Shown: positions 1 to 64,000 of the stretch, piece after piece
Layout of the letters: every line of letters starts with the position of its first letter
How positions within the stretch are numbered: position 1 is the stretch's first letter
Program-made: the position numbers and the translations under genes
Assembly (NCBI GenBank): GCA_964345775.1
Contig: CAYFSO010000002.1
Span: 15,679-79,678, forward strand
Reading direction: 5' to 3'
Length of the DNA: 64,000 nt
Origin: an uncultured Leptospiraceae bacterium
GTDB lineage: Bacteria > Spirochaetota > UBA4802 > UB4802
The notes under the pieces: generated by a model
Databases searched by the model: none
What the model was told of the DNA's origin: nothing
What the model saw: the letters and a program-made list of their open reading frames with translations, nothing else

Positions 1-133
1 CTTTTATTATGACACCCATCACGGGTCCCCCCTTTCACTCTTTTTGTTATTTAGTGTACCACACATAGCAAAAGTCAGCCATGATCTTTTGCGGTAACAT
101 TTCATTAACATCTATTCACAGCGTATACCCAGT

Positions 134-425
134 TTGTCCACATTAATTCACCTGTTTATGCACAGAAAAACGGGGTAATTCACAGGTTATCCCCAGGCTA
201 TTAAGAAAGTATAACTTTTTTATTCATGTCCCAAAATTCGATAATTAATTTGTTGCAAAAATGAGGGAGATGCACTATAGAAAGACAATGCGCGGGGATA
301 AAGGGACATAACAAAAAACCCTTTCTTTTGGATTACGTCATTTTTTTCCGAATCTACCATACAAAGCAGCAATACTAAACAAATATTGGATATTTATAAA
401 CAGAGTTATTAACAATTGTTGATAA
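134..425. promoter_or_regulatory. Cluster of DnaA-box-like 9-mers upstream of dnaA: TTGTCCACA 134-142, TTATCCCCA 187-195, TTATCAACA on the minus strand at 417-425. Likely dnaA autoregulation or part of oriC.
   Basis: Matches of 8/9 or better to the TTATCCACA consensus, read directly, in the noncoding leader before the dnaA start. Confidence 0.45.
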
Positions 426-432
426 CTTTCGG

Positions 433-1794
433 GTGATTTACATGATACAAACAGGCGAAGAAATATGGTCAAAGGTGCTTTCATCCGTGGAAGGTACCGT
501 GAACAGGCAGTCATTTAACATGTGGCTCAAGAATACTGAACCGGTATCCGTCACCGGTCATACCCTTACGATAAAGGTTCCCGATGACGTGGCAAAAAGG
601 CATATCGCCGATCATTACGCCACACTTATCAATAACGTTATTTATGACGTTACCGGTGAGAATATTGTCTGCGACTTCGTGACACAAAACGGGTTCACAG
701 AAAACATGCAGCCGGATGAACCACCTGCACCTATACCTGAGAAGTCCGAAACTGTAGCGGGTGACGAGCTTACGAACATGTTGAACTACCGCTACACGTT
801 CGAAAACTTCGTTGTGGGGCCCAACAACCAGCTGGCTCATGCCGCGGCCATGTCCGTTTCACGTGCGCCGGCCACCCAGTACAACCCGCTTTTTATTTAC
901 GGTGGTACCGGACTTGGAAAAACCCATCTCATGCAGGCAATCGGCCACCGCATCATGGACGAGCGTCCTTACCTGAACGTGCTCTACGTTCCAAGCGAAC
1001 AGTTCATCAACGAGTTTATTCAATCAATACGTGCAGGGACCCTCACAAGTTTCAAGATCAAGTACAGGAATGTGGATATCCTGTTGATAGATGATATCCA
1101 GTTCATTGAGAAGAAGGAGCAGACGCAGGAGGAATTCTTTCATACCTTCAATACCCTGCATAATAACAAGAAGCAGATCGTTATATCCAGTGACCGGCCG
1201 CCCAAGGACCTGTCCACCCTTGAGGAGCGGCTTCGCACACGTTTTGAGTGGGGGATGATCGCTGACATTGATCTTCCAAACCTTGAGACCCGTGAAGCCA
1301 TCCTGAGAAACAAGGCTGAGCGTGACAACATCGACATAAGCGACGAAGTACTCTACTATATCGCGCGTCGTATAAAATCAAGTATCCGTGCCCTTGAGGC
1401 TGCCCTGGTTCGATTGAACGCGGTGGCAACATTGTACAATGAACCCATCAGCATTTATTATGCCAAGGAACACCTGAAGGACCTCTTCGATGTTGATTCC
1501 GGAAAAAAGGTTACCACCTCGGACATTATGCTAAAGGTTTCCGAAAAATTTGATGTCTCCATTGAGGATATTATCTCAAAAAGCCGCCACAGCAGGATAG
1601 TACAGCCGCGGTTCGTTGCAATGTACCTTGCACGTAAACTCACAGAGCTTACCACCGTGGAAATAGGGAAAGAATTCGGGGACAGGGACCACTCCACGGT
1701 ACTCAATGCCATGAGCAATGTTGAAAAGATGATACGCGACAACGAAGAATTCAGGGAGATGATTGAAGACATAACTGCGGAAATACGCAGTTAA
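433..1794 (+). CDS. dnaA: Chromosomal replication initiator DnaA
   Basis: Walker A motif GGTGLGKTHL, AAA+ sensor motifs, C-terminal DNA-binding domain (VQPRFVAMYLARKLT...STVLNA), typical length of 453 aa. Confidence 0.97.
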   Translation: MIYMIQTGEEIWSKVLSSVEGTVNRQSFNMWLKNTEPVSVTGHTLTIKVPDDVAKRHIADHYATLINNVIYDVTGENIVCDFVTQNGFTENMQPDEPPAPIPEKSETVAGDELTNMLNYRYTFENFVVGPNNQLAHAAAMSVSRAPATQYNPLFIYGGTGLGKTHLMQAIGHRIMDERPYLNVLYVPSEQFINEFIQSIRAGTLTSFKIKYRNVDILLIDDIQFIEKKEQTQEEFFHTFNTLHNNKKQIVISSDRPPKDLSTLEERLRTRFEWGMIADIDLPNLETREAILRNKAERDNIDISDEVLYYIARRIKSSIRALEAALVRLNAVATLYNEPISIYYAKEHLKDLFDVDSGKKVTTSDIMLKVSEKFDVSIEDIISKSRHSRIVQPRFVAMYLARKLTELTTVEIGKEFGDRDHSTVLNAMSNVEKMIRDNEEFREMIEDITAEIRS

Positions 1795-2065
1795 TTTGGT
1801 GTGAATAACATGTGAAGAAGTTGTTACACAGCATGGAATGGAATGTGGACAATTGATGATAACTTTTCTTCTCGTTGCTGACTTCACTGTTTCATAATAT
1901 AAATCACAAACCTGTCCGTAACAATACATAATTTATTAACACGGATATTTCATATAAGTTTTGATTTTTTCAGTATTTACAGACTTATCAACATGTTAAC
2001 AGTCCCTACGACTACTACTGATACTTTTAATTTATTATGTTAATTAATAATAGCTGGAGCATACC
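1795..2065. promoter_or_regulatory. dnaA-dnaN intergenic region with DnaA boxes (TGTGGACAA 1844-1852, TTATCAACA 1985-1993) and a strongly AT-rich tract at about 1920-2060. Candidate oriC with DNA-unwinding element.
   Basis: DnaA box 9-mers plus an AT-rich block read directly. The dnaA-dnaN spacer is a common oriC location. Confidence 0.5.
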
Positions 2066-3190
2066 ATGAGAATAGAAGCCGACAAGGAAACCCTGATAAA
2101 AGGAGTCAGCATTTCTGATTCCGTTGTTTCATCAAAAAACGTTAATACCATCCTGTCTAATTGTCTTTTCTCGGTTTCGAAGGACATCATGGAGATTACA
2201 GGTACTGATAACGAGATTGCAATAACTACGCGGGTTGATGTTGTTGCTGACGGCGAAAGCACTTTTGCATTGAACGGCAAGAGGCTGGTTAGCCTGCTTA
2301 AAGAATTTCCTGAAGGTTCTGTTGTTCTGGACGTGAACGAGAAACACAGCGTAAACCTTACTTCAAAATCAGGTGCCATCAGGGGTGAATACGTTATAGT
2401 CGGAACAGGTGGAGAGGATTTTCCAGAGTTGCCACAGTTTGACAAGTCAAACCTCATCGAGGTGGACCAGTCCATCATACAGGAGATGATCAAGAAAACA
2501 CTTCATGCTGCGGCCCATGACATAGTAAAACCCGTTTTCAATGGCCTGTACTTTGTATCTGCAGCTGAAAACAAACTTACGACGGTAGCGACTGATTCAC
2601 GCAGGCTTGCCCTCATTGACAGGAATATAAACAACGACATAACCATAGACAACGGTGTGGTCATACCCCTGAAAACCATACATGAGCTGCTGCGTCTCCT
2701 GGGACAGAAGGATACCTGCTTAATGTCTTTTGATAAAAAGCAGTGTTATTTCAGGATAGGTGAAACAGAGATAATATCACGAATAGTTGAAGGGCAGTTT
2801 CCAGATTATACACAGGTTATTCCCAAGGATTACATACTGAAGGCGGTAGTTGAAACTAAAAAAATAAGGGAATCACTGAGCAGGGTCAGGGTATTTACCC
2901 GGGAACCTGCCTGGAAAATTCTGTTCACCTTCAATGGAGACGTTTTGACTATCGAGGCAAATTCCCCAGACCTTGGTGAAGGGAAAGAGGAAGTGCAGGT
3001 GGAAAGTGATTCAAGCGAAGAGATAACCGTGGGTCTGAACGCCCAGTTCGTGATGGATGCATTGAGGGACATCGATGCGTACTCCATAACCATTGGTGTG
3101 ACCGGCGTGATGAGTCCGTTGACCCTTGTTCCAGAAGGTGATGATGATTACCTGGCAGTGATCATGCCCATACAGGTAAAGTCATCCTGA
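2066..3190 (+). CDS. dnaN: DNA polymerase III beta sliding clamp
   Basis: 374 aa, three-domain beta-clamp architecture, canonical position after dnaA. Confidence 0.95.
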   Translation: MRIEADKETLIKGVSISDSVVSSKNVNTILSNCLFSVSKDIMEITGTDNEIAITTRVDVVADGESTFALNGKRLVSLLKEFPEGSVVLDVNEKHSVNLTSKSGAIRGEYVIVGTGGEDFPELPQFDKSNLIEVDQSIIQEMIKKTLHAAAHDIVKPVFNGLYFVSAAENKLTTVATDSRRLALIDRNINNDITIDNGVVIPLKTIHELLRLLGQKDTCLMSFDKKQCYFRIGETEIISRIVEGQFPDYTQVIPKDYILKAVVETKKIRESLSRVRVFTREPAWKILFTFNGDVLTIEANSPDLGEGKEEVQVESDSSEEITVGLNAQFVMDALRDIDAYSITIGVTGVMSPLTLVPEGDDDYLAVIMPIQVKSS

Positions 3191-3198
3191 AAGGAGGT

Positions 3199-4323
3199 AT
3201 GAGAACAAGTGATCATATGCATGTGTCCACGCTTACATTAAAAAATTTCAGGAACTATGATCAGCTTGTCCTTGATTTTTGTCCCGGCCATAACTTTATT
3301 ACAGGACCGAACGGTACGGGGAAAACCAATATAATCGAGGCACTTGCAGTACTGTCACAGGTTAGATCATTCAGGAACGTACCTGACAACCAGATAATCC
3401 AGTGGGGCCAGGAACAGTATTACTGCAGTGCTGCCATTGAAGGCACACCGTACCACCGTTTTGAAGTTGGATGCGCGAAATATGGTGAAAGTGTAAAAAA
3501 AAAAGCTAAAATAGATGGTAAGGAAGTAAAAAAGATATCCGATTATTTCGGGAAGTTCGTGACCATAGTCTTTTCACCGGGTGATACCGTGCTGGTATAT
3601 GGATCTCCGGATGTACGCAGGCGTTTTTATGATGGTGTGATTTCAAAGACGGATGCGGTATATATTGACCATTTGCAGGAATTTAGAAGAATACTTAAAA
3701 ACAGGAATTCACTGCTGAAAGATATACGTGATGGAAGCAGGGATCCCCGGCAGCTTGATATATGGGATCATATGCTGGCTGAAAAATCCTCTGTCATTAT
3801 GACCAGGAGAAACTCTGCCGCTGAAAGGGCATTGCCGCTTTTTCAAAAAGCCTATGCGTCAATTTCCGGGTACGAGAAAATACCAGTGATACGGTATCGC
3901 CCCTCAATCGAGGGAGTTGATACCGAAGATATTATGAGGGTGTTCAGGAAAAACAGGAAAAGGGATATTCTGTCGGGAACCACTACCGCGGGACCCCAGA
4001 GAGATGATTTTATAATTGAGAACGAAGAAAGAAGGGAGTTTGAATATTTCGCGTCTGAAGGACAGGTACGAATGGCTTCAATTTCACTGAAGGTTGCCGA
4101 GATGCAGATGGTTGAAGAGGGATCAGGCCAGAAAGCAGTACTCCTTGTTGACGATATTATGTCACAACTGGACCAGCAACGGAGACATAATGTTGTTGCT
4201 TTTTTTCAGGGAGGGAATCAAATTCTGTTTACAATGGTAGATGCAACACGTGTAGAGGGATATGGAGGGCAGGAACGTATATTCGTAGTTGATGAACAGG
4301 GAAGGGTGGAAAACAGGAAATGA
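3199..4323 (+). CDS. recF: DNA replication and repair protein RecF
   Basis: N-terminal Walker A motif GPNGTGKTN, SMC-like ABC ATPase with C-terminal signature/D-loop (LLVDDIMSQLD), synteny after dnaN. Confidence 0.95.
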   Translation: MRTSDHMHVSTLTLKNFRNYDQLVLDFCPGHNFITGPNGTGKTNIIEALAVLSQVRSFRNVPDNQIIQWGQEQYYCSAAIEGTPYHRFEVGCAKYGESVKKKAKIDGKEVKKISDYFGKFVTIVFSPGDTVLVYGSPDVRRRFYDGVISKTDAVYIDHLQEFRRILKNRNSLLKDIRDGSRDPRQLDIWDHMLAEKSSVIMTRRNSAAERALPLFQKAYASISGYEKIPVIRYRPSIEGVDTEDIMRVFRKNRKRDILSGTTTAGPQRDDFIIENEERREFEYFASEGQVRMASISLKVAEMQMVEEGSGQKAVLLVDDIMSQLDQQRRHNVVAFFQGGNQILFTMVDATRVEGYGGQERIFVVDEQGRVENRK

Positions 4324-4682
4324 GATTCAGGCTTGGCGAAAAAAGAGAGTATAGAGCGGTTTCCTTCAAGTCACTGCTTCCATCTGTTATTCATGATTTT
4401 GATCTTGACGATGAATACATACTCGGGCAGGTACAGGTCATCTGGCCCGAGGTTGTTGGAGAGATAATTGCAACCCATTCTTTTCCAAAAAAGATATTGA
4501 ATGGGATACTGTACATAAGTGTTGATCATCCGGTGTATGCTAACGAGATAGGAATGATACAGAACAGTATACTTGAGTCTATACGGGAAACACATAGGCT
4601 GGTAATGATAAAGAGTATACGGACAGATATTGAAAAGAATAATGTCAGATCAAGACCTGTGAAAGGATATAAAAAGGGGTAG
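4320..4682 (+). CDS. DUF721 protein (DciA-like predicted helicase loader)
   Basis: 120 aa. The start overlaps the recF stop (ATGA). Conserved DUF721 pattern (W.E.VG..IA.HS.P..L.NG.L.I.V....) and typical location between recF and gyrB. Confidence 0.7.
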   Translation: MRFRLGEKREYRAVSFKSLLPSVIHDFDLDDEYILGQVQVIWPEVVGEIIATHSFPKKILNGILYISVDHPVYANEIGMIQNSILESIRETHRLVMIKSIRTDIEKNNVRSRPVKGYKKG

Positions 4683-4684
4683 AC

Positions 4685-6824
<2,140 letters not shown>

Positions 6825-6867
6825 TATGGGTAATATAATAAAATAATCATGTTGGAGTATAAGAGTC

Positions 6868-9351
6868 GTGGCTGAAAAAGGTAAAGGAAAGAACACTAAG
6901 AAGAACAATGAACAGGGCGATCTTTTTCAAAAGGTGGTCAATGTTGAAATAGAAGACTCCATGAAACGCTCGTACCTGGACTATGCCATGAGCGTTATCG
7001 CCGGCAGGGCCCTCCCGGATGTTCGTGACGGTTTGAAACCGGTGCACCGGCGCATACTTCATGCCATGAACGAAAGGGCATGGAGAAGTGACCGACCTTA
7101 TGTGAAATCTGCAAAGATCGTTGGCGAGGTGATAGGTAATTTTCATCCACATGGTGATGCCGCGGTGTATGACACCATCGTCAGGCTTGCCCAAAATTTT
7201 TCCATGAGGCATCCACTTGTTGACGGGCAGGGAAACTTCGGCTCGATTGACGGTGATCCTGCAGCGGCATACAGGTATACCGAGGCAAAATTAACCCCTA
7301 TTGCGCAGGAAATGCTGAAGGATATTGAAAAGGAAACCGTTGACTTCCTTCCAAACTTCGACGAGACAAGACAGGAGCCCATTGTTCTTCCTGCAGCGTT
7401 CCCCAACCTGCTTGTAAACGGTTCTTCCGGTATCGCGGTGGGTATGGCTACCAACATTCCTCCCCATAATCTTGGCGAGATCATTGATGGCACGGTAACA
7501 CTCATAGAGAACCCGGATATAACCGTGAAGCAGTTGATGAAGATAATAAAGGGACCTGATTTTCCAACAGGTGCCATTATTATGGGAACTGACGGTATAT
7601 ACAAGTATTACGCCAAAGGTAAAGGAAGCGTGATCGTAAGGGCCCGACTTGACATGGAAGAAGGGAAGCGTAACAAGGAGTACATCGTGGTTACTGAGCT
7701 TCCCTACCAGGTGAACAAGGCAGCCCTCATCGCCCGTATAGCCGACCTTGTGAACAACAAGGTAATAGAAGGCATAAACGAGTTACGTGATGAATCGGAC
7801 AGGACAGGACTCAGGATCGTGATAGGTCTCAAAAAGGATGCCAACAGCAGTATAATTATCAACCAGCTTTACAAGCATACACAGCTGCAGTCAACCTTCG
7901 GTGTCAACATGATGGCCCTGGTAAACGGGGAGCCGAAAATGCTGAACCTGAAGGAGGTGCTCTCGCATTATATCCTTCACAGGAAAACAGTGGTTGTCCG
8001 AAGAACCCAGTACGAGCTGCGCAAGGCTGAAGAACGGGCACATATTCTTGAAGGCCTGAAGATCGCTTTGGATAATATTGACGAGGTGATCAAGATCATA
8101 CGGGCATCCAAGACCGTCGACGAGGCTTCGAAAAACCTTATAAAGAGATTCGAGTTTTCAGAAGTGCAGGCAAAGGCCATCCTTGACATGCGACTGCAGC
8201 GCCTTACCAGCCTTGAAGTGCAGAAGGTTGTTGATGAGCTGAAACAGCTGAAAAAGCTTATCGCCGAGTTGAAGGCTATTTTGAAAAGTGACAAGAAAAT
8301 ACTGAACATAATAAAGGAAGAACTTTTAGAGGTAAAGAACAAGTACAGCAACGACAGGATAACAGAGATCATGGCAGGTGGGGACGCATCCACAAGCTTT
8401 GATGTTGAAGACCTCATCGCGGAAGAAGACATGGTTATAACCATATCTAATGACGGGTTTATTCGCAGGCTTCCCGTTGATACCTTTAAGAAGCAGCGGC
8501 GTGGCGGCAAGGGTGTTACCGGGGCGGCACTGAAGCGGGAGGATTTCATATCAAAGATGACCATCGCGTCCACCCACGATACCCTTTTCCTCTTCTCCAA
8601 CAAGGGTAAGATCTTCGGTATGAAAATATACGAAATTCCTGTTGCCACCAAGACAAGCCGGGGCAAATCCCTCAAGGGCATGATCAACCTGTCCAACCAG
8701 GAGAATATCACCGCCATCTGTGCCGTACCGGAATTCAGCGAGGAGGATTTTCTCTGCATGGTGACCAGCCACGGCATTATGAAGAAAACATCAGTACAGG
8801 ACTTTGCCAATGCCAAGAAGGGCGGTATCATTGCCGTGAACCTGAAAAAGGACGATGAACTGGTAGACGTGAAGTTCGTGCATAAGAACGATGACGTGGT
8901 CATAGCTACCCGGAACGGCCTGTTGCTTCGAACCAACATTTCGAAGATGCGGGCCATGGGAAGAAATTCTGCCGGTATTATCGGCATGCGTCTTGATAAA
9001 GATGATGCCATAATCGGCCTGGACGTGGTGAAGCAAAGGGCAGACCTTTTCATGGTAACAGAAAGGGGCTTTGGCAAAAAGGTGAGCTACAAGAACTTTG
9101 CGACAAGGGGCCGTGGCGGCAAAGGGATGACGTACTTCAAGAAGGGAGACAAGAACGGAAACGCCGTTGGCATACACTCAGTGTTCCCTGAAGACGAGAT
9201 AATTATCGCTTCCAGGAAGGGCATGACAATACGTCTACTGGGAAAAGACATTTCCACTCAGGGAAGAACCACCATGGGTGTCACCCTGCTGAACATAGAC
9301 AAGGATGACGCGGTAATGGACTTCGCGGTCATCTTCGAAGAAAAAGAATAA
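6868..9351 (+). CDS. gyrA: DNA gyrase subunit A
   Basis: Conserved SYLDYAMSVI and AAMRYTE active-site tyrosine region, C-terminal beta-pinwheel repeats, 827 aa. GTG start with a Lys-rich N-terminal extension. Confidence 0.97.
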   Translation: MAEKGKGKNTKKNNEQGDLFQKVVNVEIEDSMKRSYLDYAMSVIAGRALPDVRDGLKPVHRRILHAMNERAWRSDRPYVKSAKIVGEVIGNFHPHGDAAVYDTIVRLAQNFSMRHPLVDGQGNFGSIDGDPAAAYRYTEAKLTPIAQEMLKDIEKETVDFLPNFDETRQEPIVLPAAFPNLLVNGSSGIAVGMATNIPPHNLGEIIDGTVTLIENPDITVKQLMKIIKGPDFPTGAIIMGTDGIYKYYAKGKGSVIVRARLDMEEGKRNKEYIVVTELPYQVNKAALIARIADLVNNKVIEGINELRDESDRTGLRIVIGLKKDANSSIIINQLYKHTQLQSTFGVNMMALVNGEPKMLNLKEVLSHYILHRKTVVVRRTQYELRKAEERAHILEGLKIALDNIDEVIKIIRASKTVDEASKNLIKRFEFSEVQAKAILDMRLQRLTSLEVQKVVDELKQLKKLIAELKAILKSDKKILNIIKEELLEVKNKYSNDRITEIMAGGDASTSFDVEDLIAEEDMVITISNDGFIRRLPVDTFKKQRRGGKGVTGAALKREDFISKMTIASTHDTLFLFSNKGKIFGMKIYEIPVATKTSRGKSLKGMINLSNQENITAICAVPEFSEEDFLCMVTSHGIMKKTSVQDFANAKKGGIIAVNLKKDDELVDVKFVHKNDDVVIATRNGLLLRTNISKMRAMGRNSAGIIGMRLDKDDAIIGLDVVKQRADLFMVTERGFGKKVSYKNFATRGRGGKGMTYFKKGDKNGNAVGIHSVFPEDEIIIASRKGMTIRLLGKDISTQGRTTMGVTLLNIDKDDAVMDFAVIFEEKE

Positions 9352-9371
9352 GGACGTGTTTTATTTAAGGC

Positions 9372-10193
9372 CTACTCCTGGACCATGTAGCTGGTCCTGT
9401 ACCGTTTCATGTCCTGTATATCGTTCAGCATGGATATGGCACGTACTTTTGACGGGATGGGGCCTATTCGTACCCTGTAGAAGGTTTTACCGTTCACCCT
9501 TGCCCTGTCAACGAAGGCGTCAAACCTAAGACTTTTGAGGCGTCCCACCTCTTTGCTGGCTTTTGAACTTGTATCGAAAGAAGCAACCTGGATCACGTAC
9601 TGCCCCTTGGGCACAACCGTATGACTGGGTTGTTTATGTTTTGAAGACACTTCCACTACTTTCTTTTTGCCTGTATCGGGTTTTGATTTTTTTGTACGTG
9701 CAACCCTGCTGGATTTTTTCTTCGGTTCAGATTTCTTCGCCTTTTCAATTTTCTTTGGTGGTGCAACCTTCTCTATCACCTCGCGGTTAAGCACGTCCTC
9801 GGTTTCATCCGTTCCGGTTTTGGAGTCGGCAATGTCTTTGCCGCTTTTCAATGTATCCTTACCTGCCGTGTCTTTCTCGCTTTCCGGCATCAGGAGATTT
9901 TCCTTGTCCTGGTCCAAAATAAGAGGATTGCTGGAAGAATCAAGCAGGGAAGATTCTCCCTCCAACGGGTTAATGGAACCGTCACCAAGTCCCGGCGGAA
10001 GCAGGGTGTCTTCCTGCGAGGCCATGCGTGACGATCCGTTGTCGTCGGTAAAGTGCATGCCTATCAGGAAGGTAACGATCATTATGCCTATTACTACCGA
10101 GCAGATTATAATGATACGGGGAGTATCAAGGTGAAGGAGATATACGCTTTTCTCCTTTACCGGTTTTTGTGTTCCCTGTTCAAAATGTTCCAT
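9372..10193 (-). CDS. SPOR-domain cell-division protein (FtsN/DedD-like)
   Basis: N-terminal TM helix, long low-complexity Lys/Glu/Pro linker, C-terminal SPOR fold (VIQVASF...FYRVRIGP). Confidence 0.7.
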   Translation of the reverse strand: MEHFEQGTQKPVKEKSVYLLHLDTPRIIIICSVVIGIMIVTFLIGMHFTDDNGSSRMASQEDTLLPPGLGDGSINPLEGESSLLDSSSNPLILDQDKENLLMPESEKDTAGKDTLKSGKDIADSKTGTDETEDVLNREVIEKVAPPKKIEKAKKSEPKKKSSRVARTKKSKPDTGKKKVVEVSSKHKQPSHTVVPKGQYVIQVASFDTSSKASKEVGRLKSLRFDAFVDRARVNGKTFYRVRIGPIPSKVRAISMLNDIQDMKRYRTSYMVQE

Positions 10194-10753
10194 ATCTCTT
10201 CAACCTGTTTCCTGGTATTATCAAGTGAACCCGAGTTATCAATAACATAATCGGCAAGTTTTTTCTTTTCATTGAGAGAAATTTGATATTTCAGTCTTTC
10301 CTGTATTTCCTCGCGGGATATGCCGTCACGTTTTACTCCCCTGTCAAGAACCTGCTCCGTGTCAGCCAGAACCACGATATTCTTATCCATGAACCTGTCG
10401 AATCCGCTTTCGAACAAAAGGGGTGTGTTTATCATGAATATCTTTCCGGGATTGGCAGCCACGGTGTCCATCGCGCTTTTCAAGATCAGCGGGTGGGTAA
10501 TACTGTTCAGGGTTTCCACCTTCGAATCATCCTTGAAAACCACGTTTGCAAGGTAACGCCGGTTAAGCTCGCCTAGTTCGTTGACTATATCATCACCAAA
10601 TACGTCAACAAGCCTGGAAAGCCCCTCTGAACCCGGTGCAACCACCTGGCGGGCAACAATATCCGTGTCGATCACCACTGCACCCAGTTCTTCAAAGATG
10701 TCACACACTGTTCCTTTTCCTGATGCAAAAATACCGGTTATCCCAACTTTCAT
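10157..10753 (-). CDS. coaE: Dephospho-CoA kinase
   Basis: P-loop VGITGIFASGKGTV at the N-terminus and CoaE-like length. The start is set at the internal MKVGITG rather than the longer ORF. Confidence 0.8.
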   Translation of the reverse strand: MKVGITGIFASGKGTVCDIFEELGAVVIDTDIVARQVVAPGSEGLSRLVDVFGDDIVNELGELNRRYLANVVFKDDSKVETLNSITHPLILKSAMDTVAANPGKIFMINTPLLFESGFDRFMDKNIVVLADTEQVLDRGVKRDGISREEIQERLKYQISLNEKKKLADYVIDNSGSLDNTRKQVEEIWNILNREHKNR

Positions 10754-10775
10754 TGTATTCTCCTGTAATGTGTAA

Positions 10776-12311
10776 TTACCCTGTAAGACGGATATAATAT
10801 TCTGTGGCCTTTTGTAACAAGCGCTCATCGGGATGGTGTAACGAAGCCTCAATAATGCGTGCGCGTATTTCCCGGTTCCCCAGTACTTCCTTTATATGAT
10901 CCAGGGAGATATATTTTTGCAGGGGAGAAATATCGGAAATAATGTTTTCCATCATGGCTTTCTTGTTAAGAGAAAGATGAACACGCTCATGCAAAAAATC
11001 TTCAACCCTCATGTCAAGAACACCAGGTAAAGGCAGCCCCTTACCGGAGGCATGGTATATGGTACCGGGCACTTCGCTCATAAGGGAAGAGATGGTATCA
11101 CGGTACTGTAAAAAGGATCTTCTGGTATACAGTCCCTTCTCCCGCAATCCGCCGGATGACTTCATTATATAGTTCATGTTCATCGTCTGAACCGTGGATA
11201 TCCTGTTGCATCGGGTTCTGTATGTATGCTGGTACTGGCTGTCAGACGCGTAAACAGAAAAACCGGGGAAGGACGAATCAAGTCCTGTGACAAGAATGGG
11301 CGAAAAGCCAGCAAGGGCTGCAAAGCGAACGGCGTCTCCTGCAACCGTCCCGGTTTTACTGTCCACCGAACCCGTGAGGCCGGGATAGAGTTCATCCACG
11401 GCCTGCGCAAGGGGATGTGTATTCAGTGACAGGAACGTAGAAGGAAAGCGCATCGTTTCAGGATGTGCGGTGATACTGCAGATGTGCCATGTGTGATCAT
11501 TATGCCATGTAAAGGTATGCGCATTCACCTGTGATTGCGGATCGATGGAAACACAGAAATCGGGAACAATGCCGTGTGCCCTGCATACCTGAAGCGCTGA
11601 ATCAACGGCAATGATGAAAATGCTCTCATGTATGGAACGTAACTGGTTAATGTAGAGGTCAAGGGAAGGCCCCGGGATGAGAATAACCGCTGAACTTCCT
11701 GAGAATGCCGAAACGGTCTCCCGTACAGGAAAAAGCCCCGGGATGGTGTTGAGGTTGTGCAAACCGTTTTTCAGGTATTTCCAGCCCAGGGATGCCCTGG
11801 TAACCAGGCTTGAAGACTGTTGTGCAACATGCTGCCGAAGAAGCCCCCGTATTCTTCCATAGTAGGACGGGAAGGCCCGTAAAGATGCGGGGTGCTCATA
11901 TACCTGGAAACCCCTGGCAGAATCGAGGTCAAGAAGACCTGAAAGCAGGTGCATTACCTTCTCAGGCGTTTCTCCACACACAAGCCGAGAGGCCGGGTTT
12001 TCAAGCAGACCGGGAAAAGCAAAGTGTTTTCGCATGTCATCAGCGGCTGGAAGTTTCTCAACCAGTATTACCATGCTGTAGATACCTATTGACCTGGCAA
12101 CGGTTTCCAGGTGATGTCCCAGGCCGGTTCCAAGCACTACCAGTATGTCATATTTATCAGGGTGTATATCCCTGGCTGCAACGGCTGCCTCCCGTGCGGG
12201 ATTATAACGGCTGTGCAGGTATACCCTTGATCCTGATTCATCAACTGTTGAGAGGGTATAATCACCGTGTTTTGTTGTTTCTATGGTATATGTTGGAGAA
12301 GTCTTATCCAT
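10776..12311 (-). CDS. DUF115 family protein (MptE-like / motility-accessory-factor-like)
   Basis: 511 aa with Rossmann-like cores (ILVVLGTGLGHHLE, AVILIPGPSLD). Overall resemblance to the DUF115/Maf family. Assignment by pattern only. Confidence 0.5.
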   Translation of the reverse strand: MDKTSPTYTIETTKHGDYTLSTVDESGSRVYLHSRYNPAREAAVAARDIHPDKYDILVVLGTGLGHHLETVARSIGIYSMVILVEKLPAADDMRKHFAFPGLLENPASRLVCGETPEKVMHLLSGLLDLDSARGFQVYEHPASLRAFPSYYGRIRGLLRQHVAQQSSSLVTRASLGWKYLKNGLHNLNTIPGLFPVRETVSAFSGSSAVILIPGPSLDLYINQLRSIHESIFIIAVDSALQVCRAHGIVPDFCVSIDPQSQVNAHTFTWHNDHTWHICSITAHPETMRFPSTFLSLNTHPLAQAVDELYPGLTGSVDSKTGTVAGDAVRFAALAGFSPILVTGLDSSFPGFSVYASDSQYQHTYRTRCNRISTVQTMNMNYIMKSSGGLREKGLYTRRSFLQYRDTISSLMSEVPGTIYHASGKGLPLPGVLDMRVEDFLHERVHLSLNKKAMMENIISDISPLQKYISLDHIKEVLGNREIRARIIEASLHHPDERLLQKATEYYIRLTG

Positions 12312-12433
12312 TGCTTCAGGTTACCGGGTAATAAACTATTGCGCTTTTCACGGTTCCGTGCATAATGGTTCTCACGGTATACGATACTGTCATCGACAAT
12401 TACGGCAGCAAACTTCTGAAAAAAAAATATGCT

Positions 12434-13270
12434 ATGAAGATAATAGATTTCCATACACATATCTTTCCCCCCCGTCTTGTACAGGACAGGTCTTCCTTCC
12501 TTGAAGATGAGCAGTTGTACTGCATATACCGGGAAGAACGGGCACGACTGGCCACACTTGAAGACCTGCTGGGGTACATGGATGAAGAAGGGGTAAACGG
12601 GGCGGTTGCCATGGGATTTACCTGGCAGATCCCCCGGTATGCGGAGCTACATAACAGGTACCTTGCCGAGGCACAGGAAACCGGCAGGAAGAAAATATGG
12701 TCATTTGGATCAATAGCCCTTGAGCCGGGAACCATACAAAACCAGGTGAAAATGATACATGAAATGGGGCTTGCCGGCATAGGTGAGATCTCGTTTTACA
12801 GGGAAGGAATGAAAGGTAAAAGCCCGGAGATCCTGGCAACGGTGCTGGCAGAAGGATGCAGGTATAATTTGCCGGTATGTATTCACGTGAACGAGCCCGT
12901 GGGTCACCTGTACAGCGGGAAGTACAGTCCCGACATAGAAATGCTGTACCAGATCATAACGCAATACAGGGAGATCCCCGTTATTCTCTCTCACTGGGGG
13001 GGTGGGCTTCTTTTTTACGAATTGATGAAGGAAGTACAGCGTGACCTCTCGCACGTATACTATGACATGGCGGCCACTCCTTTCCTGTATAACGAGAAGA
13101 TCTACCGCCTGGCTGTTGATATCTGCGGAGGAGAAAAGCTCTTGTTTGGTACAGATTTTCCACTGCTGAGAACAGGCAGGTACATTGATCCTATCGAACG
13201 CATGGTTACAGATCCAGAAACCCGGAACTTTATCTTACATAAAAACGCGTTTCGTATTCTGGGAAACTGA
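12434..13270 (+). CDS. Amidohydrolase-family metal-dependent hydrolase (TIM-barrel)
   Basis: N-terminal IDFHTHIFP metal-binding HxH motif and later His/Asp residues typical of amidohydrolase_2. Confidence 0.6.
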   Translation: MKIIDFHTHIFPPRLVQDRSSFLEDEQLYCIYREERARLATLEDLLGYMDEEGVNGAVAMGFTWQIPRYAELHNRYLAEAQETGRKKIWSFGSIALEPGTIQNQVKMIHEMGLAGIGEISFYREGMKGKSPEILATVLAEGCRYNLPVCIHVNEPVGHLYSGKYSPDIEMLYQIITQYREIPVILSHWGGGLLFYELMKEVQRDLSHVYYDMAATPFLYNEKIYRLAVDICGGEKLLFGTDFPLLRTGRYIDPIERMVTDPETRNFILHKNAFRILGN

Positions 13271-13284
13271 CCGGCCACTGTCAT

Positions 13285-14415
13285 TTACAACGGAACATGC
13301 CAGAATACCGATGCTGCAAGCAACAGTACTGCCAGCACTCCCGCAATGATCATGGCACTTGTGGTAACCGATTTTTTCGGGGTTAGTTCCATCAGGTATA
13401 CTGATAGTGCGCAAAGTACCTGGTACATGATCAATTGTATGGCAAATACAAGAATAAGAACCATCACACCCATTGCCAGGAGAATACTGAGACCAAGCTT
13501 TACCTGTGGAGAAAAACCGGGTGTTGCCGCGCTCCCGGGATCTACCATCTGAGAAAAGACGGAACCGAGAAACTGCGGAATTACCGAGTATATTGACGTA
13601 TCTGTCAAAACAGCGGTTGACCCCAAAAAGAGTACTATTGACCCCAGGGAAAGAAAACCAATCACCAGCATTACAAGCAGGCATAGTACCCTGGAAAAGA
13701 ACAGGTATAGAAGAATGGTAAAATTTTCACGCACTACAAATGAAAAGAAGTTGCGAACAGTATCACGTAAAGAACGCGGCTCGTACGCGATGAACGCACA
13801 GGTGAACCGGGGTGAGGCTGAAAAAACACCAAAGATGATAATAAAGGGTAGAAGTACAGGAAAAAGTACTCCTGCATAAATAAGCCCGTAGGTCTTTAAA
13901 AAGGAGACCGGCAGCAAAACAACGTATACTATAATTGGGAACGCGGCCAGCAGCAGCAGTTTTGGGAAATCTTTTTTAAATTCAGGGGTAACCACAGATA
14001 GTGAATGGTCTCCCGGGTATCGTATCCTTTTCATGGTGAAAGATGCCATGTAGTAAGCCGCTGTTAGAAAGAAGAGATACAGTATGAAAAAAACAAGAAT
14101 CCAAAGCCCGGCGGTTCCCGCTTTGGGGAAAAAAAAAAAATCCATTTTTCCAGGAAAAACAAGTAAAAAAATGGAAAAAAAACCAGCCGTTAAAATAATA
14201 TAGGATACCGCCACAAAAAGCAGCCTGGCACTGCAGCTGAACGGTATGGCTTCCCATAATTCACCTATTGACCCTTTCAGGGACATGGCCCGGGATCGGC
14301 GGTCTATGACGACGCGATGACCGCATTCTTCACAGTAGAAGTAGGTCTTTTTTCCCTGTACATCCTGGTCGGGGAGAGAATACTGGTGGCTGCATTGTGG
14401 ACAAGTGATGTTCAT
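13285..14415 (-). CDS. Zinc-ribbon (CxxC-x17-CxxC) N-terminal domain fused to a polytopic Phe-rich membrane protein
   Basis: MNITCPQCSHQY...YCEECGH zinc ribbon followed by about 8 predicted TM helices. Consistent codon usage. Confidence 0.6.
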   Translation of the reverse strand: MNITCPQCSHQYSLPDQDVQGKKTYFYCEECGHRVVIDRRSRAMSLKGSIGELWEAIPFSCSARLLFVAVSYIILTAGFFSIFLLVFPGKMDFFFFPKAGTAGLWILVFFILYLFFLTAAYYMASFTMKRIRYPGDHSLSVVTPEFKKDFPKLLLLAAFPIIVYVVLLPVSFLKTYGLIYAGVLFPVLLPFIIIFGVFSASPRFTCAFIAYEPRSLRDTVRNFFSFVVRENFTILLYLFFSRVLCLLVMLVIGFLSLGSIVLFLGSTAVLTDTSIYSVIPQFLGSVFSQMVDPGSAATPGFSPQVKLGLSILLAMGVMVLILVFAIQLIMYQVLCALSVYLMELTPKKSVTTSAMIIAGVLAVLLLAASVFWHVPL

Positions 14416-14433
14416 GATACCGGCCTCTTTTAA

Positions 14434-14715
14434 TTATTCTGAGTACAGGTCACTGTACATCTTCATTCTCAATTTACCAAGCGTTCCCTTGAGTTCAGGG
14501 TTGTGTTCAATCTTTTTCTCGTACCTGTTGTACTGGTCAACGCTGACACCATGCTTTCTGATTATGCGGTTCACGGTCTGTTCTTTCATATCCGAGTTAA
14601 GAATCTCCGTTTCAATTTCCAGAAAAAGCTCCGGTGTGAGAGATTTTGCGTCAACTGAAACGGGAAGAATCTGTAAAATCAGGGTGATAGACAATGCGGC
14701 ATATAATAGTCTCAT
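14434..14715 (-). CDS. Small secreted protein (signal peptide MRLLYAALSITLILQILPVSVDA)
   Basis: About 93 aa with an N-terminal signal peptide. Lies immediately upstream of the membrane protein gene on the same strand. Confidence 0.4.
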   Translation of the reverse strand: MRLLYAALSITLILQILPVSVDAKSLTPELFLEIETEILNSDMKEQTVNRIIRKHGVSVDQYNRYEKKIEHNPELKGTLGKLRMKMYSDLYSE

Positions 14716-14857
14716 ACAAACTCCAGTTCCGGTTTTACAATTAATGGTGGTTTTAACTCGGCGAAAAGTCAAGAATAAATGTTGCTTGATATATTGGCAC
14801 CGTGATATGAATGTGATACCTTAACAATTGATAATTTACCTGTACAAGGAGCAGCAC

Positions 14858-16165
14858 ATGATTCCCGTAAAAGAATTGAAAAACCTTACCACCGCTGAGA
14901 GAGACCAGCTCTTTAACCGCTTTGGTGAAGATTTCAGCAGTGTAATGATAAACAACGTGGTTCCCATCGTTACAGATGTACGGAAAAGGGGTGACCAGGC
15001 TGTGAAGGATTATACCGCGAAGTTTGATGGTGTATCACTTGAAGCGGTTATGGCGTCCGAAGAGGAAATAGAAAAAGCGTATACGAACACACCTGGCCGG
15101 ATTCTGGAAGCATTCAAAAAAGCCCGTGACAACGTATGGGAATTTCATTCGCATCAGAAGCGTGATTCTATAATTTATTCCAGGGAGGACGGCACCACCC
15201 TGGGGATGATGTACCAGCCCATCGAGAAGGCGGGTATATATGTACCCGGGGGTAAGGCGTCCTATCCTTCCTCGGTGGTTATGGGGGTTGTTCCGGCACA
15301 GATCGCCGGTTGTAGAGAGATCACTGTTATCACCCCGCCTGATGATAATGGTGGAGTGCCAGATGCCATCGGTGCGGTGTGTCGTGTTCTTGGCGTTACC
15401 AGCATACTCAAGTCAGGCGGTGCTCATGGTGTGGCGGCAGCTGCCTTTGGCACCGGGACGGTGCCCTCCTCTGATATCATAGTGGGACCGGGAAATATCT
15501 ATGTCACCGCCGCAAAGACATACCTTTTCAGCCTGGGTGTTATACAGATAGACTCCATGGCAGGACCAAGCGAGGTGCTTGTTATCGCGGATGATCATGC
15601 CGACCCGGAATGGGTTGCAACAGATCTTCTTTCACAGGCCGAGCACGAGGAACGCGCCATCGCCCTGCTGGTTACCACGTCCAGGGAACTGGCAGATAAG
15701 GTGAAAGACAGCATACAGAAGGACATTGAAAGCGGGTCAGGGCGGCACCAGATAAAGAGATCATCCATAGAGAGCAGCGGCCTCATTCTTGTGGCAGATA
15801 CACTTGAAGAATGCATAGAGTTCTCAAACAGGTACGGACCGGAGCACATGGAACTGATGGTGCAGAATCCACTTGAGCACCTGACGTCCATAAAGAATGT
15901 CGGATCGCTGTTCCTTGGGAACCATGCGCCTGTTGCTGTTGGCGATTATTATTCGGGAACCAATCACGTCCTGCCAACCGGGGGGGCTGCCAGGTATTCT
16001 TCAGGGCTGGGTGTTGAAACGTTTCTGCGGCGAACTTCCTTTCAGTTTCTCACGGAAAAGGGGTTAAAAGAGGCAGAGGGATCTGTTACCACCATGGCTG
16101 AAGTTGAGGGGTTCGATGACAAGCACGGAGGTTCTGTCAGGATACGGTTTCAGCCCGGGGAATAA
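14858..16165 (+). CDS. hisD: Histidinol dehydrogenase
   Basis: Conserved HisD motifs (SQAEHE, GPEH, zinc ligands) at about 435 aa. Confidence 0.93.
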   Translation: MIPVKELKNLTTAERDQLFNRFGEDFSSVMINNVVPIVTDVRKRGDQAVKDYTAKFDGVSLEAVMASEEEIEKAYTNTPGRILEAFKKARDNVWEFHSHQKRDSIIYSREDGTTLGMMYQPIEKAGIYVPGGKASYPSSVVMGVVPAQIAGCREITVITPPDDNGGVPDAIGAVCRVLGVTSILKSGGAHGVAAAAFGTGTVPSSDIIVGPGNIYVTAAKTYLFSLGVIQIDSMAGPSEVLVIADDHADPEWVATDLLSQAEHEERAIALLVTTSRELADKVKDSIQKDIESGSGRHQIKRSSIESSGLILVADTLEECIEFSNRYGPEHMELMVQNPLEHLTSIKNVGSLFLGNHAPVAVGDYYSGTNHVLPTGGAARYSSGLGVETFLRRTSFQFLTEKGLKEAEGSVTTMAEVEGFDDKHGGSVRIRFQPGE

Positions 16166-16826
16166 TGGTGAACTTGATCCGAACGGTCTTCATGGTGAAG
16201 CTTGTAAACCGGTCGGGACGCATGCTGAGAAGATCAACATCGAGGTAGGTCTGGTCATTCAGGCCGGGTGGGATGTATACTTCAAGGTTGGTGGTGCTCG
16301 ATATGCGGCCCACACCGTGACAAAGGTGGCAGTCCCTGTCACCGCCGTAACAAAGCGGGCAGCTAACCCGCGAAGGCAGTTCAACGTAGGCAACGGCCCC
16401 TTTTGACGCCTCATCCGGTGTGACAAATATCTCGATATCCTGGCCGAAGTTGTAGATACGGTCCCGGCGACGTATCTTCCTGTTCAGAAGACGTGATTGC
16501 AAAAGATCCTTCAGTGAAAATGAATATTTTACCCGTTTACGCGGGATGACAACATGATGCGCTTCAACCGGCGCTGCCACCTGCTGGAGTTGCGAATCGT
16601 ACCGCAACCGTGTTCCGTCATCCATGAGGGTTCGATATGCCTGTACAAGTGTGCACAGGGCTTCCCGTACCTCTATGGAATCGGTTCCCGTTATGTCAGG
16701 GTGCAGCAGCTTGATCCTGCTGCAGAAGGATGCACGTATGGCATCTCTTGATGCTTCCCGTGGAAGATTCAGCAGGTTATAATAATTGATAAAATTTCCG
16801 GACGTGTCAAAATGTGTCTGGGTCAT
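16137..16826 (-). CDS. J-domain (DnaJ-like) protein with C-terminal CxxC..CxxC zinc finger
   Basis: N-terminal J domain with HPD motif (LLHPDITG) and C-terminal CPLCYGGDRDCHLCHG. Confidence 0.7.
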   Translation of the reverse strand: MTQTHFDTSGNFINYYNLLNLPREASRDAIRASFCSRIKLLHPDITGTDSIEVREALCTLVQAYRTLMDDGTRLRYDSQLQQVAAPVEAHHVVIPRKRVKYSFSLKDLLQSRLLNRKIRRRDRIYNFGQDIEIFVTPDEASKGAVAYVELPSRVSCPLCYGGDRDCHLCHGVGRISSTTNLEVYIPPGLNDQTYLDVDLLSMRPDRFTSFTMKTVRIKFTIIPRAETVS

Positions 16827-16886
16827 GCAGGTCTCCCCGTGTGTTCGCGTATATTGAAAATATATTGTTTCGGGTTAGTTTTAACA

Positions 16887-17615
16887 ATGAAAATAACAGG
16901 TCCGGAAAATTTTTTTACACAACGTTCCCTGTGCCAGCCGGGAAACGGGAAAGGGTGCAGCGCCTGCTGCGGTTTGTTCAACCTGGATGACATCTCAAGG
17001 GACAGCTGCCGGGAACTGCTGACGGTTTGCACCGAAAGCTTTAATAACAATACCCTGGCGCTCCCGTTTGGAGAAGAAAGAATGCAGATAGAGGCGGGTT
17101 TTCGGCCGCGTGATGCAACCTCTCATATCTGTCCATTCCAGGGGTTTATCACAACGGGTACCCCGGGATGTCTTGCCCACCCGGCAGCCAACAAGGGTAC
17201 AGATTACAGGAAGTTCTCGCTGTTTGGCAGCAAAATTTGCGGTGACTATCTCTGCCCGGCGCACGCTATTCTGGATGATGGGGCAGCGTCCATCCTTGTT
17301 GAATGTACTGATGACTGGTATACATACAGCGTGGGTGTCATAGATCCGTATTCTCTTCTGTGGATAATAGACATCTGCAGGAAACTTAAGGGTGAGATGG
17401 TGTTCACCCTTTCACCAGGAAAGGAAGAAGGGATACGTCTTCTCTCGGGTTCACTTGAAATTCACTCGGAATTTCTAAATACTCGAAAAACCCCCGTTTT
17501 TCATTACGGCCTGTCAGAATATTCGGCCTCATCGGTGCACTTTTCGCTGGCATCACCAGGGACTGAAATGGATGAAGAACGGGAAATGGTCCGTTCATTT
17601 ATCCGGGATGGGTAA
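16887..17615 (+). CDS. Cys-rich hypothetical protein (possible YkgJ-like metal-chelating CxxCC motif)
   Basis: C-x6-C-x2-CC near the N-terminus plus several more Cys/His. Start taken at the internal MKITGPE. Confidence 0.4.
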   Translation: MKITGPENFFTQRSLCQPGNGKGCSACCGLFNLDDISRDSCRELLTVCTESFNNNTLALPFGEERMQIEAGFRPRDATSHICPFQGFITTGTPGCLAHPAANKGTDYRKFSLFGSKICGDYLCPAHAILDDGAASILVECTDDWYTYSVGVIDPYSLLWIIDICRKLKGEMVFTLSPGKEEGIRLLSGSLEIHSEFLNTRKTPVFHYGLSEYSASSVHFSLASPGTEMDEEREMVRSFIRDG

Positions 17616-17617
17616 TT

Positions 17618-18706
17618 CTACTCATTTTTTTGCCGCATGATGTCCACAACTTCCCGTACCTGCTGGGCGGAGTCCTTGTCCATTACCAGTACGTCATCGC
17701 CAGCTTCGACGATCACCACGTTGTTCAACCCAACAACGGCCACGCGACGCTGCTCGGTAAACACCGAACAGTCCCTGGAATTATGGAAGAGAACCCTGTC
17801 AGGAGCCGGTGTCCTGTTCATGCCCTCGTCAGGCTGGAGGATATCGTCGATGGAAGGCCAGCTGCCAAGATCGGCCCAGCCAAACTCACCGGGAATGACA
17901 ACCCTGCGGTCGGCTTTTTCCATGATCCCGTAATCAATAGAAATTGACTCAAGGGGTTCGAAAACACTGGTTATTGTTTCCCGTGCCTCTCCCCCACGTG
18001 CTTCAAGCTGTTCCATTGAAAGCTGCCGCATTGGCTCAAAGGCACTGTACAATTTGGGCATCAGCTTCTTGAAGCATTCAATTATTACAGATACTTTCCA
18101 GACGAATATGCCGCTGTTCCAGTAATAGTTGCCTTCCAGAAGGTATTTCTTTGCGGTTTCCAGGTCTGGCTTTTCAACGAACATGTCAACCTGCCTGGCT
18201 TCACCCGGTTCCTGGAAGGCCTTGATATACCCGTAGCCTGTTTCAGGATACGTGGGTGTGACACCAATGGTAACAAGCCTGTCCTCTTCTGCCTGCTGAA
18301 CGGCTTTTTCCATTATGCGGATAAACTGGTCTGGGAATTTAATATAGTGATCGGCGGGTAGTACCGCCATGATGGCATCGTCAAATTTTTTCTGGAGAAA
18401 GGTTGCAGCGTAGAGAACTGCAGCGGCGGTGTTTCGCGGAAACGGTTCTCCGATGATGGATCCGGCTACTCCAGCCTTTCGCATCTCCTTGTCGGATGCC
18501 TCTTCGTATGCCCCGGAGGTGACGATGAGGCAGTACTCCGGGCTGAGGGGGGTCATCCTGCGTATGGTCATTTCAAGCAGTGTTCCCTCGCCCGAAAGGT
18601 TATGAAACTGCTTGGGTTTATCTTCACGGCTCAGGGGCCACAGGCGCTTTCCCGCCCCGCCTGCCAGTATTACAGGGATAAAGTCCATTGGGTATCTCCG
18701 GTCCAA
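17618..18706 (-). CDS. Mannose-1-phosphate guanylyltransferase (GDP-mannose pyrophosphorylase)
   Basis: N-terminal nucleotidyltransferase motif ILAGGAGKRLWPLSR at about 360 aa. Confidence 0.85.
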   Translation of the reverse strand: MDRRYPMDFIPVILAGGAGKRLWPLSREDKPKQFHNLSGEGTLLEMTIRRMTPLSPEYCLIVTSGAYEEASDKEMRKAGVAGSIIGEPFPRNTAAAVLYAATFLQKKFDDAIMAVLPADHYIKFPDQFIRIMEKAVQQAEEDRLVTIGVTPTYPETGYGYIKAFQEPGEARQVDMFVEKPDLETAKKYLLEGNYYWNSGIFVWKVSVIIECFKKLMPKLYSAFEPMRQLSMEQLEARGGEARETITSVFEPLESISIDYGIMEKADRRVVIPGEFGWADLGSWPSIDDILQPDEGMNRTPAPDRVLFHNSRDCSVFTEQRRVAVVGLNNVVIVEAGDDVLVMDKDSAQQVREVVDIMRQKNE

Positions 18707-18771
18707 GTAAAGTTCTCACATGTGTACCAATGGCTGCCTTGTTGTCAACAAGTTAACAGCACGGATGGGGG

Positions 18772-19758
18772 TTACCAGTCCACACCTCCATTCTCATCAA
18801 AGTTGAGCATGAGGGGGGCCTTTTTTACCGAAGATGGAAGCTTGAGGGCAGCCTGTCCCTTCAGCTTGTAATCGGCACTGCTTCGTTTCAACGCCTGCTG
18901 AATGTTGGAACTGAGCTTTCTTGAAGAGAATGTGTTCATTACCCTGATAACCGACGTGGTGCCCCGCCTGTATGTTTTGTCCGTGGTTCCGGTTATGAGA
19001 TTTTCGTCATCCATGAAAAAGTTGTATGTGCAACTGGTAAAGTTCATGGCGGCACGGGTCTCGTTTTTAAGTACAATATCGAAACTCATCTTTATGGGTA
19101 TATCAATTTTTGAGGGATCTATAGACGAGGAGCTGCTCTTCCCCGACAGAAGGGAGTCCAGCATGCCGTAGGCCTGGCTGGCGCTGACACCTGACCGCTG
19201 CTGCGCGAGGGATTCCATGACCTCCTTCATGGAAGGCATGTGAAGCTTGAAGTTTTTCAACGCCAGGGTTGGTTTCAACGCGGGCATCTTCTTTTTCACG
19301 CTGTAGGGGAATGTCATCGACGGGGGCACACCCGGAATGCCCAGGCTTGGCACCTTCACCAGGATGTCTCCCTTGATGGTGCAGTTTATGTAATCCCGTC
19401 TTGTGTAGTTCTTTACAGCCCTGGCAAGCTCCCGGTAGGTGATGGTGACACTGAGAGGTGTTGTGCTGGAGGATTGCCGTTCTACCCTGATCTCTTTGCT
19501 GGTTTTCGAACTGAACACCCGGTCGTTCTCAACAAGAAAATCAAAGGTGACCCCTGCAAGCCTGATGGTAACGGGATACGGGTTGTCTATGGCCACGTCG
19601 AACAAGAAGGTTATGTCCTGCAAAGAAATGGACTCGATGTCAACACCGGTAATACGGGCGGTTGGCTTTTTCTCGAACATGGCAGGATCAAAACTGGCAC
19701 ACTGAATCAGCATCGAGGCTGTTATTATAAGAAAGAAGGGAAGCAGTTTCTTTTTCAT
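18772..19758 (-). CDS. Putative lipoprotein, function unknown (two repeated beta-rich modules)
   Basis: Signal peptide with lipobox-like LIQC. No recognisable catalytic motif. Confidence 0.45.
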   Translation of the reverse strand: MKKKLLPFFLIITASMLIQCASFDPAMFEKKPTARITGVDIESISLQDITFLFDVAIDNPYPVTIRLAGVTFDFLVENDRVFSSKTSKEIRVERQSSSTTPLSVTITYRELARAVKNYTRRDYINCTIKGDILVKVPSLGIPGVPPSMTFPYSVKKKMPALKPTLALKNFKLHMPSMKEVMESLAQQRSGVSASQAYGMLDSLLSGKSSSSSIDPSKIDIPIKMSFDIVLKNETRAAMNFTSCTYNFFMDDENLITGTTDKTYRRGTTSVIRVMNTFSSRKLSSNIQQALKRSSADYKLKGQAALKLPSSVKKAPLMLNFDENGGVDW

Positions 19759-19872
19759 GGAAATCCTCCTGGGATCTGTTTGTATGAGATCGAAGCGAGT
19801 ATAAAACAAGCCATAACGGGTGTCAAGCAAAGCCCGGTTTTGTTTTGTACTTGAAAGAGAGAGGGGGGTCTG

Positions 19873-20721
19873 TTGTATAATTGTTTTTTACGTGAACCAG
19901 GAGGACTTTACGGGGTGACAGGAAAAAAAGTATCATTGTATTTTCTTGCCGGTATCCTGCTTTTGTGTGCCGTGCAACAGGACGGGTGGGCACAGAGAAC
20001 CAAAAGCAGTCAAAGTGCCGGTGAACAGCGAAAGGCGGAGAAGGGGCTTAAAGATAACAAGTACTTCTTCTACTTCATCGACTCAACTGTTTCTAACTTC
20101 GGGAGCGAAGAAGAAAAGGAGATCTTCAGGGAAGCAATTCAGCGCCATATAATGGCCCGTTTCCTGTACATGAAGTTCAGGTTCAGTGAATCATACAGGG
20201 AGATACGGAGATCGCAGGAACTGCTGATCAAGGTGTACAGAAGTACTTTAAAACGGGATCTTGAGAATACCATGTCCCTTCTGAACGGTTTTGCAGGACT
20301 GATCGCAGGTTCAGAGGCAGTAAGGCCCAGGCATTACCTGCACCTGGGATACAGGGACAAGAAAGTGGCGGAAACTCATATGATGATGGCTGATAATTAC
20401 AGGGAGAGCCTGCTGTCGATGCGGCTGTACAAGTACGTGCGGGCCATAAAGAAGGCCAAGCACGGGAAACGCTATGCCTTCCTTGCCTACATTTATGTAT
20501 CGTCGACTATACGTGAACAGTTTCAGATGAAACCGCTTACCTTTGACAGGATAGAGGATTACATCAACCGGCTTGCAGATGAGAACAGTAAAGATGTGTA
20601 TCTTACCATACATTACGATAATTATTACAGGCTGCATAAGGAACAGTCATTCTATGACAGGGTATGGAACGACCCCTCCCTGCGGGACCTGCCTGAATAC
20701 AGTGAATACATGTCAGAATAG
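19873..20721 (+). CDS. Hypothetical secreted or membrane protein
   Basis: ORF with an N-terminal hydrophobic segment. No recognisable motifs. Confidence 0.35.
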   Translation: MYNCFLREPGGLYGVTGKKVSLYFLAGILLLCAVQQDGWAQRTKSSQSAGEQRKAEKGLKDNKYFFYFIDSTVSNFGSEEEKEIFREAIQRHIMARFLYMKFRFSESYREIRRSQELLIKVYRSTLKRDLENTMSLLNGFAGLIAGSEAVRPRHYLHLGYRDKKVAETHMMMADNYRESLLSMRLYKYVRAIKKAKHGKRYAFLAYIYVSSTIREQFQMKPLTFDRIEDYINRLADENSKDVYLTIHYDNYYRLHKEQSFYDRVWNDPSLRDLPEYSEYMSE

Positions 20722-20747
20722 CGTACAGGTGTTAATTATGAAGAGAA

Positions 20748-23008
20748 TAGCAACCATATTGTTTGTGATCATCATGCTGTCATGTGCACAGCAGGATGGC
20801 CGAACGGACGGGCTTTCCAGCCTGGGTTTTTACGGCAGCAGCAGTGATATCATAAATGAACTTTCATCCCGGAAAAACATGTCATGGAGGGAGCATTTCA
20901 TCCTTGGGCGTGCGTATCATGATGAAAAGAAATACAAGAGTGCCATGCTGCATTATGCCAACAGTTGCTTCAGCAGCCACAGGGATCATGAGCTTACCCT
21001 GTATGCACAACCGGTGTATAGTTTTGTATCAGGATACCATTTCAAGTCTCCCCTGTACGATGAGGCGGTATACATGATAGGGGAATTGTTTTTCCAGTAC
21101 ATGGAATACGAACACGTTATCAAGTTCATGGACCTGCTCGATGCCGACGGGTCCGCGCGTTACAGGGACGGGATCATTCTCATGGCAAAGGCACAGCAAA
21201 AGTTAAAAAAATATGACGACGCAATGAAAACGCTGCAGGATGTGGAGCAGAATTATAGTGATGTCTCGTCCAGGCAGATGATCCGTATTCGACTGGCATC
21301 GGTGAATGAAAAGAAAGATGACCATGAAGGGGCAATTGACTGGTACCTGAAGGTTATTGAAATGGATGGATCAAGCTGGCAGGCAGGCATAGCAGCCAGG
21401 AGAATACGGGACATACTGAAAAAAACCGGTGCAGGGCTTGATAATGAACAGCAGCTTTTACTTGGAACAGGCCTGTACCACGCACGTGAATACAAAGACG
21501 CATCGGGGATACTGGGTAAGCTGGATGACAGGGTTGCCCGGCGGTACCTTGTCCGCTCGCTTGTGCGTGATAAAAAGATGAAGGATGCGGAGAAGGTAAT
21601 TCAGAAGCACCGTGGCAGTGAAAAGGTATACCACTCCCTGCTTTCAACCATGGCAGATGAACTCTGGTCAATGAGACGGCGACACAATGCGTTGTCAATC
21701 TATAGAAAGCTTCTCTCGGCCGGGGAGCCGGAAAGGAAAAAAGCTATTCGAAAAATAGCGTTTTACCAGGAAGAGCGGAAAAGAAAAGATTTTATTACAT
21801 ATGCACGCATGTACGTGAAGGACTATCCCGAAGATCCCTGGTCAGAAAAGCTCCTGTGGCTGATGGCACGTGATTCCCTGGCGAAGGGAAACAAAAAAAA
21901 CGCAATGATCCTCCTTGAGAAATCGGCGAGATCCTTTCCCGGTGGAAGGGATGCTGACCGTGTGCGCTACTGGCTGGTGAAGCTGTATGATGATTTTCAA
22001 AGACGGGATGATGCCAGGAACGTTGAAGTTGAGCTTTTGTCAAGGCACCCCGGCTCATCGTATACATGGATGCACATGGAAAAGATGTCAGGCAGAACAG
22101 ATGTGGATGATTTGAAGAAGAAGTTTGACCAGGCCCTGGAAAACAACCGGGAGGATGAAGTAAAATTTACCCACCTCATGATGCTTTTCATGCAAAAGGA
22201 TTATGATGAATGCAGGAAACGGAGAGAGAAGGTCTTTTCAAGGTCATGGGCAAAGGGCTACGTGGAGTTGATCAAAGGAATAGAGGGAAAGAAGACCAGG
22301 TCGCAATATGCGGACAACATTGCATCAATGGAACCTTTTTTCAGGGTTGGATACCTTGAGGGAATACGAAGGGAAGCGGCCATATTGCCCGGCACCGATG
22401 ACGTGAACCACGACAGGGCATTGATGGCGTTTCACTATGGTTCGGAATACGGCCACCACGCCATCGCCGTGCAGGGGCTCTTAAACCTGTTCAAAGAATA
22501 TGGTGTTGATGAGAATATTGCCCTTCTCCCTGAAAAGGTTGTGACAGAATTGCTTCCCCTTGCATTCAGTGATTGCGTGGAAAAGGCCTCTGCCTATTCA
22601 GGTATAGATAAAAACATGATATATTCGGTTATCAAGGCGGAATCGCTGTATAATCCCCACGCGGTTTCACCGGCAGGTGCCGTAGGGCTTATGCAGTTGA
22701 TGCCGGCCACGGCCAGGGATATTGCCAGTCAGATGAAGCTGAGATCATATGACCTGAAGGACCCGTGCACTTCAATAAAGATGGGGGCACATTACCTGAA
22801 ATGGCTGAAGGGTTATTTTAAAAATGATTTTGAGGACATGGTTGCAGGGTACAATGCGGGTGCCGGGAACGTGAAGAAATGGGATAAGAACCGGGACTAC
22901 GCCGACGATGATTACTTCATTGCCCTGCTTCCCTTTGATGAAACCAGGGGATACATTCTTCGTACACGCAGGTTCTATTTGCAGTACCAGGCCGTATATA
23001 ACGATTAA
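20748..23008 (+). CDS. Soluble lytic murein transglycosylase (Slt-like; TPR/superhelical N-domain plus SLT catalytic domain)
   Basis: Lipoprotein-type signal (MKRIATILFVIIMLSCAQQ). C-terminal SLT motifs ES..NPHAVSPAGAVGLMQLMPATA and AGYNAG. Confidence 0.85.
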
Positions 23009-23087
23009 TGATACAGGTATATTTTTGTTGCCTGAAAATAATTTTCGCGGGTATAGTATAAAGAAGCACGTTAAACGGGGGTTGCTG

Positions 23088-23783
23088 ATGAGTTTAAAAT
23101 ACCAGTGTATTGTCCTATGCTGCATTCTTCTTGTTGCTACTGGCCTGTATGCAAGGCCCGTGGGCAAGGTTGTGCAGCTGGTTGGTAACGTGGATATCAT
23201 GTCCATGAAAACCGGCAAGCGTACAGTTCCCGAAATGGATACGGTGGTACACAGCGATGATAAAATACGTACGGGAAAAAAGTCCCTTGTGGCCATTTTG
23301 CTCAATGACGGAACCAGGCTTATGATCAAGGAGGTTTCGGTGGTAAATGTGGCAGCATTGAAGCTTCGGGACACCGATCCTCCAAGCAAGATCCGCATGC
23401 TTACCGGCAAGCTGCGGCTGATCGTCAAAAAGACATTCAAAAAAAGCAAATTTGTTCTCAAAACACCAACGGCCATTGCGGGGGTGAGAGGTACGGATTT
23501 CGGTGCAATCGCCACAAGAAATGAAACAAGGATAGTCGTCTTTGACGGAGAAGTCGAGGTGGGCAATGTTCGTGACAATATACTCAAATCCTACGTGTTG
23601 AAGGAACGGGAAGAGGTCTCGGTTAAGGAAAATCGTCCACCGTCATCTCCCCGGGTGGTGCCTTCAAATGTTTTGTCGTCATGGTTTGATTACTATGTTA
23701 TCGATGAACGGAAAAACAAGATAATTCGAAAAGACCGGGAGGATGGCCTGATTGACAGGTTGTTGCGTAAAAAGGATTACTGA
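23088..23783 (+). CDS. FecR-domain protein (anti-sigma / sensor-like)
   Basis: Signal/TM segment then a FecR-like core (KTPTAIAGVRGTDF). Start moved to the internal Met. Confidence 0.55.
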   Translation: MSLKYQCIVLCCILLVATGLYARPVGKVVQLVGNVDIMSMKTGKRTVPEMDTVVHSDDKIRTGKKSLVAILLNDGTRLMIKEVSVVNVAALKLRDTDPPSKIRMLTGKLRLIVKKTFKKSKFVLKTPTAIAGVRGTDFGAIATRNETRIVVFDGEVEVGNVRDNILKSYVLKEREEVSVKENRPPSSPRVVPSNVLSSWFDYYVIDERKNKIIRKDREDGLIDRLLRKKDY

Positions 23784-23814
23784 TGTTTTTGGTCACCTGC
23801 TGTGTATCCTCGTG

Positions 23815-24549
23815 ATGGGGCTGGTCTTTCTGCAATGTGCCGGTCCTTTGATTGTTGACAGGGACAGGGACTATGCAGAAAAACTGATCAGGCAGATGGA
23901 AAGTAAGAACTGGCAGCAAAGAGAGCAGGCTGCTGAAGAGCTTGCTCTCTACCCGGGAAAAGAATCTACCGCTGCACTTGTTGATGCCCTTGATGACAGG
24001 CATGGGGCAGTTATTATCCAGGCATTACAGTCACTTGCGCCGCGAACATCACCTGAAGCCCTTCCCGAAATAAGAAAACTTGCAAAAAATCACAGAAGTC
24101 CCAATGTACGATGGTATGCACTACAGGCCCTCGCCGGGTACGAAGATGCCCTCAACGCTCCAGTATTTCTTGATGGTCTTCAAAGCGACGACTGGCTTAT
24201 ACGGGAAGCGTCCATTATCGGCCTGCTGAAGGTTGAAGATTACGGCACAAGGTACGTGTGCCTGCCGGCCATAGTGGAGACATTGAATGACCTCAGTACA
24301 AGTGTGCAGATAGCCGCCATGAACCACCTGAGCCTTATTGACGACAGGATCTACAATATCCTCGTGAGCAAAATTAAAGAGGGATCTGACAGCAGCCCGG
24401 CCGTAATGGGTGCCGCTCTTGGGGCACTCGGGGATTACAGGCTGGATGCTGAAACGCACGAAAGGGTGGTAGAATTACTGGGCCATCAGAACAGGAACAT
24501 ACGGCTGATGGCCCTGAGATTATTGAAGCGGAACAAAAAGCTATGGTAA
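23815..24549 (+). CDS. HEAT-repeat (PBS-lyase-like) protein
   Basis: Repeated about 30-aa units with the E..R..AA.ALG pattern. Confidence 0.6.
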   Translation: MGLVFLQCAGPLIVDRDRDYAEKLIRQMESKNWQQREQAAEELALYPGKESTAALVDALDDRHGAVIIQALQSLAPRTSPEALPEIRKLAKNHRSPNVRWYALQALAGYEDALNAPVFLDGLQSDDWLIREASIIGLLKVEDYGTRYVCLPAIVETLNDLSTSVQIAAMNHLSLIDDRIYNILVSKIKEGSDSSPAVMGAALGALGDYRLDAETHERVVELLGHQNRNIRLMALRLLKRNKKLW

Positions 24550-24553
24550 CACG

Positions 24554-25222
24554 TCAGTTCTTTTTTTCTTTTTCAACGTATACCTTGTTCTGCATGTCTA
24601 CAATGTCTTTTTCGAATTTTTCAGGGACTTCCATTTCAAGTGCCTCATACACCTTAAAGCAGTTTTCCTTTGCCCTCCTGTAATAGAATATGGCTTCGAT
24701 GGGGCGTGATCGCTCAAGGTAGTCATTTGCCATCTGTATGGCGTAGCTGGCATTACTTACGAGGGGGTCAACCGATTCATTCGGTTTCTCCTTATCAATT
24801 GAAGATTTGAGCTGATGTTTCACCCCCATTTTTATCACGTCCACATGGAGCTGTTCAGCTGTTTCCTTGTATTTCTTTGCAAGCTCGGTTGCAACACTTA
24901 GAATTTGCTTTTCGTTCTGTGTAAAGAGGTTTGCTGACTCCACAAACTGCTTGCGGTAGTAGAGGGCACTGGCCTTCGCGTAGTCATTTACCAGTTTCTC
25001 GAACAGTGATTCTCCTTCACCGTAGTTGAAAATGGCTGTTCTCAGCTGCTTTATCTTCTTGAAGTTTTCATAGCTGAGCCTGTTTATTACAGCCTCTGGA
25101 TCATAAAGCGGATTGAACTCCTTTTCCGGTGTTTTGCTTTCAGTGGTTTCCTGTGCAGGCAAAGCCACGCCAAGTAATAGTATAGCCATAACTAAAGCTG
25201 TTAGTTGAAATCCTTTTCTCAT
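24554..25222 (-). CDS. Secreted helical protein, function unknown
   Basis: Signal peptide MRKGFQLTALVMAILLLGVALPAQ. Rich in K/E/Y, coiled-coil-like. Confidence 0.45.
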   Translation of the reverse strand: MRKGFQLTALVMAILLLGVALPAQETTESKTPEKEFNPLYDPEAVINRLSYENFKKIKQLRTAIFNYGEGESLFEKLVNDYAKASALYYRKQFVESANLFTQNEKQILSVATELAKKYKETAEQLHVDVIKMGVKHQLKSSIDKEKPNESVDPLVSNASYAIQMANDYLERSRPIEAIFYYRRAKENCFKVYEALEMEVPEKFEKDIVDMQNKVYVEKEKKN

Positions 25223-25338
25223 TGTGGTATTCTCCTTGTACTTGATGTATGACATAATTGCCGTTGAAAAATATGTAATAATATTGTAAGTGTACGACAG
25301 CAAAATGTAAAGTCAAGAAAAATGTAACAGGAGTATGT

Positions 25339-26118
25339 ATGAACAGGAGATTTACTATCGGCGTCATAGGAACCGGGCATCTTGCTTCTGCCGTAATAGA
25401 GGGAATGATGCAGACAGAGAACGAATACAGCTTTATCCTGTCACCACGAAATGAAAAGCGCTCGGAGGAACTTGACAGGAAGCATCCCCGTTGCAGAAAG
25501 GCACGTTCAAGCCAGGAGGTACTGGAGGTATGCGATGCGGCTGTCCTTTCGGTTCCTCCTTCAGAATACGGTGTTGTTGCAAAGGATGTACGCTGGCCCA
25601 CCAGGCTTCCCATGCTTTCTTTCCTGGTGGGGGTAGGGACAAACAGGTTAAAGGAGGCTTTCGGGTGTACCCATGTGTACAGGGTTCTCCCATTCCCGTC
25701 CGCCTCGCTTGCTGAAAGCCCAACCCTTCTTTATCCCGATGCGCAACCGGCCAGGTCAATATGTGAAATGATGGGTGAGGTTATTCCGTTGAAAAGTGAA
25801 GAAGAATTTGATCTGTATACGGGGGTAACCCCTCTTGCCGGTTTCAGTTATTACCTCATGGAGTGCATACAGCGCTGGTGCGGGAACAGTATCCCGGTTG
25901 AATACCCGGCGAAAATAATCAGAAGCACCCTGTCATTATACCTTTCTCAGCAGAAGGAAGGTGAAGACGTGAGCACAGACCAGTTCGCCACCCCGGGGGG
26001 GCTTACCAGCCACGCATTCAAGGTGCTGGATGGAAACGGGATGTGTGATATGGTGGGATCGTACCTTAACGCGGTCAGGGAGCGCCTTGATTTGATCGAA
26101 AAGGACAATTCCCGGTGA
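25339..26118 (+). CDS. Pyrroline-5-carboxylate reductase family (ProC-like) oxidoreductase
   Basis: N-terminal Rossmann GxGxxA (IGVIGTGHLASA) and a C-terminal ATPGGLTS motif like ProC SPGGTT. Confidence 0.5.
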   Translation: MNRRFTIGVIGTGHLASAVIEGMMQTENEYSFILSPRNEKRSEELDRKHPRCRKARSSQEVLEVCDAAVLSVPPSEYGVVAKDVRWPTRLPMLSFLVGVGTNRLKEAFGCTHVYRVLPFPSASLAESPTLLYPDAQPARSICEMMGEVIPLKSEEEFDLYTGVTPLAGFSYYLMECIQRWCGNSIPVEYPAKIIRSTLSLYLSQQKEGEDVSTDQFATPGGLTSHAFKVLDGNGMCDMVGSYLNAVRERLDLIEKDNSR

Positions 26119-26142
26119 ACCCTTCCTGTATCGGCTGAACAG

Positions 26143-26170
26143 GGGAGCCGTACCGGCTCCCGGTTTTATA
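26143..26170. terminator. Bidirectional Rho-independent terminator between convergent genes
   Basis: GGGAGCCG-tacc-CGGCTCCC hairpin followed by GGTTTTATAT. Confidence 0.5.
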
Positions 26171-26174
26171 TGCC

Positions 26175-26366
26175 TCATCCACCGCCAGCGGAAGGGGCAC
26201 AGTTACCCCCCGATTTACCCGTTCCCGAAGAGGAGAAAAGAGAAAAAACCTTCTCGGTGAGATCAGAACCGCAGGAGGGGCATTTTCCTCCTGTAAAATC
26301 TCCCATTTTTCTCAGCTCGCTGAAGATCTCACCACACTGCCTGCATTTAAACTCGTACACCGGCAT
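26175..26366 (-). CDS. FmdB-family zinc-ribbon protein
   Basis: 63 aa MPVYEFKCRQCGEIF...GKCPSCGS, a characteristic CxxC...CxxC small regulator. Confidence 0.7.
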   Translation of the reverse strand: MPVYEFKCRQCGEIFSELRKMGDFTGGKCPSCGSDLTEKVFSLFSSSGTGKSGGNCAPSAGGG

Positions 26367-26537
26367 GGAACATTACCTCGTATTGCATTTGAACAAAATT
26401 TTATAAATAATCAATATTATGTTTGCACCACACAAACAAAAACGTATATTGTACGTGCGAATAACAACGACATGTTATAATTTTAGAATATACTTAACTC
26501 TTGCTCTTTTGTCAACATTTTATGTGGTAATTAATCG

Positions 26538-27860
26538 ATGAACCTTCTGACCATACTTTCTTTTCTTTCGTTCATTATGCTGGTTCCGCTGGCCGTAAAA
26601 GTAATGCAAACCGGTATACGAAGTACACTTCACCGGGTGTTTTTCTTCCTTGTCCTTGCCTTCATGATGGTAACCCTGCAGAGGCTAATGCTGAGCGTGG
26701 TGCAGGACCCTGGTACTGTTGACCTGGTGTACCGTTATCTTTCAGCGGGGATGTACCTGTTTCCCGGTATTGTTTTGCACCTGATACTTGTGATAACCCG
26801 GCGTGACTGGCTTCTGGGCCAGTGGTGGACATACCTGCTGTTGTATGGAATTGGTTTTATTCGAACGTATGAAGCGCTGACCGGGTTTTATACTATTGAA
26901 AAGGTTGTGTTGACCACATGGGGATGGCAGCCCATATACATGACGGGTTCCGCGTGGTACATGGTATATAATGTATACATGGTTCTGTTTGTATACGGTG
27001 GATTGCTGTACGCCCTGACCTGGAGCAGGTCTCATCCGCATCCCGCAGAGAAGAAGCAGGTAAAAATAGTTGTTTTCTCCATGATGCTGCTCAGCTTCCT
27101 GGGTATATGTACGGATTTTTTTCTGCCGGTTATGGGGATCAACTCGGTACCCCCGCTTGCACATGTATACCTTTCAATATGGTCACTGGGGATATGGTAT
27201 GCCATAAAGAAATACAGGCTTCTCAGTATCGGCTATTCAATCGCTTCAAGGGAAGTGGTGCAAATAGTCAACGATGCGGTTTTCATTACAGCATCTGATT
27301 ATACCATAGTTGATGTGAACCCGGCTGCCCGGGTTATGCTGGGGTATTCGCGAAAAGAGCTGGTATATACCCTCATTACCGGGTATATGCATGATGAACC
27401 CAGTAAGATCAGTCCAGCCTCTTTCCTGGATGAACATGGACGGGTGAAAGTAATACTGGATATGCCGGTAACTATGATCGCAAAGAATAAAACCCATATA
27501 CCGGTATCACTCTCCGTTTCAACGATAAAAAACAGGAAGGGGCACATACAGGGCATTATCATGGCAGCCAGGGATCTTACTATTAGAAGCGAACTTGAAA
27601 GAAGCAGGGATAAGCTCCTTGGTGAATTACAGGCGGCCATGGGTACCATAAAGCAGTTAACTGGTCTGCTTCCAATCTGTTCCCAGTGTAAGCGGATAAG
27701 GAACGAAGACGGCTCATGGCAGGAAATTGAAGTATACGTGCATGATCATTCAAATGCAGACTTTACCCATGGTATCTGCCCCGACTGCGTGCGAAAAATG
27801 TATCCAGATATCGCCGATTCAATCCTGGAAAAGCATTTCCCTGAGAAAAAGGGAACCTGA
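26538..27860 (+). CDS. Membrane sensor: N-terminal 7TM domain, PAS domain, C-terminal Cys/His-rich module (ICSQCKRIRNEDGSW...HGICPDC). No kinase or other output domain.
   Basis: Seven hydrophobic helices over about 230 aa, a PAS-like core (IVNDAVFITASDYTIVDVNPAARVMLGYSRKEL), and a C-terminal CxxC...H...H..CxxC motif. Confidence 0.6.
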   Translation: MNLLTILSFLSFIMLVPLAVKVMQTGIRSTLHRVFFFLVLAFMMVTLQRLMLSVVQDPGTVDLVYRYLSAGMYLFPGIVLHLILVITRRDWLLGQWWTYLLLYGIGFIRTYEALTGFYTIEKVVLTTWGWQPIYMTGSAWYMVYNVYMVLFVYGGLLYALTWSRSHPHPAEKKQVKIVVFSMMLLSFLGICTDFFLPVMGINSVPPLAHVYLSIWSLGIWYAIKKYRLLSIGYSIASREVVQIVNDAVFITASDYTIVDVNPAARVMLGYSRKELVYTLITGYMHDEPSKISPASFLDEHGRVKVILDMPVTMIAKNKTHIPVSLSVSTIKNRKGHIQGIIMAARDLTIRSELERSRDKLLGELQAAMGTIKQLTGLLPICSQCKRIRNEDGSWQEIEVYVHDHSNADFTHGICPDCVRKMYPDIADSILEKHFPEKKGT

Positions 27861-27973
27861 TAAAGCAATCCCCCGATAATTTCATGCCGCCAACGGTTTG
27901 TTGTGTCCTTCAAAAGGTGGCTTGACATCAGGCTGCAGCAATGCTTATATACACCATTGACGGGAAGGGGTAT

Positions 27974-28726
27974 ATGAATATTTTACTTACAAACGATGAC
28001 GGTATAGATGCTTCCGGGATCAGGGCCCTGTACACGATCCTGTCGCGGAAGCATGCGGTCTATATTGTAGCTCCGGATGGCGAGAGAAGTGCTTGCTCAA
28101 GCGCAATAACCATCAGAAGGAATATACAGGTACAGAAAAAGGGTGATGGAGTATACGCGATTGACGGCTATACTGCAGACTGTGTTAATATTGGATTGAA
28201 CGGGGAATTGATGCCTGAAATTGACCTGGTGATCTCGGGAATTAACCATGGGCCAAATCTGGGCGAAGACGTCTACTTCTCTGGCACGGTTGCCGGAGCA
28301 AGAAGTGCCCATATTTTCGGTGTAAGCGGTATTGCGGTATCGGTGGATTCCCTTGGAGAATCTGATTACTTTGAAGATGCGGCAGAATTCCTTATGGATT
28401 TCATAAGTGATTTTCCACTGTTTGCCCATGAAAGGCCTGTGCTTCTCAACATAAATTATCCCGATATTCCTGTTGATGAAATTGCCGGTGTCAGGTATAC
28501 CACGCTTGGGAAAAGGGAATACAGGGATTCGTACCATCGAAGTGGCGACAATAACGATGCGTTCAGCATGATGATGGACGGAATTATCGATTCTCATGAG
28601 ATCGAGGGAAGTGATGTAACCGAATTGCGAAAAGGATTCATATCAATTACACCAATAACACTTGATTGCACGGATTACCGGTATCTCAATAGTATCAAAA
28701 ACAGGGAAGAACAATGGCTGAAGTAA
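27974..28726 (+). CDS. surE: 5'/3'-nucleotidase SurE
   Basis: N-terminus MNILLTNDDGIDASGIRAL is the SurE signature DDG motif. Confidence 0.85.
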   Translation: MNILLTNDDGIDASGIRALYTILSRKHAVYIVAPDGERSACSSAITIRRNIQVQKKGDGVYAIDGYTADCVNIGLNGELMPEIDLVISGINHGPNLGEDVYFSGTVAGARSAHIFGVSGIAVSVDSLGESDYFEDAAEFLMDFISDFPLFAHERPVLLNINYPDIPVDEIAGVRYTTLGKREYRDSYHRSGDNNDAFSMMMDGIIDSHEIEGSDVTELRKGFISITPITLDCTDYRYLNSIKNREEQWLK

Positions 28727-29415
28727 GCTTGAACCAAAAGATCCGTACTTTTCTTGACCAGGCGTTTGGATTCCTTGATACGCGCAAGTACGGGCATGCC
28801 CTTGAGAAGCTGCTTAAAGCCGAAGAGCTGGACAGGGAAAATCCCGAGGTTCTTTATAATCTCGGGGTAACCTTTTCCAGGATGGGAGATTACCAGCGTG
28901 CAGTTGAATACCTCCGGCGGGTTAAGGAATTGCCTTCTTCGTTTGTTGACCTGCTAACCGTAAATCGGTTACTGGCGTACGCACTGATAATGCAGAACGG
29001 TTTTAGTGATGCCCACGAAGTAATAGATGAATCGTTACAGTTGTCAGCCGTAGATACCACCATGCTGAACATGAAAGGATATCTCTTTGAAAAAGAAGGC
29101 AAGCTGGAAGGGGCTGCTGATATTTTCCAGGCAATTCTGGACGTGGATCCTGAAAACATGAATGCCAACAATTCTCTTGCGTACGTACTTGCACGCATGA
29201 AAAAGGGAGACCATTCTCGTGCCCTGGAGTGCGCCAAAAAAGCATTTAACGCAAAGCCAGCCAACCCCGCCTATTGTGATACCCTTGGCTTCGTGTACAT
29301 GGTCAGGGGGCAGCCTGATTCTGCAAAGAAATACCTGAAAAAAGCACTCTCCATGGCTCCTGGCTCAAAAGAGGTAAGGGAGCATCTCAATACATTGCTG
29401 CAGCTGGACAGGTAA
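28714..29415 (+). CDS. TPR-repeat protein
   Basis: Multiple 34-aa TPR units (W-LG-Y-A-F-P patterns). Confidence 0.7.
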   Translation: MAEVSLNQKIRTFLDQAFGFLDTRKYGHALEKLLKAEELDRENPEVLYNLGVTFSRMGDYQRAVEYLRRVKELPSSFVDLLTVNRLLAYALIMQNGFSDAHEVIDESLQLSAVDTTMLNMKGYLFEKEGKLEGAADIFQAILDVDPENMNANNSLAYVLARMKKGDHSRALECAKKAFNAKPANPAYCDTLGFVYMVRGQPDSAKKYLKKALSMAPGSKEVREHLNTLLQLDR

Positions 29416-29545
29416 GGGACGGTTTTTTACAGTCACGGGTATCCCGCTAATCCTGGTTTGTTGTAAAAAATTATTTTTTTTGATTAATATATGTAAAAAA
29501 TGTCGAAAATGGTAATAGAGAAGATTCTACACAGGAGGTGTAGAT

Positions 29546-29782
29546 ATGAAAGTAATGGATTACAATATACACGTCACACACAACATTGAACAGCCGGCAA
29601 GGCATTCCCGCGACACCGTAGTCACAGGCAGGTTAAATACCATTGAATCATACAGCTATGACAGCGTTCTAATGAACCTGGACGAAATGAAAAGCTTCCT
29701 GTACCTGATTGTTGGTGCCAGTGATCTTACCGTGATCGATTCATCAGGAAAAAGTGGCCATAATCTCAACGCACGGGCTTAA
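29546..29782 (+). CDS. Hypothetical small protein (78 aa) in an AT-rich gap
   Basis: ORF only. A weak RBS-like AGGAGGTG sits 6 nt upstream. Confidence 0.3.
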   Translation: MKVMDYNIHVTHNIEQPARHSRDTVVTGRLNTIESYSYDSVLMNLDEMKSFLYLIVGASDLTVIDSSGKSGHNLNARA

Positions 29783-30140
29783 GCGGTTGTCCGGACATGA
29801 ACACTGGAGGCCATATCGAATACTCCATACTTAATATAATGTATACACATTATGTTGCATTATAACATAAATAAATATTTAAAAAGTTGTTGACTAACCC
29901 GACATTTACTTTCATTCTTTTATACCTATAAAAATATTATGTACAGATATATTCCAGGTTGACACACCGACAACATTGTGTAGCAATATAGAGCATATTT
30001 TTATAAATTATCGCAAAATATTTTTTATATAATAGGTTTTATTTGTGCATTAACAATAATATGGTATTTTTAAGTTTTGTAGAGAAATTATCGATAAACA
30101 ATTAAGCCGCTGATATATTTTTCTAAAAACGGGTAATTGT

Positions 30141-30251
30141 ATGAGTAAAGAGATACAGGACAGGGCAGACAGGATGATGCGGGAACTGAAGGAATCCCTG
30201 GACCCTATCAGTAAGGAAATAAAACGTATTAAGTGTTCAAGCCATAAATAA
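30141..30251 (+). CDS. Candidate small ORF (36 aa, MSKEIQDRADRMMRELKESLDPISKEIKRIKCSSHK) upstream of the TetR gene
   Basis: Short charged helical peptide below the ORF-track cutoff, same strand as and 45 nt before the TetR gene. Confidence 0.2.
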   Translation: MSKEIQDRADRMMRELKESLDPISKEIKRIKCSSHK

Positions 30252-30295
30252 CCCGGTAACAATGATAATCATTATTGAAAAAGGAGTGTTACCCA

Positions 30296-30904
30296 ATGCC
30301 AGCCAAGGGACAGAAAAGGAAACAGCAGATAATTGATACCGCAAAGGTAATGTTCATCGACAGGGGGTTTCAGAGTACACATATCGGCCAGGTATGTGAA
30401 GAGTTAAATATTGCCCGTGGTACGGTGTACCAGTATTTTGGCAACAAGCGCGAGATCCTCTATGCAATACTTGAATCCATTGAAGAAAAAATAGATGATA
30501 TACTGGATCCAGATGACCTGAAGGATTTTCTAAAGACGAATCCATCTCAAAAGGAATTGACCAGGTTCAATACTGAACGAATAACCGAGTGCATACGGGT
30601 GATCATCAGCGAACCTATAGTTATTAAGCTGATCTTCAAGGATATAGTGGGTATTGATGAAGAAGTGACAGAGAGAGTGCAGAAATTCCTCGATTATATT
30701 GTCCAGGTGGTTCAACGTGATGTGGAGGAGATCAAGAAGAAAGGTATATACAAGAAAACATTGAATCCAGAGGTTACAGCGATTATGCTCATAGGGGCTG
30801 TAATGTTCATGGTATACCAGTTTGACAGGCTTGGGAAGGATATCCTTGAAAAAGAAGTGATCGGCTCTGTTGTCAGTAACTACCTTGGCGGAGTATCAAA
30901 ATAG
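30296..30904 (+). CDS. TetR/AcrR-family transcriptional regulator
   Basis: N-terminal HTH (FIDRGFQSTHIGQVCEELNIARGTVYQYFGNK). Start placed at the ATG with an AAGGAG RBS 8 nt upstream. Confidence 0.8.
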   Translation: MPAKGQKRKQQIIDTAKVMFIDRGFQSTHIGQVCEELNIARGTVYQYFGNKREILYAILESIEEKIDDILDPDDLKDFLKTNPSQKELTRFNTERITECIRVIISEPIVIKLIFKDIVGIDEEVTERVQKFLDYIVQVVQRDVEEIKKKGIYKKTLNPEVTAIMLIGAVMFMVYQFDRLGKDILEKEVIGSVVSNYLGGVSK

Positions 30905-30936
30905 CAGAGAATACACAATTCTGATTTTACAGGAGA

Positions 30937-30962
30937 CCCGGAGCAAATCCGGGTTTTTTTAT
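30937..30962 (+). terminator. Rho-independent terminator after the TetR gene
   Basis: CCCGGA-gcaaa-TCCGGG hairpin followed by T7. Confidence 0.6.
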
Positions 30963-31020
30963 TGAAAAAAAAGTGCATTAATGTCCTATCTCCATTAATG
31001 ATAGAATACAGGTTGTTCCA

Positions 31021-32388
31021 ATGAGAATACACAGTAATAATTATAACTTTTTGACCAGTACGCTGGTAGCAGGTTTTTGTATGCTTTTTTCTGCGGGTGT
31101 TTTTCAGCCCCATGTAAAGGCGTCAAGCCAATGTCCCGAGGAATTGATCAGGGGTATTCTCGGCAGCGATGAAAAGATACGGCAACAGGGCCTTGCCAGG
31201 ATAAAAAAAATTCAGTCAGCAGACTGCAAAACCAGGCTGGTAGAGGTTATTCTGTCCAACACGGATAACAGAGAAAAGCGGCGGGCAATAGAGGCGCTGC
31301 GGCAATATAAGGATGATACCATGGTAAAGACATGGGCTTTCCTGCTGGAAAAAACCGAATCATTTATAATAAAAAAGCAGGTTATACGGTCCATGGCGGA
31401 TATCAGGAACAGGCGGATCGTTCCAGAACTTGTCCCACTGCTGAAGTCACCGTTTCATACGGTTCGCGAAAGTGCGGCAGAGGTGCTGGGACAGTATGGC
31501 GATGACAGGGTTTTCCCGTTTATCATTGGGATGTCAAAAGATGAGAACCCGGTATTCCGGATGTACGCGGTGGAATCCATGAATTATATATATGATGACC
31601 GGCTGTATTACATGCTGGTTTCCCTTCTCAAGGATGAAAACAAGTCAATACGGTATTCTGTTCTGGAATGCATACAGGAAAACGATATAGAAAAAGCCTT
31701 CCCGCAAGTCAGAAAAGCAGCATTGCATGATGATAATTACGAGGTACGTATACGTGCCATGAACCTGCTTTCCGATTACCGGGACCGCAGCTCGTACGGT
31801 ATATTTGTGAAGAACCTGTCTGATAGTAATGCTGATGTTCGTGCCGCGTCGGTGGAAGCCCTTCAAAGGTTTGGGTACAGGAAATCATCCTGGGCTCTTT
31901 CAAGACAGTTGAAGGTAGAAACAGAACATCACGTGAAATTGGGCATAATGCAGGCCCTTTCTGTAATAAAACATATGGGTGATCCCGGGGGGCTTGGAGG
32001 AGTATTGCTTGAAGATGAAAATCCGGCACTCAGGATCAAGGCGGCATATGTCATCGGTGTAACTGGAGATAAAAAGGGAACGTCATTTTTGCTAAATGCC
32101 CTGGAAGACAATGATTACAGGGTACGTGCTGAAGCAGCGTATGCACTTGGAGAGTTCAGCGGGAGCGAGGTAGTCTGTTCCCTGCTTGAATTGCTTGAAA
32201 AGGATGACAGGCGTTACGTCCGATCAGCTGTATTGTTCTCGTTGAATAAAATTGATGATACAGGCGCGCTTCTGGGGTTGTACAAGATAATTGGCGTGGA
32301 AAAAGACCCTGTAATGAGATGGCGTATCAATGATCTTATTGAAAAGTTCATAAAAAAGTCTACCAGGGAATACAGTACTTTACTATAG
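31021..32388 (+). CDS. Secreted HEAT-repeat (PBS-lyase HEAT-like) protein
   Basis: Signal peptide, then over 10 tandem HEAT-like repeats (..VR..A..ALG...D...). Confidence 0.65.
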   Translation: MRIHSNNYNFLTSTLVAGFCMLFSAGVFQPHVKASSQCPEELIRGILGSDEKIRQQGLARIKKIQSADCKTRLVEVILSNTDNREKRRAIEALRQYKDDTMVKTWAFLLEKTESFIIKKQVIRSMADIRNRRIVPELVPLLKSPFHTVRESAAEVLGQYGDDRVFPFIIGMSKDENPVFRMYAVESMNYIYDDRLYYMLVSLLKDENKSIRYSVLECIQENDIEKAFPQVRKAALHDDNYEVRIRAMNLLSDYRDRSSYGIFVKNLSDSNADVRAASVEALQRFGYRKSSWALSRQLKVETEHHVKLGIMQALSVIKHMGDPGGLGGVLLEDENPALRIKAAYVIGVTGDKKGTSFLLNALEDNDYRVRAEAAYALGEFSGSEVVCSLLELLEKDDRRYVRSAVLFSLNKIDDTGALLGLYKIIGVEKDPVMRWRINDLIEKFIKKSTREYSTLL

Positions 32389-32397
32389 CCGGGGGAG

Positions 32398-34047
32398 TTG
32401 ATGAAAATTGCAATAGCACAGATAAATCCTACTGTTGGGGATGTGCCGGGAAATACTGAGAAGATAATACGTAATATAGAAAAGGCAAGATCCGGCAATG
32501 CGGACCTGGTGATATTTCCCGAAATGGCCATCGTGGGATACCCTCCCATGGACCTCCTGGAACATCGAAAGCTGGTACATGATAACCTGGACGCCCTCGA
32601 AAAAATCGCACATGCCAGTTACGGCCTGTCGGTCATATGCGGGTTCGTTGATTTCGATACAGACAACCCTCCTCTGTTGTGTAATGCGGCGGCGTATATA
32701 CATGATGGGGCGCTTGTATCCAGGCATTACAAGACGTTATTGCCTACCTATGATGTATTTGACGAGCAGAGGTACTTTTCCGGTGCCAGGGGACAGGAAA
32801 CGGTAACCATTTCAGGTATACGCGTTGGTATAACCATTTGCGAAGATATATGGAACGATATGAGCGTGAGTGAAGATCGTTTCATGGAGGACCGGCGTTA
32901 CCCCGTTGACCCGGTAAAGAACCTCATCGAGAAGGGTGCCGAATGCATCGTGAACATTTCCGCGTCACCTTACGTGAAGGGGAAAAACACGATGAAGTGG
33001 GACAGGTTGTCACGGCTGGCGGCATCCAGTGAGATGCCTGTTATATATGTGAACCAGGCAGGAGGTAATGACAGCCTGGTGTTTGACGGGAACAGCTGCA
33101 TGGTGAACGAAAAAGGGAACTTCCAGGCCATGGCATCGGGGTTCGGGGAAGACTTGCTGATATTTGACAGCAGCCAGGCAAAGCAGATGGACTTCCCCGC
33201 AGAACAGGACATGGAAGACATTCGCCGGGCGCTTGTGCTTGGTCTCCGTGATTACGTACGCAAGTGTGGCTTCAGCCAGGTTGTAATTGGTCTTTCCGGA
33301 GGGATCGATTCAGCACTTACTGCTACAATAGCAGTCCAGGCGCTTGGAGCCGAAAAGGTGCTTGGTATTACCATGCCGTCGCAGTATTCCTCCAGGGGGA
33401 GCGTGGATGATTCATACGCCCTGGGCAAAAGCCTTGGAATACAGGTAGAAACGATTCCCATAAAAAAAGTATACGATGTTTTTATTGATGAACTGGAACC
33501 GGTAATGAAAGGCCAGCCCATGGATGTTACCGAGGAAAACCTGCAGGCACGAATACGGGGAAACATACTCATGGCCATCAGCAACAAGTTTGGCCGCCTT
33601 CTGCTTACCACGGGAAACAAGTCAGAGCTTGCAATGGGGTACTGTACCATATACGGTGATATGGCTGGGGGGCTTGCAGTTCTTTCCGATCTGCCCAAGA
33701 CCATGGTGTTTGCCCTTTCCAGGCATATTAACAGGAAAAAAGAGATCATACCGTGGGCCACTATAGAGAAGCCGCCCTCAGCGGAGTTACGTGAAAACCA
33801 GAAGGACGAGGACAGCCTGCCGCCATATGAATTGCTTGATCGTGTTCTGGAGCTCTATATTGAACGTAAATACTCGGCAGCGGAGATAATTGGTGAGGGA
33901 TTTCCCGAAGACAGGGTAAAGTGGATACTTGCAACCGTTGACAGGAGTGAATACAAGCGAAGACAGGCCCCGCCAGGGCTGAAAGTGACTTCAAAAGCTT
34001 TTGGTATTGGCAGAAGAATACCCATTGCGCAGAAACACAGGCACTAA
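32398..34047 (+). CDS. nadE: Glutamine-dependent NAD+ synthetase (CN-hydrolase domain plus NAD synthase domain)
   Basis: N-terminal nitrilase-like domain (IAIAQINP, FPEMA), C-terminal PP-loop SGGIDS, 549 aa. Confidence 0.9.
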   Translation: MMKIAIAQINPTVGDVPGNTEKIIRNIEKARSGNADLVIFPEMAIVGYPPMDLLEHRKLVHDNLDALEKIAHASYGLSVICGFVDFDTDNPPLLCNAAAYIHDGALVSRHYKTLLPTYDVFDEQRYFSGARGQETVTISGIRVGITICEDIWNDMSVSEDRFMEDRRYPVDPVKNLIEKGAECIVNISASPYVKGKNTMKWDRLSRLAASSEMPVIYVNQAGGNDSLVFDGNSCMVNEKGNFQAMASGFGEDLLIFDSSQAKQMDFPAEQDMEDIRRALVLGLRDYVRKCGFSQVVIGLSGGIDSALTATIAVQALGAEKVLGITMPSQYSSRGSVDDSYALGKSLGIQVETIPIKKVYDVFIDELEPVMKGQPMDVTEENLQARIRGNILMAISNKFGRLLLTTGNKSELAMGYCTIYGDMAGGLAVLSDLPKTMVFALSRHINRKKEIIPWATIEKPPSAELRENQKDEDSLPPYELLDRVLELYIERKYSAAEIIGEGFPEDRVKWILATVDRSEYKRRQAPPGLKVTSKAFGIGRRIPIAQKHRH

Positions 34048-34244
34048 TACTATACCAGTGATGTTTTTCATCCCGGGAATCCCGCTATCACGTAAAATAT
34101 GCTTGTAAAATTTTAGGGCATATACTACATACCCGAAGTGTGCATGGTGACGCCGCCTGGCAATTGTGTATGAAATGGGCAGCGCAGGGATGCATACAGA
34201 TTTGTTCTGTGAAATCAGAAAATTCTTATTCAGAGAGGGTACAC

Positions 34245-36110
34245 ATGAATATTGATAATACTGTAATGGATTCCGCGAATGTGCAGAAGATCAGGGATCT
34301 AAAGAATCCGCACGTGGAAGAAGTGGTTGAGAAGTTTGTTAACATGATGAAACCTGCCAGGGTGACAGTCATTACGGACAGCGCGGAAGACATTGGCTAT
34401 GTACGCGACCTGGCCATAAAGAATGGTGAAGAAGCCCCACTTGAAACAAAGGGACATACCGTACATTTCGACGGGTATTCCGACCAGGCACGTGACAAGG
34501 CGAATACAAGGGTGCTTGTCACGCCGGAAATGAAGATGAGCAAGGGTATAAATACACTTGACCGTGAAGATGGCATCAGCGAAATATACGATATAATGGA
34601 CGGGATAATGGAAGGCAAGGAAGTGCTGGTTCGCTTTTTCTGCCTTGGGCCGCTGAATTCCCGTTTCTCGATTGCCGCGTTGCAGCTCACCGATTCTTCA
34701 TACGTTGCCCACAGCGAGGATATCCTGTACAGGTCCGGTTATGAGCAGTTCAAGAACCTGAACGGCTCAGATGAGTTCTTTTATTTCGTGCATTCAGCAG
34801 GGAAGCTGGATGAAAGGGGTAACAGCAGGGATATCGAGAACAGAAGAATATACATTGACGTGCTGGGTAACAGGGTCTTCACCATGAACAACCAGTACGC
34901 GGGGAACAGCCTGGGCCTTAAAAAGCTTGCCCTCAGGCTGGCTATTTTCAAGGCCAACCATGAAGACTGGCTCACAGAGCATATGTTCATTATGGGGGTA
35001 CAGCCGGATGGGAAGAACAGGAAGACCTATTTTGCCGGTGCGTTCCCAAGTGCCTGCGGCAAGACATCCACGGCAATGATACCGGGGCAGACTATCGTAG
35101 GTGATGACATCGCTTACCTGCGTGAAGGTGATGATGGCCAGGCATACGCAGTTAATATTGAACAGGGTATTTTCGGTATTATTGAGGACGTGAATCCTGA
35201 TGATGATCCACTGATCTACGAAACACTGACAAGCCCGCGAGAACTGATCTTTTCAAATATCCTTGTGAATGATGGAAAACCTTACTGGCTCGGCATGGGT
35301 CAGGAATTGCCTGAAGAGGGGATCAACCACTATGGTGAGTGGAAAAAGGGCATGAAAGACGATAATGGAAAAGAAGTGGGTCCTGCACATAAAAACGCAC
35401 GGTACACCGTAAGGATCGAGGAGCTGGAGAATGTTGATGAGAAACTGCATGATCCACACGGGGTGCCGGTAAACGTGGTAATTTACGGCGGTCGTGATTC
35501 GGATACTTCGGTGCCGGTTTACCAGAGCCTCGACTGGGCACACGGTGTATTCATTGGAACAACACTTGAGTCTGAAAGCACGGCAGCCACACTGGGGGCA
35601 GTTGGTGTGAGGAATCACAGCCCCATGGCCAACATGGACTTCCTGGTGGTTCCCCTTGGCAGGTATATTGAGAATCACCTTAATTTCGGGAACAGCCTCA
35701 AGGAAACCCCGCTGGTGTTTGCTACCAACTATTTTTTGAAAGATCCTGATAACAAGTTCTATTATGACAAGATTGACAAGAAGGTATGGATATACTGGAT
35801 GGAAGGGCGGGTACATGGTGAATACGATGCCATCGAAACACCAATCGGCCATATTCCCATGTATGAAGACATCAAGGAATTATTCAAAAAGGTATTCGGG
35901 AAAGACCTGACACTGGAAAAATACGAAGAGTCTTTTTCAATACGCGTAAACATGTACCTTGAAAAGATCGATCGGATGGAAAAAGCGTATGCGGCAGAAG
36001 AGATGGTGCCGCTGGCTTTTAACGAGTCAATGGCAATGTTGAAAAAACGTTTGATCAACGCCCGGGAGAAACATGGCATGGACGTGATCCCTCCGTCGAT
36101 GTTTCAATAA
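34245..36110 (+). CDS. pckG: Phosphoenolpyruvate carboxykinase (GTP)
   Basis: Kinase-1a/P-loop FPSACGKTS and the other GTP-PEPCK motifs at about 620 aa. Start at the internal Met with a GAGAGGG RBS. Confidence 0.9.
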   Translation: MNIDNTVMDSANVQKIRDLKNPHVEEVVEKFVNMMKPARVTVITDSAEDIGYVRDLAIKNGEEAPLETKGHTVHFDGYSDQARDKANTRVLVTPEMKMSKGINTLDREDGISEIYDIMDGIMEGKEVLVRFFCLGPLNSRFSIAALQLTDSSYVAHSEDILYRSGYEQFKNLNGSDEFFYFVHSAGKLDERGNSRDIENRRIYIDVLGNRVFTMNNQYAGNSLGLKKLALRLAIFKANHEDWLTEHMFIMGVQPDGKNRKTYFAGAFPSACGKTSTAMIPGQTIVGDDIAYLREGDDGQAYAVNIEQGIFGIIEDVNPDDDPLIYETLTSPRELIFSNILVNDGKPYWLGMGQELPEEGINHYGEWKKGMKDDNGKEVGPAHKNARYTVRIEELENVDEKLHDPHGVPVNVVIYGGRDSDTSVPVYQSLDWAHGVFIGTTLESESTAATLGAVGVRNHSPMANMDFLVVPLGRYIENHLNFGNSLKETPLVFATNYFLKDPDNKFYYDKIDKKVWIYWMEGRVHGEYDAIETPIGHIPMYEDIKELFKKVFGKDLTLEKYEESFSIRVNMYLEKIDRMEKAYAAEEMVPLAFNESMAMLKKRLINAREKHGMDVIPPSMFQ

Positions 36111-36115
36111 GCCAG

Positions 36116-36146
36116 AAAAAGGCGGGATAATTTCCCGCCTTTTTTA
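36116..36146. terminator. Bidirectional Rho-independent terminator between pckG and the convergent HAD gene
   Basis: GGCGGGA-taattt-CCCGCC hairpin flanked by an A-run and T6. Confidence 0.7.
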
Positions 36147-36150
36147 ATAG

Positions 36151-36804
36151 TTACCAGTCAAGAATTTGCCAACCGCGTTTCCTGGCGATCTTTCGTAATA
36201 ACCTGTCAGGAGTGACACACATGGGGTGCTGTACCCTTTCAAGGACCGGTAGATCGGATATTGAATCAGCATAGTACCAGGCTGACCCAAGATCATATCC
36301 GTTTTTGTTGCAGTAATCTACAGCACTGCGCAGCTTCTCTTCCCCGTGATTATAACCGCCTATGATATGGCCGGTAAATTCACCATTCCTTATTTCAAGT
36401 TCGGTGCATAATGTGTGGTCCATGTTCAGCCTGTGCTGTACCGGTTCACAGATGAAACGGGTAGCGGCAGACAGGATAACGGTTTGGGCTCCTTTATTAT
36501 TATGTTCCCGGATGGATTCAGCTGCATTATCTCTTATGGTTGGTTCAACCATGCTGGCAAACCAGTGGTCGGTCATGTTCTGCATCTCCTCTTCTGACCA
36601 GCCACTGAACCGGGCAACCCATTTGCGAATAATCGCATCGGAATGGATTATACCGAGCCTGTGAATAAAGCTGATATAAAATCCTGCAAGAAGATCCATG
36701 CCGGATATGATACCCGTTTTATAGAGGTACTGGACAAAAAGTTTTCCGCTGCTTGTTGACAGTATTGTCCTGTCAAGGTCGTAAAAGGCTATATATCTGG
36801 ACAT
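36151..36804 (-). CDS. HAD-superfamily (subfamily IB-like) hydrolase
   Basis: N-terminal DxD motif (FYDLDRTIL), HAD motifs II-IV. Confidence 0.65.
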   Translation of the reverse strand: MSRYIAFYDLDRTILSTSSGKLFVQYLYKTGIISGMDLLAGFYISFIHRLGIIHSDAIIRKWVARFSGWSEEEMQNMTDHWFASMVEPTIRDNAAESIREHNNKGAQTVILSAATRFICEPVQHRLNMDHTLCTELEIRNGEFTGHIIGGYNHGEEKLRSAVDYCNKNGYDLGSAWYYADSISDLPVLERVQHPMCVTPDRLLRKIARKRGWQILDW

Positions 36805-36932
36805 GGGTTCCTGCTCCGGTTGTTGATAAGTGCTGCTATGATAAATGAAAAACTTAATGGCTGTAAAGATTTTTTCTTTGACGGATAAACCCCCGAAAAA
36901 GTAATTGAAAATATTGCGGCCTGCGTATATAC

Positions 36933-37919
36933 ATGAAAAAAATCAGACGGGTTTACGAGGTTATGAACGGCTTACAACGTAAAGATATTCTTGATATACA
37001 ATCCCTTTCCACGGATGAAATAAATCTTATATGCAATTCCGCCCGTTATTTCAAGGACTTGTTCACACGTTCCATAAAGACTGTTCCGGTTCTCAGGGGC
37101 AAAACAGTGTGCCTCCTTTTTTATGAACCATCAACCAGGACCAGGATCAGTTTTGAGCTGGCAGCAAAGAGGCTTTCCGCAGATCTGATCAATATATCAG
37201 TTGCAACCTCCAGTGTTGTTAAAGGAGAGTCTCTCATTGATACGGTGCACACCCTTGAGGCCTACAAGGCGGATTTCATTGTTATGAGACATGCGGCGTC
37301 CCTGGCGCCGCATTTTTTATCCAGAAATATCAACGCGTCGATCATTAACGCTGGTGACGGTTTTCATGCTCATCCAACACAGGCATTGCTGGATGCGTAT
37401 TCCATCCTTGAAAAGCGGGATTCTCTTGATGGGCTTCATATCGGAATAGTGGGAGATATTCTGCATTCAAGGGTGGCCAGGTCTGATATAGAGATCTTCA
37501 AAAGACTTGGTGCGAAGGTGACACTGGTGGGCCCCCCCACGCTGATTCCCGACCAGTTCAAGATATACGGGGTGGACATCTCGTACAACCTGGATGACGT
37601 CCTGCCGGATCTTGACGTGATCAACGTACTTAGAATACAGCGTGAACGGCAGCAGGGTTTCTTTTTCCCTTCAATCAGGGAATACCACAGGCAGTTCGCC
37701 CTTACCGGTGAACGGTTGAAACGCTGTAAGAGTGATATAATAGTTATGCACCCCGGGCCAGTGAACAGGGGTGTTGAGATTGACGATGATGTAGCTGATT
37801 CTGAGAACGGAATAATTAACGAGCAGGTAACCAACGGGGTAGCGGTTCGCATGTCACTGTTTTACCTGCTGGCAGGCGGGACCCCGCTCGAGGGGTCGGA
37901 TACCGAACAGGAACAGTGA
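36933..37919 (+). CDS. pyrB: Aspartate carbamoyltransferase catalytic subunit
   Basis: STRTR and HPTQ carbamoyl-phosphate/aspartate binding motifs (EPSTRTRISFE, HAHPTQALLD). Confidence 0.9.
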   Translation: MKKIRRVYEVMNGLQRKDILDIQSLSTDEINLICNSARYFKDLFTRSIKTVPVLRGKTVCLLFYEPSTRTRISFELAAKRLSADLINISVATSSVVKGESLIDTVHTLEAYKADFIVMRHAASLAPHFLSRNINASIINAGDGFHAHPTQALLDAYSILEKRDSLDGLHIGIVGDILHSRVARSDIEIFKRLGAKVTLVGPPTLIPDQFKIYGVDISYNLDDVLPDLDVINVLRIQRERQQGFFFPSIREYHRQFALTGERLKRCKSDIIVMHPGPVNRGVEIDDDVADSENGIINEQVTNGVAVRMSLFYLLAGGTPLEGSDTEQEQ

Positions 37920-37932
37920 ACGAGTTAAGAAT

Positions 37933-39213
37933 ATGGCAATATTGATACAAAACGGAAGAGTTTTAGACCCTGCATCACAAAGGGACGAGCAGGCCGATGT
38001 GCTGATTGATGGTGACCGGGTTGTGAAGATCGCCCCCGGTATTCCTGTTGATGAGAATATGGAAACAATAGACGCGGCGGGCTGCCTGGTGCTTCCCGGG
38101 CTTGTGGACATACATGTTCATTTCAGGGAACCCGGAAGGGAAGAGGCTGAAACCATAATCGGTGGATCAACAGTGGCTGCAAAGAGCGGTTACACGTCGG
38201 TATGTACCATGCCCAACACCTCGCCGGTGATAGACAACCAGGCACTGGTGCGGTTCATCAAGATGGAAGCCGAAATGGGGCCCGTAAACGTCTTTCCCGT
38301 TGCAGCCATAACCAGGGGTTCTCTTGGAGAAGAACTGACCGAGATGGGAGAACTGGTAAACGGTGGTGCGGTTGCCTTCAGCGATGATGGCAGGCCTGTT
38401 GAGAATTCCCTGACCATGAGACGTGCCCTTGAATACGCCCGAATGTTGAACGTGCCTGTTATACAGCACGCTGAAGACCTCTCCCTTTCAAAAGACGGAA
38501 TAATGAATGAAGGTGAAAATTCCATCCTGCTTGGCCTGAAAGGGATCCCCCGCGAGGCGGAAGAGGTGATGATCGCAAGGGACGTCATCCTTACCAGGTT
38601 GGCTGTAAGCAGGCTGCACGTGGCACACGTGTCTTCCAGGGGTTCAGTTGACATAATTACTAACGCAAAAGAACAGGGAGTACGGGTAACCTGTGAAACG
38701 GCTCCCCATTATTTTTCGCTCACCGATGAGGCAGTTGGAGATCAGTTATCAATGGCCAAGATGAATCCTCCGCTCCGGTCCGAGGAAGACAGGAAGGCCA
38801 TTATCGAGGCGCTGAGAAAAGGGAAGATTGACGTGATCGCCACTGATCACGCTCCACATATTCGCAACGAAAAGATGCAGGAGATCGGGTATGCCCCATT
38901 TGGTATCATAGGCCTTGAGACGGCGGTCCCGTTGATCATCACCGTGCTGGTTCGCGAGAATGGGTTTTCGTACATGCAGGCCTTTGACAAGGTTACCATC
39001 AATCCGTCTACCATACTGAATCTTGACAGGGGTGAATTAAAAGAAGGCGGAATTGCAGACGTCGCCGTCATCAATCCTGATAAGAAGATAAAGGTGGATG
39101 AAGATTTTATTTTTTCACGATGCAAGAACACGCCATTTACAGGCAGGGAATTGTACGGATCGGTTGAGTATACCATATGCTCCGGCAGGGTGGTGTATCC
39201 TTTCAGCGAATGA
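37933..39213 (+). CDS. pyrC: Dihydroorotase
   Basis: DIHVHFREPG metal-binding HxH motif, downstream His/Asp ligands, about 426 aa. Immediately follows pyrB. Confidence 0.88.
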   Translation: MAILIQNGRVLDPASQRDEQADVLIDGDRVVKIAPGIPVDENMETIDAAGCLVLPGLVDIHVHFREPGREEAETIIGGSTVAAKSGYTSVCTMPNTSPVIDNQALVRFIKMEAEMGPVNVFPVAAITRGSLGEELTEMGELVNGGAVAFSDDGRPVENSLTMRRALEYARMLNVPVIQHAEDLSLSKDGIMNEGENSILLGLKGIPREAEEVMIARDVILTRLAVSRLHVAHVSSRGSVDIITNAKEQGVRVTCETAPHYFSLTDEAVGDQLSMAKMNPPLRSEEDRKAIIEALRKGKIDVIATDHAPHIRNEKMQEIGYAPFGIIGLETAVPLIITVLVRENGFSYMQAFDKVTINPSTILNLDRGELKEGGIADVAVINPDKKIKVDEDFIFSRCKNTPFTGRELYGSVEYTICSGRVVYPFSE

Positions 39214-39217
39214 ACAT

Positions 39218-39853
39218 TTATTCAAATAGCTGAAACAGCGCTTCGGCAATAACCCTGTGCCCTTTCTTCGTCGGGTGCACCCCGTCAAACTGGACCAGTT
39301 CTTTCTGGGATAGACCCTCCCGTACCTTTTCTTCCCAGTAACGATGCACGGCTGCAACCGGTGTATCAAGTTCGGAACCGATGTCTTCCATCTCCCTGTA
39401 GAATGAATCAGCGATATCCCGTTCGGGTAATCCATCAAGCCAGTTTGATGTTATAAGCACGATCTCGGCACCGGTTTCCTTTCTTGCCTGTCGTACAATA
39501 GAACGTATGAAATTACCATAGGTGGAGGTGGTGTACCCGGTTACAGCGTCATTAAGGGCGAACTGCACAAGCACGCAATGGGGCTCATGCTGAATAACGT
39601 CCCTTTTGAGCCGGTGGAGCCCTCCCTCGGCTGTATCTCCCGGGATACCGGCGTTCACTATGTGGATATCCGCGTCAGGATACTGTTCGGAGAGCATCTG
39701 GTAAAAATAATCAATATATCCACTGGAAACCATCCATCCCTGGGTGAAAGAGTCTCCAAGGGCTGCGATGGTGACTGCCTGTCCCTGTCGAAGTCTTTCT
39801 ATGGTGTTGTATGGTTTTCTCTGATGATCGTTCACTGGTATACCTGCCTTCAC
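39218..39853 (-). CDS. SGNH/GDSL-family hydrolase
   Basis: Block I GDSFTQG and block V DGVHP motifs. Confidence 0.75.
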   Translation of the reverse strand: MKAGIPVNDHQRKPYNTIERLRQGQAVTIAALGDSFTQGWMVSSGYIDYFYQMLSEQYPDADIHIVNAGIPGDTAEGGLHRLKRDVIQHEPHCVLVQFALNDAVTGYTTSTYGNFIRSIVRQARKETGAEIVLITSNWLDGLPERDIADSFYREMEDIGSELDTPVAAVHRYWEEKVREGLSQKELVQFDGVHPTKKGHRVIAEALFQLFE

Positions 39854-39976
39854 TGAAAATTACTGGATACTACAGGATGGCAAATGTCAAATACTCTTTC
39901 CGGGAAAGTAATTGACAAACGCGGCATGAGGGCATTAGTATTTGCATTTCGCAAATAAAAGACCAGGACAATACTT

Positions 39977-40627
39977 ATGGAACCAGTCTATCCCCCTCCA
40001 TGGCAGCTTTTTGGTGACGGGTATATTCTCCTCTATAATTTTTCACATAAATTCATCTGCGAGGAATGTTTTTGCCCCGAAACCCTCTCCGATAACCTTT
40101 TCAAGGGGCTGGGATGCGTGATGATGGTTAATTATGTACGGTCAACAGCGGGTCCGTACAGGGAATTGCTGTTCATCCCTGGAAAATTCAATTATGACAA
40201 CGAGAAGCTGTACAGTATTACGAAAATTTTCGTATCCACCATGGCCAGTGTGGAAAACGGGAGACGCAACTGGGGTATTCCCAAGGAGCTTGCAGAATTC
40301 GCATCCGTTCAGCTTGACAGGCACCGGGAACGTATTGTTGTCCACCGGGAAGGTGAACTTGTGCTTGAGACGGTGCTGAAAACCAGGGGTTTTCCTTTCC
40401 CGGTACGAACACGGTATTATCCATTCCCCCTTGTACAGGAATATGAGAATAAAGCTTTTTTTACCGAGTTCAGCGGAGAGGGCAAAGGGCGCCTTGCGGT
40501 TGTTGAGGACATGCATGTCAACCCGAAACATTTCCCCGATATCGCGTCGGTAAAACCACTTGCAGTTGTGCACGTGGAAAACTTTTCCATCAGTTTCCCG
40601 GTGCCGCAAATAAAAATTGAGGAGTAA
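39977..40627 (+). CDS. Acetoacetate-decarboxylase-like (ADC-family) protein
   Basis: About 216 aa with an ADC-like beta-cone pattern (PYRELLFIP, WGIPK). Assignment by resemblance only. Confidence 0.4.
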   Translation: MEPVYPPPWQLFGDGYILLYNFSHKFICEECFCPETLSDNLFKGLGCVMMVNYVRSTAGPYRELLFIPGKFNYDNEKLYSITKIFVSTMASVENGRRNWGIPKELAEFASVQLDRHRERIVVHREGELVLETVLKTRGFPFPVRTRYYPFPLVQEYENKAFFTEFSGEGKGRLAVVEDMHVNPKHFPDIASVKPLAVVHVENFSISFPVPQIKIEE

Positions 40628-41402
40628 AGCCATGAAGCTTTATAAAAAAAGGATCTTGATTACAGGTGCCTCAACTGGAATTGGCAGGGCCCTTATTGAA
40701 GAACTGCAAAAATATGACGCGAAGATTGTGGTTGGAGATCTTAACCCGGAGTTGATCGAAAAAGTTCCCGGACGGGTTATGCCCATGAAATGCGATGTCT
40801 CCCAACCTGAAAACATTGACCTGCTTTTTTCCTTCGCCATGAATGAAATGGAAGGTATAGATATTTGTATTGCCAATGCGGGATTCGCATATTACGAGCT
40901 CATCGAAAATGAAGACTGGAAGCATATTGAAGACATTTACAGGGTAAACGTGTTCGCACCATTTTACTGTATAGAAAAAATGCAGACATTGAATGCAGGA
41001 CGTGAATACTGCGTTGCGGTCACCGCTTCGGCCATGGCAAAGCTTGCACTGCCGGGATACGCCCTGTATTCGTCTACCAAGGCTGCAATTGATTCTTTTG
41101 CCCATGCCTACAGGTTCGAACGGGATCCAAATGCGCTTGTTTCCATCGTTTACCCCATAGCCACTAAGACAGAGTTCTTCAAAACCGCAGGGGAAAATAC
41201 GCCAGTGCCTTTTCCGTCACAGACAGCGGAGCACGTGGCGAGAAGTATTATACGCGGGATCAGGAAGAACAAAAAATCCATATATCCTTCAAAGCTGTTT
41301 TATACCCTTATGATATTGAACAGGCTGTTCCCTTTCATCCTGTATTTATATGCAAAGGTGGAGCAGAAAAAAATGAACAGGTACCTGAAGAAGCAGGATT
41401 AG
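40617..41402 (+). CDS. Short-chain dehydrogenase/reductase (SDR)
   Basis: TGASTGIGRA cofactor motif and catalytic YxxxK (YSSTKAA). Overlaps the preceding gene by 11 nt. Confidence 0.8.
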   Translation: MRSKAMKLYKKRILITGASTGIGRALIEELQKYDAKIVVGDLNPELIEKVPGRVMPMKCDVSQPENIDLLFSFAMNEMEGIDICIANAGFAYYELIENEDWKHIEDIYRVNVFAPFYCIEKMQTLNAGREYCVAVTASAMAKLALPGYALYSSTKAAIDSFAHAYRFERDPNALVSIVYPIATKTEFFKTAGENTPVPFPSQTAEHVARSIIRGIRKNKKSIYPSKLFYTLMILNRLFPFILYLYAKVEQKKMNRYLKKQD

Positions 41403-41419
41403 GGAATAACCGAAATATC

Positions 41420-42109
41420 ATGACTACCAGCGCTGACATCTCTTTCGTGAAGGCATTCCTGTTTGACCTTGATGGAACATTACTGAACACTCTTCAGGAC
41501 CTGGCAGATTCCATGAACGAAGTACTTTCTGAAAAAGGGCTGCCTGTCCACCCGGTGCATGAATACCGATACTTTGTGGGAGATGGGATGAGAGAACTTG
41601 CGCGAAGGGTATATCCCGGCGACCCACACGAAAAACTGGTTGATGATCTTGTGGAAGAGATGCGTGTAGAATACGGGAAAAGATGCTATGACACCACCGG
41701 CCCCTATGCGGGGGTAAATGAAATGCTGGAGTTTCTTTCTGAAGCTGGTGTGCCCATGGCGGTCTTTTCCAATAAACCGCATGAATTTACCATGGAGATG
41801 GTGGCATATTATTTCAAGGAAATACCATTCAGGGCGGTCATTGGCGTAAATGAATCCGTGCCCCGCAAACCGGACCCCGCAGGTGCACTTATGATATCAA
41901 AAAAGATTGGAATTGAGCCGGGAAAGTTCATCTACCTTGGTGATACCGCAACAGATATGCGCACCGCCATATCTGCCGGTATGTACCCGGCAGGAGCGGC
42001 ATGGGGATTCAGGGATGCGCAGGAACTGCGACAAAATGGTGCGGTGATCATTATGGAAACACCCCGTGAACTTACCAGTGTTATTAAAAATACCTTCAAT
42101 ACAAAATAG
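41420..42109 (+). CDS. HAD-family phosphatase (phosphoglycolate-phosphatase-like)
   Basis: FDLDGTL motif I, S/T motif II, K and DD motifs III/IV (GDTATDM). Confidence 0.75.
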   Translation: MTTSADISFVKAFLFDLDGTLLNTLQDLADSMNEVLSEKGLPVHPVHEYRYFVGDGMRELARRVYPGDPHEKLVDDLVEEMRVEYGKRCYDTTGPYAGVNEMLEFLSEAGVPMAVFSNKPHEFTMEMVAYYFKEIPFRAVIGVNESVPRKPDPAGALMISKKIGIEPGKFIYLGDTATDMRTAISAGMYPAGAAWGFRDAQELRQNGAVIIMETPRELTSVIKNTFNTK

Positions 42110-42199
42110 GCATCTTAACAAAAATGTATTGCAATTTTAAGCTTTACCTGCAAAAGATATGTATTAGAGATCAATTTTTTGTATAGGAACATGTAAGGA

Positions 42200-43711
42200 T
42201 TGTTGGTGACTGGAAAGATACCGGAAAACAATGGGCTTGTACTCTCATTGCTGGATCACCTGAATGAGGCCGTGGCCATTTGTTCACGGAAGGGATACCT
42301 AATATACCACAACAGTAAAATGATGGATTACCTGGGCGAACGTCCGGTGAGCGACCCCACCCTGGAAAAGCTGATCCAATCACTGGGTATGGAAAAAGAA
42401 CTGGGAAATTTGCTGCTTGGATGCATCGATTCAACCGAGCAGAAACTGCCTTTTTCTACTACCGTGCTGCTGTCAGATGAAAACGGTTTTAAGAGCTGGT
42501 GTGATATTATCATTGAAGAACTGGACGACGAGCACCGTATGCTTTCAATACGTGATGTATCTGACAAGAAGCTGGCAAAGGAGCTTTTGCGGTTCAGGGT
42601 AGGATTTGAGAAACTTGTGACACATATATCCACGTATTTCATAAACATGGATTACAACGAAATAGACAGCGGTATCATTGACGCACTGGAAAGGATAGCC
42701 GTGTTTTCAGAGGCAGACAGGAGCTGGGTATACTTTTTTAATCATTCCGGGGATACCATAGAAACTGCGTATGAATGGTGTGCGGAAGGAGTACCCTCCA
42801 TAAAAAAACATATGAAAGGTTTAGTTGGTGAACAGGTGCCTTTCTTGTCGGAAAAGATCAGGGCAAAAGAAACGGTTTTTTGTAATTCTATTGATGAACT
42901 GATTTCCACGGAGGATGAAAAGTTTGTTAAAGACCTGCCCATCAAGTCATTCATCGTGGTGCCTGTGGTAAGCAGCGGTCATGTGCGCGGTATTATTGGT
43001 CTCAGCACGGTTTACACGGAGAAAAACTGGCACGGGGATATTGTGACATTGCTGAAAATGGTAGGTGAGATTTTTGCCAACGCCAGGGAAAGGAAAATAT
43101 CCGACGAGGACCTTAAAAAAACCCTGATACAATTACGGCAGGCAATGGGGGGCATCATCCAGGCCATGGCCTTGACGGTGGAATCACGTGATCCCTATAC
43201 TGCAGGTCATCAGCGCAGGGTAGCAGATCTTGCAAGGGCGATAGCCGGCAAGTTGGGGCTTGGTGTTGACGAGATAGAGGCAATACGGCTTGGAGGAATA
43301 ATTCATGACCTGGGTAAAATTTCTGTCCCGGCTGAGATACTCAGCAAGCCGGGCAGGATAAGCCAGCTTGAATTTGATCTCATAAAAAGCCACCCCCTTA
43401 CCGCTTTTGATATCATAAAGACAATAGAATTTCCATGGCCCCTGGCGCATATTGTGCTGCAGCATCATGAACGGTTCGATGGCTCAGGGTATCCCTATGG
43501 GCTTTCAGGTGAAGAGATAAACAGGCATGCCAGGATACTGGCAGTGGCGGATGTTGTTGAAGCCATGGCCTCTCATCGTCCATACAGGCCAGCGCTTGGA
43601 ATGGCAACCGCCATGGAGGAGATCACCAAAAACAGGGGAATATTGTATGACCCCGAGGTGGTTGATGCATGTCTTATTGTCGTTGAAACAGAAGAATATA
43701 CCTTCAATTAG
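42200..43711 (+). CDS. GAF-domain HD-GYP phosphodiesterase
   Basis: C-terminal HD domain with HDLGK and HHERFDGSGYPYGL (GYP motif). Upstream PAS/GAF-like sensory region. Confidence 0.8.
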   Translation: MLVTGKIPENNGLVLSLLDHLNEAVAICSRKGYLIYHNSKMMDYLGERPVSDPTLEKLIQSLGMEKELGNLLLGCIDSTEQKLPFSTTVLLSDENGFKSWCDIIIEELDDEHRMLSIRDVSDKKLAKELLRFRVGFEKLVTHISTYFINMDYNEIDSGIIDALERIAVFSEADRSWVYFFNHSGDTIETAYEWCAEGVPSIKKHMKGLVGEQVPFLSEKIRAKETVFCNSIDELISTEDEKFVKDLPIKSFIVVPVVSSGHVRGIIGLSTVYTEKNWHGDIVTLLKMVGEIFANARERKISDEDLKKTLIQLRQAMGGIIQAMALTVESRDPYTAGHQRRVADLARAIAGKLGLGVDEIEAIRLGGIIHDLGKISVPAEILSKPGRISQLEFDLIKSHPLTAFDIIKTIEFPWPLAHIVLQHHERFDGSGYPYGLSGEEINRHARILAVADVVEAMASHRPYRPALGMATAMEEITKNRGILYDPEVVDACLIVVETEEYTFN

Positions 43712-43752
43712 CCTGTTCGCATAAAAAAAATGGTAATAAAAAAACTATAAGG

Positions 43753-45249
43753 CTATATATATTTTGGCTCCTTGTAGGAGTGCATGTCATGAACCCCGCC
43801 TTCTATCTGTGCTGACATTGATCGCATCTCAAATCGCAGTTCATTGGAGTGTAGCTTCTGGTGCAGAAGCGATACGCTACTGGTTCCTATGTCCTGAAAA
43901 GAATGTTTTAATCCCTGAAAAATGTATGGTAGATAGTCAAGCAGTGACCCCTTGTCTACAACGGCACCCGAAACACCCTGGGCTACCTTGATCTTGGATT
44001 CCTCGGCGAAATATCTCTTTGAGCCGCCTTTTTCCATTGCCTCAATTGATGCCATGCCACGGTATCTTTTCAGGCGGATACCGTTTTCATAAAAGTATTC
44101 ACCCGGGGCTTCCTCGGTACCGGCAAGCATGGATCCCATCATAACGGCAGAAGCGCCAATGGAAAGGGCCTTTGCAATATGACCGATATTGGCAACACCA
44201 CCGTCTGCCACAACGGGAATATCGTGCTTTCGTGCGTAGCGGGCACAGCGGTATACAGCCGTTGCCTGTGCGCGGCCAACTGCCATGGTGGTTTGCGTAG
44301 TACATATTGATCCTGGCCCCATGCCGATCCTGAGCGAATCAGCACCCGCCTTGATGAGATTTTCACACTGTTCTTCTGAAACAACGTTGCCAGCCATTAC
44401 ATCAATTTCGGGATAGGACTTTTTAATATACTTGATCATTTCGATCTGGTAAATGGAATTTCCCTGGGCCGAGTCGATGACAACAAGGTTTACACCTGCC
44501 TTTGCCAGTTCATGCAGCCGTTCCCTTGATTCGTCCTTGGTAGAGATGGCAGCGCCAACCATTAGCTGTTTTCGTGCGTCTTTTGAGGCACATGGGTATT
44601 CCCTGTTGGTGAGCAGGTCGTTCCGGCTCATAAGAGATACAAGGTGCCCGTTTTCGTTTATGATCGGCAGTTTTCCTTTCTTCGAATTTTTTAATATATC
44701 ATTTGCTTCGAAAAGTGTAACACCCTCGTGGGCCGTGAGAAGGTCGGTTGTCATAACCTCCCGTATCTGTTTGGACCTGTCATGCTCAAAATCAATGTCC
44801 CGGTTGGTAACGATACCGATCAGCTTTGAATAGAGATTCCCATCCTCGGTAATTGGAATACCAGAAAAACCATACTCATCTTTTATCCTGTCTATGTCCT
44901 GTATGGTATGCTGGGGTGAAAGAACAACAGGGTCCATGATGAAACCATTCTCATAACGTTTTACCTTTCGAACCTCGTCCACCTGTTCGTCGATGGAGTT
45001 GTTATAATGGATAATTCCGATACCACCAAGAAGCGAAAGAGTAATGGCCATCCTTGATTCTGTTACCGTGTCCATGGGACTTGAAATAACGGGCCGTTTG
45101 ACAATTATATTACGGGATACCCGTGACTCAAGATCAACCTCTTCTGGATTGAAGTCAATAAACCCCGGTAAAATTATGAAATCGTTGTACGCGATACCAT
45201 GTACTGTATCGAAGAGTTCCTGTGCGCTGAATCCGTCTTTTTTTGTCAT
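43753..45249 (-). CDS. guaB: IMP dehydrogenase (with CBS pair)
   Basis: Catalytic loop [23 protein letters not shown], tandem CBS domains. Start at the internal MTKKDGF. Confidence 0.95.
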
Positions 45250-45496
45250 TGTTTGCTCCTGTTGATAGAATAATAGCAATTGGGGAGTGCATCTTTGTCA
45301 AGCAATTACAAGATTGTCTCACGATTTTATATAAATGTAGCTGTTTATTGGCATCTTTCAACAAGAATTTTCATTAATATGAGCTGAGAAATTCATAATG
45401 GCACAGGTAATTTTACTTGCCATGTACATATTGAAAATGTCAATATAGATGAAGTGTTATTCAACAGGGAATGCGTATTTGAGCAGGAGGGGCAAC

Positions 45497-45856
45497 ATGA
45501 AAACCTGTAAGCGATGTGGCCAGTGCTGCCAGGATGTAAGGCTTGCAGAGCCTCCTGATCTCCTTGAAAAGGCATACCGTTACTGGCGAAAATCCAAAGA
45601 GATCGATCCTTCTTTTTCAGAGATATACCTGATCTATCCAATGCTTGTATTCAAGTACGAGGACCAGTCAGAGGATCTTCCATACCATTATTCGTGTAAA
45701 CATTTCTTAATGGATATTGATGGCAAACCGGGGTGTTCAATTTATGAAATACGTCCGCGAATGTGCAGGGATTTTCCCTATTACGATGAGGTGGAACACC
45801 TGAACAGGGATGAACCCCTGAGTCCATACAGTGGTTGTGGCTATAACGAGGGTTAG
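45497..45856 (+). CDS. YkgJ-family CxxCxxCC metal-chelating (Fe-S/Zn) protein
   Basis: N-terminal CKRCGQCCQ exactly matches the YkgJ-family CxxCxxCC motif. About 120 aa. Confidence 0.6.
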   Translation: MKTCKRCGQCCQDVRLAEPPDLLEKAYRYWRKSKEIDPSFSEIYLIYPMLVFKYEDQSEDLPYHYSCKHFLMDIDGKPGCSIYEIRPRMCRDFPYYDEVEHLNRDEPLSPYSGCGYNEG

Positions 45857-46954
45857 ATGATGGAAGTGGTGATAACTGGAGCCGCCTTTTTCGGCAGCAT
45901 GCTGTCATTCCTTATCGCGATGGGTCAGTTGGTGGTTACCTACAGGAGACTGGAGAATATTAACCTGGCCTTCCTTTTTACCTGTGTGGGGATCGTTCTT
46001 GTGCAGTACGGTTTTATGCTGAATAATACTGTTTCTCAAGTACCCGGGCTTGTATCGTTTCACCTGACCATTCTTTACCTCCTTGGACCGTTATTGTATT
46101 ATGCCTATTACCTGGTTATGCGATTCGAGGATGTTCTGCCCCTTTCCAAGCTACTGTACATGATGCCGGCTGTTTTTGCGCTGATTCTGGATCTATGGTT
46201 CTTAGGCAAACCTGTATTGTACCGCGAAATGATCATAGGTGAAATGTTCAGAAACGATGTTTCAGATATGGTGATGATCATTCGTGTTCTGATACTGGGG
46301 GCAGCTGTGCAGGCTGCATTGTACCTGGGGTTACTCTTAAAGAATATACTCATCTTCTGGAGATTCAGGGATTATTCTGCCATAACCACCATAACGCTGA
46401 TTTATATTGTAATATCAACGGTATCTCTTTTGCTCATAGCTGCAGCATTCATGTTCGGCTCGTTGGTCGTGTTACAGGTAAGCGTGGTATTCATTACCCT
46501 GCTTTTGATGGGTACGTACCTTGTGGGTCAGAGACACCCTGAATTTCTCCAGGTGCTTATCAAGGAGGCCAGGAAAAAGAGGTATGAAAGATCACTTTTA
46601 AATGGCTATGCCACTGATGAGTTGTGCTCACGTTTGCAGCACCTGATGGATGCCGAAAAGGTGTACGCCTGCGAAGATATAACATTGAAACAGCTTGCAG
46701 AGGAACTGGAACTTACCTCGCATCAATTGTCACAGCTGCTAAATGAAAATTTGAACATGAACTTTAATACCTTCGTCAACCAGTTCAGGATCCGTGATGC
46801 GAAACGCATGCTGGTTGAAGAACCGCAAAGATCCGTGTTGTCAATTGCTTACGCGGTAGGGTTCAATTCCAAGTCTTCCTTTTACGATGCGTTCTCTCGA
46901 TTCACCGGAAAAACGCCACAAAAGTACAGAAGGGACAATCTAACCGGTAGGTAA
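45857..46954 (+). CDS. Membrane-anchored AraC-family transcriptional regulator (6-7 TM helices plus C-terminal AraC HTH)
   Basis: Hydrophobic N-terminal 230 aa. C-terminal AraC signature (LSIAYAVGFNSKSSFYDAFSRFTGKTPQKYRR). Confidence 0.7.
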   Translation: MMEVVITGAAFFGSMLSFLIAMGQLVVTYRRLENINLAFLFTCVGIVLVQYGFMLNNTVSQVPGLVSFHLTILYLLGPLLYYAYYLVMRFEDVLPLSKLLYMMPAVFALILDLWFLGKPVLYREMIIGEMFRNDVSDMVMIIRVLILGAAVQAALYLGLLLKNILIFWRFRDYSAITTITLIYIVISTVSLLLIAAAFMFGSLVVLQVSVVFITLLLMGTYLVGQRHPEFLQVLIKEARKKRYERSLLNGYATDELCSRLQHLMDAEKVYACEDITLKQLAEELELTSHQLSQLLNENLNMNFNTFVNQFRIRDAKRMLVEEPQRSVLSIAYAVGFNSKSSFYDAFSRFTGKTPQKYRRDNLTGR

Positions 46955-47160
46955 TTATAAATCTGGTCGAAGAGTGCCTGTGCGCGTGGTAAAAAATATA
47001 TATAATGACATTGTGCAAAAACCATGTAGTTATTTAAAGACACCTTTTTTTGTGTATTAATTGAAAAATGGGGCACAATATATATATACGTATTAAAGGT
47101 TTTAATCATTAACGCTGCTGTTGCATGGTTTTGCTGTAAGAACTTCCTGGAGGATACCAT

Positions 47161-47676
47161 ATGGGAATTCTTTTTTACGCATTGATCAGCCTGATCTCTT
47201 ACCTGGTATTGACTGCCGGTTCAGGGGATGTTTTTATGCTTTGGTCCATCGAAGAACTGGTTGCAGGTGTGGTAATCAGCATGTTCCTGGGGTTTGTCTG
47301 TCACAACATAATTCCCAGACCCGTGAACGTCCAGGCATTTAATCCTCTCAGGTGGATCCTGGTCCTTCTGTATGTTGTCGGGCCATTCTTTATGATGCTG
47401 ATTGTTGCGAATGTTGAAGTAATTTACAGGGTACTTTCCGGAAAGATCAATCCTGCCATCGTGAAAGTTGAAACCGGGCTGAAAAGTGAAACCGGTGCCT
47501 ATATACTTTCTAACTCCATCACCCTTTCTCCAGGTACGCTCACCATAGAGTTGGAGCCTGATACACACGTATTATACATTCACTGCCTTAACTGGAAAAA
47601 GGAAAAAGGTGAAAAGGCGGAGCCCGGGGACGTATCAGGTATATTGCATTTTTTCATTAAGAAGATTTTCGGGTAA
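47161..47676 (+). CDS. Mrp/Mnh antiporter subunit E-like (MbhA-like)
   Basis: First gene of the Mbh-type operon. 171 aa, TM helices, MnhE-like. Confidence 0.65.
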   Translation: MGILFYALISLISYLVLTAGSGDVFMLWSIEELVAGVVISMFLGFVCHNIIPRPVNVQAFNPLRWILVLLYVVGPFFMMLIVANVEVIYRVLSGKINPAIVKVETGLKSETGAYILSNSITLSPGTLTIELEPDTHVLYIHCLNWKKEKGEKAEPGDVSGILHFFIKKIFG

Positions 47677-47691
47677 AAGGGGAGATATTTC

Positions 47692-47952
47692 ATGGAAACC
47701 ATGCTTATAGTATCGGTACTTCTGTTAAGCATATACATACTACTGATCGTGATTCGAATTGCCTTCAGTCATAATGTACCGGAAAGGATCGTTGCCCTTG
47801 ACACCATCAACACCATGATCATAACCATGATGGTTGTACTTGGAGCGGTAGAGCGGAAGGCTCTTTATATCGATATTGGCATTGTATATGGTATTATTTC
47901 ATTTATTGGCACGCTTTATATTGCCAGATACCTGATTGATGTGGGGAAATAA
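47692..47952 (+). CDS. Mrp subunit F-like (MbhB-like)
   Basis: 86 aa, three TM helices, MnhF-like. Confidence 0.65.
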   Translation: METMLIVSVLLLSIYILLIVIRIAFSHNVPERIVALDTINTMIITMMVVLGAVERKALYIDIGIVYGIISFIGTLYIARYLIDVGK

Positions 47953-48305
47953 TGGATACAGCTATTTATATTCTGCTTGGAATAGGATTGTTCGTGAACG
48001 CCATGAGTATCGTGGGAATTCTGCGATTTCCTGATATGTATACCAGGCTGCATGCTGCAACCAAGACAACAACCTTTGGCAGTATTTTCATGGTGATCGC
48101 GGTGATCCTTCACAGCATAATACTGTCAGATGCTGCCAGTACCGTTATTATAATACACTCTGCCGTAGCCCTCCTGGTTGTCATTTTCACCAACCCCATC
48201 AGTGCGCATGCCATAGCCCGCGCGGCCCTGATTGAAGGCATAAAGCCTGCTGGCGCACAGATCAACGAGTTTGACGAGAAAAAGAAGAGGGAGGCAAAAG
48301 GATGA
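47952..48305 (+). CDS. Mrp subunit G-like (MbhC-like)
   Basis: 117 aa MnhG-like. Start overlaps the upstream stop. Confidence 0.65.
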   Translation: MDTAIYILLGIGLFVNAMSIVGILRFPDMYTRLHAATKTTTFGSIFMVIAVILHSIILSDAASTVIIIHSAVALLVVIFTNPISAHAIARAALIEGIKPAGAQINEFDEKKKREAKG

Positions 48306-48547
48306 TCTCATCGGTAATATTTATCATGTTGTCAATAGTTATGATTGTTACAGCCGTTCTCAGCCTTTACTTTCGCGACCTCCTTGCAAGCGTGGTGAGT
48401 TTCTCGGTTATGTCGCTGGTGTTGACGGTAATGTTCTTTCACCTTGACGCTCCCGATGTTGCAATCGCCGAGGCTGGAATCGGTGCTGCGCTGACAGTGT
48501 GTGTGTTTGTGATCGCAATAAAGATGACCAGGAGAAGAGAAGAATGA
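48302..48547 (+). CDS. Small membrane subunit (MbhD-like)
   Basis: 81 aa, 2-3 TM helices. Translationally coupled (ATGA overlaps). Confidence 0.5.
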   Translation: MISSVIFIMLSIVMIVTAVLSLYFRDLLASVVSFSVMSLVLTVMFFHLDAPDVAIAEAGIGAALTVCVFVIAIKMTRRREE

Positions 48548-49374
48548 GACTGGCAAGTTTTTTATCACTGGTATTGATAGCCGGGTTCCTGTTTGTGGGC
48601 ATACTCAGGCTGCACCCGGTTGGTGAGCCGCTGGGTAATCCCCGTGTTTTTGAAGACAGGAGCAGCCAAATTACAGACATCAAGAATGTTGATACCATGG
48701 ATGATTATTACCTCAGGAACGGGCAGACCGAAACAGGCTCCAACAACCTTGTTGCAAGTGTTGTCTTTGATTACCGCAGCTTTGATACGCTTGGTGAAGC
48801 GACCGTGCTTTTTATCGTTGTTTCAAGCATATCCATGCTTCTGTTTACCCTCGTTAAGCGAAGGGGTACAGAAACAAGCGGTGTTAGCCGGATGAGAGAA
48901 TTCCCGGATGGTGTGTCACGCGTTATCACCTTCAGTTCTTTTCTTCTGTATATCTTGATTGTTACATTTGGTATATACCTGGTTGTGCATGGTCACATTT
49001 CTCCTGGAGGGGGATTCCAGGGTGGTGCTGTCATGGCTTCGGCCACTGCGCTGCTCTTAATAAGCTCACTTATAACCAGGAACGTGCAGAAAACCAAAAA
49101 GGTATTCTCATTTTTTGAGTCATTCGGGCTTACACTGTTTATCGGCATCGGTTTTGCAGGGATCGGGGTATCTTTTCTTTTCAATTTCCTGGCAAATGTT
49201 GACCCCACATTTTTTGGTAGAACGATCGGGTTTGGCCCAAACCCTGGCTATCTCGTGTCCGGCGGCACCCTGCCCCTGTTGTCCCTGGCAATTGGTATGG
49301 AGGTGTTTTTCGGCCTGAGTATCATACTGGTTACCATGTATCACGCTGCAAAAGACGAAAAGGCTGGAGAATGA
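48544..49374 (+). CDS. MnhB-domain membrane subunit (MbhE/F-like)
   Basis: About 276 aa polytopic protein, MnhB-like, in the Mbh gene order. Confidence 0.6.
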   Translation: MRLASFLSLVLIAGFLFVGILRLHPVGEPLGNPRVFEDRSSQITDIKNVDTMDDYYLRNGQTETGSNNLVASVVFDYRSFDTLGEATVLFIVVSSISMLLFTLVKRRGTETSGVSRMREFPDGVSRVITFSSFLLYILIVTFGIYLVVHGHISPGGGFQGGAVMASATALLLISSLITRNVQKTKKVFSFFESFGLTLFIGIGFAGIGVSFLFNFLANVDPTFFGRTIGFGPNPGYLVSGGTLPLLSLAIGMEVFFGLSIILVTMYHAAKDEKAGE

Positions 49375-49377
49375 ACT

Positions 49378-49737
49378 ATGTCGGATTTCTTTCTATACGT
49401 GACGGTTGTGCTGCTGATCTTTTTCGGACTGGTGGCCATTCTCTACAAGAGAAACCTTATCAAGTTAGTTATTGCCCTGAACGTTATACAGGCAGGGGTA
49501 AACCTGCTTTTCATAACCCTTGCCTACAGGCCTGATGGGACTGCACCGATTTTTACCCTTGCCCCGGCGGTAGAGGAATTGAAGATGGTACTGCCAACGC
49601 CACAGGCACTCATCCTGACCAATATTGTTATAGGGTTTGGAACCACCGCCCTTATGCTGACACTGGCCATCCTGACCTATCAGAATAATCGTACACTGGA
49701 TATACGCAAGTTAAGAGGTGTAGAGAACAATGACTGA
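49378..49737 (+). CDS. MnhC/NuoK-like subunit (MbhG-like)
   Basis: 119 aa, three TM helices, NuoK/MnhC pattern. Confidence 0.7.
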   Translation: MSDFFLYVTVVLLIFFGLVAILYKRNLIKLVIALNVIQAGVNLLFITLAYRPDGTAPIFTLAPAVEELKMVLPTPQALILTNIVIGFGTTALMLTLAILTYQNNRTLDIRKLRGVENND

Positions 49738-51446
49738 TCATATCCCGGTATTAATAATAGCCCTGCCGCTTCTAACCGCTTTTATGCTGCCTATTGCGGG
49801 CATGATAAGTACACGCCTTCGAAATATACTGGTATTTCTGGTCATCGTGGCGGTTAACCTGATGCTTCTTTCTCTTGTGCAGCGGGTTTCCATGGGGGGA
49901 GAGGTGCTCCATTACGTTGTTGGCGCGGCGAACCCCCAGCAGGTAATAATGGAGGGGCTTGATTTTCCAATACGGATTGTCCTGAAAATAGACGGGTTTT
50001 CTCTTTTCATGGCACTGATTTCAGGGGTCATTACCCTGGTTGTTTTCCTGTTCTCATGGAGTTATATACAGGAAGGGGAGCGCAAAAATTATTACCTGCT
50101 GCTGATGCTGCTGATCCTTGTGGGAATGCTGGGTATCGAGTTTACCAATGACCTTTTTAATCTTTTTGTTTTCCTGGAAGTTTTATCAATTTCGTCCGCG
50201 GCCCTGGTGGCTTATCGAACCGAGCGCAAGCATCCGCCGTATGCAGGATTCAAGTACATGCTGGTCAGTGCCATAGCTACAAGTTTCCTGCTGATGGGTA
50301 TCGCCCTCTGCTATGCCCAGTACGGCTCGTTTAACATGGATTACATCCATGGCATGATGCAATACAGCATGCTGGATAAGATGGCAATGGTCTTCATGCT
50401 GGTTCCACTTGCCATGAAGGCCGGGGCCATACCAATGCACATGTGGGTACCCGATACCTATTCGGAGGCACCGGCACCAATCAGTGCCATGTTGAAAACT
50501 GCCAGCATGGCAAGCCTGTATGCTCTATTCAGGCTGTCTTTGTCCCTGTTCGGTAACCCCCTTGAAGGCCCCGGGATGAACTATCATACACTTGGGTGGT
50601 TTGTCATCGTCCTCGGGGTGTTGTCAATGTTCATAGGGGTAACCATGGCACTTGTGCAGCACGACGTGAAGCGCCTGATGGCATTTCACGCGGTGTCCCA
50701 GACAGGATACATGCTGCTTGGTGTTGGCGTGGGTATCGCGGTACATGCAAACGCCGACGATGGCAGTGCCTTCAACCTTTTTGGAAAGGTGGCCATGATG
50801 GGCGGGATCTTTCACATGATGAACCATGCCTTTTACAAGGGACTACTGTTCCTTACCTCGGGAGTGATGGTACGGAGGTTCGGGACCCGTGGGTATCGCG
50901 GTACATGCAAACGCCGACGATGGCAGTGCCTTCAACCTTTTTGGAAAGGTGGCCATGATGGGCGGGATCTTTCACATGATGAACCATGCCTTTTACAAGG
51001 GACTACTGTTCCTTACCTCGGGAGTGATGGTACGGAGGTTCGGGACCCGTGACCTGAACAGGATGATGGGGATGGCCCACCGGGATACGTTTACGACGAT
51101 TGCATTTATCATCGGGGCCCTGGCCATTGCGGGTATTCCTCCTTTCAATGGGTTTTCATCGAAAATACTTCTTTATGAATCCGTGTATCGTTTCAGCCCC
51201 GTATTGTCAATTATCGCCATTTTTGTTTCGGTGCTGACACTGGCCTCATTCGTAAAAGTGTTTTACAGCGCCTTCCTGGGGCCCGAGAGAAAGGACATGA
51301 TCGTTGATGAAACCCCGGTTTCACCCGGTATGACGCTGGGGATGGGAATACTGTGCGTGCTGGTAGTTGGGTTCGGGCTGTTCCCGGACCTGGTTGTGGG
51401 GATTATCGTAGAACCGGCTGTCAATAGCCTGGTAACAATACTGTGA
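49730..51446 (+). pseudogene. MnhD/NuoL-like proton-pumping antiporter subunit (MbhH-like), frameshifted by a 160-bp tandem duplication
   Basis: ORFs 49730..51052 and 50889..51446 are the two halves of one NuoL/M/N-family gene (conserved MMNHAFYKGLLFL motif) in different frames. A perfect 160-bp repeat at the junction explains the shift. Confidence 0.8.
50728..51051 (+). repeat. Perfect direct tandem duplication, 2 x 160 bp (unit about 50731-50890 repeated at 50891-51050; boundaries ambiguous by up to 3 nt)
   Basis: Read directly: gggtatcgcggtacatgcaaacgccgacga...ggaggttcgggacccgt occurs twice consecutively with no mismatch. Confidence 0.95.
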
Positions 51447-51464
51447 CAGGGGTGATGTGCTAAA

Positions 51465-51818
51465 ATGTTTACAGTGGAAAAGATATTTACTCAAAACACC
51501 GGGATAATCTGGTATCCCCTCCTGCTGATAGCAATATTCCTGCTGCTTGTGTTTATTCTGTGGGTATGGGGTCGGTATTATTTCAGGAATGATTACAATG
51601 AAAAAACAGCACAGGTAAAACCCTTTAACTCGGGAAACCTTGAGGAAATAGATTACTCAATCAGGTCGGGGAACCTTTACTGGGGCTTCAAGAAGGCACT
51701 TGACGGTTTTTATAACTGTATGGAATCACTGCATACCGGCGACCTGAATGATTACATGGTCTGGCTGTTCCTTTCCATCGGTGTAGTGCTTCTCCTGGTC
51801 AGTGGAGGATTATTATGA
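51465..51818 (+). CDS. Small membrane subunit (MbhI-like)
   Basis: 117 aa with two TM helices, at the Mbh operon position between the antiporter and hydrogenase modules. Confidence 0.5.
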   Translation: MFTVEKIFTQNTGIIWYPLLLIAIFLLLVFILWVWGRYYFRNDYNEKTAQVKPFNSGNLEEIDYSIRSGNLYWGFKKALDGFYNCMESLHTGDLNDYMVWLFLSIGVVLLLVSGGLL

Positions 51819-52270
51819 AAAAGAAACTGCTGAATACCTCGTTTAAACGGTCGTTGTGGGCATTCCACATGAACACCGGTTCCTGTAACGCCTGTGATAT
51901 CGAGATACTGGCAACCCTGATGCCACGATATGATGCTGAACGATTTGGCATCAAGCTGGTGGGTACCCCCCGGCACGCTGACGTGCTGCTGGTAACCGGT
52001 ACGGTAACCGAGAAGATAAAGGACCGTGTACTGCGTGTGTATGAACAGGTGCCCGATCCGAAGCTGGTAATAGTAATTGGCGGATGCGGTTCCACCAAAG
52101 GTGTATACCAGGAGTCCTATGCCATGACGGGACCAATAGATAATTATATTCCCGTTGACGTGTACATCCCCGGCTGTCCACCCAGGCCTGAGGCCATACT
52201 GTACGGGGTTGCCAGGGCATGGGAAAAGCTTGAATTATTGATGAAAAAAGGAAAGAAGAATGCATCCTGA
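51815..52270 (+). CDS. [NiFe]-hydrogenase small subunit, NuoB-like (MbhJ-like)
   Basis: [4Fe-4S] ligands in NuoB spacing (GSCNACD...GGCGSTKG...PGCPP). Confidence 0.9.
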   Translation: MKKKLLNTSFKRSLWAFHMNTGSCNACDIEILATLMPRYDAERFGIKLVGTPRHADVLLVTGTVTEKIKDRVLRVYEQVPDPKLVIVIGGCGSTKGVYQESYAMTGPIDNYIPVDVYIPGCPPRPEAILYGVARAWEKLELLMKKGKKNAS

Positions 52271-52733
52271 TGATATAGTAGCAAGGTTCAGCAGTGAACT
52301 GAAAGGGCATTTTACCGCCTCAAGAATACAGGAAACACCCGAGGGCAGGGATGGTTTAAATAAAAGGACCAGGCTGTGGCTCAACGTGGACCGTGACGTA
52401 TTTCACCGGGCTGTGGCTCTCTTGAAAGAATTCGGTCCACCCCATATTTGTACTCCAATGGCATCAAAAGAATACGATCAAACAATGGAGCTCATTTATC
52501 CGTTCACGTTGAACTATGCCGCGGAACGATACGGTGAACTGGTTGTGATAATCGTGGTAGATATACCCAGGGATGACATGCGCATCAGGAGTGTCAGCGA
52601 CCTGGTACCGGGTATACTGTACATGGAACGTGAAACAATGGAAATGCTTGGCGTCATTATTGAAGATATCCCTGATCCAAGGCGCCTTTTTACTACTGAC
52701 GGCCTGGGTGATTCTTTTCCCATGCGGGACTGA
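52260..52733 (+). CDS. NuoC-like 30-kDa subunit (MbhK-like)
   Basis: 157 aa NuoC/HycE-N-like fold, located between NuoB-like and NuoD-like genes. Confidence 0.75.
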   Translation: MHPDDIVARFSSELKGHFTASRIQETPEGRDGLNKRTRLWLNVDRDVFHRAVALLKEFGPPHICTPMASKEYDQTMELIYPFTLNYAAERYGELVVIIVVDIPRDDMRIRSVSDLVPGILYMERETMEMLGVIIEDIPDPRRLFTTDGLGDSFPMRD

Positions 52734-52775
52734 CGGGAACTTTTGCACTAATAACTGTATGGAGATGTTGTAACC

Positions 52776-54014
52776 ATGGAAAAATCAATAACCTATCCTT
52801 TACAGATAGGGCCTACACATCCGGCATTCAAGGAACCAGTACGATTCTCTTTCAGGATGGACGGGGAGCGAGTATCGGATGTTGATATAGACCTGGGGTA
52901 TACCCACAGGGCCATCGAGGTAATTTCGAAAGAACGTAATTTCATCCAGACCATTTATCTGCTGGAACGGATATGTGGTATCTGCTCTGTGTCACATCCC
53001 CTGGCGTATTGCCTGGCAGTGGAGGAGGTGGCAGGGATGGAGGTCCCTCCCCGTGCAAAGTATATACGTACGATAGTGGGTGAGCTCGAACGCCTTCATT
53101 CGCACCTGTTGTGGGCAGGGGTTGCCGCCCACGAGATCGGGTTTGACACCCTCTTCCTCTATACATGGAATATCCGCGAGAAGGTGCTTGACTGTCTGGA
53201 ACAGTTCACCGGTAACAGGGTTAATTACGCGCTGCTTACTATTGGTGGAGTACGCCGGGATATTACGGAAGAGGTTTTCCCCGTAATCGAGGAGACGCTG
53301 GAATACTATACCGAACTGTTTCAGCGTGCATCAGAGATACTGCTTGATGACCAGAGCATACGTTTCAGATGTGAAGGGACGGGTATACTCACATATGAAC
53401 AGGCTGTCGCGTTATGTGCGGTGGGACCCAACGCACGTGCCTCGGGACTGGCGAAGGATGTCAGGGTGGATTACCCGATACTGGCGTACCCGGACATGGA
53501 CTGGCTTAAGCCGGTAACCCCCAGGGACATTGGAAAGGAACCGGTTGGTGACGTGTATGACCGCATGGTGGTCAGGGTGATGGAGATCAGGCAGTCGGTG
53601 GATATTATACGATACTGCCTGGATAACCTGCCTGACGGCCCAATCGCGCTGGAAAAAGGTGCCATTAAGATTATAAACAAGCTTAAGAAAGTGCAGGGAG
53701 AAGGTATAGGCCGTTACGAGGCCCCCAGGGGAGAGGTGGCCCATTACGATATTCTTGATCTGAACGAGTGCCCGGTGCAGATGAAGGTAAAGGCACCAAC
53801 GTATTCCAATGCCTTCACATGGGTACCCATGCTGCAGGGGACGGAAATAGCGGATATCCCCATCGTTATCGCATCAATTGACCCCTGTGTAGCCTGTGCT
53901 GACCGCATGACCATACTCAGGAATGACGGTTCAGTGGAAGCATTGAACGCAGAGTATTTACACAACCTGAGCGTTAAAAAGATGAAGGAGGTTAGGTCCC
54001 GATGCAGTGGTTGA
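52776..54014 (+). CDS. Group-4 [NiFe]-hydrogenase large subunit, NuoD-like (MbhL-like)
   Basis: N-terminal Ni-Fe ligand motif RICGICSVSH and C-terminal DPCVACADR, followed by a 34-aa C-terminal extension. Confidence 0.92.
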   Translation: MEKSITYPLQIGPTHPAFKEPVRFSFRMDGERVSDVDIDLGYTHRAIEVISKERNFIQTIYLLERICGICSVSHPLAYCLAVEEVAGMEVPPRAKYIRTIVGELERLHSHLLWAGVAAHEIGFDTLFLYTWNIREKVLDCLEQFTGNRVNYALLTIGGVRRDITEEVFPVIEETLEYYTELFQRASEILLDDQSIRFRCEGTGILTYEQAVALCAVGPNARASGLAKDVRVDYPILAYPDMDWLKPVTPRDIGKEPVGDVYDRMVVRVMEIRQSVDIIRYCLDNLPDGPIALEKGAIKIINKLKKVQGEGIGRYEAPRGEVAHYDILDLNECPVQMKVKAPTYSNAFTWVPMLQGTEIADIPIVIASIDPCVACADRMTILRNDGSVEALNAEYLHNLSVKKMKEVRSRCSG

Positions 54015-55036
54015 TATATATATTTGTCATACCTGTAACGGTGCTTATTGCGGGCGGGATAATCGGACTGTACGCGAAGGGGATAGACCGCAAGTTGGCC
54101 GCCTATTACCAGTCCCGTATCGGCCCGCCGGTACGACAGCCGTTTTATGATATCAGCAAGCTGATGCAAAAGCAGACCATAATACCTGAAAATGCGGTTG
54201 GGTGGATATTCAGGGGAGCGCCTTACATGGCACTTGCTTCCAGTGTTATTTTGCTTGTATACGTGCTTGTCCCGTACTTCGCGTGGATCGGTGGTGCCGA
54301 TTTCTTTTTCAGCAACAGTGGTGATATTATCCTGGTGCTGTACCTTTTGATGATCCCATCAATAGCACTGGTTGCCGGAGGGTTCGCATCGGGCTCACCA
54401 TATGCAACTGTTGGGGCACAGCGTGAAATGGTTATACTCATGTGTGTAGAACTGCCTCTGGCGGTAATCGCGGTTACGTTCGCCTGGCGTTTGTCTAACG
54501 TTGCACCCGCTTTACCGCCGTTTTCTCTTGTTACCATGACAAGTCATCCGTTATGGACGGGCATGGGGCCCTTCGGCATACTGGGAGGAATGCTGCTGGC
54601 ACTGTCAATGGCGGTGGTGATACCGGCCGAACTCGCAAAGATACCCTTTGACCAGGCGGAAGCGGAGACCGAGATAGCCGAGGGGCTTCTTGCAGAATAT
54701 TCCGGTAAATACCTGGCCTTTTACCAGGTAGCTGATGGTGTAAAGTCGCTCGCGGTAATTTCTCTGGCGGTGATATTGTTTTTTCCCCACGGATTTACGC
54801 AGATGACGGGTTACGTGGTGCAGCCGGGCGGGATGGATATTACCCTCCTGGTTGATACGGGCCTATTCATGGCGAAGGTGTTTGCTGTCTATTTCGTCTC
54901 GGTTACAACCGTACGAATAGCCATGGCGAGGTTCAAAATTTCACAGGTTGCAAAACTGTTTTTGATCACCATAACCGTTATGTGTTTGGCCGGTTACGTG
55001 TTGATCACGCTTGATCCGGTTATTGCAACACTTTGA
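54002..55036 (+). CDS. NuoH-like membrane subunit (MbhM-like)
   Basis: 344 aa polytopic, NuoH/HycD pattern. Confidence 0.8.
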   Translation: MQWLIYIFVIPVTVLIAGGIIGLYAKGIDRKLAAYYQSRIGPPVRQPFYDISKLMQKQTIIPENAVGWIFRGAPYMALASSVILLVYVLVPYFAWIGGADFFFSNSGDIILVLYLLMIPSIALVAGGFASGSPYATVGAQREMVILMCVELPLAVIAVTFAWRLSNVAPALPPFSLVTMTSHPLWTGMGPFGILGGMLLALSMAVVIPAELAKIPFDQAEAETEIAEGLLAEYSGKYLAFYQVADGVKSLAVISLAVILFFPHGFTQMTGYVVQPGGMDITLLVDTGLFMAKVFAVYFVSVTTVRIAMARFKISQVAKLFLITITVMCLAGYVLITLDPVIATL

Positions 55037-55054
55037 TTCACGAGGAGCGCAACA

Positions 55055-55489
55055 ATGCTTGGTGCAGTATATAAAGTAATTGAACAGTTTTTTTCAAACA
55101 AATCAACCAATCTTTTCCCGGTAAAATATATTCCCGAATCAACCGGGGATATGCTTCAAGATGGCGGGATCAACCCACCGGTACCTCTACCGGAAGGCAT
55201 AAGGGGCCGGCTTGCGTATGATTATGATACCTGTATAGGGTGTGCCATGTGTGAAAAAGTGTGCCCTGCCAGGGCCATTGAGCTTTATCCCGTAAAGGCG
55301 GGTGAAAAGAAATCAAAGCGTATAGTAATATTTCTTTCACGGTGTACCTATTGTGGCGAATGTGTTGATATCTGTCCCAAGAACTGTATAACCATGGAAA
55401 AATTCGTGTTCATGGCCGGTTACGATAAATACGGGGATGAAATGATTATCGGATCTGCTGAACGGGTGAAGAACGAGATTGAAGATTAA
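55055..55489 (+). CDS. NuoI-like 2x[4Fe-4S] ferredoxin subunit (MbhN-like)
   Basis: Two CxxCxxCxxxCP motifs (CIGCAMCEKVCP, CTYCGECVDICP). Confidence 0.85.
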   Translation: MLGAVYKVIEQFFSNKSTNLFPVKYIPESTGDMLQDGGINPPVPLPEGIRGRLAYDYDTCIGCAMCEKVCPARAIELYPVKAGEKKSKRIVIFLSRCTYCGECVDICPKNCITMEKFVFMAGYDKYGDEMIIGSAERVKNEIED

Positions 55490-55500
55490 GGCTGAAAGCT

Positions 55501-55764
55501 GTGTTCAGAAAAAAGAAAATTCGAGTTACCATAAAGCTATACAGCGGATTACATAAGGATGCCGGGTTGAAAGAGTATGATCCTTACAGTGGCATTGTGC
55601 AGGAAGTGAATTCCGGCACCAGGGTACGGAAAATTGTAAAGGAACTCGGCATCCCGCATCCATATTCACTGGCGTATTTTATAAACGGTGAACGTGTTGG
55701 TCTCTGGAAAAAGATGCATGATGGTGATGAGCTTTCCTGTTTCAGACCATCTGGCGGTGGTTGA
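55501..55764 (+). CDS. MoaD/ThiS-family beta-grasp sulfur-carrier-like protein with C-terminal Gly-Gly
   Basis: 87 aa ending ...DGDELSCFRPSGGG, the ThiS/MoaD pattern. Lies 12 nt after the mbhN-like stop. Confidence 0.55.
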   Translation: MFRKKKIRVTIKLYSGLHKDAGLKEYDPYSGIVQEVNSGTRVRKIVKELGIPHPYSLAYFINGERVGLWKKMHDGDELSCFRPSGGG

Positions 55765-55767
55765 GCT

Positions 55768-56499
55768 TCATAAAAGGTAATCATCCAGCCTGTGAGAAAG
55801 AGACCGGAATATATTGGTGCGCGCGTTCTTGTAAAGCCTGTCACAATGCTTCAACATTTCCTTCACATCCGATCTTTTCGTGTCTTTTTTATACGGGCAC
55901 TTGTTCTCGTACCCATTGAAATCTTTAAGGTTCCTGTACCAGATCACTTCCTTCTCGGAAAGATAGGCCAGGGGCCGTATTATTTCCAATTCCCCATCGA
56001 ATAATTCAAGACGTGGTGGCATGGTTGACATGTTCCCATGGTATACCATGTTCATAATAAATGTTTCCAGTATGTCGTCACGATGATGCCCAAAAGCGAT
56101 CTTTTTGCATCCAAGATCCCGGGCCAGAGTAAAAAGGGTTTTCCTTCTATGCCATGAACAAATAAAACAGGGTGTTTTGCTGGTATCGGAAAAATCCAGT
56201 GTAACCCGGCATACATGAAAATCTATGTTATAGGATTCGCAAAATCTTCCATAGTCTTCAACCTCGTCTCCACTGGTAAAATTGGTAACATGTACGTATG
56301 CAGTATGAATGGTATAGTTCACGGGCATATGAATGCGTCGTTGTGCAAGGGCGTCAAGCAGGACCATGGAGTCCTTCCCCCCTGAAAAAGCGACCAGCAC
56401 CGAATCGTCTGCCTTGATCATGGAGTAATCGTTTATTGCGCTGCCAACTTTTCTGCGAAGGCGCCCAAGGTACTTTTTTTCTTTATTATTTTTCATCAA
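55768..56499 (-). CDS. ttcA: tRNA 2-thiocytidine(32) synthetase TtcA
   Basis: PP-loop SGGKDS, GHHRDDILET, MPPRL, IRPLAYLSEKE and CxxC/C cluster ligands, all close to E. coli TtcA. Confidence 0.85.
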   Translation of the reverse strand: MMKNNKEKKYLGRLRRKVGSAINDYSMIKADDSVLVAFSGGKDSMVLLDALAQRRIHMPVNYTIHTAYVHVTNFTSGDEVEDYGRFCESYNIDFHVCRVTLDFSDTSKTPCFICSWHRRKTLFTLARDLGCKKIAFGHHRDDILETFIMNMVYHGNMSTMPPRLELFDGELEIIRPLAYLSEKEVIWYRNLKDFNGYENKCPYKKDTKRSDVKEMLKHCDRLYKNARTNIFRSLSHRLDDYLL

Positions 56500-56680
56500 A
56501 AACGTTTAAAACCTCAATTAAATATATCAAGTATATCACGAATACGAAAAAACATTAGCATGGATAAGTTATGATATTATCAATTTTTGAAAAAACTGGT
56601 TAAAAATGATTGATAAGTCAAATTAAAATTTTTACAATGCTATAAGTAATCAAGAGATACTATTTTTCAGGAAGGTTGCC

Positions 56681-57037
56681 ATGGCGAAGGCTATGATCGT
56701 GGATGATTCGAAGTTCATGAGGCGCATTATCAGGGAAACCCTTGAAGAAGGCGGTCATGAGATAGCGGCTGAAGTTGATAATGGTGTTGATGCGATAACC
56801 ATGTACAACGACATGAAACCGGATTTTGTCACAATGGATATCACCATGTGGGGAAAGGATGGATTAATGGCAATAGAGGAGATATCAGAGAAATTTCCTG
56901 ACGCGAGAATTGTGGTCATATCCGCACTTAACGAAAAAACGTTACGGCTCAACGAGAAGAATATCAACGCAAGGGCATTCCTTACAAAGCCCTTTGATAA
57001 ACAAGAACTTCTTGATGTTGTCAACAAGATCATATGA
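56681..57037 (+). CDS. Single-domain response regulator (CheY-like receiver)
   Basis: 118 aa with DD...D...T...K receiver residues (IVDDS, TMDITM, K in LTKPF). Confidence 0.85.
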   Translation: MAKAMIVDDSKFMRRIIRETLEEGGHEIAAEVDNGVDAITMYNDMKPDFVTMDITMWGKDGLMAIEEISEKFPDARIVVISALNEKTLRLNEKNINARAFLTKPFDKQELLDVVNKII

Positions 57038-58092
57038 CCTCGAACCAGTATATACAGCTGTATCAAATCAATACCGTACCCGGTGAAGCATACCTGTTAA
57101 ATGGCGGGCAGGTATTTTTTTTTGTATCTGAAAGCGACAAATACATTATAAAAGGGAAGAATGTAATTGTTGGTGCAACAGAGCTCATTTTAAAAGAGAA
57201 AGACCCCTCCATCTCCAGGCTGGAAACCGCAATTTCCACAAGGGATGCTTCCATTAAAAAGATTACACAGGAGCGCTTTTTACAGGGCCTTAATGTATTC
57301 TCATTTCTTCTAAACGTATCAATGGTTATTGCCAAACAGGTGGTGCTAACCAATAATATCATGAACAATAATGTATCAGGCCTTGATCCCGACCAGGCAA
57401 GGGACAAGGATAACTGCATTGCGTATTTTCGCATAGTTTCAAAACTAAGAGATGAATATGATAAACGAAGGCTTCCCTGGTTGAAAGAGCTTGTCTCCAG
57501 GTTTGAAACCAGCCTGACCTACAAGAAAGGTGAAGCATTCAGCAGAACTGATGAACCGGTATTGATATCAACTCCGCATGAGCTTTCTGATAACATGATA
57601 GAGTACAATACCGGATCATTTATATTCGAAGAAGAAGACATCGGAGATGAGATGTACATTTTGGAATCGGGAACGCTGGATGTGTTGATTCACGGTAAAA
57701 AAGTAGCGACGTTACAGGACAAGGGTTCTGTAATCGGGGAAATAGCCATGTTGCTTGGACAGAAACGAACAGCATCACTGCAGGCACGTAACAACGTTGT
57801 GGTAACGCGTGTAACAAAAGAGAAACTGAAAAGTACTTCAGGGCAGGAGGGGGTACAGGTATTGAAATCAGTTGCAATTTCTCTTGCAATGAAACACAGT
57901 AACAACATTATTCGTATTCACGAGATAAATGAAAGCCTTGCTGAAAAGTATTTTGGCGGGGATGCCGAAGAGAAAGTACCGGGATCTCTTGACCAGTCAA
58001 AGAACTACACGGAACTATTATCTCTTAAAAACGCGGTTGAAAAAATTGCCCAGCAGAAGGATGCTGATTACCTTGCTGACATCCTTCGCTGA
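57034..58092 (+). CDS. Protein with cyclic-nucleotide-binding domain(s), no DNA-binding domain
   Basis: C-terminal cNMP-binding fold (GDEMYILESGTLDV...GEIAML...RTASLQA) and a degenerate N-terminal copy. Start overlaps the CheY stop (ATGA). Confidence 0.6.
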   Translation: MTSNQYIQLYQINTVPGEAYLLNGGQVFFFVSESDKYIIKGKNVIVGATELILKEKDPSISRLETAISTRDASIKKITQERFLQGLNVFSFLLNVSMVIAKQVVLTNNIMNNNVSGLDPDQARDKDNCIAYFRIVSKLRDEYDKRRLPWLKELVSRFETSLTYKKGEAFSRTDEPVLISTPHELSDNMIEYNTGSFIFEEEDIGDEMYILESGTLDVLIHGKKVATLQDKGSVIGEIAMLLGQKRTASLQARNNVVVTRVTKEKLKSTSGQEGVQVLKSVAISLAMKHSNNIIRIHEINESLAEKYFGGDAEEKVPGSLDQSKNYTELLSLKNAVEKIAQQKDADYLADILR

Positions 58093-58118
58093 TCAATTCC
58101 AATTCAGGGAAACTGCGT

Positions 58119-58658
58119 TTAAGTAAGCGCGATTTCACCCTTTTTAAGGGATTTCAGCCAGTTCATTTCTGCTTTCAGGTGGTTCTCAAGGTATGAGTAT
58201 ACATGAACCTGGGAATTATCTTCGGGATCCTTCTGTTCTTCAGCGATCTTTTCCATGATAATATCCATTTTTTCCTTGATAAATTCCATCCTGTCCTCAA
58301 CGAACTGTTCTTTCTGGTCATCACTGAGACTGTTCAGGAACATCAGTACGATATCAATATCAAAATGGATCATGTTATGCTCGAAATACTGCTTGAGCAT
58401 TTTCTTGTAGTACTTTCTCCCTGCGGGCATGATCTGGTAAATGTAACGTTCGGGATTACCGCCTTCCTTTTCAGTCCCGACTTTTTTGACCCATCCGTTC
58501 TCTACGGATTTCTTGATGGCATAATAGATTGAACCGAATTTGATATCTACGTAGTCTTCCAGTCGTTCGACAATCTTTTTCTTGATTTCATAACCGTAGA
58601 GGTTTTCTTCCATGAGCAGTCCGAGTATGGTGATTTCAATTTTCATGGTGTACCTCAC
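58119..58658 (-). CDS. PadR-family transcriptional regulator with extended C-terminal domain
   Basis: N-terminal winged HTH with PadR signature (LLMEENLYGYEI...GWV). Confidence 0.75.
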   Translation of the reverse strand: MRYTMKIEITILGLLMEENLYGYEIKKKIVERLEDYVDIKFGSIYYAIKKSVENGWVKKVGTEKEGGNPERYIYQIMPAGRKYYKKMLKQYFEHNMIHFDIDIVLMFLNSLSDDQKEQFVEDRMEFIKEKMDIIMEKIAEEQKDPEDNSQVHVYSYLENHLKAEMNWLKSLKKGEIALT

Positions 58659-58863
58659 ATCGCCTTTTCATTTTAATAATGATAATAATATAAATTAATA
58701 TATTAAAGAAATCAATGACATTATGTAATATAATAAAAAAAACATTCATAAAATTTAAATTTTATTATAAAATATTAAACCATGATAGTCAAAATTTAAT
58801 ACTATTGAAAGGGACGCGTGTTGCAGCATTTGAAAGGATAAATAGATGTTGTTATATTTATAG

Positions 58864-58879
58864 TGACGTAATAGCGTCA
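58864..58879. promoter_or_regulatory. Inverted repeat TGACG-N6-CGTCA in the divergent PadR / flagellin-like intergenic region, 22 nt upstream of the flagellin-like start codon
   Basis: Read directly. The 5-bp arms are perfectly complementary. Confidence 0.3.
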
Positions 58880-58900
58880 ATATACCATGGCGAATGAAAA

Positions 58901-59734
58901 ATGCAAGACAATATAAATAAAATATCACGGTTTATGCTTTTTCCACTATTGCTGGTAAGTATAACCATTTTTCCGGGAGCTGGTAGTGGGGATCCCATGT
59001 CCTACATGATAATGCCCAAGGCCAGTAACGTGGTTATTTACGGCAGTGGCAGCGACTATTTCGTTGTAAGGAAACAACATTTTCTGAATATGAATATACG
59101 GGAAAATATTCAAAAGCTTTCATCGGGTCTCAGGATTGTTACTCCCCAGGTTGATCCTGCAGGGTTCGCCGTTGCAGAGAAAATGGAATCCATACTGCAG
59201 CAGGTTAAGCAGCAATCAGTGAACGAAGAAGACATGCGGAATTACATGAAATTCGTAGAATCTGCATTGAAACAGGACTCCGATATACTTATGAGAATGC
59301 GTCAGCTGGTTTTGCGTGCATCGGGGGGAATTTTAAATACAGATGATCGGCAACTGGTGCAATCTGAAATTGACATGATGAAAGAGGCGATAAACCATAA
59401 TGCACGGTTCAGCACGTTTAACACCAAAAAGGTTATTCCCGATCTAACAGCTGATGAACTGGGAGTACAGGATGTGAACGTGGTGAGAACCCCTCACCAT
59501 GCAATTGATAAAATTGATAATGCCATGCAAAGGATACAGCGTATGCGATCCCGGCTGGGTACGCAGGATAATATTCTTAAGATGCGTATTCAGGGTAAAA
59601 AGCTATATTACGTAAACCTGCAGGCTGCGGAAAGCAATATCAGGGATCTTGACATGGCGTCAGAGATAAGAAAAATGATCACGAATAAGACACTTTTAAA
59701 AACCCAGTACGGCCTGATCCTCTATAACAAATAA
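58901..59734 (+). CDS. Flagellin-family protein (D0/D1 core only) with an N-terminal signal-peptide-like hydrophobic extension
   Basis: Flagellin N-domain (SSGLRI...DPAG.AVAEKM...MR.L...A..G) and C-domain (MRSRLGTQDN...NLQAAESNIRDLDMASEI) signatures. Residues 10-30 (FMLFPLLLVSITIFPGAGSG) look like a Sec signal. Confidence 0.7.
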   Translation: MQDNINKISRFMLFPLLLVSITIFPGAGSGDPMSYMIMPKASNVVIYGSGSDYFVVRKQHFLNMNIRENIQKLSSGLRIVTPQVDPAGFAVAEKMESILQQVKQQSVNEEDMRNYMKFVESALKQDSDILMRMRQLVLRASGGILNTDDRQLVQSEIDMMKEAINHNARFSTFNTKKVIPDLTADELGVQDVNVVRTPHHAIDKIDNAMQRIQRMRSRLGTQDNILKMRIQGKKLYYVNLQAAESNIRDLDMASEIRKMITNKTLLKTQYGLILYNK

Positions 59735-59755
59735 ATACCTAATTGAGCAGGTTGA

Positions 59756-60343
59756 TTACGAGGAAAGGTGCTTTAAAGTTGTCTTTATAAGGACTTCAAT
59801 TGATAAATCCGGTTCTGAAGAAAGTATATCTTCAAGTACCGGTACAATCTTCTTCTCTTCAAAGCCGAGAGATGTTAATGCTTCAACAGCTTCCGATTTT
59901 GCAGTAGTTGGAACTGCGGTGCCCGGTGAAAGAGCCTCAAGCTGCTTGATCTTTCTGTTCAACTCAAAAAGCAGTTTTTCTGCCTTGCTTTTCCCGATGC
60001 CCGGGATCTTGATAAGCCTGTCAACACGGTTTGCGTGCACGGATTCAATCAGTTCTGGAACAGTAATGCCGGATAGAATGGACAACGCCATTGATGGCCC
60101 GATACCGGTAATATGTATAAGGAGAATGAACAACTTGCGTTCTTCGGGGGTGGCAAAGCCAAAAAGTTTTATCAGGTCTTCCCTTACATGAGTATATACA
60201 TGCAGGGTGATTTCACCAGGTGAAACATGCATTGTCTCATAGGTTGATATGGGGATATGCAGATGATATCCTACGCCCTGCACATCCAGTATCATTTCGG
60301 TTGGTCTTAAATCGGTAATTATTCCCCGTAAACTTCCGATCAT
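59756..60343 (-). CDS. ruvA: Holliday junction DNA helicase RuvA
   Basis: N-terminal OB domain MIGSLRG..., HhH motifs (IPGIGKSKAEKL), C-terminal domain III. Confidence 0.9.
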   Translation of the reverse strand: MIGSLRGIITDLRPTEMILDVQGVGYHLHIPISTYETMHVSPGEITLHVYTHVREDLIKLFGFATPEERKLFILLIHITGIGPSMALSILSGITVPELIESVHANRVDRLIKIPGIGKSKAEKLLFELNRKIKQLEALSPGTAVPTTAKSEAVEALTSLGFEEKKIVPVLEDILSSEPDLSIEVLIKTTLKHLSS

Positions 60344-60349
60344 CGGATA

Positions 60350-60841
60350 TTAGCCTCCACTGCGTAGTATTGCCTTCTGGCGGTCCATGCCAAGTGAATG
60401 ACAGAGTGCTATGGCAAGTGCATCGGCTGCGTCATCAGGACTGGGAAGTGATTGCAGGTTTAGTATGCGTTTTATCATTGCCTGCATCTGCTCCTTGGGG
60501 GCGTGGCCATATCCTGTCAAAGCCTGCTTTACCTGTGTTGGTGTATATTCAGTATATTCGATGGCGTTCATTCGGAGGGTGAGAACTATAACACCAAGGG
60601 CCTGTGCAACGTTAATGACTGTCCTGGTATTTTTTGATACGTACAGCTTTTCAAGCCCACACACCGCAGGAGAGTGAGCATGTATAATATCAGTCAGATC
60701 CCGGTGAATGTGAAGAAGTCTCTCTTCAAGGGGTTCGGATGCAGCAGTTTCAATTACCCCGTAGCCCCTGACCATCATATCTTTTCCCATGACAGCCCAG
60801 CCACATCTGCCAAAACCAGGGTCAATACCAAGGATACTCAC
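60350..60841 (-). CDS. ruvC: Holliday junction resolvase RuvC
   Basis: MSILGIDPG catalytic N-terminus, conserved acidic residues, 163 aa. Confidence 0.9.
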   Translation of the reverse strand: MSILGIDPGFGRCGWAVMGKDMMVRGYGVIETAASEPLEERLLHIHRDLTDIIHAHSPAVCGLEKLYVSKNTRTVINVAQALGVIVLTLRMNAIEYTEYTPTQVKQALTGYGHAPKEQMQAMIKRILNLQSLPSPDDAADALAIALCHSLGMDRQKAILRSGG

Positions 60842-61593
60842 TGTCCCTCGCTTAAGTTTGCCATAACCTCGTCCGATATATCGTAGTTTGAATAGACATT
60901 CTGTACGTCATCATGATCTTCAAGGAGGTCAATAAGCTTCATGCATTGTCGTGCCTTCTGTTCATCAAGCGGGATGGTAGTCTGCGGCACGAAAGTTATG
61001 TCATTATAGGTGACCTGGTACCCGATATCTTTTATGGCTTCCAGCACGTCATTGAAAAATTCCGGCGGCATTGTCACTGTGATATTCCCATCCTCTGTCT
61101 TGATGTCCTCTATATCATGTTCAAGCAACTGCTCTATCACGTCATCTTCAGATATATCAGATCCATCGACCATGATGATGCCTTTCCTGTCGAAAAGATA
61201 TGATACACATCCATTTTCACCAAGGTTACCGTTGTTCTTGGAGAAGATGGTGCGAATTTCGGGCATGGTCCTGTTCTTGTTGTCAGTGAGTACATCAGCC
61301 ATTATAGCCACGCCACCCGGACCGTACCCCTCGTACCTTGTTTCTTCGTACGTTGAACCCTCGAGCGCGCCGGTTCCTTTTTTTATTGCACGGTCAATGT
61401 TATCATTGGGCATGTTGTTCTCACGTGCCTTGTTTACTGCGGTCCTGAGGCGGGAATTTGAGTTCAGGTCGTCCCCACCTTCCCTGGCGGAAACGGTTAT
61501 TTCTCGAATTAGCTTGGTAAATATCTTGCCCTTTTTGGCATCCTGGGATGCCTTTCTATGCTTGATATTTGCCCACTTGGAATGTCCAGCCAT
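60838..61593 (-). CDS. yebC: YebC/PmpR-family transcriptional regulator
   Basis: MAGHSKWANIKHRK signature N-terminus, 251 aa. Classic yebC-ruvC-ruvA order. Confidence 0.9.
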   Translation of the reverse strand: MAGHSKWANIKHRKASQDAKKGKIFTKLIREITVSAREGGDDLNSNSRLRTAVNKARENNMPNDNIDRAIKKGTGALEGSTYEETRYEGYGPGGVAIMADVLTDNKNRTMPEIRTIFSKNNGNLGENGCVSYLFDRKGIIMVDGSDISEDDVIEQLLEHDIEDIKTEDGNITVTMPPEFFNDVLEAIKDIGYQVTYNDITFVPQTTIPLDEQKARQCMKLIDLLEDHDDVQNVYSNYDISDEVMANLSEGQ

Positions 61594-61650
61594 GTAATAC
61601 CTCTGTTCATTAAATATACGATAACAATTGTAGCGAACGGATGCAATTTT

Positions 61651-62955
61651 TCAATAGCCCCTGTTAATTTTCAACTGTAATTTTGATATTTTTTCCCGTG
61701 CTTTTCGTGGTTGATATGCCATTGCAAGGGCCTGGCGGTACCATTTAAGCGCTTCCTGGAGCTGATTGTCATGCTCATATGCATCAGCAAGGTTCCACCT
61801 TACCCTTCCCGGATTCAGCTTGTCCAGTTCATGTTTTTTCCTGCGTAATTCAAGTTCTTTGCGCGCTTTCTCTTCCACCGCGTACTCGTATTCAGTATAC
61901 GCGCTGTAATCCCTGTTCTTTAAAAGCGAGGACTTCAATGAATTAATTTTTTTATCAAGACTATTCACATCCGATTCAATTTTTTCAATTTCTTGAACCA
62001 GTTTTTCCTGGTACTGTATTGCACCTGTATAGTTCTGTATGGCAATTTTAAAGTTAAGCTCACTGAGATGTATGTCTCCTGAATACTCCATTGATTTGCC
62101 TCTACGGTACACATCCCCTTCGGGCAGCAGGTTCAATGCTTTCTCAAATGATGCAAGCGCCAGGGGATAATTCCCGGTACGGGCGTAACAGAGAGTGCCC
62201 AGGGCAAAGTGTATATTCGCATCATCGGGTTGAATTTCAAGGTATTCCCTGTAATATTTTACCGTGTTCAGGTGCCTTCCGGTCTCAGCGTGAAGGTTGG
62301 CAAGTGTTATATATAGAGATGCATCTTCCGGTGGTTTACTCCTTGACTGTACATATCGTTCAAGATGGTAAATTGCTCTTTTCTTTATTCCATGTCTTGC
62401 AAGGGATTTGCCAAGTTCAAGGGAGTAGTCATAGTTTTCGGGCTTAAGTTCATAGGCAGTTTCAAGTGCCGCATGGTAGGCTTTCACGTCCCCCCTTTTT
62501 TTATATACGCCTGCTATACGATAATAAACCGCATGGTCTTGTTCCGGTTTCAACACGCGATAGCGCAGCGATTGAACAAGGTGGTTCAATGACGTATCAA
62601 ATTGCTTTATTTCATCAGCACAGATACCAGCGTTGTAATGCAGGGTGAAAAGGTCGGGATTATTCTCGATAAAGAAAGGCTTTGCCTTTCTCTCTACAAA
62701 GAGCTTTTCAAGATCAATGCCTCTTTCTGCCTGCTTTACAGAAATGAAATCCGTTGGTATGCGCTTATCTCCAACCCTTTCTCCGTACTTCTCTGTGAGA
62801 ACCTGTTCAATCTGCTGAAGGGCCTTGGCGTATTCCCCATTCTGCATCAGGTTGGTGTATTCCGGTGTTCCTTCCTGGCCGGAGGCCGTTGCGATGCTGT
62901 ACTGGAAAAGGAAGGCAGCAAGCACTACCCTGATAAAACGGTACTTTATATTCAT
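61651..62955 (-). CDS. Secreted TPR-repeat protein
   Basis: Signal peptide, then multiple TPR units and a C-terminal coiled-coil segment. Confidence 0.7.
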   Translation of the reverse strand: MNIKYRFIRVVLAAFLFQYSIATASGQEGTPEYTNLMQNGEYAKALQQIEQVLTEKYGERVGDKRIPTDFISVKQAERGIDLEKLFVERKAKPFFIENNPDLFTLHYNAGICADEIKQFDTSLNHLVQSLRYRVLKPEQDHAVYYRIAGVYKKRGDVKAYHAALETAYELKPENYDYSLELGKSLARHGIKKRAIYHLERYVQSRSKPPEDASLYITLANLHAETGRHLNTVKYYREYLEIQPDDANIHFALGTLCYARTGNYPLALASFEKALNLLPEGDVYRRGKSMEYSGDIHLSELNFKIAIQNYTGAIQYQEKLVQEIEKIESDVNSLDKKINSLKSSLLKNRDYSAYTEYEYAVEEKARKELELRRKKHELDKLNPGRVRWNLADAYEHDNQLQEALKWYRQALAMAYQPRKAREKISKLQLKINRGY

Positions 62956-63108
62956 ATAGGTAATATCGGATATAATTATGGTTTTTTTACTGAATATTGA
63001 GCAGTTACATTATCAGAATGCATAGACACGGCCGCCCTGGTCACCTTCTCGGGTTGACTGTGCAGGGCAGGTGCTGTACTGTATTGTTGCAATGACCAGG
63101 GAAAGGTA

Positions 63109-63723
63109 TTATCGGCGAATACGTATCTTGCGGACCTGTCGCTTCTTGATCCTGGGTGCTCCTTCAGGATTGTATTTTTCCTGAACGTCCTCTGTTGGAT
63201 GGTTGATCAGCATGCGTACTACTTCTTCGGACCGGTTAAGTACATCGATCAATACAAGGTTCTCTTCAACAGGGAAATCCTTCAGGAGATACTCTTCCAT
63301 TTTCATTTCGTCTACGGGTTGCCCCACACCAATACGCACCTTGGCGAAACGATCTGATTTCAAAGCCCGGGTCATGGATAAAATGCCCGGGTGCTGTAAC
63401 TTGGAATAAATAGTGTCTATCCTGACATCACCAAGCTTCAGCGAAGTATCCTCAAGCACACAGATTATATCCTTCACGTTTATTCTGAGGAATGACGCGA
63501 TATAGAGTACTGATTCTCCAATGAGGTTGACAAAAGTCTGTGGTTTCAGCAGTACAACTTCTTCGCCGTCAATATTTCCTCTTCCGATGAGAGACTTCTT
63601 CTTCTTTACCCGGATGTCGATGTTTTCGTTATTGGCCAGAATATCAACAACCTTAAAGCCAATATTCTGCCGGTTGTTGAAATACTCTTCTCCTGGATTT
63701 CCAAAACCTACAATGAGTTTCAA
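63109..63723 (-). CDS. pth: Peptidyl-tRNA hydrolase
   Basis: N-terminus MKLIVGFGNPG..Y..RQNIGF and catalytic His in the GNPG context, about 200 aa. Confidence 0.9.
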   Translation of the reverse strand: MKLIVGFGNPGEEYFNNRQNIGFKVVDILANNENIDIRVKKKKSLIGRGNIDGEEVVLLKPQTFVNLIGESVLYIASFLRINVKDIICVLEDTSLKLGDVRIDTIYSKLQHPGILSMTRALKSDRFAKVRIGVGQPVDEMKMEEYLLKDFPVEENLVLIDVLNRSEEVVRMLINHPTEDVQEKYNPEGAPRIKKRQVRKIRIRR

Positions 63724-63777
63724 AGAAACATCACCCCTTTTATAAAAATATAAGTCGGGTAAGGCGGTGCTGCAGCC

Positions 63778-64000
63778 TTACTCGGACTCTTCTGTTCCTG
63801 ATTCTTCAGCTCCCTCTTCGGCTGCCGTAGCTTCTTCACCTTCTTCAAGCTCTTCTGCTTCTTCCTCTTCTTCAGCAGACGGTATATGCGGTGCCACGCA
63901 GGTAACAATTACCTGGTCAGGGCTTGAAAGAAACGTAAGGGATTCCTTTTCCTCAAGGTCGCTTACGTGTATAGAGTCCCCGATCTCAAGATTTGTTACA
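63778..64000 (-). CDS. rplY: 50S ribosomal protein L25 (Ctc-form), 3' partial with an acidic C-terminal tail. The gene continues beyond the window end.
   Basis: Hand translation of the minus strand gives ...LEIGDSIHVSDLEEKESLTFLSSPDQVIVTCVAP...SAEEEEEAEELEEGEE...ESE-stop. The IGDSIHVSDL motif and acidic tail are typical of Ctc. Canonical ctc-pth order. Confidence 0.65.
   Translation of the reverse strand, partial: VTNLEIGDSIHVSDLEEKESLTFLSSPDQVIVTCVAPHIPSAEEEEEAEELEEGEEATAAEEGAEESGTEESE

Follow-up and report, generated by a model that had tools for sequence, protein, structure and literature searches.

The window, as we call the whole 64-kb stretch of DNA analysed here, encodes a membrane PAS sensor that ends in a compact, cysteine-rich module, and we propose that this module is itself the output of the protein. 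We give a probability of roughly 0.55 to the reading in which the module is an effector, stabilised by metal, that binds a protein or ligand and is driven by the sensor through a dimeric coiled coil. The modular layout of the PAS sensor is of a known kind; the interest lies in what is found at the level of the module family. A large group of 'output-less' bacterial sensors shares this one compact, conserved C-terminal module, in at least 19,000 clusters at 50% identity. A broader proposal, which we hold tentatively and at a little under even odds, is that the Cys4 tail is an undescribed and very widespread bacterial signalling effector, coupled by a fixed coiled coil to PAS, REC, GAF, HAMP and membrane sensors, acting by metal-dependent binding of a conserved target in the cell, and forming a new class of output beside kinase, cyclase, phosphodiesterase and HTH domains.

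The sensor gene and its N-terminal domains

The sensor gene occupies 26538..27860 on the + strand and encodes 440 residues from an ATG start in the list of open reading frames, with its stop codon at 27858-27860. The protein is encoded without any change of residue on four independent contigs from metagenomes, a microbial-mat assembly among them, and an orthologue (P0031) is 82% identical and of equal length, so the reading frame represents a real, conserved gene. Its neighbours are a ProC-like reductase, an FmdB-type Zn_ribbon_8 gene on the opposite strand, surE and a TPR gene, and the same set of neighbours was found again on three more contigs from metagenomes. None of the adjacent genes in the window is a signalling partner, in keeping with the initial annotation, in which the gene appeared isolated.

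Downstream, a gap of 80 bp separates the sensor gene from surE (27941-28726, + strand), whose end overlaps the start of the TPR-repeat gene (28714-29415, + strand) by 13 bp; this overlap suggests that surE and the TPR gene form one operon. No terminator-like site was found on the + strand within the 80-bp gap, and on this basis the sensor gene, surE and the TPR gene may be co-transcribed. The possibility that a frameshifted kinase domain lies 3' of the sensor gene had been raised earlier; no kinase ORF, intact or frameshifted, was found there, the 80 bp being followed directly by surE.

Upstream lies a divergent, AT-rich intergenic region of 171 bp (26367..26537), in which a consensus scan picked out promoter-like hexamers on both strands, in numbers not above those of shuffled sequences. 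Beyond it, and divergent from the sensor gene, is the FmdB/Zn_ribbon_8-type ORF (26175-26366, - strand; 63 aa, MPVYEFKCRQCGEIF...CPSCGS...), which is paired with the sensor gene on three further contigs. That a Cys4 FmdB-type protein, of an unrelated kind, stands beside a Cys4-tailed sensor is probably a coincidence. No rRNA, tRNA, tmRNA or Rfam features were found within the window. Its cumulative GC skew climbs steadily over roughly the first 60 kb and falls from there on, the turning point coinciding with the switch of large ORFs to the - strand (59756-63723).

The N-terminal membrane domain (aa 1-226; 26538..27215, + strand) appears to contain about seven helices. Five strong and two weaker, aromatic-rich hydrophobic segments were identified by hydropathy, and the charges of the loops fit a seven-helix topology with the N-terminus out and the C-terminus in, according to the positive-inside rule. 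Seven long helices were also placed within aa 3-226 by a full-length AF2 model, which was built from four sequences and, with a pLDDT of 37.7, is of low confidence and good for helix counting only. The seven-helix domain described in the initial annotation thus stands as likely but not proven. Pfam searches (E<=10) of this domain gave no match to HisKA_7TM, MASE3 or 7TMR-DISM. Direct comparison likewise detected no kinship with the first two: an hhalign alignment to a carrier of HisKA_7TM covers the PAS domain and tail only, and a BLASTP alignment to a carrier of MASE3 is likewise confined to the PAS domain and tail. A word-indexed database search with aa 1-241 (26538-27260) returned zero matches, not recovering the identical protein either, which the collection does contain; we take such an empty result for long membrane proteins to be a limit of the index and no proof of absence.

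The membrane domain is followed by a PAS domain without cysteines (aa 240-350; 27255..27587, + strand), which had been described as PAS-like and is confirmed here by both Pfam and NCBIfam profiles. The Pfam matches at aa 240-351, to PAS_9 (47.3 bits, cut-off 27, E 2.7e-12), PAS (35.3 bits, cut-off 22.6, E 1.3e-8) and PAS_4 (25.0 bits, cut-off 23.1), and the NCBIfam match to TIGR00229 (44.8 bits, cut-off 22.9, E 1.2e-11) all lie above the curated cut-offs and place the domain in the PAS superfamily. It terminates in D346-L-T, corresponding to the 'DIT' motif of the family. No match to HisKA, HATPase_c, GGDEF, EAL or HTH models was obtained for the protein in Pfam or NCBIfam at E<=10, which bears out the earlier observation that it has no recognisable transmitter or output such as a kinase, cyclase or HTH domain. 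Weak matches to NCBIfam kinase models are restricted to the PAS region, and the protein lacks both the HisKA/DHp H-box and the HATPase_c domain of a sensor histidine kinase.

The linker helix and the Cys4 module

The conserved module (aa 378-423; 27669..27806, + strand) is supported by a six-frame motif scan, profile searches, residue conservation and AF2 modelling, and reads LPIC381xxC384KRIRNEDGSW394...H404S...FTH411GIC414PDC417VRKMYP. Its CSQC...CPDC stretch (aa 381-417, nt 27678-27788) is the sole motif of this kind in the six frames of the window. No paralogous copies of the module occur in the window, and each of the loci fetched carries a single one. Comparison with the orthologue shows the module to be the best conserved segment of the protein: it is 93% identical, the membrane part 83%, the PAS domain 78% and the poorly conserved C-terminal extension that follows the module (aa 424-440; 27807..27857, + strand) 65%.

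A family profile, built from seven tails, was compared with the representatives of 1.84 billion clusters and matched 24,078 clusters at 50% identity with E<=1e-3, 19,473 with E<=1e-10 and 446 with E<=1e-30. Single-copy homologues score up to E 1e-37, and the orthologue of the window protein 3e-37, so the tail is a conserved domain and not a chance pattern of cysteines. Module statistics were taken from 319 module copies in 285 fetched proteins, drawn from the top-scoring profile matches. The CxxC-x29-CxxC motif spans 37 residues in 315 of the 319, and the module stands close to the end of the protein, the last cysteine being followed by 17 residues in the median copy, usually by 10-25, and by 30 or fewer in 270 of the 319 copies; in the window protein 23 residues follow C417.

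All four cysteines are 100% conserved across 304 family modules, and the proline before Cys1 and the tryptophan at +14 are likewise invariant. Other positions come close, namely Gly+12 (99%), Lys+5 (96%), Arg+8 and Asp+10 (both 95%), Glu+18 (94%) and Tyr+20 (93%). The window protein has all the hallmarks of the family (P379, C381, C384, W394, C414 and C417), and over the set K5, R8, D10, G12, Y13, E18, Y20, H24, S25, F29, H31 and G32 it deviates only at D10, which is E390, and Y13, which is S393. The two histidines are conserved in 83% and 89% of modules, and both are missing from 15 of 301. Since the cysteines are invariant and the histidines are not, we describe this as a Cys4 site with two frequent histidines, in place of the Cys2-His2-Cys2 metal-binding module proposed initially.

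Between the PAS domain and the module lies a linker helix (aa 351-377; 27588..27668, + strand), recognised from its heptad spacing, from the distance between the DIT motif and Cys1, and from helix 2-20 of the tail model. Heptad a/d positions are taken by L353, L360, L364, A367, I371 and L374, and L378 carries the pattern on. Across the family, hydrophobic columns at -20, -16, -13, -9, -6 and -2 before Cys1 give a 4-3-4-3-4 heptad pattern that ends in G-L-L-P-I-C. The PAS motif 'D-[ILVM]-[TS]' (DIT) precedes Cys1 by 35 residues, or five heptads, in 99 of 114 cases, and the window protein has the same distance from D346 to C381. The profile includes part of the linker and the architecture and linker statistics come from its top-scoring matches, so these figures are biased to canonical members. 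From this spacing it can be proposed that the linkers form a parallel, dimeric coiled coil and transmit the signal from the PAS domain to the two modules at its end. The linker of the module follows a logic similar to that of the signalling helices of kinases and cyclases (PMC1592074).

For the tail, AF2 modelling with an 88-sequence alignment gave a best model with a pLDDT of 91.9, the remaining four models having values of 72-80. The best model runs in the order linker helix, strand, helix, helix, strand, helix, helix, and each CxxC is positioned at a strand-to-helix junction, not in a hairpin. The initial annotation had suggested checking for a zinc-ribbon fold. This classical fold, in which two zinc knuckles in beta-hairpins make up a three-stranded sheet, was not recovered, as the best model is beta-alpha-alpha-beta-alpha, and a short hairpin appears only in the low-confidence full-length model (pLDDT 37.7), in which the tail differs locally.

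Profile and structure searches, made with the prospect in mind that the tail might belong to a known, characterised family, gave no significant match in Pfam, NCBIfam, PDB sequences or PDB folds. When 88 isolated tails were compared with Pfam at E<=5, sub-threshold matches were to DUF3039 (63 of the 88), zf-C4pol (47 of the 88), assorted ribbons and Fin/Gin, and all the zinc-ribbon matches lie below the cut-off. PDB sequence searches, with the single protein and with the profile, yielded non-significant similarities to the Rad50 hook and PerR (E>0.1). The CxxC-x29-CxxC spacing is the same as that of rubredoxin; homology to rubredoxin was nevertheless rejected, with an hhalign probability of 1.7% over 6 aligned residues. 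No model for the module is present in a 2025 copy of Pfam or in NCBIfam release 20, and there is no solved structure. Full-text literature searches, whose coverage was incomplete, found no published description of it. The only Cys/zinc modules in the S-helix paper (PMC1592074) and the census of archaeal two-component systems (PMC5847659) are HalOD2 and TackOD1, which look unrelated.

Proteins that carry the module

Pfam domains identified in 116 carriers include PAS (58), REC (12), HAMP (5), GAF (5), MASE3 (3), HisKA_7TM (2) and dCache (2), with single cases of PocR, MASE1, CHASE3, 4HB_MCP, CHASE8 and a Tll0287-like domain. The 25 families listed for these carriers contain no output domain and none of them covers the tail. 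Similarly, no GGDEF motif, kinase H-box or G-box was found in 150 representatives. In one carrier the module comes after a Reg_prop/Y_Y_Y periplasmic sensor, and many of the carriers span the membrane several times. In the proteins with the highest scores the module is present twice, in tandem units of the form [MASE6-module]x2 or [REC-module]x2. Two sensor-plus-module units within a single polypeptide are seen in P0008, P0012, P0020, P0023, P0026 and about 30 other representatives; in some tandem proteins the cysteine pattern of the second copy has been partly lost.

Names in public sources follow the sensor part of these proteins, for example 'PAS domain S-box protein', 'integral membrane sensor domain MASE1' or simply 'hypothetical protein'. 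By source names and records the carriers include Desulfobacterota and Bacteroidota, with a homologue of the tail in Desulfobacula; the phage collections gave no match to the module. No partner gene is common to the neighbourhoods of nine family members, a usual situation for sensors that are self-contained.

A plasmid of the gammaproteobacterium Dongshaea marina (NZ_CP028898.1; L009 5001-5138) carries an unannotated module stretch with 56% identity to the consensus, flanked by IS21 and IS91 transposase genes, which looks like a gene remnant. One short stand-alone module gene (L006 6232-8417) abuts a DDE transposase gene and has a cluster-mate of 286 aa; another short module gene (L010 1637-2256) overlaps an upstream ORF for a Tll0287-like sensor, as if split by a frameshift. 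Some of the apparent stand-alone short module genes are probably artefacts.

Proposed function and comparison with known systems

We propose a membrane sensor made up of about seven transmembrane helices, a cytoplasmic PAS domain, a five-heptad dimeric signalling helix and the module of ~46 residues. The four invariant cysteines would hold one metal ion, probably zinc, as a Zn(Cys)4 site. A signal sensed by the membrane part or the PAS domain would cause a helical shift along the coiled coil, which would move the two modules of the dimer relative to each other and thereby alter the binding of a target, more probably a conserved protein or small ligand than DNA. Metal binding by the four cysteines is suggested by their strict conservation in sequence, and dimerisation of the sensor and a target other than DNA are likewise elements that we infer.

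The output position of the module is supported by domain architecture. It ends many proteins with unrelated types of sensor and receiver domain, REC among them, a combinatorial use that would be expected of an effector domain in modular signalling proteins. The fixed five-heptad linker after the PAS domain and the 93% identity of the module between orthologues add to this, and the suggestion in the initial annotation that the C-terminal module could itself be the output is strengthened accordingly. The residues K385, R388, E398, Y400, H404, S405 and H411, which are polar and invariant or near-invariant, suggest a conserved binding surface, and such a surface could bind a target common to several phyla. 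Against an effector role, no homology ties the module to any activity. Position alone is also no proof of an output role, because C-terminal sensor domains exist, for example CZB in chemoreceptors.

The module might instead be a DNA- or RNA-binding zinc finger of the Cys4 type, making the protein a membrane-tethered, one-component regulator of transcription or RNA. Cys4 fingers often bind nucleic acids, residues K385, K/R386 and R388 are conserved, the recurring weak Pfam matches are to zinc-finger families, and the proteins in which the module follows REC have the look of response regulators, for which DNA binding would be the usual output. Yet the 47-residue module has a mean net charge of -1.3 in the family and -3 in the window protein, and many of its carriers are polytopic membrane proteins, so a typical DNA-binding finger is disfavoured, and with it the nucleic-acid binding offered as an example when the tail was first described. 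The neighbourhoods examined contain no conserved adjacent target genes, and no nucleic-acid-binding family in Pfam scores above its threshold with the isolated tails. We regard this explanation as unlikely.

Slightly less probable again is that the module is a sensor or switch, its Cys4 (+His) site responding to oxidants or binding iron or another metal, with signalling through binding of a partner by the PAS domain or coiled coil. Thiol-based switches and C-terminal zinc-binding sensor domains offer parallels, the four cysteines and two frequent histidines would suit such a site, the exact protein occurs in microbial-mat and other metagenomes, and the spacing of the cysteines is that of rubredoxin. 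The profile comparison with rubredoxin was negative, however, and surface residues that are not ligands are as strongly conserved as the cysteines. A sensory role would, moreover, leave the REC-module and sensor-module proteins without any output.

We think it improbable that the module is a structural cap or dimerisation clasp resembling the Rad50 zinc hook, in proteins that heterodimerise with kinases or titrate them. A CxxC directly after a coiled coil would be in place in such a clasp, and the Rad50 hook is the only PDB sequence similarity that spans the helix, but at E 0.16 this is not significant. About 20 near-invariant residues beyond the cysteines are more than a clasp needs, and apparent short genes for a coil plus module exist, some seemingly truncated or frameshifted. 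Decay of a histidine kinase or cyclase, leaving the tail as a remnant, is effectively refuted: a PAS domain plus helix does normally precede a kinase DHp domain, and there are the weak kinase matches in the PAS region, but surE follows after 80 bp, the identical ORF stands on four contigs beside an 82%-identical orthologue of equal length, and the tail belongs to a huge conserved family.

If the effector reading is correct, many entries now called 'PAS domain S-box protein', 'response regulator' or 'hypothetical' would gain an identifiable output, and defining the module would improve their annotation. It would also give a handle on what these sensors control, in the form of a 46-residue domain with four cysteines to mutate and a fixed coiled-coil coupling; with the version fused to REC, function could be approached directly by two-component genetics.

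Several known systems invite comparison. The 7TM receptors (HisKA_7TM, PF16927; MASE3, PF17159; 7TMR-DISM) similarly begin with about seven helices and continue into cytoplasmic signalling domains, and HisKA_7TM and MASE3 are present in other carriers of the tail, whereas the membrane domain of the window protein matches none of them. With the small Cys4 domains (zinc ribbons, zf-C4pol, DUF3039, rubredoxin and the Rad50 zinc hook) the module shares two CxxC knuckles, the second of them CPxC. PAS-linked histidine kinases and S-helix receptors have the same succession of a membrane or cytoplasmic sensor, a PAS domain ending in a DIT-like motif, a heptad helix of constrained length and an effector (PMC1592074). 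The helix here, in contrast, enters a 46-residue Cys4 module and not a DHp/HATPase_c, GGDEF or cyclase domain, and the module proteins have neither a phosphoacceptor H-box nor ATP-binding motifs. HalOD2, an uncharacterised archaeal output domain found behind REC, has two conserved CXXC motifs and is a predicted Zn finger (PMC5847659). By its description it is set apart from the module: HalOD2 is confined to a few halobacteria, with 20-25 residues between its CXXC motifs and a HalX-like N-terminal part (PMC5847659), whereas the module has a spacing of 29 residues and forms a very large bacterial family joined to many types of sensor.

Follow-up and report, generated by a model that had tools for sequence, protein, structure and literature searches.

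A seven-transmembrane AraC-type protein as the probable regulator of an adjacent Mbh hydrogenase operon, and its relationship to a neighbouring cysteine-rich gene

The Mbh hydrogenase operon in the 64,000-nucleotide stretch of DNA analysed here (called the window throughout) is immediately preceded by the gene for a polytopic protein of the AraC/XylS class, with seven transmembrane helices in a predicted N-out/C-in arrangement, which most likely controls that operon. The initial annotation of this DNA had proposed a dedicated membrane-sensing control module for the hydrogenase, in which this protein would be paired with a small Cys-rich protein encoded just upstream; the part of the proposal in which the membrane-bound AraC protein regulates mbh locally is supported by the evidence set out below, while the part concerning its paired Cys-rich protein is not. 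To read an adjacent gene as part of the same module is an attractive but, it would seem, wrong inference in this case, as comparison across genomes suggests that the regulator most likely has no dedicated partner in the Cys-rich protein.

Gene organisation

The presumed target (47161–55489, plus strand) is a complete mbhA-N operon for a 14-subunit membrane-bound [NiFe] hydrogenase of the Pyrococcus type. Starting with mbhA (MnhE) at 47161, the genes run in the order MnhE, MrpF, MnhG, MbhD, MbhE/MnhB, NuoK-like, NuoL-like, an unnamed 117-aa ORF that occupies the MbhI position, and then NuoB, NuoC, the NuoD-type large subunit, NuoH and NuoI-like, ending at 55489; matches in Pfam or NCBIfam were obtained for MNHE, MrpF, MnhG, MbhD, MbhE with MnhB, NuoK-like, NuoB, NuoC, NuoD-type, NuoH and NuoI. 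Assignment to Mbh (group 4) is based on this 14-gene order, Mrp-like genes followed by NuoB/C/D/H/I-like genes, which recurs in related loci, and on the 412-aa large subunit, where both of the Ni-Fe-ligand CxxC motifs (RICGICS near the N-terminus and DPCVACADR near the C-terminus, as read from the translation) are kept, unlike in Mbx/MBS and complex I. Beyond the spirochaete group, the next relatives of MbhA are those of Thermococcales, at 37–45%. Sequence identical to that of the window is present in a microbial-mat metagenome (ERR2437277), and the relatives are Spirochaetota MAGs.

Two plus-strand genes lie directly upstream of the operon, much as the initial annotation had described them: a small YkgJ-family gene (45497–45856, 119 aa), preceded by an AGGAGG ribosome-binding site, and then the ORF of the regulator (45857–46954, 365 aa), for which six or seven transmembrane helices and an AraC helix-turn-helix (HTH) had been claimed and seven predicted helices and the HTH are found. 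Two of the finer details require correction. There is no 1-nt gap between these genes, as the stop codon TAG (45854–45856) runs straight into ATGATG, giving a spacing of 0 nt, or of 3 nt from the second ATG, at which the public gene call starts the regulator; and the spacer before mbhA (46955–47160), while indeed AT-rich (33% GC, against 46% for the whole window), is 206 rather than 205 bp long. The two genes are probably co-transcribed, and no intrinsic terminator was found between the regulator gene and mbhA.

Some other candidate features of the spacer were considered and rejected. For a riboswitch or other RNA element there was no Rfam match at E ≤ 1 over 45200–47400, the 5′ UTR folds no better than shuffled sequences (z −0.2), and the inverted repeat ATTGTGC...GCACAAT (46995–47094), considered as a CRP- or Rex-type site, has arms 56 nt apart, of which the left is not conserved in relatives.

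The regulator and its family

The regulator comprises a transmembrane bundle (residues 2–226), a linker helix (230–244) and a DNA-binding domain (253–363). Residues 280–359 match the Pfam models HTH_18 (E 1.3e-21) and HTH_AraC (E 1.7e-8), and the protein has the C-terminal domain of about 100 residues with two HTH motifs that characterises the AraC/XylS class. The N-terminal 230–245 or so residues match no Pfam family at E ≤ 10, noise apart (YjcB, E 6.4); in an AlphaFold model of the protein (pLDDT 87.9) there are seven long helices, spanning residues 2–25, 32–55, 69–88, 96–117, 137–169, 175–200 and 203–226. Lys and Arg residues number 10 on the predicted inside and 3 on the outside, pointing to an N-out/C-in topology that would place the HTH domain in the cytoplasm. 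Having a DNA-binding domain and seven predicted transmembrane helices in one polypeptide, the protein is a transmembrane transcription regulator as defined elsewhere (PMC10269533).

Judged by its sequence relatives, the regulator belongs to a large, multi-phylum and uncharacterised family of 7TM-AraC proteins of about 360 residues, the Bacteroidota members including proteins from Flavobacterium and Pedobacter; no characterised 7TM-AraC regulator was found in the literature searched. Both recognition helices (TxHQLSQLLN and GFNSKSSF) are almost invariant family-wide. Genes for paralogues lie upstream of, and co-oriented with, single target genes or operons, among which are AFOR with Fe-ADH, an AdhE-like gene, and genes for a GMC oxidoreductase, an acyl-CoA dehydrogenase, an acyl-CoA synthetase, an SDR, a hydrolase and a fatty-acid hydroxylase; the closest paralogues precede aldehyde:ferredoxin oxidoreductase genes.

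Linkage of the regulator to mbh

Among orthologues of the regulator of at least 50% identity, each one with readable downstream DNA is followed by mbhA; their identities with the window protein are 87%, 77%, 75%, 51% and 50%. This, together with the position at the start of the spacer of the only copy in the window of the element described in the next section, supports the idea of a local mbh regulator. The loci concerned (the window, L011/12, L095, L013, L003/9, L014 and L168/169/173/174) have one or other of two upstream flanks according to clade, with guaB in one and a Peptidase_M23 gene in the other, and the linkage of regulator and Mbh, as seen in gene order, is lineage-restricted and confined to two related clades.

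Mbh operons also exist without the regulator, so that it must be dispensable for having Mbh: three further operons (MbhA 58–60% identical) have neither the regulator nor the Cys-rich gene upstream, and in four other loci Mbh directly follows the Cys-rich gene. One of these four, L164, matches L003 over the displayed junction, except that the regulator ORF and the left part of the operator have been cleanly lost; it keeps the mbh operon and the second promoter-like block (P2) discussed below.

The operator-like element and candidate promoters

Directly 3′ of the regulator stop codon, in orthologues and paralogues alike, there is a conserved cis element consisting of a 20-nt operator-like sequence, GTnnnnAWTTATAAnnnnGG, a TCGACA-like −35 hexamer, a 17-nt spacer and a −10 hexamer TAnnnT. 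Family-wide, this operator and promoter lie at the stop codon or within about 130 nt of it and point at the next gene, a placement seen in Spirochaetota (including Leptospira), Bacteroidota, Ignavibacteriota and Desulfobacterales-type MAGs. The window's 20-nt sequence, GTAGGTAATTATAAATCTGG (46947–46966, plus strand), overlaps the regulator stop codon (46952–46954), and the whole operator/promoter element (46947–46995) occurs exactly once, where the spacer leading to mbhA begins; scanning both strands of the entire 64-kb window with a PWM likewise gave a single match, at 46951–46974 (25.4 bits). Among 73 held-out loci the element was present between −30 and +250 of the regulator stop in 12, where 0.15 would be expected (Poisson 2e-19), its background rate being about 7e-6 per position. 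No paper on the box sequence was found in the literature searched, where matches for CGGTCGAC appeared unrelated.

From this co-occurrence we infer that the regulator binds the 20-nt element, and its effect would be activation rather than repression. The sub-motifs TTATAA and GGTCGAC are, on reading the sequence, about 10.5 bp apart, as expected of a two-HTH monomer. A Bacteroidota variant of the second half-site, GTACTCC, pairs with SKSTFF in the protein and not with SKSSFY/N, a correspondence that is suggestive but confounded by phylogeny. The box was also considered as an RNA hairpin: at some loci the palindromic arms show covariation (CCGGA/TCCGG, CCTGA/TCAGG). The window copy, however, is not self-complementary, and this reading was set aside.

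As to which promoter might be regulated, there are two candidates, both on the plus strand. The first, P1 (46967–46995), consists of a −35-like TCGAAG (46967–46972), a 17-nt spacer that ends in TGG (46987–46989), and a −10-like TAAAAA (46990–46995). Over 29 family boxes the −10-like hexamers show a peak at a spacing of 17 after the TCGACA-like hexamer, with scores of at least 4/6 in 16 of the 29 as compared with 10% at other spacings (binomial 3e-9). The window's own clade has a degenerate −35-like hexamer (TCGAAG, where the family has TCGACA); as to the −10, L095 retains it, L011 has a weaker version and L013 has lost it by deletion. The second, P2 (47050–47079), reads TTGTGT (47050–47055), 18 nt, CACAAT (47074–47079) and then ATATATA; it is conserved in four close relatives, and has an equivalent in the other Mbh-linked clade (TTGTAT-17-TAnnnT) that is retained in loci without the regulator. 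Its hexamers were assigned by reading these sequences and not by a consensus scan, and a simple sigma-70 consensus scan called neither P1 nor P2. P2 is better conserved than P1, but some 85 nt separate it from the operator upstream, which is far for direct activation of the AraC type, so either of the two might be the regulated promoter.

A more sceptical interpretation would be that the conserved element serves only as promoter for the gene that follows, or is bound by some different shared factor, while the 7TM-AraC protein acts elsewhere or represses. It is true that half of the element makes a good −35 of sigma-70 type with a −10 at 17 nt, that the left half shows partial palindromy (CCGGAATTATAATTTCGG), an unusual feature in sites of AraC monomers, and that very similar elements stand beside several paralogues of one genome (L024/L029; L031/L045), raising a problem of cross-talk. 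However, the element tracks the regulator family across at least four phyla whatever gene is downstream, at a background rate that is very low (given above); a generic promoter would not be common to Spirochaetota and Bacteroidota, which differ in their promoter consensus sequences; and the operator-like part falls at −55 to −36, the classical position for an AraC/XylS activator. This interpretation is accordingly considered unlikely.

The cysteine-rich protein

The small protein scores above the Pfam gathering threshold for the CxxCxxCC family PF03692, also called YkgJ or UPF0153 (E 1.4e-8; 35.7 bits, the cut-off being 23), and is itself named YkgJ family or Fe-S-cluster containing protein in public sources; no functional study or established function of the YkgJ family was found in the literature searched. 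It has Cys residues at positions 4, 7, 10, 11, 67, 80, 90 and 114, of which the first four form the cluster C4-x2-C7-x2-C10-C11. Across the aligned homologues C4, C10, C11, C67, C80, C90 and C114 are kept, together with one His; the second Cys, C7, is replaced by Arg in 23 of 38, so that, in contrast to the family signature, the orthologous group of the window protein is mostly Cx5CC.

Gene neighbourhoods were surveyed for this protein at 85 loci (64–93% identity), 62 of which have enough downstream DNA to judge. Regulator and Mbh both follow in 10 of the 62, and in a further 4 Mbh comes directly after the Cys-rich gene without the regulator; in 48 there is neither, and 33 of these 48 are next to guaB. 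In the window the divergent neighbour is guaB itself (IMP dehydrogenase; 43753–45279, minus strand; IMPDH Pfam domains are found in the orthologous locus), and 42 of 86 sequences (the 85 loci and the window) have guaB upstream of the Cys-rich gene in divergent orientation. On this census, the Cys-rich gene is a highly conserved and widespread core gene of Spirochaetota, with guaB as its usual neighbour.

These results bear directly on the suggestion that the Cys-rich and membrane AraC proteins form a dedicated two-protein sensor, the small protein acting as a metal- or Fe-S-binding redox cofactor or co-sensor. The genes are co-oriented and 0–8 nt apart in every locus having regulator and Mbh with readable upstream DNA, a spacing that suggests co-translation; seven Cys and one His are conserved in the small protein; and Cys257 of the regulator is common to all seven Mbh-linked regulators, whereas 51 of 53 paralogues have a hydrophobic residue there. 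Against this must be set the 48 judgeable loci without regulator or Mbh, where conservation of the Cys-rich protein (about 70%) is the same, the four loci where it precedes Mbh without the regulator, and the failure to conserve C7 of the "CxxC". In addition, no transmembrane segment, signal peptide or structural analogue was found for the small protein, nor was its gene found within up to 10 kb of the paralogous-regulator loci (L005–L008, L015–L018 and L020–L094), implying that the 7TM-AraC family works without it. A role as redox cofactor or co-sensor in hydrogenase control is thus improbable.

Equally improbable is that the Cys-rich protein is tied to Mbh itself (through metal or Fe-S handling, or electron transfer), with the regulator a later insertion between them: the Cys-rich gene adjoins mbhA at about 115 nt in the four loci without the regulator (L158, L163, L164 and L166), and adjoins Mbh, or regulator and Mbh, in both the guaB and the M23 contexts, but at most of its loci Mbh is absent over up to 10 kb, the three further Mbh operons (MbhA 58–60% identical) lack it upstream, the Mbh operons of Thermococcales are not known to contain a gene of this type, and one ancestral arrangement with a single upstream rearrangement explains the pattern equally well.

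Proposed mechanism and significance

Returning to the regulator as a local activator of mbh, the following sequence of events may be envisaged. The seven-helix bundle would receive a signal in or at the membrane; the cytoplasmic two-HTH domain would bind the 20-nt element at 46947–46966; and, as the bound element abuts the −35-like hexamer, RNA polymerase would be recruited and mbhA-N transcribed. AraC-family activators recruit RNA polymerase from just such a site. An operator close to the stop codon might suit a membrane-tethered factor that is unable to search the chromosome freely.

A broader and distinctly tentative extension is that the 7TM-AraC proteins of about 360 residues could be widespread receptor-transcription factors acting obligately in cis: each would sense a membrane ligand or state and, inserted next to its own gene, would therefore switch on the promoter at its own stop codon, the Mbh member coupling an ion-translocating hydrogenase to a membrane signal. 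If so, possible signals would include a fermentation-derived amphiphile and the ion or energy status, and this would be the first regulator proposed for a bacterial Mbh, none having been described for a bacterial Mbh-type hydrogenase in the literature searched.

The locus offers a candidate Mbh regulator together with a defined target of 20–50 nt. More generally, an abundant, unannotated architecture with a recognisable operator-promoter should make the target of each such regulator predictable from sequence alone, and the family may be a tractable system for studying the way in which polytopic membrane proteins gain access to DNA. Among the genera with homologues are the cultivable Leptospira and Flavobacterium, both understood to be genetically tractable.

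Comparison with known systems

A census of transmembrane transcription regulators found them to be enriched in Spirochaetota, Leptospirae and Bacteroidota, those of Leptospirae averaging three or more transmembrane segments (PMC10269533). In common with ToxR, TcpP and CadC, the present regulator combines sensing and output in a single chain whose DNA-binding domain is anchored to the cytoplasmic membrane. The studied proteins of those types cross the membrane once, and have their winged-helix (OmpR-type) domain at the N-terminus and their sensor in the periplasm. Here the order is reversed (an N-terminal 7TM bundle and a C-terminal AraC two-HTH domain), a periplasmic domain is practically lacking, and the gene of the regulator adjoins its presumed target promoter.

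Among AraC/XylS activators (AraC, RhaS, XylS and MelR, and the monomers MarA, SoxS and Rob) the known proximal site overlaps or abuts the −35, just as the candidate site here abuts a −35-like hexamer; the differences are that a membrane bundle takes the place of the soluble cupin or dimerisation domain as sensor, and that only one candidate site per promoter is evident. The bundle has no sequence similarity to 7TMR-DISM, 7TMR-HD or GPCR-type folds (8–12% identity), no match of residues 1–245 to Pfam 7TMR-DISM_7TM or a related model was obtained at E ≤ 10, and neither the sequence homology nor the signature motifs that, beyond the 7TM fold, define the GPCR superfamily were found; the resemblance to 7TM receptors may be generic to 7TM bundles. 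7TMR-DISM combines with many output domains, whereas for the 7TM module here, at the sensitivity of phmmer, there was no sign of outputs besides the AraC domain.

A functional parallel is SurR of Thermococcales, a dedicated transcription factor for the Mbh operon, as is proposed for the regulator here. In Pyrococcus the SurR regulon also covers ferredoxin-linked enzymes, which recalls the position of the closest paralogues of the present regulator before aldehyde:ferredoxin oxidoreductase genes. SurR, however, is soluble, has a winged-helix fold and a redox switch of the CxxC type, and is unrelated to the present regulator in sequence, fold and location.

Gene arrangement upstream of the mbh operon

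That a membrane protein of the AraC type and a YkgJ-type gene lie paired directly before the mbh operon is borne out by the open reading frames, Pfam matches and coordinates. The Cys-rich gene (45497–45856, + strand; 119 aa, with AGGAGG upstream) matches PF03692 (CxxCxxCC) at E 1.4e-8, and its stop codon TAG abuts the ATGATG that opens the regulator ORF (45857–46954, + strand; 365 aa), the last ~85 residues of which match HTH_18/HTH_AraC (E 1.3e-21). An AT-rich spacer of 206 bp (33% GC against a window average of 46%) extends to mbhA at 47161, from which point the genes keep the mbhA–N order of Pyrococcus, with both Ni-Fe CxxC motifs retained in the Mbh large subunit.

Within mbhH (49730–51446) an exact 160-nt tandem duplication (50728–50887 and 50888–51047) throws the NuoL-like subunit out of frame; since L001, assembled independently from the same sample, has no such repeat and codes for an intact protein of 518 aa, the duplication is likely to be an artefact of assembly or a variant present in a minority. 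The relatives of MbhA form a spirochaete group at 50–88% identity, the next closest being those of Thermococcales (Thermococcus, Pyrococcus, Palaeococcus) at 37–45%, which suggests inter-domain transfer of the operon. On the other flank, guaB (43753–45279) lies divergently upstream of the Cys-rich gene, and just upstream of guaB is a GAF + HD-GYP-type (HD_5) protein (42200–43711), probably a c-di-GMP phosphodiesterase, that is syntenic in L011, an 87% relative.

The regulator and its link to Mbh

The N-terminal stretch of the regulator (~230 residues) is hydrophobic, and no Pfam family matches it even at E ≤ 10. An AlphaFold model (60 homologues, pLDDT 87.9) has seven long helices (2–25, 32–55, 69–88, 96–117, 137–169, 175–200 and 203–226), a linker helix and a canonical AraC two-HTH domain; because basic residues cluster in the predicted cytoplasmic loops (10, against 3 in the others), the topology is predicted to be N-out/C-in, placing the DNA-binding domain inside the cell. 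There are more than 100 full-length homologues of ~365 aa, those with a named source being Spirochaetota MAGs, and a scan limited to a single genome for each species added relatives of full or nearly full length from Leptospira and from MAGs with the labels delta-proteobacterial, Bacteriovoracaceae, Ignavibacteriales, Calditrichia, KSB1 and Bacteroidota. Run through phmmer by itself against 1.84 billion representatives, the 7TM part gave 149 clusters, among which there was no sign of any output domain other than AraC; since most are ~350–380 aa long, the shorter ones being fragment-like and the few longer ones adding only N-terminal extensions, the 7TM + AraC architecture looks fixed.

The initial annotation suggested that the gene pair is a dedicated membrane-sensing control module of the hydrogenase, and as regards the regulator this is supported: wherever an orthologue of 50% identity or more has readable downstream DNA, mbhA comes next (87% in L011/L012, 77% in L095, 75% in L013, 51% in L003/L009, and 50% in L014 and L168/169/173/174). 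Upstream, these loci are flanked by guaB in one of the clades and by a Peptidase_M23 gene in the second. A survey based on MbhA found three further operons (MbhA 58–60% identical) with neither regulator nor Cys-rich gene upstream. Judged from such comparisons, the link between regulator and Mbh is real, though restricted to two sister clades. One more spirochaete Mbh operon (L175, 1–3355) has upstream of it, both on the opposite strand, an AraC-family protein of 524 aa with another architecture and a 7TMR-DISM + SpoIIE protein, which may be an alternative regulatory set-up.

A candidate operator–promoter after the regulator gene

When the DNA following the stop codons of many family members was compared, a motif common to orthologues and paralogues emerged (the "box"), exemplified by GTAATTATAAATCTGGTCGAAG in the window, GAATTATAAATCAGGGCGAA in L003, GGAATTATAATTTCGGTCGACA in L005/L006, GGATTTATAATTCCGGTCGACA in L015/L016 and GAGTTTATAAG-ACGGTCGACA in L029/L031. 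A PWM built from 11 instances has exactly one match in the 64-kb window, both strands counted (46951–46974, 25.4 bits); in 73 loci outside the PWM set, searched on the gene's strand between -30 and +250 relative to the regulator stop, it matched in 12 against 0.15 expected (Poisson 2e-19). Alignment of 29 instances on the second half resolved a 20-nt element (GTnnnnAWTTATAAnnnnGG), an abutting TCGACA-like hexamer, and a TAnnnT hexamer peaking at a spacer of exactly 17, at which 16 of the 29 reach 4/6 or better; at other spacings 10% do (binomial 3e-9). The box would thus join a candidate operator, at -55 to -36, to a sigma-70-type promoter, the geometry classically found with AraC/XylS activators, and the shared core motif would fit the two recognition helices, both almost invariant across the family.

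A variant, ATTTATAAATCCGTACTCC, occupies the same place in eight Bacteroidota loci (L073, L079–L081, L083, L085, L089 and L093; Emticicia, Flavobacterium, Pedobacter and a Roseivirgaceae MAG), whose regulators are also polytopic and ~350 aa long. There the near-identical motif G[GA]ATTTATAAAT[CT]CGTACTCCTGA lies -9 to +66 nt from the regulator stop, and it accompanies SKSTFF, rather than SKSSFY/N, in the second recognition helix, a correlation confounded by phylogeny.

In the window the candidate operator (46947–46966, + strand) overlaps the regulator stop codon. The first candidate promoter, P1 (+ strand), has a -35-like TCGAAG (46967–46972), degenerate in the window's clade, and an extended -10 (TGG 46987–46989, then TAAAAA 46990–46995) that is weak in L011 and has been lost by deletion from L013. 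The second, P2 (TTGTGT 47050–47055, 18 nt, CACAAT 47074–47079), is better conserved; its counterpart in the other Mbh clade, TTGTAT-17-TAnnnT, lies exactly 17 nt beyond the box and is retained in loci without the regulator. The regulator-controlled promoter could be P1, P2 or both in tandem; a generic promoter scan called neither. In paralogues linked to aldehyde:ferredoxin oxidoreductase (AFOR) genes (L005 7084–7123, L006 7099–7125, L016 5700–5733) a terminator-like hairpin and T-run separate regulator stop and box, whereas in the window, where the box overlaps that stop codon, no terminator intervenes.

The displayed junction of L164 (10320–10460) is identical to that of L003 (5975–7300) except for the loss of the regulator ORF together with the left portion of the box, GAATAAGT being joined to GGGCGAAAAAATTAGGG. 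Regulator and candidate operator are thus gained or lost as a unit, and the mbh operon survives without them, as expected of a modulatory regulator. In L158, L163 and L166, too, mbhA follows the Cys-rich gene with no regulator between, and on one metagenome contig (L004, 1258–2651) regulator and box precede a Transposase_mut gene in place of mbhA. Control of mbh by the AraC membrane protein is supported, and the proposal sharpened, by the candidate operator–promoter after its stop codon.

The Cys-rich protein

Some 100 clusters are 63–84% identical to the Cys-rich protein, and 62 of 85 loci had enough downstream DNA to judge. Neither regulator nor Mbh follows in 48 of the 62 (33 of these 48 being next to guaB); both follow in 10, and Mbh directly, with no regulator, in 4. 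On this synteny the gene belongs to the core set and usually neighbours guaB, and the idea of a dedicated partner, possibly a cofactor or redox sensor, is largely refuted. The divergent pair of guaB and YkgJ-family gene (43753–45856) is kept across many Spirochaetota (33 metagenome loci, e.g. L097, L108, L121, L123), and ~70% identity is unusually strong conservation for an uncharacterised gene.

C4, C10, C11, C67, C80, C90, C114 and H64 are conserved, and C7 is Arg in 23 of 38 aligned homologues, so that the name-giving CxxC is no feature of the window's orthologous group. The protein has no TM segment, its model (of poor quality) gave no structural or PDB sequence relatives, and a literature search found no function for the family. 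As 0–8 nt separate it from the regulator gene, the two are probably co-expressed in lineages carrying the pair. A partnership with the regulator is a minority reading, at odds with those 48 loci; the sole pointer to a link through thiol or metal is Cys257, on the first helix of the regulator's DNA-binding domain. It is present in 7/7 regulators grouped as orthologues, six with an Mbh context confirmed for at least one locus (for P0003 this is L095, 77%) and one, P0005 (48% identity), without context data; in paralogues the residue is hydrophobic in 51/53 and Cys in 2/53.

Paralogues and a possible signal

Paralogues of at most 45% identity adjoin other downstream genes, with no Mbh or Cys-rich gene nearby in any locus (within up to 10 kb). 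AFOR, several times with Fe-alcohol dehydrogenases, follows in at least five distinct loci; elsewhere one finds an AdhE-like fusion, GMC oxidoreductase, acyl-CoA dehydrogenase, acyl-CoA synthetase (Leptospira perolatii), SDR/epimerase, alpha/beta hydrolase, fatty-acid hydroxylase or a B12-binding radical SAM protein. These presumed targets are mostly enzymes for aldehydes, alcohols or acyl chains, which, being small amphiphiles, partition into membranes, and the nearest paralogues sit before AFOR genes; AFOR yields the reduced ferredoxin that Mbh consumes. By analogy, the leading guess at the signal would be a fermentation-linked lipophilic compound, ion or energy status being possible.

Comparison with known systems

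The cis element after 7TM-AraC stop codons is a new observation of the present analysis, and the value of the locus beyond the window is that the target of any family member should be predictable from it. A literature search found no characterised 7TM-AraC regulator. A census reports transmembrane transcription regulators to be enriched in Spirochaetota, Leptospirae and Bacteroidota, those of Leptospirae averaging three or more TM segments (PMC10269533), and the regulator belongs with a known class, the membrane-integrated one-component regulators.

Follow-up and report, generated by a model that had tools for sequence, protein, structure and literature searches.

The window analysed here, a 64-kb stretch of DNA from an uncultured member of the Spirochaetota affiliated with the Leptospirales, very probably (about 90%) carries a bacterial Mbh-type [NiFe]-hydrogenase operon of 13 genes, whose mechanism can be proposed from homology. 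The operon falls in HydDB group 4d and is separated from groups 4b, 4c and 4e-4g by PDB ranking, by MbhI and by gene context rather than by a reference phylogeny. Group 4d is defined as ferredoxin-coupled, Mrp-linked and Na+-translocating (PMC5037454), and the locus is an ordinary member of this well-known family, whose enzymes sit in the membrane, make hydrogen and pump ions. The genes lie on the forward strand at 47161-55489, exactly where the first-pass annotation had placed them from the ORF list, in the order mbhA-B-C-D-(E+F fused)-G-H-I-J-K-L-M-N. Neighbouring genes are spaced from -13 to +42 nt, that is, from overlap to gap. Pfam and NCBIfam together assign all 13, although most NCBIfam matches stay below narrow, archaea-trained cut-offs. 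The first-pass annotation had described a complete operon of thirteen genes; the co-directional cluster stands, but mbhH is split by a duplication in the window sequence, and thirteen intact genes are present only in the duplication-free version from other assemblies.

The upstream membrane genes had been proposed to be Mrp- and Mbh-like, and the domain assignments bear this out. They begin with mbhA (MrpE-like; 47161-47676, 171 aa; Pfam MNHE, 2.4e-29), whose best PDB match is 6cfw_A (8.7e-31), followed by mbhB (MrpF-like; 47692-47952, 86 aa; Pfam MrpF_PhaF, 2.5e-17; NCBIfam PRK12599.1-1, 4e-23) and mbhC (MrpG-like; 47952-48305, 117 aa; Pfam PhaG_MnhG_YufB, 1.4e-22), which passes the NCBIfam PRK12672 cut-off of 122 with 128 bits. 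The 81-aa product of mbhD (48302-48547) carries the Pfam MbhD domain (PF13244, 5.2e-16). The next gene (48544-49374) encodes 276 aa from an ATG at 48544, a length also called by the gene callers in three other assemblies, and joins a Pfam MbhE domain to an MnhB domain. Residues 52-100 of this fused E-F protein match 6cfw_E (6e-11) and residues 134-262 match 6cfw_F (4e-20); its best PDB match is 6u8y_E, the fused MbsE (3.9e-24). The pattern of an 81-aa gene followed by a 276-aa gene does differ from Pyrococcus furiosus MBH, with its separate D, E and F genes, as had been noted. The E-F fusion, however, is not unusual: P. furiosus MBS has a fused MbsE of 235 aa, and all 14 related loci share the fusion.

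Next come mbhG (MrpC/NuoK-like; 49378-49737, 119 aa; Pfam Oxidored_q2, 1.5e-22; NCBIfam PRK08388, 2.6e-28) and the MrpD-like antiporter gene mbhH (49730-51446), whose Pfam Proton_antipo_M domain is split across two ORFs. The MBH-specific membrane subunit MbhI (51465-51818, 117 aa) has no Pfam match and is recognised by NCBIfam MbhI NF053600 at 6.2e-22, with 77.9 bits against a curated cut-off of 95 that is not reached. Its match to 6cfw_I is weak (E=0.015), extends over nearly the full length and includes a conserved HTGxLxDY stretch.

Pfam likewise assigns each of the NuoB-, NuoC-, NuoD- and NuoH-like genes and the 2x[4Fe-4S] gene of the hydrogenase module, as originally described. The small subunit MbhJ (NuoB-like; 51815-52270, 151 aa; Pfam Oxidored_q6) is closest to 6cfw_J (3e-56), and the cysteines of its GSCNAC, GGC and GCPP motifs align with the cluster ligands of P. 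furiosus MbhJ. It is followed by mbhK (NuoC-like; 52260-52733, 157 aa; Pfam Complex1_30kDa, 2.6e-15) and by the [NiFe] large subunit gene mbhL (52776-54014, 412 aa; Pfam Complex1_49kDa and NiFeSe_Hases). The Ni-Fe ligand motifs noticed at first reading are present as RICGICSVSH and DPCVACADR, with all four cysteines. MbhL matches 6cfw_L with an E-value of 2.8e-112 and 48% identity, followed by HycE (1e-69) and MbsL of MBS (1e-51); its close homologues at JGI are named 'membrane-bound hydrogenase subunit alpha'. The membrane anchor MbhM (NuoH-like; 54002-55036, 344 aa; Pfam NADHdh, 1.3e-53) is again closest to MBH (6cfw_M, 1.1e-45; HycD, 8e-23; MbsM, 1e-20). The last gene, mbhN (NuoI-like; 55055-55489, 144 aa; Pfam Fer4 families; NCBIfam PRK08348, 7.7e-36), encodes the cluster motifs CIGCAMCEKVCP and CTYCGECVDICP. 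Its match to 6cfw_N (7.7e-20) is the best among complex-I-type subunits, with multi-domain polyferredoxins scoring ahead.

Could the complex instead belong to another Mrp-linked respiratory type, such as an MBS/MBX-type reductase of sulfur or polysulfide, a group 4b or 4c enzyme coupled to formate or CO, an Ech-type enzyme, or a complex-I-like quinone reductase? The NuoB/C/D/H/I core is common to all of these and the Mrp subunits to some, and the fused E-F protein scores best to MbsE. Nevertheless, such an assignment is highly improbable and largely refuted. The Ni-Fe cysteines, which are lost in MBS/MBX and NuoD, are all retained in MbhL, which scores 379 bits to MBH, whereas its match to MBS reaches 179 and that to Nqo4 201. 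The same ranking is given by MbhH, MbhM, MbhJ and MbhA. Eight subunits were set against solved structures: for seven of them (A, H, J, L, M, N and, weakly, I) the best of the comparable chains is the 6CFW counterpart, whereas the E-F fusion prefers MbsE. The presence of MbhI also argues against these alternatives, as does the lack of partner genes: no formate dehydrogenase, CO dehydrogenase or hycB-like gene is found among the annotated genes across the window. Ech is not known to have MrpE/F/G-type subunits, which are present here. The Mbh-type identity first proposed is thus upheld.

How might the spirochaete enzyme work? Its gene content and order, cofactor-binding motifs and homology to MBH chains, together with conservation in 14 species and the hycI linkage in relatives, can be read from the sequences; the electron donor, reaction direction, ion specificity and precursor cleavage are what homology would predict. 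Reduced ferredoxin would act as the donor: its electrons would cross both [4Fe-4S] clusters of MbhN, then the proximal MbhJ cluster, and arrive at the MbhL Ni-Fe site, the place of proton reduction to H2. The energy released may be relayed through MbhM and MbhI to the Mrp-like membrane arm, in which MbhH with D, E and G would form the proton path and MbhA-C with F the Na+/H+ exchange module. The predicted net outcome is a sodium- or proton-motive force.

The C-terminal extension of MbhL implies cleavage by a HycI-type protease, as had been suggested, although 35 aa, not 34, follow DPCVACADR. Among the 120 nearest MbhL homologues, nearly all have tails of 30-36 aa. MbhL would be made as a precursor and trimmed after Arg377 by a protease presumably encoded elsewhere in the genome; the expectation that maturation genes are missing from the window was correct, with no hycI found by tblastn in the 64 kb and no hyp genes among the annotated ORFs. 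In five of 14 relatives, a hycI gene lies directly 3' of mbhN.

The disruption of mbhH stems from a perfect tandem duplication of 160 bp (50728-50887 and 50888-51047), which the first-pass annotation had overlooked. Tandem Repeats Finder reports a period of 160, 2.0 copies and 100% matches, the repeat search gives 100% identity, and the sequence was also read directly; the junction at 50887/50888 reads GGGACC followed by CGTGGGTATC. The duplication is flanked by 4-bp CGTG microhomology, which extends the match to 51051. Because it shifts the frame, the gene reads as two overlapping ORFs: ORF1 (49730-51052, 440 aa) holds native residues 1-387 and 53 out-of-frame residues, and ORF2 (50889-51446, 185 aa) holds native residues 334-518. 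As written, this copy would not yield a normal MbhH. When one repeat copy is deleted in silico, the frame is restored and the resulting 518-aa ORF is the same as that of the intact gene in L001. This is one of three independent metagenome assemblies (L001-L003) whose sequence agrees with the window at 99.95-100% identity but has no duplication. For the intact protein, the match to 6cfw_H has an E-value of 4.2e-94, and E150, K230 and K370 are retained in alignment with P. furiosus MbhH. The source population of this record carries an intact operon.

Is the duplication a mutation or an artefact? The odds lean slightly towards a real mutation, present in the sequenced strain or subpopulation and produced by replication slippage between CGTG tetranucleotides 160 bp apart. 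If so, the operon would have become a pseudogene or a loss-of-function allele only very recently in this genome, its enzyme may be non-functional, and sister populations would keep the operon intact. Identity between the copies is 100%, and 4-bp microhomology marks their borders; flanking identity of 4 nt or more would be expected by chance in only ~1.6% of cases. Contig ends of other assemblies do not fall at the site. K-mers used by short-read assemblers are usually shorter than the 160-bp unit, so a two-copy contig should require reads spanning the novel junction. Against a real mutation stand the absence of the duplication from the three other assemblies and the uninterrupted mbhH of all 14 related species, one scaffold gap excepted. 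Moreover, MAG records do hold assembly artefacts: that of L020 has a 10-N gap with duplicated flanks within the same gene.

An amplification, sequencing or assembly artefact, for example a chimeric template or a misresolved graph loop, is a serious possibility, though one we place somewhat below even odds; in that case the organism itself would have an intact, working operon, just like the three other assemblies. The intact 518-aa MbhH in JGI 3300012002, ENA ERZ922774 and Logan ERR1878606, on otherwise near-identical DNA, points this way, as does the truncated 440-aa product, recorded solely from the NCBI 89-kb contig. Zero divergence between the copies also fits an artefact. However, tandem duplication bounded by microhomology is a signature of polymerase slippage and not of contig end-joining, and the window contains no other tandem repeat or artefact of this kind; both points speak against an artefact.

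An identical order of the 13 genes, E-F fusion included, is found in 14 related Spirochaetota/Leptospirales MAG species, for example in GCA_964629365.1 (88%) and HGW-Spirochaetae-1 GCA_002839375.1 (70%), with mbhH intact, unlike in this record. In the closer MAG clade the flanks are also alike, with a CxxCxxCC gene upstream and ThiS-like, TtcA-like, CheY, cNMP-binding and PadR genes downstream, while in a second clade hycI replaces the ThiS/TtcA pair directly 3' of mbhN. Here, a ThiS/MoaD-like gene (55501-55764, forward strand, 87 aa, ending in GGG; Pfam ThiS 1.4e-4, a match right on the threshold) begins after a gap of 11 nt and is probably co-transcribed with the operon. It is kept at this position in seven relatives, with a partial match in L016, and is not among the known Mbh subunits. 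Upstream of mbhA, also on the forward strand, Pfam identifies a CxxCxxCC-domain gene (45449-45856; conserved at that place in 8 of the 14 relatives) and a membrane AraC-type regulator gene (45857-46954; in the four closest synteny matches), which are a candidate accessory gene and a candidate regulator, respectively.

Among known systems, P. furiosus MBH (mbhA-N; PDB 6CFW; group 4d) has the same subunit set and gene order, and agrees with the spirochaete operon in its Ni-Fe motifs, in the ligands of the MbhJ and MbhN clusters and in the MbhL extension. It differs in its hyperthermophilic archaeal host, in having 14 genes instead of 13, since mbhE and mbhF are fused here, and in lacking the mbhH frameshift of this record. 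P. furiosus MBS/MBX (PDB 6U8Y) is Mrp-linked with the same core, and its MbsE is likewise an E+F fusion. In contrast to the spirochaete enzyme, MBS is a polysulfide reductase without the Ni-Fe cysteines, and the spirochaete L, M, J, A and H subunits score far lower to it than to MBH.

Escherichia coli FHL-1 (HycB-G; PDB 7Z0S; group 4a) shares the group 4 [NiFe] core; HycE is the second-best match of MbhL, and its cleavage context, between DR and MT(V/I), is nearly identical. Both systems would depend on HycI, here by prediction. However, FHL-1 has neither an MrpE/F/G/B-type module nor MbhI, and is coupled to formate dehydrogenase H, whose partner genes are absent here. As regards the Mrp Na+/H+ antiporters (PDB 7QRU, 6Z16, 7D3U), MbhA, B and C are homologous to MrpE, F and G, MbhD to the C-terminus of MrpA, and MbhEF, G and H to MrpB, C and D. 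The N-terminal antiporter-like domain of MrpA is missing from the spirochaete operon, in which the Mrp-like module is genetically fused to a hydrogenase module.

The membrane-bound hydrogenase operon occupies positions 47161-55489 and reads mbhA-B-C-D-(E+F)-G-H-I-J-K-L-M-N, with mbhE and mbhF fused. In the ORF map the whole cluster lies on the + strand, neighbouring genes share no more than 13 nt or leave gaps of 42 nt at the most, and a purine-rich, Shine-Dalgarno-like stretch precedes most of the starts. Pfam assigns the Mrp-type part, in order, to MNHE (MrpE), MrpF, MnhG, MbhD, and a fused MbhE+MnhB, and the antiporter part to a NuoK/MrpC-like protein (Oxidored_q2) and then a MrpD-type Proton_antipo_M protein. 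The 117-aa protein encoded after the MrpD-type gene has no Pfam match and is MbhI according to NCBIfam; the hydrogenase part comprises NuoB-, NuoC-, NuoD/NiFeSe-, NuoH-, and 2x[4Fe-4S] NuoI-like proteins, in that order (Pfam). The ORF map and the Pfam and NCBIfam assignments therefore bear out the coordinates, gene content, and gene order given by the first-pass annotation, and the Mrp/Mbh homology that it expected of the upstream membrane genes was found for MbhA-H, which correspond to MrpE, F, G, the MrpA C-terminus/MrpB, MrpC, and MrpD, both by Pfam and by matches to the PDB chains 6cfw_A, _H, _E, and _F. The operon was also called complete, which does not hold for the record as deposited: mbhH is frameshifted by a 160-bp tandem duplication that had been overlooked. 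A promoter and terminator scan of positions 45200-57000 returned sites no more numerous than in shuffled sequence and is not used here to place the boundaries of transcription units.

Which type of complex does the operon encode? When eight subunits were set against solved structures in the PDB, the corresponding chain of Pyrococcus furiosus MBH (6CFW) was the top match among comparable chains for seven of them. MbhL matches 6cfw_L at 2.8e-112 with 48% identity, ahead of HycE (1e-69), Nqo4 (3.5e-58), and MbsL of the P. furiosus MBS complex (1e-51); in bits, and within a set of solved structures that leaves out references for groups 4b, 4c, and 4e-4i, the ranking is MBH 378.8, HycE 238.5, Nqo4 200.6, and MBS 179.4. 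The intact version of MbhH matches 6cfw_H at 4e-94 (next MrpA, 1e-52), MbhM matches 6cfw_M at 1e-45 (next HycD, 8e-23), MbhJ matches 6cfw_J at 3e-56 (next HycG, 6.4e-45), and MbhA matches 6cfw_A at 9e-31 (next MbsA, 2.9e-14). For MbhN, 6cfw_N (7.7e-20) is the top single-module match, with multi-domain polyferredoxins scoring higher. MbhI gives a weak but nearly full-length match to 6cfw_I (E=0.015) and no other credible match. Its NCBIfam hit (E 6.2e-22, 77.9 bits) lies below the curated equivalog cut-off of 95, and equivalog status is not reached; its position between mbhH and mbhJ and its size (117 versus 115 aa) are conserved, and homology to MbhI is clear.

The cofactor motifs and their conservation, like the gene set, are observed directly. 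Both Ni-Fe CxxC motifs are present in MbhL, where RICGICSVSH and DPCVACADR align with ERMCGICSFSH and DPCLSCTDR of the P. furiosus protein. The four cysteines of GSCNAC, GGC, and GCPP in MbhJ, belonging to the proximal [4Fe-4S] cluster, align with those of 6cfw_J, and MbhN carries two CxxCxxCxxxCP motifs, CIGCAMCEKVCP and CTYCGECVDICP. An MBS or MBX complex, in which the NuoD-like subunit has lost the Ni-Fe cysteines, was rejected on the presence of all four of them and on MBS chains ranking far below MBH chains. The seven-gene Mrp-type module and MbhI argue against an Ech-type enzyme (group 4e), which has six subunits and lacks MrpE/F/G/B-type proteins. Complex I (Nuo), with a NuoD devoid of Ni-Fe ligands and a NuoA/J/K/L/M/N membrane arm, was rejected on the Ni-Fe ligands, the single antiporter-like subunit, and the MrpE/F/G homologues. 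Formate hydrogenlyase (4a/4b) and CO-linked enzymes (4c) were rejected on the Ni-Fe ligands, the PDB ranking, MbhI, and the gene context; no formate or CO dehydrogenase partner, the feature that sets 4a, 4b, and 4c apart from 4d, is found among the annotated genes of the 64-kb window. Close homologues carry the JGI label 'membrane-bound hydrogenase subunit alpha'. HydDB defines group 4d as ferredoxin-coupled, Mrp-linked, and Na+-translocating (PMC5037454), and by this definition the predicted complex fits group 4d.

How might such a complex work? The mechanism that Yu et al. reportedly set out in 2018 for P. furiosus MBH served as the template, and it is by homology that we infer the electron donor, the direction of the reaction, the ion specificity, and the processing of MbhL. 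Electrons from reduced ferredoxin would pass through the MbhN clusters and the MbhJ cluster to MbhL and its Ni-Fe site, the point at which H2 would be given off. The reaction would be coupled to the membrane arm via MbhM and MbhI, with protons translocated by MbhH together with the D, E, and G subunits, and the MrpE/F/G/B-like subunits (MbhA-C and F) may exchange H+ for Na+.

The C-terminal tail of MbhL beyond DPCVACADR is present as the first-pass annotation had proposed, although its length is 35 aa and not 34. Of the 120 homologues with a located motif, 116 have a tail of 30-36 aa. On alignment, the putative cleavage context DR/MTIL closely resembles DR/MTVV of Escherichia coli HycE, and the deposited chain of P. 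furiosus MbhL stops exactly at the Arg of the putative cleavage site. In five relatives with 69-71% MbhL identity, the gene that comes directly after mbhN, in the opposite orientation, is hycI (PF01750). This adjacency lends support to the putative maturation by a HycI-type endopeptidase suggested earlier. The absence of hyp and hycI genes from the window is likewise borne out: tblastn with the relatives' HycI gave no match in the window (E>0.5), and Hyp families are missing among its annotated genes (in the first 24 kb, those of at least 140 aa).

The duplication in mbhH is the only unusual feature of the operon. Repeat searches with find_repeats and TRF identified a perfect two-copy 160-bp tandem repeat (50728-50887 and 50888-51047), the sole tandem repeat of the 64-kb window; inspection of the sequence showed that the unit is flanked by the tetranucleotide CGTG, which extends the identity to 51051. 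The junction between the copies reads GGGACC / CGTGGGTATC. A unit of 160 bp is not divisible by 3, so the reading frame of mbhH is broken and two ORFs result, both on the + strand. ORF1 (49730-51052) encodes native residues 1-387 followed by 53 out-of-frame residues, and ORF2 (50889-51446) encodes native residues 334-518 from a GTG start. At positions 50874-50891, the junction places GGAGG 10 nt upstream of this in-frame GTG, so that translation of the 334-518 fragment could plausibly start there independently. K370 is among the duplicated residues; we take it, on the alignment with 6cfw_H, to be the TM12 lysine that antiporter-like subunits conserve. As written, the C-terminal helices are out of frame, and this copy would probably be inactive unless the fragments complement each other. 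Removing one copy of the repeat in silico restores a 518-aa mbhH ORF.

Is the duplication a property of the organism or of the record? MbhL is 100% identical to a protein on contigs of three other assemblies (JGI 3300012002, ENA ERZ922774, and Logan ERR1878606), and all three carry the 518-aa mbhH. DNA identity to these assemblies is 99.95-100% on either side of the repeat, the extra 160 bases being the only gap; the truncated 440-aa MbhH on record comes solely from the NCBI 89-kb contig, and the intact form from JGI, ENA, and Logan. Among the GTDB representatives of 14 related species, mbhH is uninterrupted except in one, represented by a locus of CAYNFB010000074.1. Positions 7230-7400 of this locus contain a 10-N scaffold gap within mbhH, with partly duplicated flanking sequence. 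A parallel inactivation was considered and rejected; the gap is an assembly artefact in the same gene, and MAG records of the operon can carry errors. The duplication is not typical of the organism.

A real mutation is the slightly favoured reading, at a probability of about 0.55, but the duplication is missing from the three sister assemblies. An artefact is given somewhat under even odds. Polymerase slippage, which could have taken place in vivo or at library preparation, is favoured by the 4-bp microhomology, expected by chance in only ~1.6% of cases, and by the length of the unit, which probably exceeds the k-mers that assemblers usually work with. End-joining of contigs is an unlikely cause, because the period is 160 with a 4-bp microhomology and the contig ends of the other assemblies lie elsewhere. 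It is very improbable that the duplication is both real and functional, either as a switch reversible by recombination or as a working split MbhH (1-387 plus 334-518). If such a switch did exist, the wild type would be regained by homologous recombination of one copy with the other, identical one, and the population would be heterogeneous in H2-evolving respiration. A frameshifting duplication in a deposited record would also mislead automated annotation into calling mbhH split or a pseudogene.

The genomic surroundings bear on the history of the operon. The row of dnaA, dnaN, recF, gyrB, and gyrA at positions 433-9351 marks the beginning of the window as the replication-origin region of the chromosome. 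The cumulative GC skew climbs from the dnaA-gyrA region to about 60 kb. The neighbourhood of the operon is of a housekeeping nature and is syntenic across relatives, with IMPDH upstream and CheY, a cNMP-binding protein, PadR, flagellin, and RuvABC downstream; this synteny points to a long vertical residence of the operon in the lineage. Two genes at positions 45449-46954 precede mbhA. The first encodes a CxxCxxCC-domain protein (PF03692) and is retained there in eight of the 14 related loci; the second, found between it and the operon in the window and in its closest relatives, encodes a 365-aa AraC-type regulator whose N-terminal region appears to be membrane-spanning. Either gene could provide an accessory factor or a regulator of the operon. 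On the other side (55501-56499), 11 nt past mbhN and on the same strand, is an 87-aa ThiS/MoaD-like beta-grasp gene with a product ending in SGGG, next to a convergent gene for a 243-aa PP-loop ATPase. Among NCBIfam models the ATPase scores highest against TtcA, at 188 bits where the cut-off is 272, and more weakly against TtuA. The ThiS-like/TtcA-like pair, of a sulfur-carrier/thiolase-like kind, follows mbhN in seven relatives and, as a partial match, in an eighth locus (CAZAOK010000005.1), whereas another clade has hycI instead. In this eighth locus (12262-12820) the mbhN match ends at residue 115 of 144, and the match to the ThiS-like protein begins at residue 57. This suggests either that ~176 bp were deleted, with fusion of the two genes, or that the assembly is again in error.

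The operon and its relatives show that an uncultured, Leptospirales-affiliated spirochaete lineage stably carries a predicted archaeal-style Mbh respiratory hydrogenase. Among the matches listed, the nearest named MbhL homologues from outside Spirochaetota belong to Atribacterota and Thermoplasmata archaea (~54-57% identity). That P. furiosus MbhL is more distant (48%) hints at inter-domain transfer in the history of the family. Group 4d is known in other bacteria, for example in Synergistota (PMC10867827), and a literature search of incomplete coverage found no dedicated description of Mbh or group 4d in spirochaetes. Assembly ERZ922774 belongs to project PRJEB25599, an Andean microbial-mat metagenome, and the only paper found to mention this project deals, by its title, with Andean microbial ecosystems (10.1101/870428). 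Since the lineage carries Mbh, it may conserve energy by evolving H2 from reduced ferredoxin and pumping ions in the process. Fermentation with an [FeFe]-hydrogenase has been described in a cultured spirochaete (PMC6052044) and, if the prediction is true, would not be the only route to H2 in this lineage. Metabolic modelling of H2 flux in mats can draw on the finding, which leaves the view of the enzyme family unchanged.

How far does the locus depart from known systems? The fused and split arrangement of the MnhB-like genes had been noted as unlike that of Pyrococcus. In the 276-aa protein, residues 52-100 match 6cfw_E (MbhE) and residues 134-262 match 6cfw_F (MbhF), and in its fusion of E and F the arrangement is indeed unlike that of the P. 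furiosus mbh operon. It is no oddity, however, being common to all 14 related loci and seen before: the top PDB match of the protein is the 235-aa MbsE of P. furiosus MBS, which is already fused in the same way. The duplication aside, there is nothing unusual about the operon, which fits the already known group 4d.

Follow-up and report, generated by a model that had tools for sequence, protein, structure and literature searches.

Is the perfect tandem duplication that splits the mbhH gene of an uncultured spirochaete a mutation of the organism or a fault in the reconstruction of its genome, and what would it do to the hydrogenase to which MbhH belongs? We addressed this question in the window, by which we mean the whole 64-kb stretch of DNA analysed; coordinates below are window positions, and all features described lie on its forward strand.

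A split gene in an Mbh-type hydrogenase operon

The mbhH gene is part of a 13-gene operon (47161..55489) that was recognised by profile matches, that has the same gene order in related contigs and that is directly preceded by an AraC-family regulator gene (45857..46954), also kept in the related contigs. The operon encodes, in this order, MnhE, MnhF, MnhG, MbhD, an MbhE/MnhB fusion, an MnhC-like subunit, the split MbhH, MbhI, NuoB-like and NuoC-like subunits, the NiFe large subunit, a NuoH-like subunit and a 2x[4Fe-4S] subunit. The Mrp-like module matched the MNHE, MrpF_PhaF, PhaG_MnhG, MbhD, MbhE plus MnhB and Oxidored_q2 profiles, and the downstream module matched, in order, PF01058 (NuoB-like), PF00329 (NuoC-like), PF00146 (NuoH-like) and Fer4 families; the match of MbhI to NF053600 (E=6e-22, 77.9 bits) lies under the cut-off of 95. 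The NiFe large subunit matched PF00346 and PF00374, and neither of its NiFe-ligating Cys pairs has been lost: RICGICSVSH lies towards the N-terminus and DPCVAC towards the C-terminus. The complex is thus a group 4 complex of the hydrogenase type. Judged by its sequence, the operon is an Mbh-type (Mrp-linked, group 4) [NiFe]-hydrogenase operon, with ferredoxin-driven H2 evolution and ion translocation as its predicted activities. Its content and order (an Mrp-like module plus a NuoB/C/D/H/I-like module) match those of the Pyrococcus furiosus MBH, from which it differs in its bacterial, spirochaete-like host, in the fusion of MbhE with the MnhB-like subunit within a set of 13 genes and, in this window, in the interruption of the MbhH gene.

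The interruption is caused by a segment of 160 nt that is present twice, head to tail: positions 50728-50887 and 50888-51047 are 100% identical over 160 nt, as established by a repeat search and by direct string comparison. Tandem Repeats Finder reported a single array at 50728-51051 with a period of 160, 2.0 copies, 100% matches and zero indels. The array exceeds two full copies by 4 bp because the right flank opens with the same tetranucleotide as the unit, CGTG, which is found at the two unit starts (50728-50731 and 50888-50891) and again at 51048..51051. The first copy (50728..50887) runs from the third base of codon 333 to codon 386 of mbhH and contains the HxxxHAxxK motif, and the second copy (50888..51047) is the extra DNA, missing in all related contigs. 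The sequence across the boundary between the copies reads GGTACGGAGGTTCGGGACC followed by CGTGGGTATCGCGGTACATG; as 39-40-mers, the copy-copy junction is GGTACGGAGGTTCGGGACCCGTGGGTATCGCGGTACATG, the left junction CATGCTGCTTGGTGTTGGCGTGGGTATCGCGGTACATGC and the right junction GGTACGGAGGTTCGGGACCCGTGACCTGAACAGGATGATG. A perfect tandem repeat of this length cannot arise by chance. The window contains zero Ns, the two copies abut directly, and no other direct or inverted repeat of at least 40 bp was found anywhere in its 64 kb; together, these two results give no sign of a systematic scaffolding problem.

Since 160 is not a multiple of three, the duplication shifts the frame and disrupts the gene, and the window contains no single uninterrupted mbhH frame such as is found intact in the related contigs. 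The 5' fragment (49730..51052) encodes 440 aa: after native residues 1-387 the frame is lost, and 53 further residues precede a TGA codon (51050-51052); this 53-residue tail is a basic, Cys/Trp-rich nonsense sequence. The 3' fragment (50889..51446) encodes 185 aa in the native frame from a GTG start and corresponds to native residues 334-518, while the gene call in the public record for this part of the gene is shorter (51027..51446), giving 139 aa from an ATG at 51027 (MVRRFGTR...). All native residues are thus present across the two ORFs combined, and residues 334-387 would occur twice. The duplication also positioned a Shine-Dalgarno-like GGAGG (50874..50878) before the second copy, 10 nt upstream of the GTG at 50889, and the genuine mbhM start has the identical GGAGG-N10 spacing.

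When one copy was deleted in silico, a gene of 1557 nt encoding 518 aa was obtained. Both fragments match PF00361 (Proton_antipo_M): positions 2-225 of the profile are covered by the 5' fragment (E=1.9e-40) and positions 194-294 by the 3' fragment (E=2.7e-15), and the overlap of these matches is the duplicated segment. The repaired protein aligns with MbhH of Pyrococcus furiosus (6CFW_H) from residue 8 to 514 of the query and 6 to 496 of the chain (E=4.2e-94), and its best NCBIfam model is NF006240 (residues 2-516 against 3-509 of 521), with 576.8 bits, under the curated cut-off of 662. The two MbhH proteins are colinear and share their conserved motifs: the HxxxHAxxK region (position 362) aligns as ifHmmNHAfyKgLLF against iyHtvNHAlmKaLLF, with HxxNHAxxKxLLF conserved, and the GFxSK lysine region (position 421) as ppfNGFsSK against pplNGFaSK, with NGFxSK conserved.

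What a preliminary description had proposed about the structure from the DNA letters stands. The perfect back-to-back 160-nt duplication inside an MbhH-like gene was recovered by Tandem Repeats Finder, by the repeat search and by string comparison alike; the conserved antiporter motif that it was said to cover is indeed there (HMMNHAFYKGLLFLTSGVMVRRFGTR, residues 362-387 of the mbhH product); the frameshift does split the gene into ORFs 49730..51052 and 50889..51446; and the assignment to a NuoL/M/N-family subunit of a 13-gene Mbh-type complex agrees with the PF00361, 6CFW_H and operon profile matches. Removal of one copy restores the single 518-aa protein of this family that had been foreseen, with homologues matched over 100% of its length, and end-to-end alignment with homologues, set beforehand as the trial of this protein, was found with 6CFW_H and with ungapped orthologues. 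One detail needs correction: the first ORF was said to stop 2 nt past the second copy, whereas it ends 5 nt past the second full copy, which is 1 nt past the end given by Tandem Repeats Finder.

The single-copy gene in relatives and in the same population

The preliminary description had also proposed a comparison with the orthologous mbhH genes of relatives. Three orthologues from other spirochaete MAGs are single-copy, exactly 1557 nt long and gap-free against the repaired gene, at 79% nucleotide identity. In the nearest named genomes, which are MAGs of uncultured Leptospiraceae or Spirochaetes, the mbhH product has 88-89% amino-acid identity, and homologues of 518 aa were found at 94%, 89% and 72% identity. 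About 120 homologues were listed, mostly close to 518 aa and covering the query from end to end, and none of these best 120 matches is split like the gene of the window. The ungapped 1557-nt orthologues and the homologues of about 518 aa indicate that the single-copy mbhH is the ancestral and normal state.

The population itself is represented in other assemblies. When the exact products of mbhG and mbhI, the neighbours of mbhH, and of one downstream gene were looked up, contigs from four independent assemblies were retrieved: Ga0153774_1000510 of JGI 3300012002 (39.6 kb, 5 mismatches in 17 kb against the window), k127_657649 of ENA ERZ922771 (run ERR2437277, project PRJEB25599; 99.93-99.94% identity), contig _180802 of Logan ERR1878606 (10,051 bp, 100.000% identical over its whole length, the extra 160 bp aside) and contig _229953 of Logan ERR2437277 (100% identity). 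Run ERR1878606 comes from a Tebenquiche mat in the Salar de Atacama (PMC7872239), and PRJEB25599 covers the Tebenquiche and La Brava mats of the same salar (10.1101/870428). In the contigs of all four assemblies mbhH is one gene of 518 aa. BLASTN aligned each contig with the window as two collinear blocks overlapping by exactly the unit, so the extra 160 bp is the only structural difference, and the rest of the operon outside mbhH is intact and identical to the related single-copy contigs. The normal, dominant mbhH allele of the population is shown by these contigs to be the single-copy form, and the duplication is private to one assembly. A pseudogene shared by the whole lineage is ruled out, all other available assemblies of the population being single-copy, including the contig that is 100% identical over 10 kb.

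Protein collections gave the same picture. In a collection of 15 billion proteins, the 440-aa product and the 139-aa C-terminal call were found on one NCBI contig (89,140 bp) only, evidently the contig from which the window comes, and the other three members of the cluster of the 440-aa product, from JGI, Logan and ENA, are all 518 aa long. In a collection of 5.8 billion proteins, in which the 440-aa product is itself folded into the 518-aa cluster, no other cluster representative carries the frameshifted tail. Exact look-ups in the contig index for both window ORFs and for the product of 51024-51446 gave no match, partial products being absent from the protein collection, and a scan of a metagenome contig collection for the copy-copy junction also gave none, with the caveat that the control, the normal junction, went unmatched as well though the JGI contig has it, so that the locus lies outside the coverage of that collection. 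Neither the copy-copy junction nor the frameshifted tail was seen in any independent assembly or protein record searched. Duplications of another length, or recurrent ones, were found neither among the cluster members (518, 518, 518 and 440 aa) nor in the related contigs.

The weight of the Logan contigs depends on how they are built. In a Logan assembly no 31-mer occurs twice, by construction (PMC12424806), and a Logan contig could therefore never display two copies of the unit. A common copy-copy junction should nevertheless branch the graph and break the contig at the unit borders. The ERR1878606 and ERR2437277 contigs are unbroken through these borders, which suggests that the duplication is absent or minor in those runs; in ERR1878606 it is not dominant. 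The unbroken MEGAHIT k127 contig at ENA likewise points to a duplication that is absent or minor.

A further Logan contig, ERR2437276_174103, ends at window position 50757. This is the last base of the last 31-mer containing the left-flank base 50727, and hence the position at which a unitig is predicted to stop if a second path enters the unit. By a rough estimate (about 10 contig ends examined and a handful of qualifying positions), such an end would be found by coincidence in roughly 2% of cases; we record it as a lead and not as evidence.

Origin of the second copy

The event is ordinary in kind: it is a tandem duplication that shifts the frame, or else an error of local assembly. We favour the first of these, with confidence that is no better than even: a real, very recent tandem duplication in a subpopulation, captured in one assembly. 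The single-copy sequence has two CGTG tetranucleotides 160 bp apart, the duplication junction sits exactly on them, and a microhomology of at least 4 bp has a chance of 1.6% at random or arbitrary junctions. Short junction microhomology is the classical footprint of slippage. We thus propose that replication slippage or template switching between the two CGTG tetranucleotides of the normal gene may have generated the second copy in vivo, and that a subpopulation of this uncultured Leptospiraceae-like spirochaete, which lives in hypersaline mats of the Salar de Atacama, would carry the duplicated allele. The unit was searched for an unusual single-strand DNA structure that could promote slippage, and none was detected (z = -1.2). 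Because the single-copy contigs are 99.93-100% identical to the window, the event would be younger than their near-zero divergence; over 10 kb, the duplicated allele shows no other difference from a single-copy contig, and an intact and otherwise identical operon is the appearance that a very young mutation would have. The locus has the hallmarks of microhomology-mediated tandem duplications: the copies are perfect and lie head to tail, CGTG forms a short direct repeat at either end of the ancestral unit, the added length is not divisible by three, the gene is disrupted, and the change could revert precisely. We see no difference in kind from this class; here, the duplication is found in a metagenome-derived contig and not in a clonal isolate, so that its reality is not given. 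Against a real variant stand the presence of the two-copy form on one NCBI contig only and the unbroken ERR1878606 contig.

The main rival is an assembly artefact, which we hold to be plausible and only a little less credible than a real event. The organism would then be single-copy throughout, and the second copy would have been produced during scaffolding, bin re-assembly, gap closing or contig merging, either by concatenation of overlapping contig ends or by a repeat or loop traversed once too often. Every other assembly of the population is single-copy, among them one with 100.000% identity across 10,051 bp; the split products of 440 and 139 aa are confined to one NCBI contig; and an error would look just like this, with the frame of one core subunit broken while the rest of the operon is pristine. 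The properties of the join fit this explanation less well. To our knowledge, the k-mer lists normally run in MEGAHIT or metaSPAdes include no value for which k or k-1 equals 160 bp or, with the microhomology, 164 bp; there are zero Ns at or near the junction; a 4-bp microhomology has only the 1.6% chance given above at arbitrary join points; no second such duplication occurs in 64 kb; and De Bruijn graph assemblers would presumably require junction-spanning reads to build such a loop.

Local errors in MAGs are well documented: scaffold joins may contain sequence twice, repeats may be given the wrong copy number, and identical stretches of hundreds of bp may be concatenated artificially, with IDBA-UD as a particular suspect (Chen et al. 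2020, PMC7111523). IDBA-UD, at maxk 151, was the assembler used in the original study of the Tebenquiche mat data, with which the window is identical (PMC7872239). This favours an artefact, although 160 and 164 bp are not k or k-1 of that published run. The window resembles the errors described (PMC7111523) in having, within a metagenomic contig, an identical tandem copy, hundreds of bp long in all, that is absent in other assemblies of the same organism; it differs from them in that there are no Ns at the join, two copies only, a 4-bp microhomology and no further errors in 64 kb. A change of SNP pattern at the junction, which would betray a chimeric join, cannot discriminate here, both flanks being equally identical to the same contigs.

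A third origin, an in-vitro chimera, is very unlikely. Here a polymerase would have switched template at CGTG during library PCR or whole-genome amplification, and the product would then have been assembled. The microhomology footprint is also typical of in-vitro template switching, and the duplication is missing from all other data sets. Any one chimeric molecule is rare, however, and would not be expected to prevail in the consensus of a contig of 89 kb, and there is no indication that the sample was amplified. As for a false duplication caused by strain heterozygosity, it is rejected, the copies being perfectly identical.

The three readings of the preliminary description (a recent duplication, population heterogeneity or an artefact) can thus be narrowed, by means of the single-copy assemblies, to a young variant of a subpopulation or an artefact.

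Consequences for the hydrogenase and for the genome record

A real duplication would leave a 5' product that ends its native sequence at residue 387, without the conserved GFSSK lysine region (residues 421-425), and a 3' product that lacks the N-terminal two thirds of MbhH. By homology with NuoL/M/N, the HxxxHAxxK and GFxSK motifs would be on successive helices of the second five-helix repeat in the antiporter-like fold, and the break appears to lie between these helices. As read from the sequence, the allele would most likely be null for ion translocation. The proposed young mutation may therefore be described as a null or strongly hypomorphic allele, and its premature stop may in addition lower, by polarity, the expression of the downstream hydrogenase-module genes (mbhI-N).

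Could the split gene still be functional? If translation of the 3' fragment (residues 334-518) began separately, it might assemble with the 5' fragment (residues 1-387 plus the tail) as a two-piece MbhH, an outcome that we regard as very unlikely. The two ORFs do jointly hold every native residue, and the GGAGG located 10 nt before the in-frame GTG at 50889, in the arrangement of the genuine mbhM start, suggests that the 3' fragment may be translated. On the other hand, the break appears, by homology with NuoL/M/N, to separate the helices of the two motifs that the alignment with 6CFW_H shows to be conserved, the first piece would carry the 53-residue nonsense tail, residues 334-387 would be doubled and none of the best 120 matches is a natural homologue split in this way. 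The earlier statement that the whole complex, if the duplication is real, is probably non-functional in this genome is an inference, slightly weakened by the GGAGG-N10-GTG start context of the 3' fragment.

The preliminary description further suggested that the repeat could act as a heritable on/off switch. With 160 bp, a perfect direct repeat has the length that homologous recombination needs for its removal, and the young duplication that we favour could be lost again in this way or by slippage; this would be incidental and not the work of a dedicated switch. Selected, reversible phase variation, in which Mbh-dependent H2-evolving respiration of the mat population would be turned off by gain of the unit and on again by its precise loss, is to us a most improbable reading. 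It has a precedent in the pneumococcal cap3A gene, where tandem duplications within the ORF switch the capsule off and their loss restores it (Waite et al. 2001, as related in PMC11163986), and both the one-copy and the two-copy states are in public data, provided that the two-copy form is real. As cap3A is described there, mbhH resembles it in the ORF-internal tandem duplication that abolishes the reading frame, and differs from it in having a single duplication allele in one contig, with no recurrent duplications of different extent among the cluster members and contigs. The one-copy contigs come from four assemblies and the two-copy form from one contig; the unit has no special DNA structure (z = -1.2), and a forward step driven by a mere 4-bp homology means that switching to the off state would be rare. 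We found no specific support for the switch: reversion is open to every tandem duplication, and neither recurrent nor alternative duplications were seen. A combined version, in which the duplication is one state of a recombination-reversible Mbh on/off polymorphism kept in hypersaline-mat spirochaetes, with a two-piece MbhH possible via the new Shine-Dalgarno-GTG, appears equally far-fetched.

The main value of the finding is as a curation point. As deposited, the genome would be scored as lacking an intact mbhH (440-aa and 139-aa calls), and the inference affected is that of ferredoxin-driven H2 evolution by this spirochaete lineage in the Atacama mats. Since the population elsewhere has a complete 518-aa mbhH and an intact Mbh operon, metabolic inferences should use the single-copy form. 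If both alleles coexist, the locus would offer a natural example of a just-born loss-of-function duplication, and not a new type of mechanism.

Start context of the mbhH 3' fragment

The 160-bp tandem duplication that splits mbhH (copies at 50728-50887 and 50888-51047) puts a GGAGG motif 10 nt before the in-frame GTG at position 50889 (window 50874-50891), with which the 3' fragment of the gene (50889-51446) begins. Because this GGAGG-N10-GTG arrangement matches that of the genuine mbhM start (GGAGG-N10-start at 54002; window 53984-54004), this part of mbhH could be translated separately.

The 160-bp unit in related contigs

The Logan contig L075 (ERR2437276_174103) maps to window 49241-50757 and ends exactly 30 bases inside the 160-bp unit. 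If the ERR2437276 reads also hold the copy-copy junction, a k=31 unitig entering from the left flank must stop at 50757; the end at this position could also be a coincidental coverage break. A scan of the metagenome contig collection for the normal unit-to-flank junction gave no match, yet L066, a single-copy JGI contig from Atacama mats (Ga0153774_1000510), holds this junction. The mbhH locus is thus uncovered (or masked) in the collection, and negative junction scans there carry no meaning for the duplication.

Gene content in and around the mbh operon

A single 276-aa protein (window 48544-49374) combines MbhE with the MnhB-like subunit (PF20501 and PF04039), and this fusion brings the operon to 13 genes rather than 14. 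Directly upstream lie a CxxCxxCC-family (PF03692) gene and a gene for an AraC-type regulator (window 45449-46954), both kept in the JGI and ENA contigs, which may regulate the mbh operon. Directly after mbhN, an 87-aa ThiS/ubiquitin-like ORF on the plus strand (window 55501-55764) gave weak Pfam matches and no NCBIfam match; it is convergent with a PP-loop ATPase gene on the minus strand (window 55768-56499), and the pair is kept in all related contigs.

MbhH homologues and other features of the window

Two MbhH homologues (P0044 and P0046; 57% identical) are about 640 aa long, exceeding the other family members by some 120 residues. The genome contig scan also matched antiporter-like genes on eight contigs (L004, L011, L014, L024, L032, L038, L044 and L046) labelled Ruminococcus, Bifidobacteriaceae, Bacteroides ovatus, Dialister hominis, Prevotella hominis, Bacteroidaceae, Lachnospiraceae and Firmicutes ('cleanbin' isolates). 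These genes score like the surrounding Methanomassiliicoccales/Methanomethylophilaceae matches (28-30% identity), which suggests that the eight are archaeal contigs mis-binned into bacterial genomes.

At window 58249-58297, in the region of a minus-strand PadR-like gene, a 21-bp unit is repeated in a short, imperfect tandem array (2.0-2.2 copies, 76-85% matches). From position 1 to about 60 kb the cumulative GC skew climbs steadily, after which it declines (window about 58000-62000); the reversal falls where the genes switch to the minus strand (ruvA, ruvC, yebC-like).
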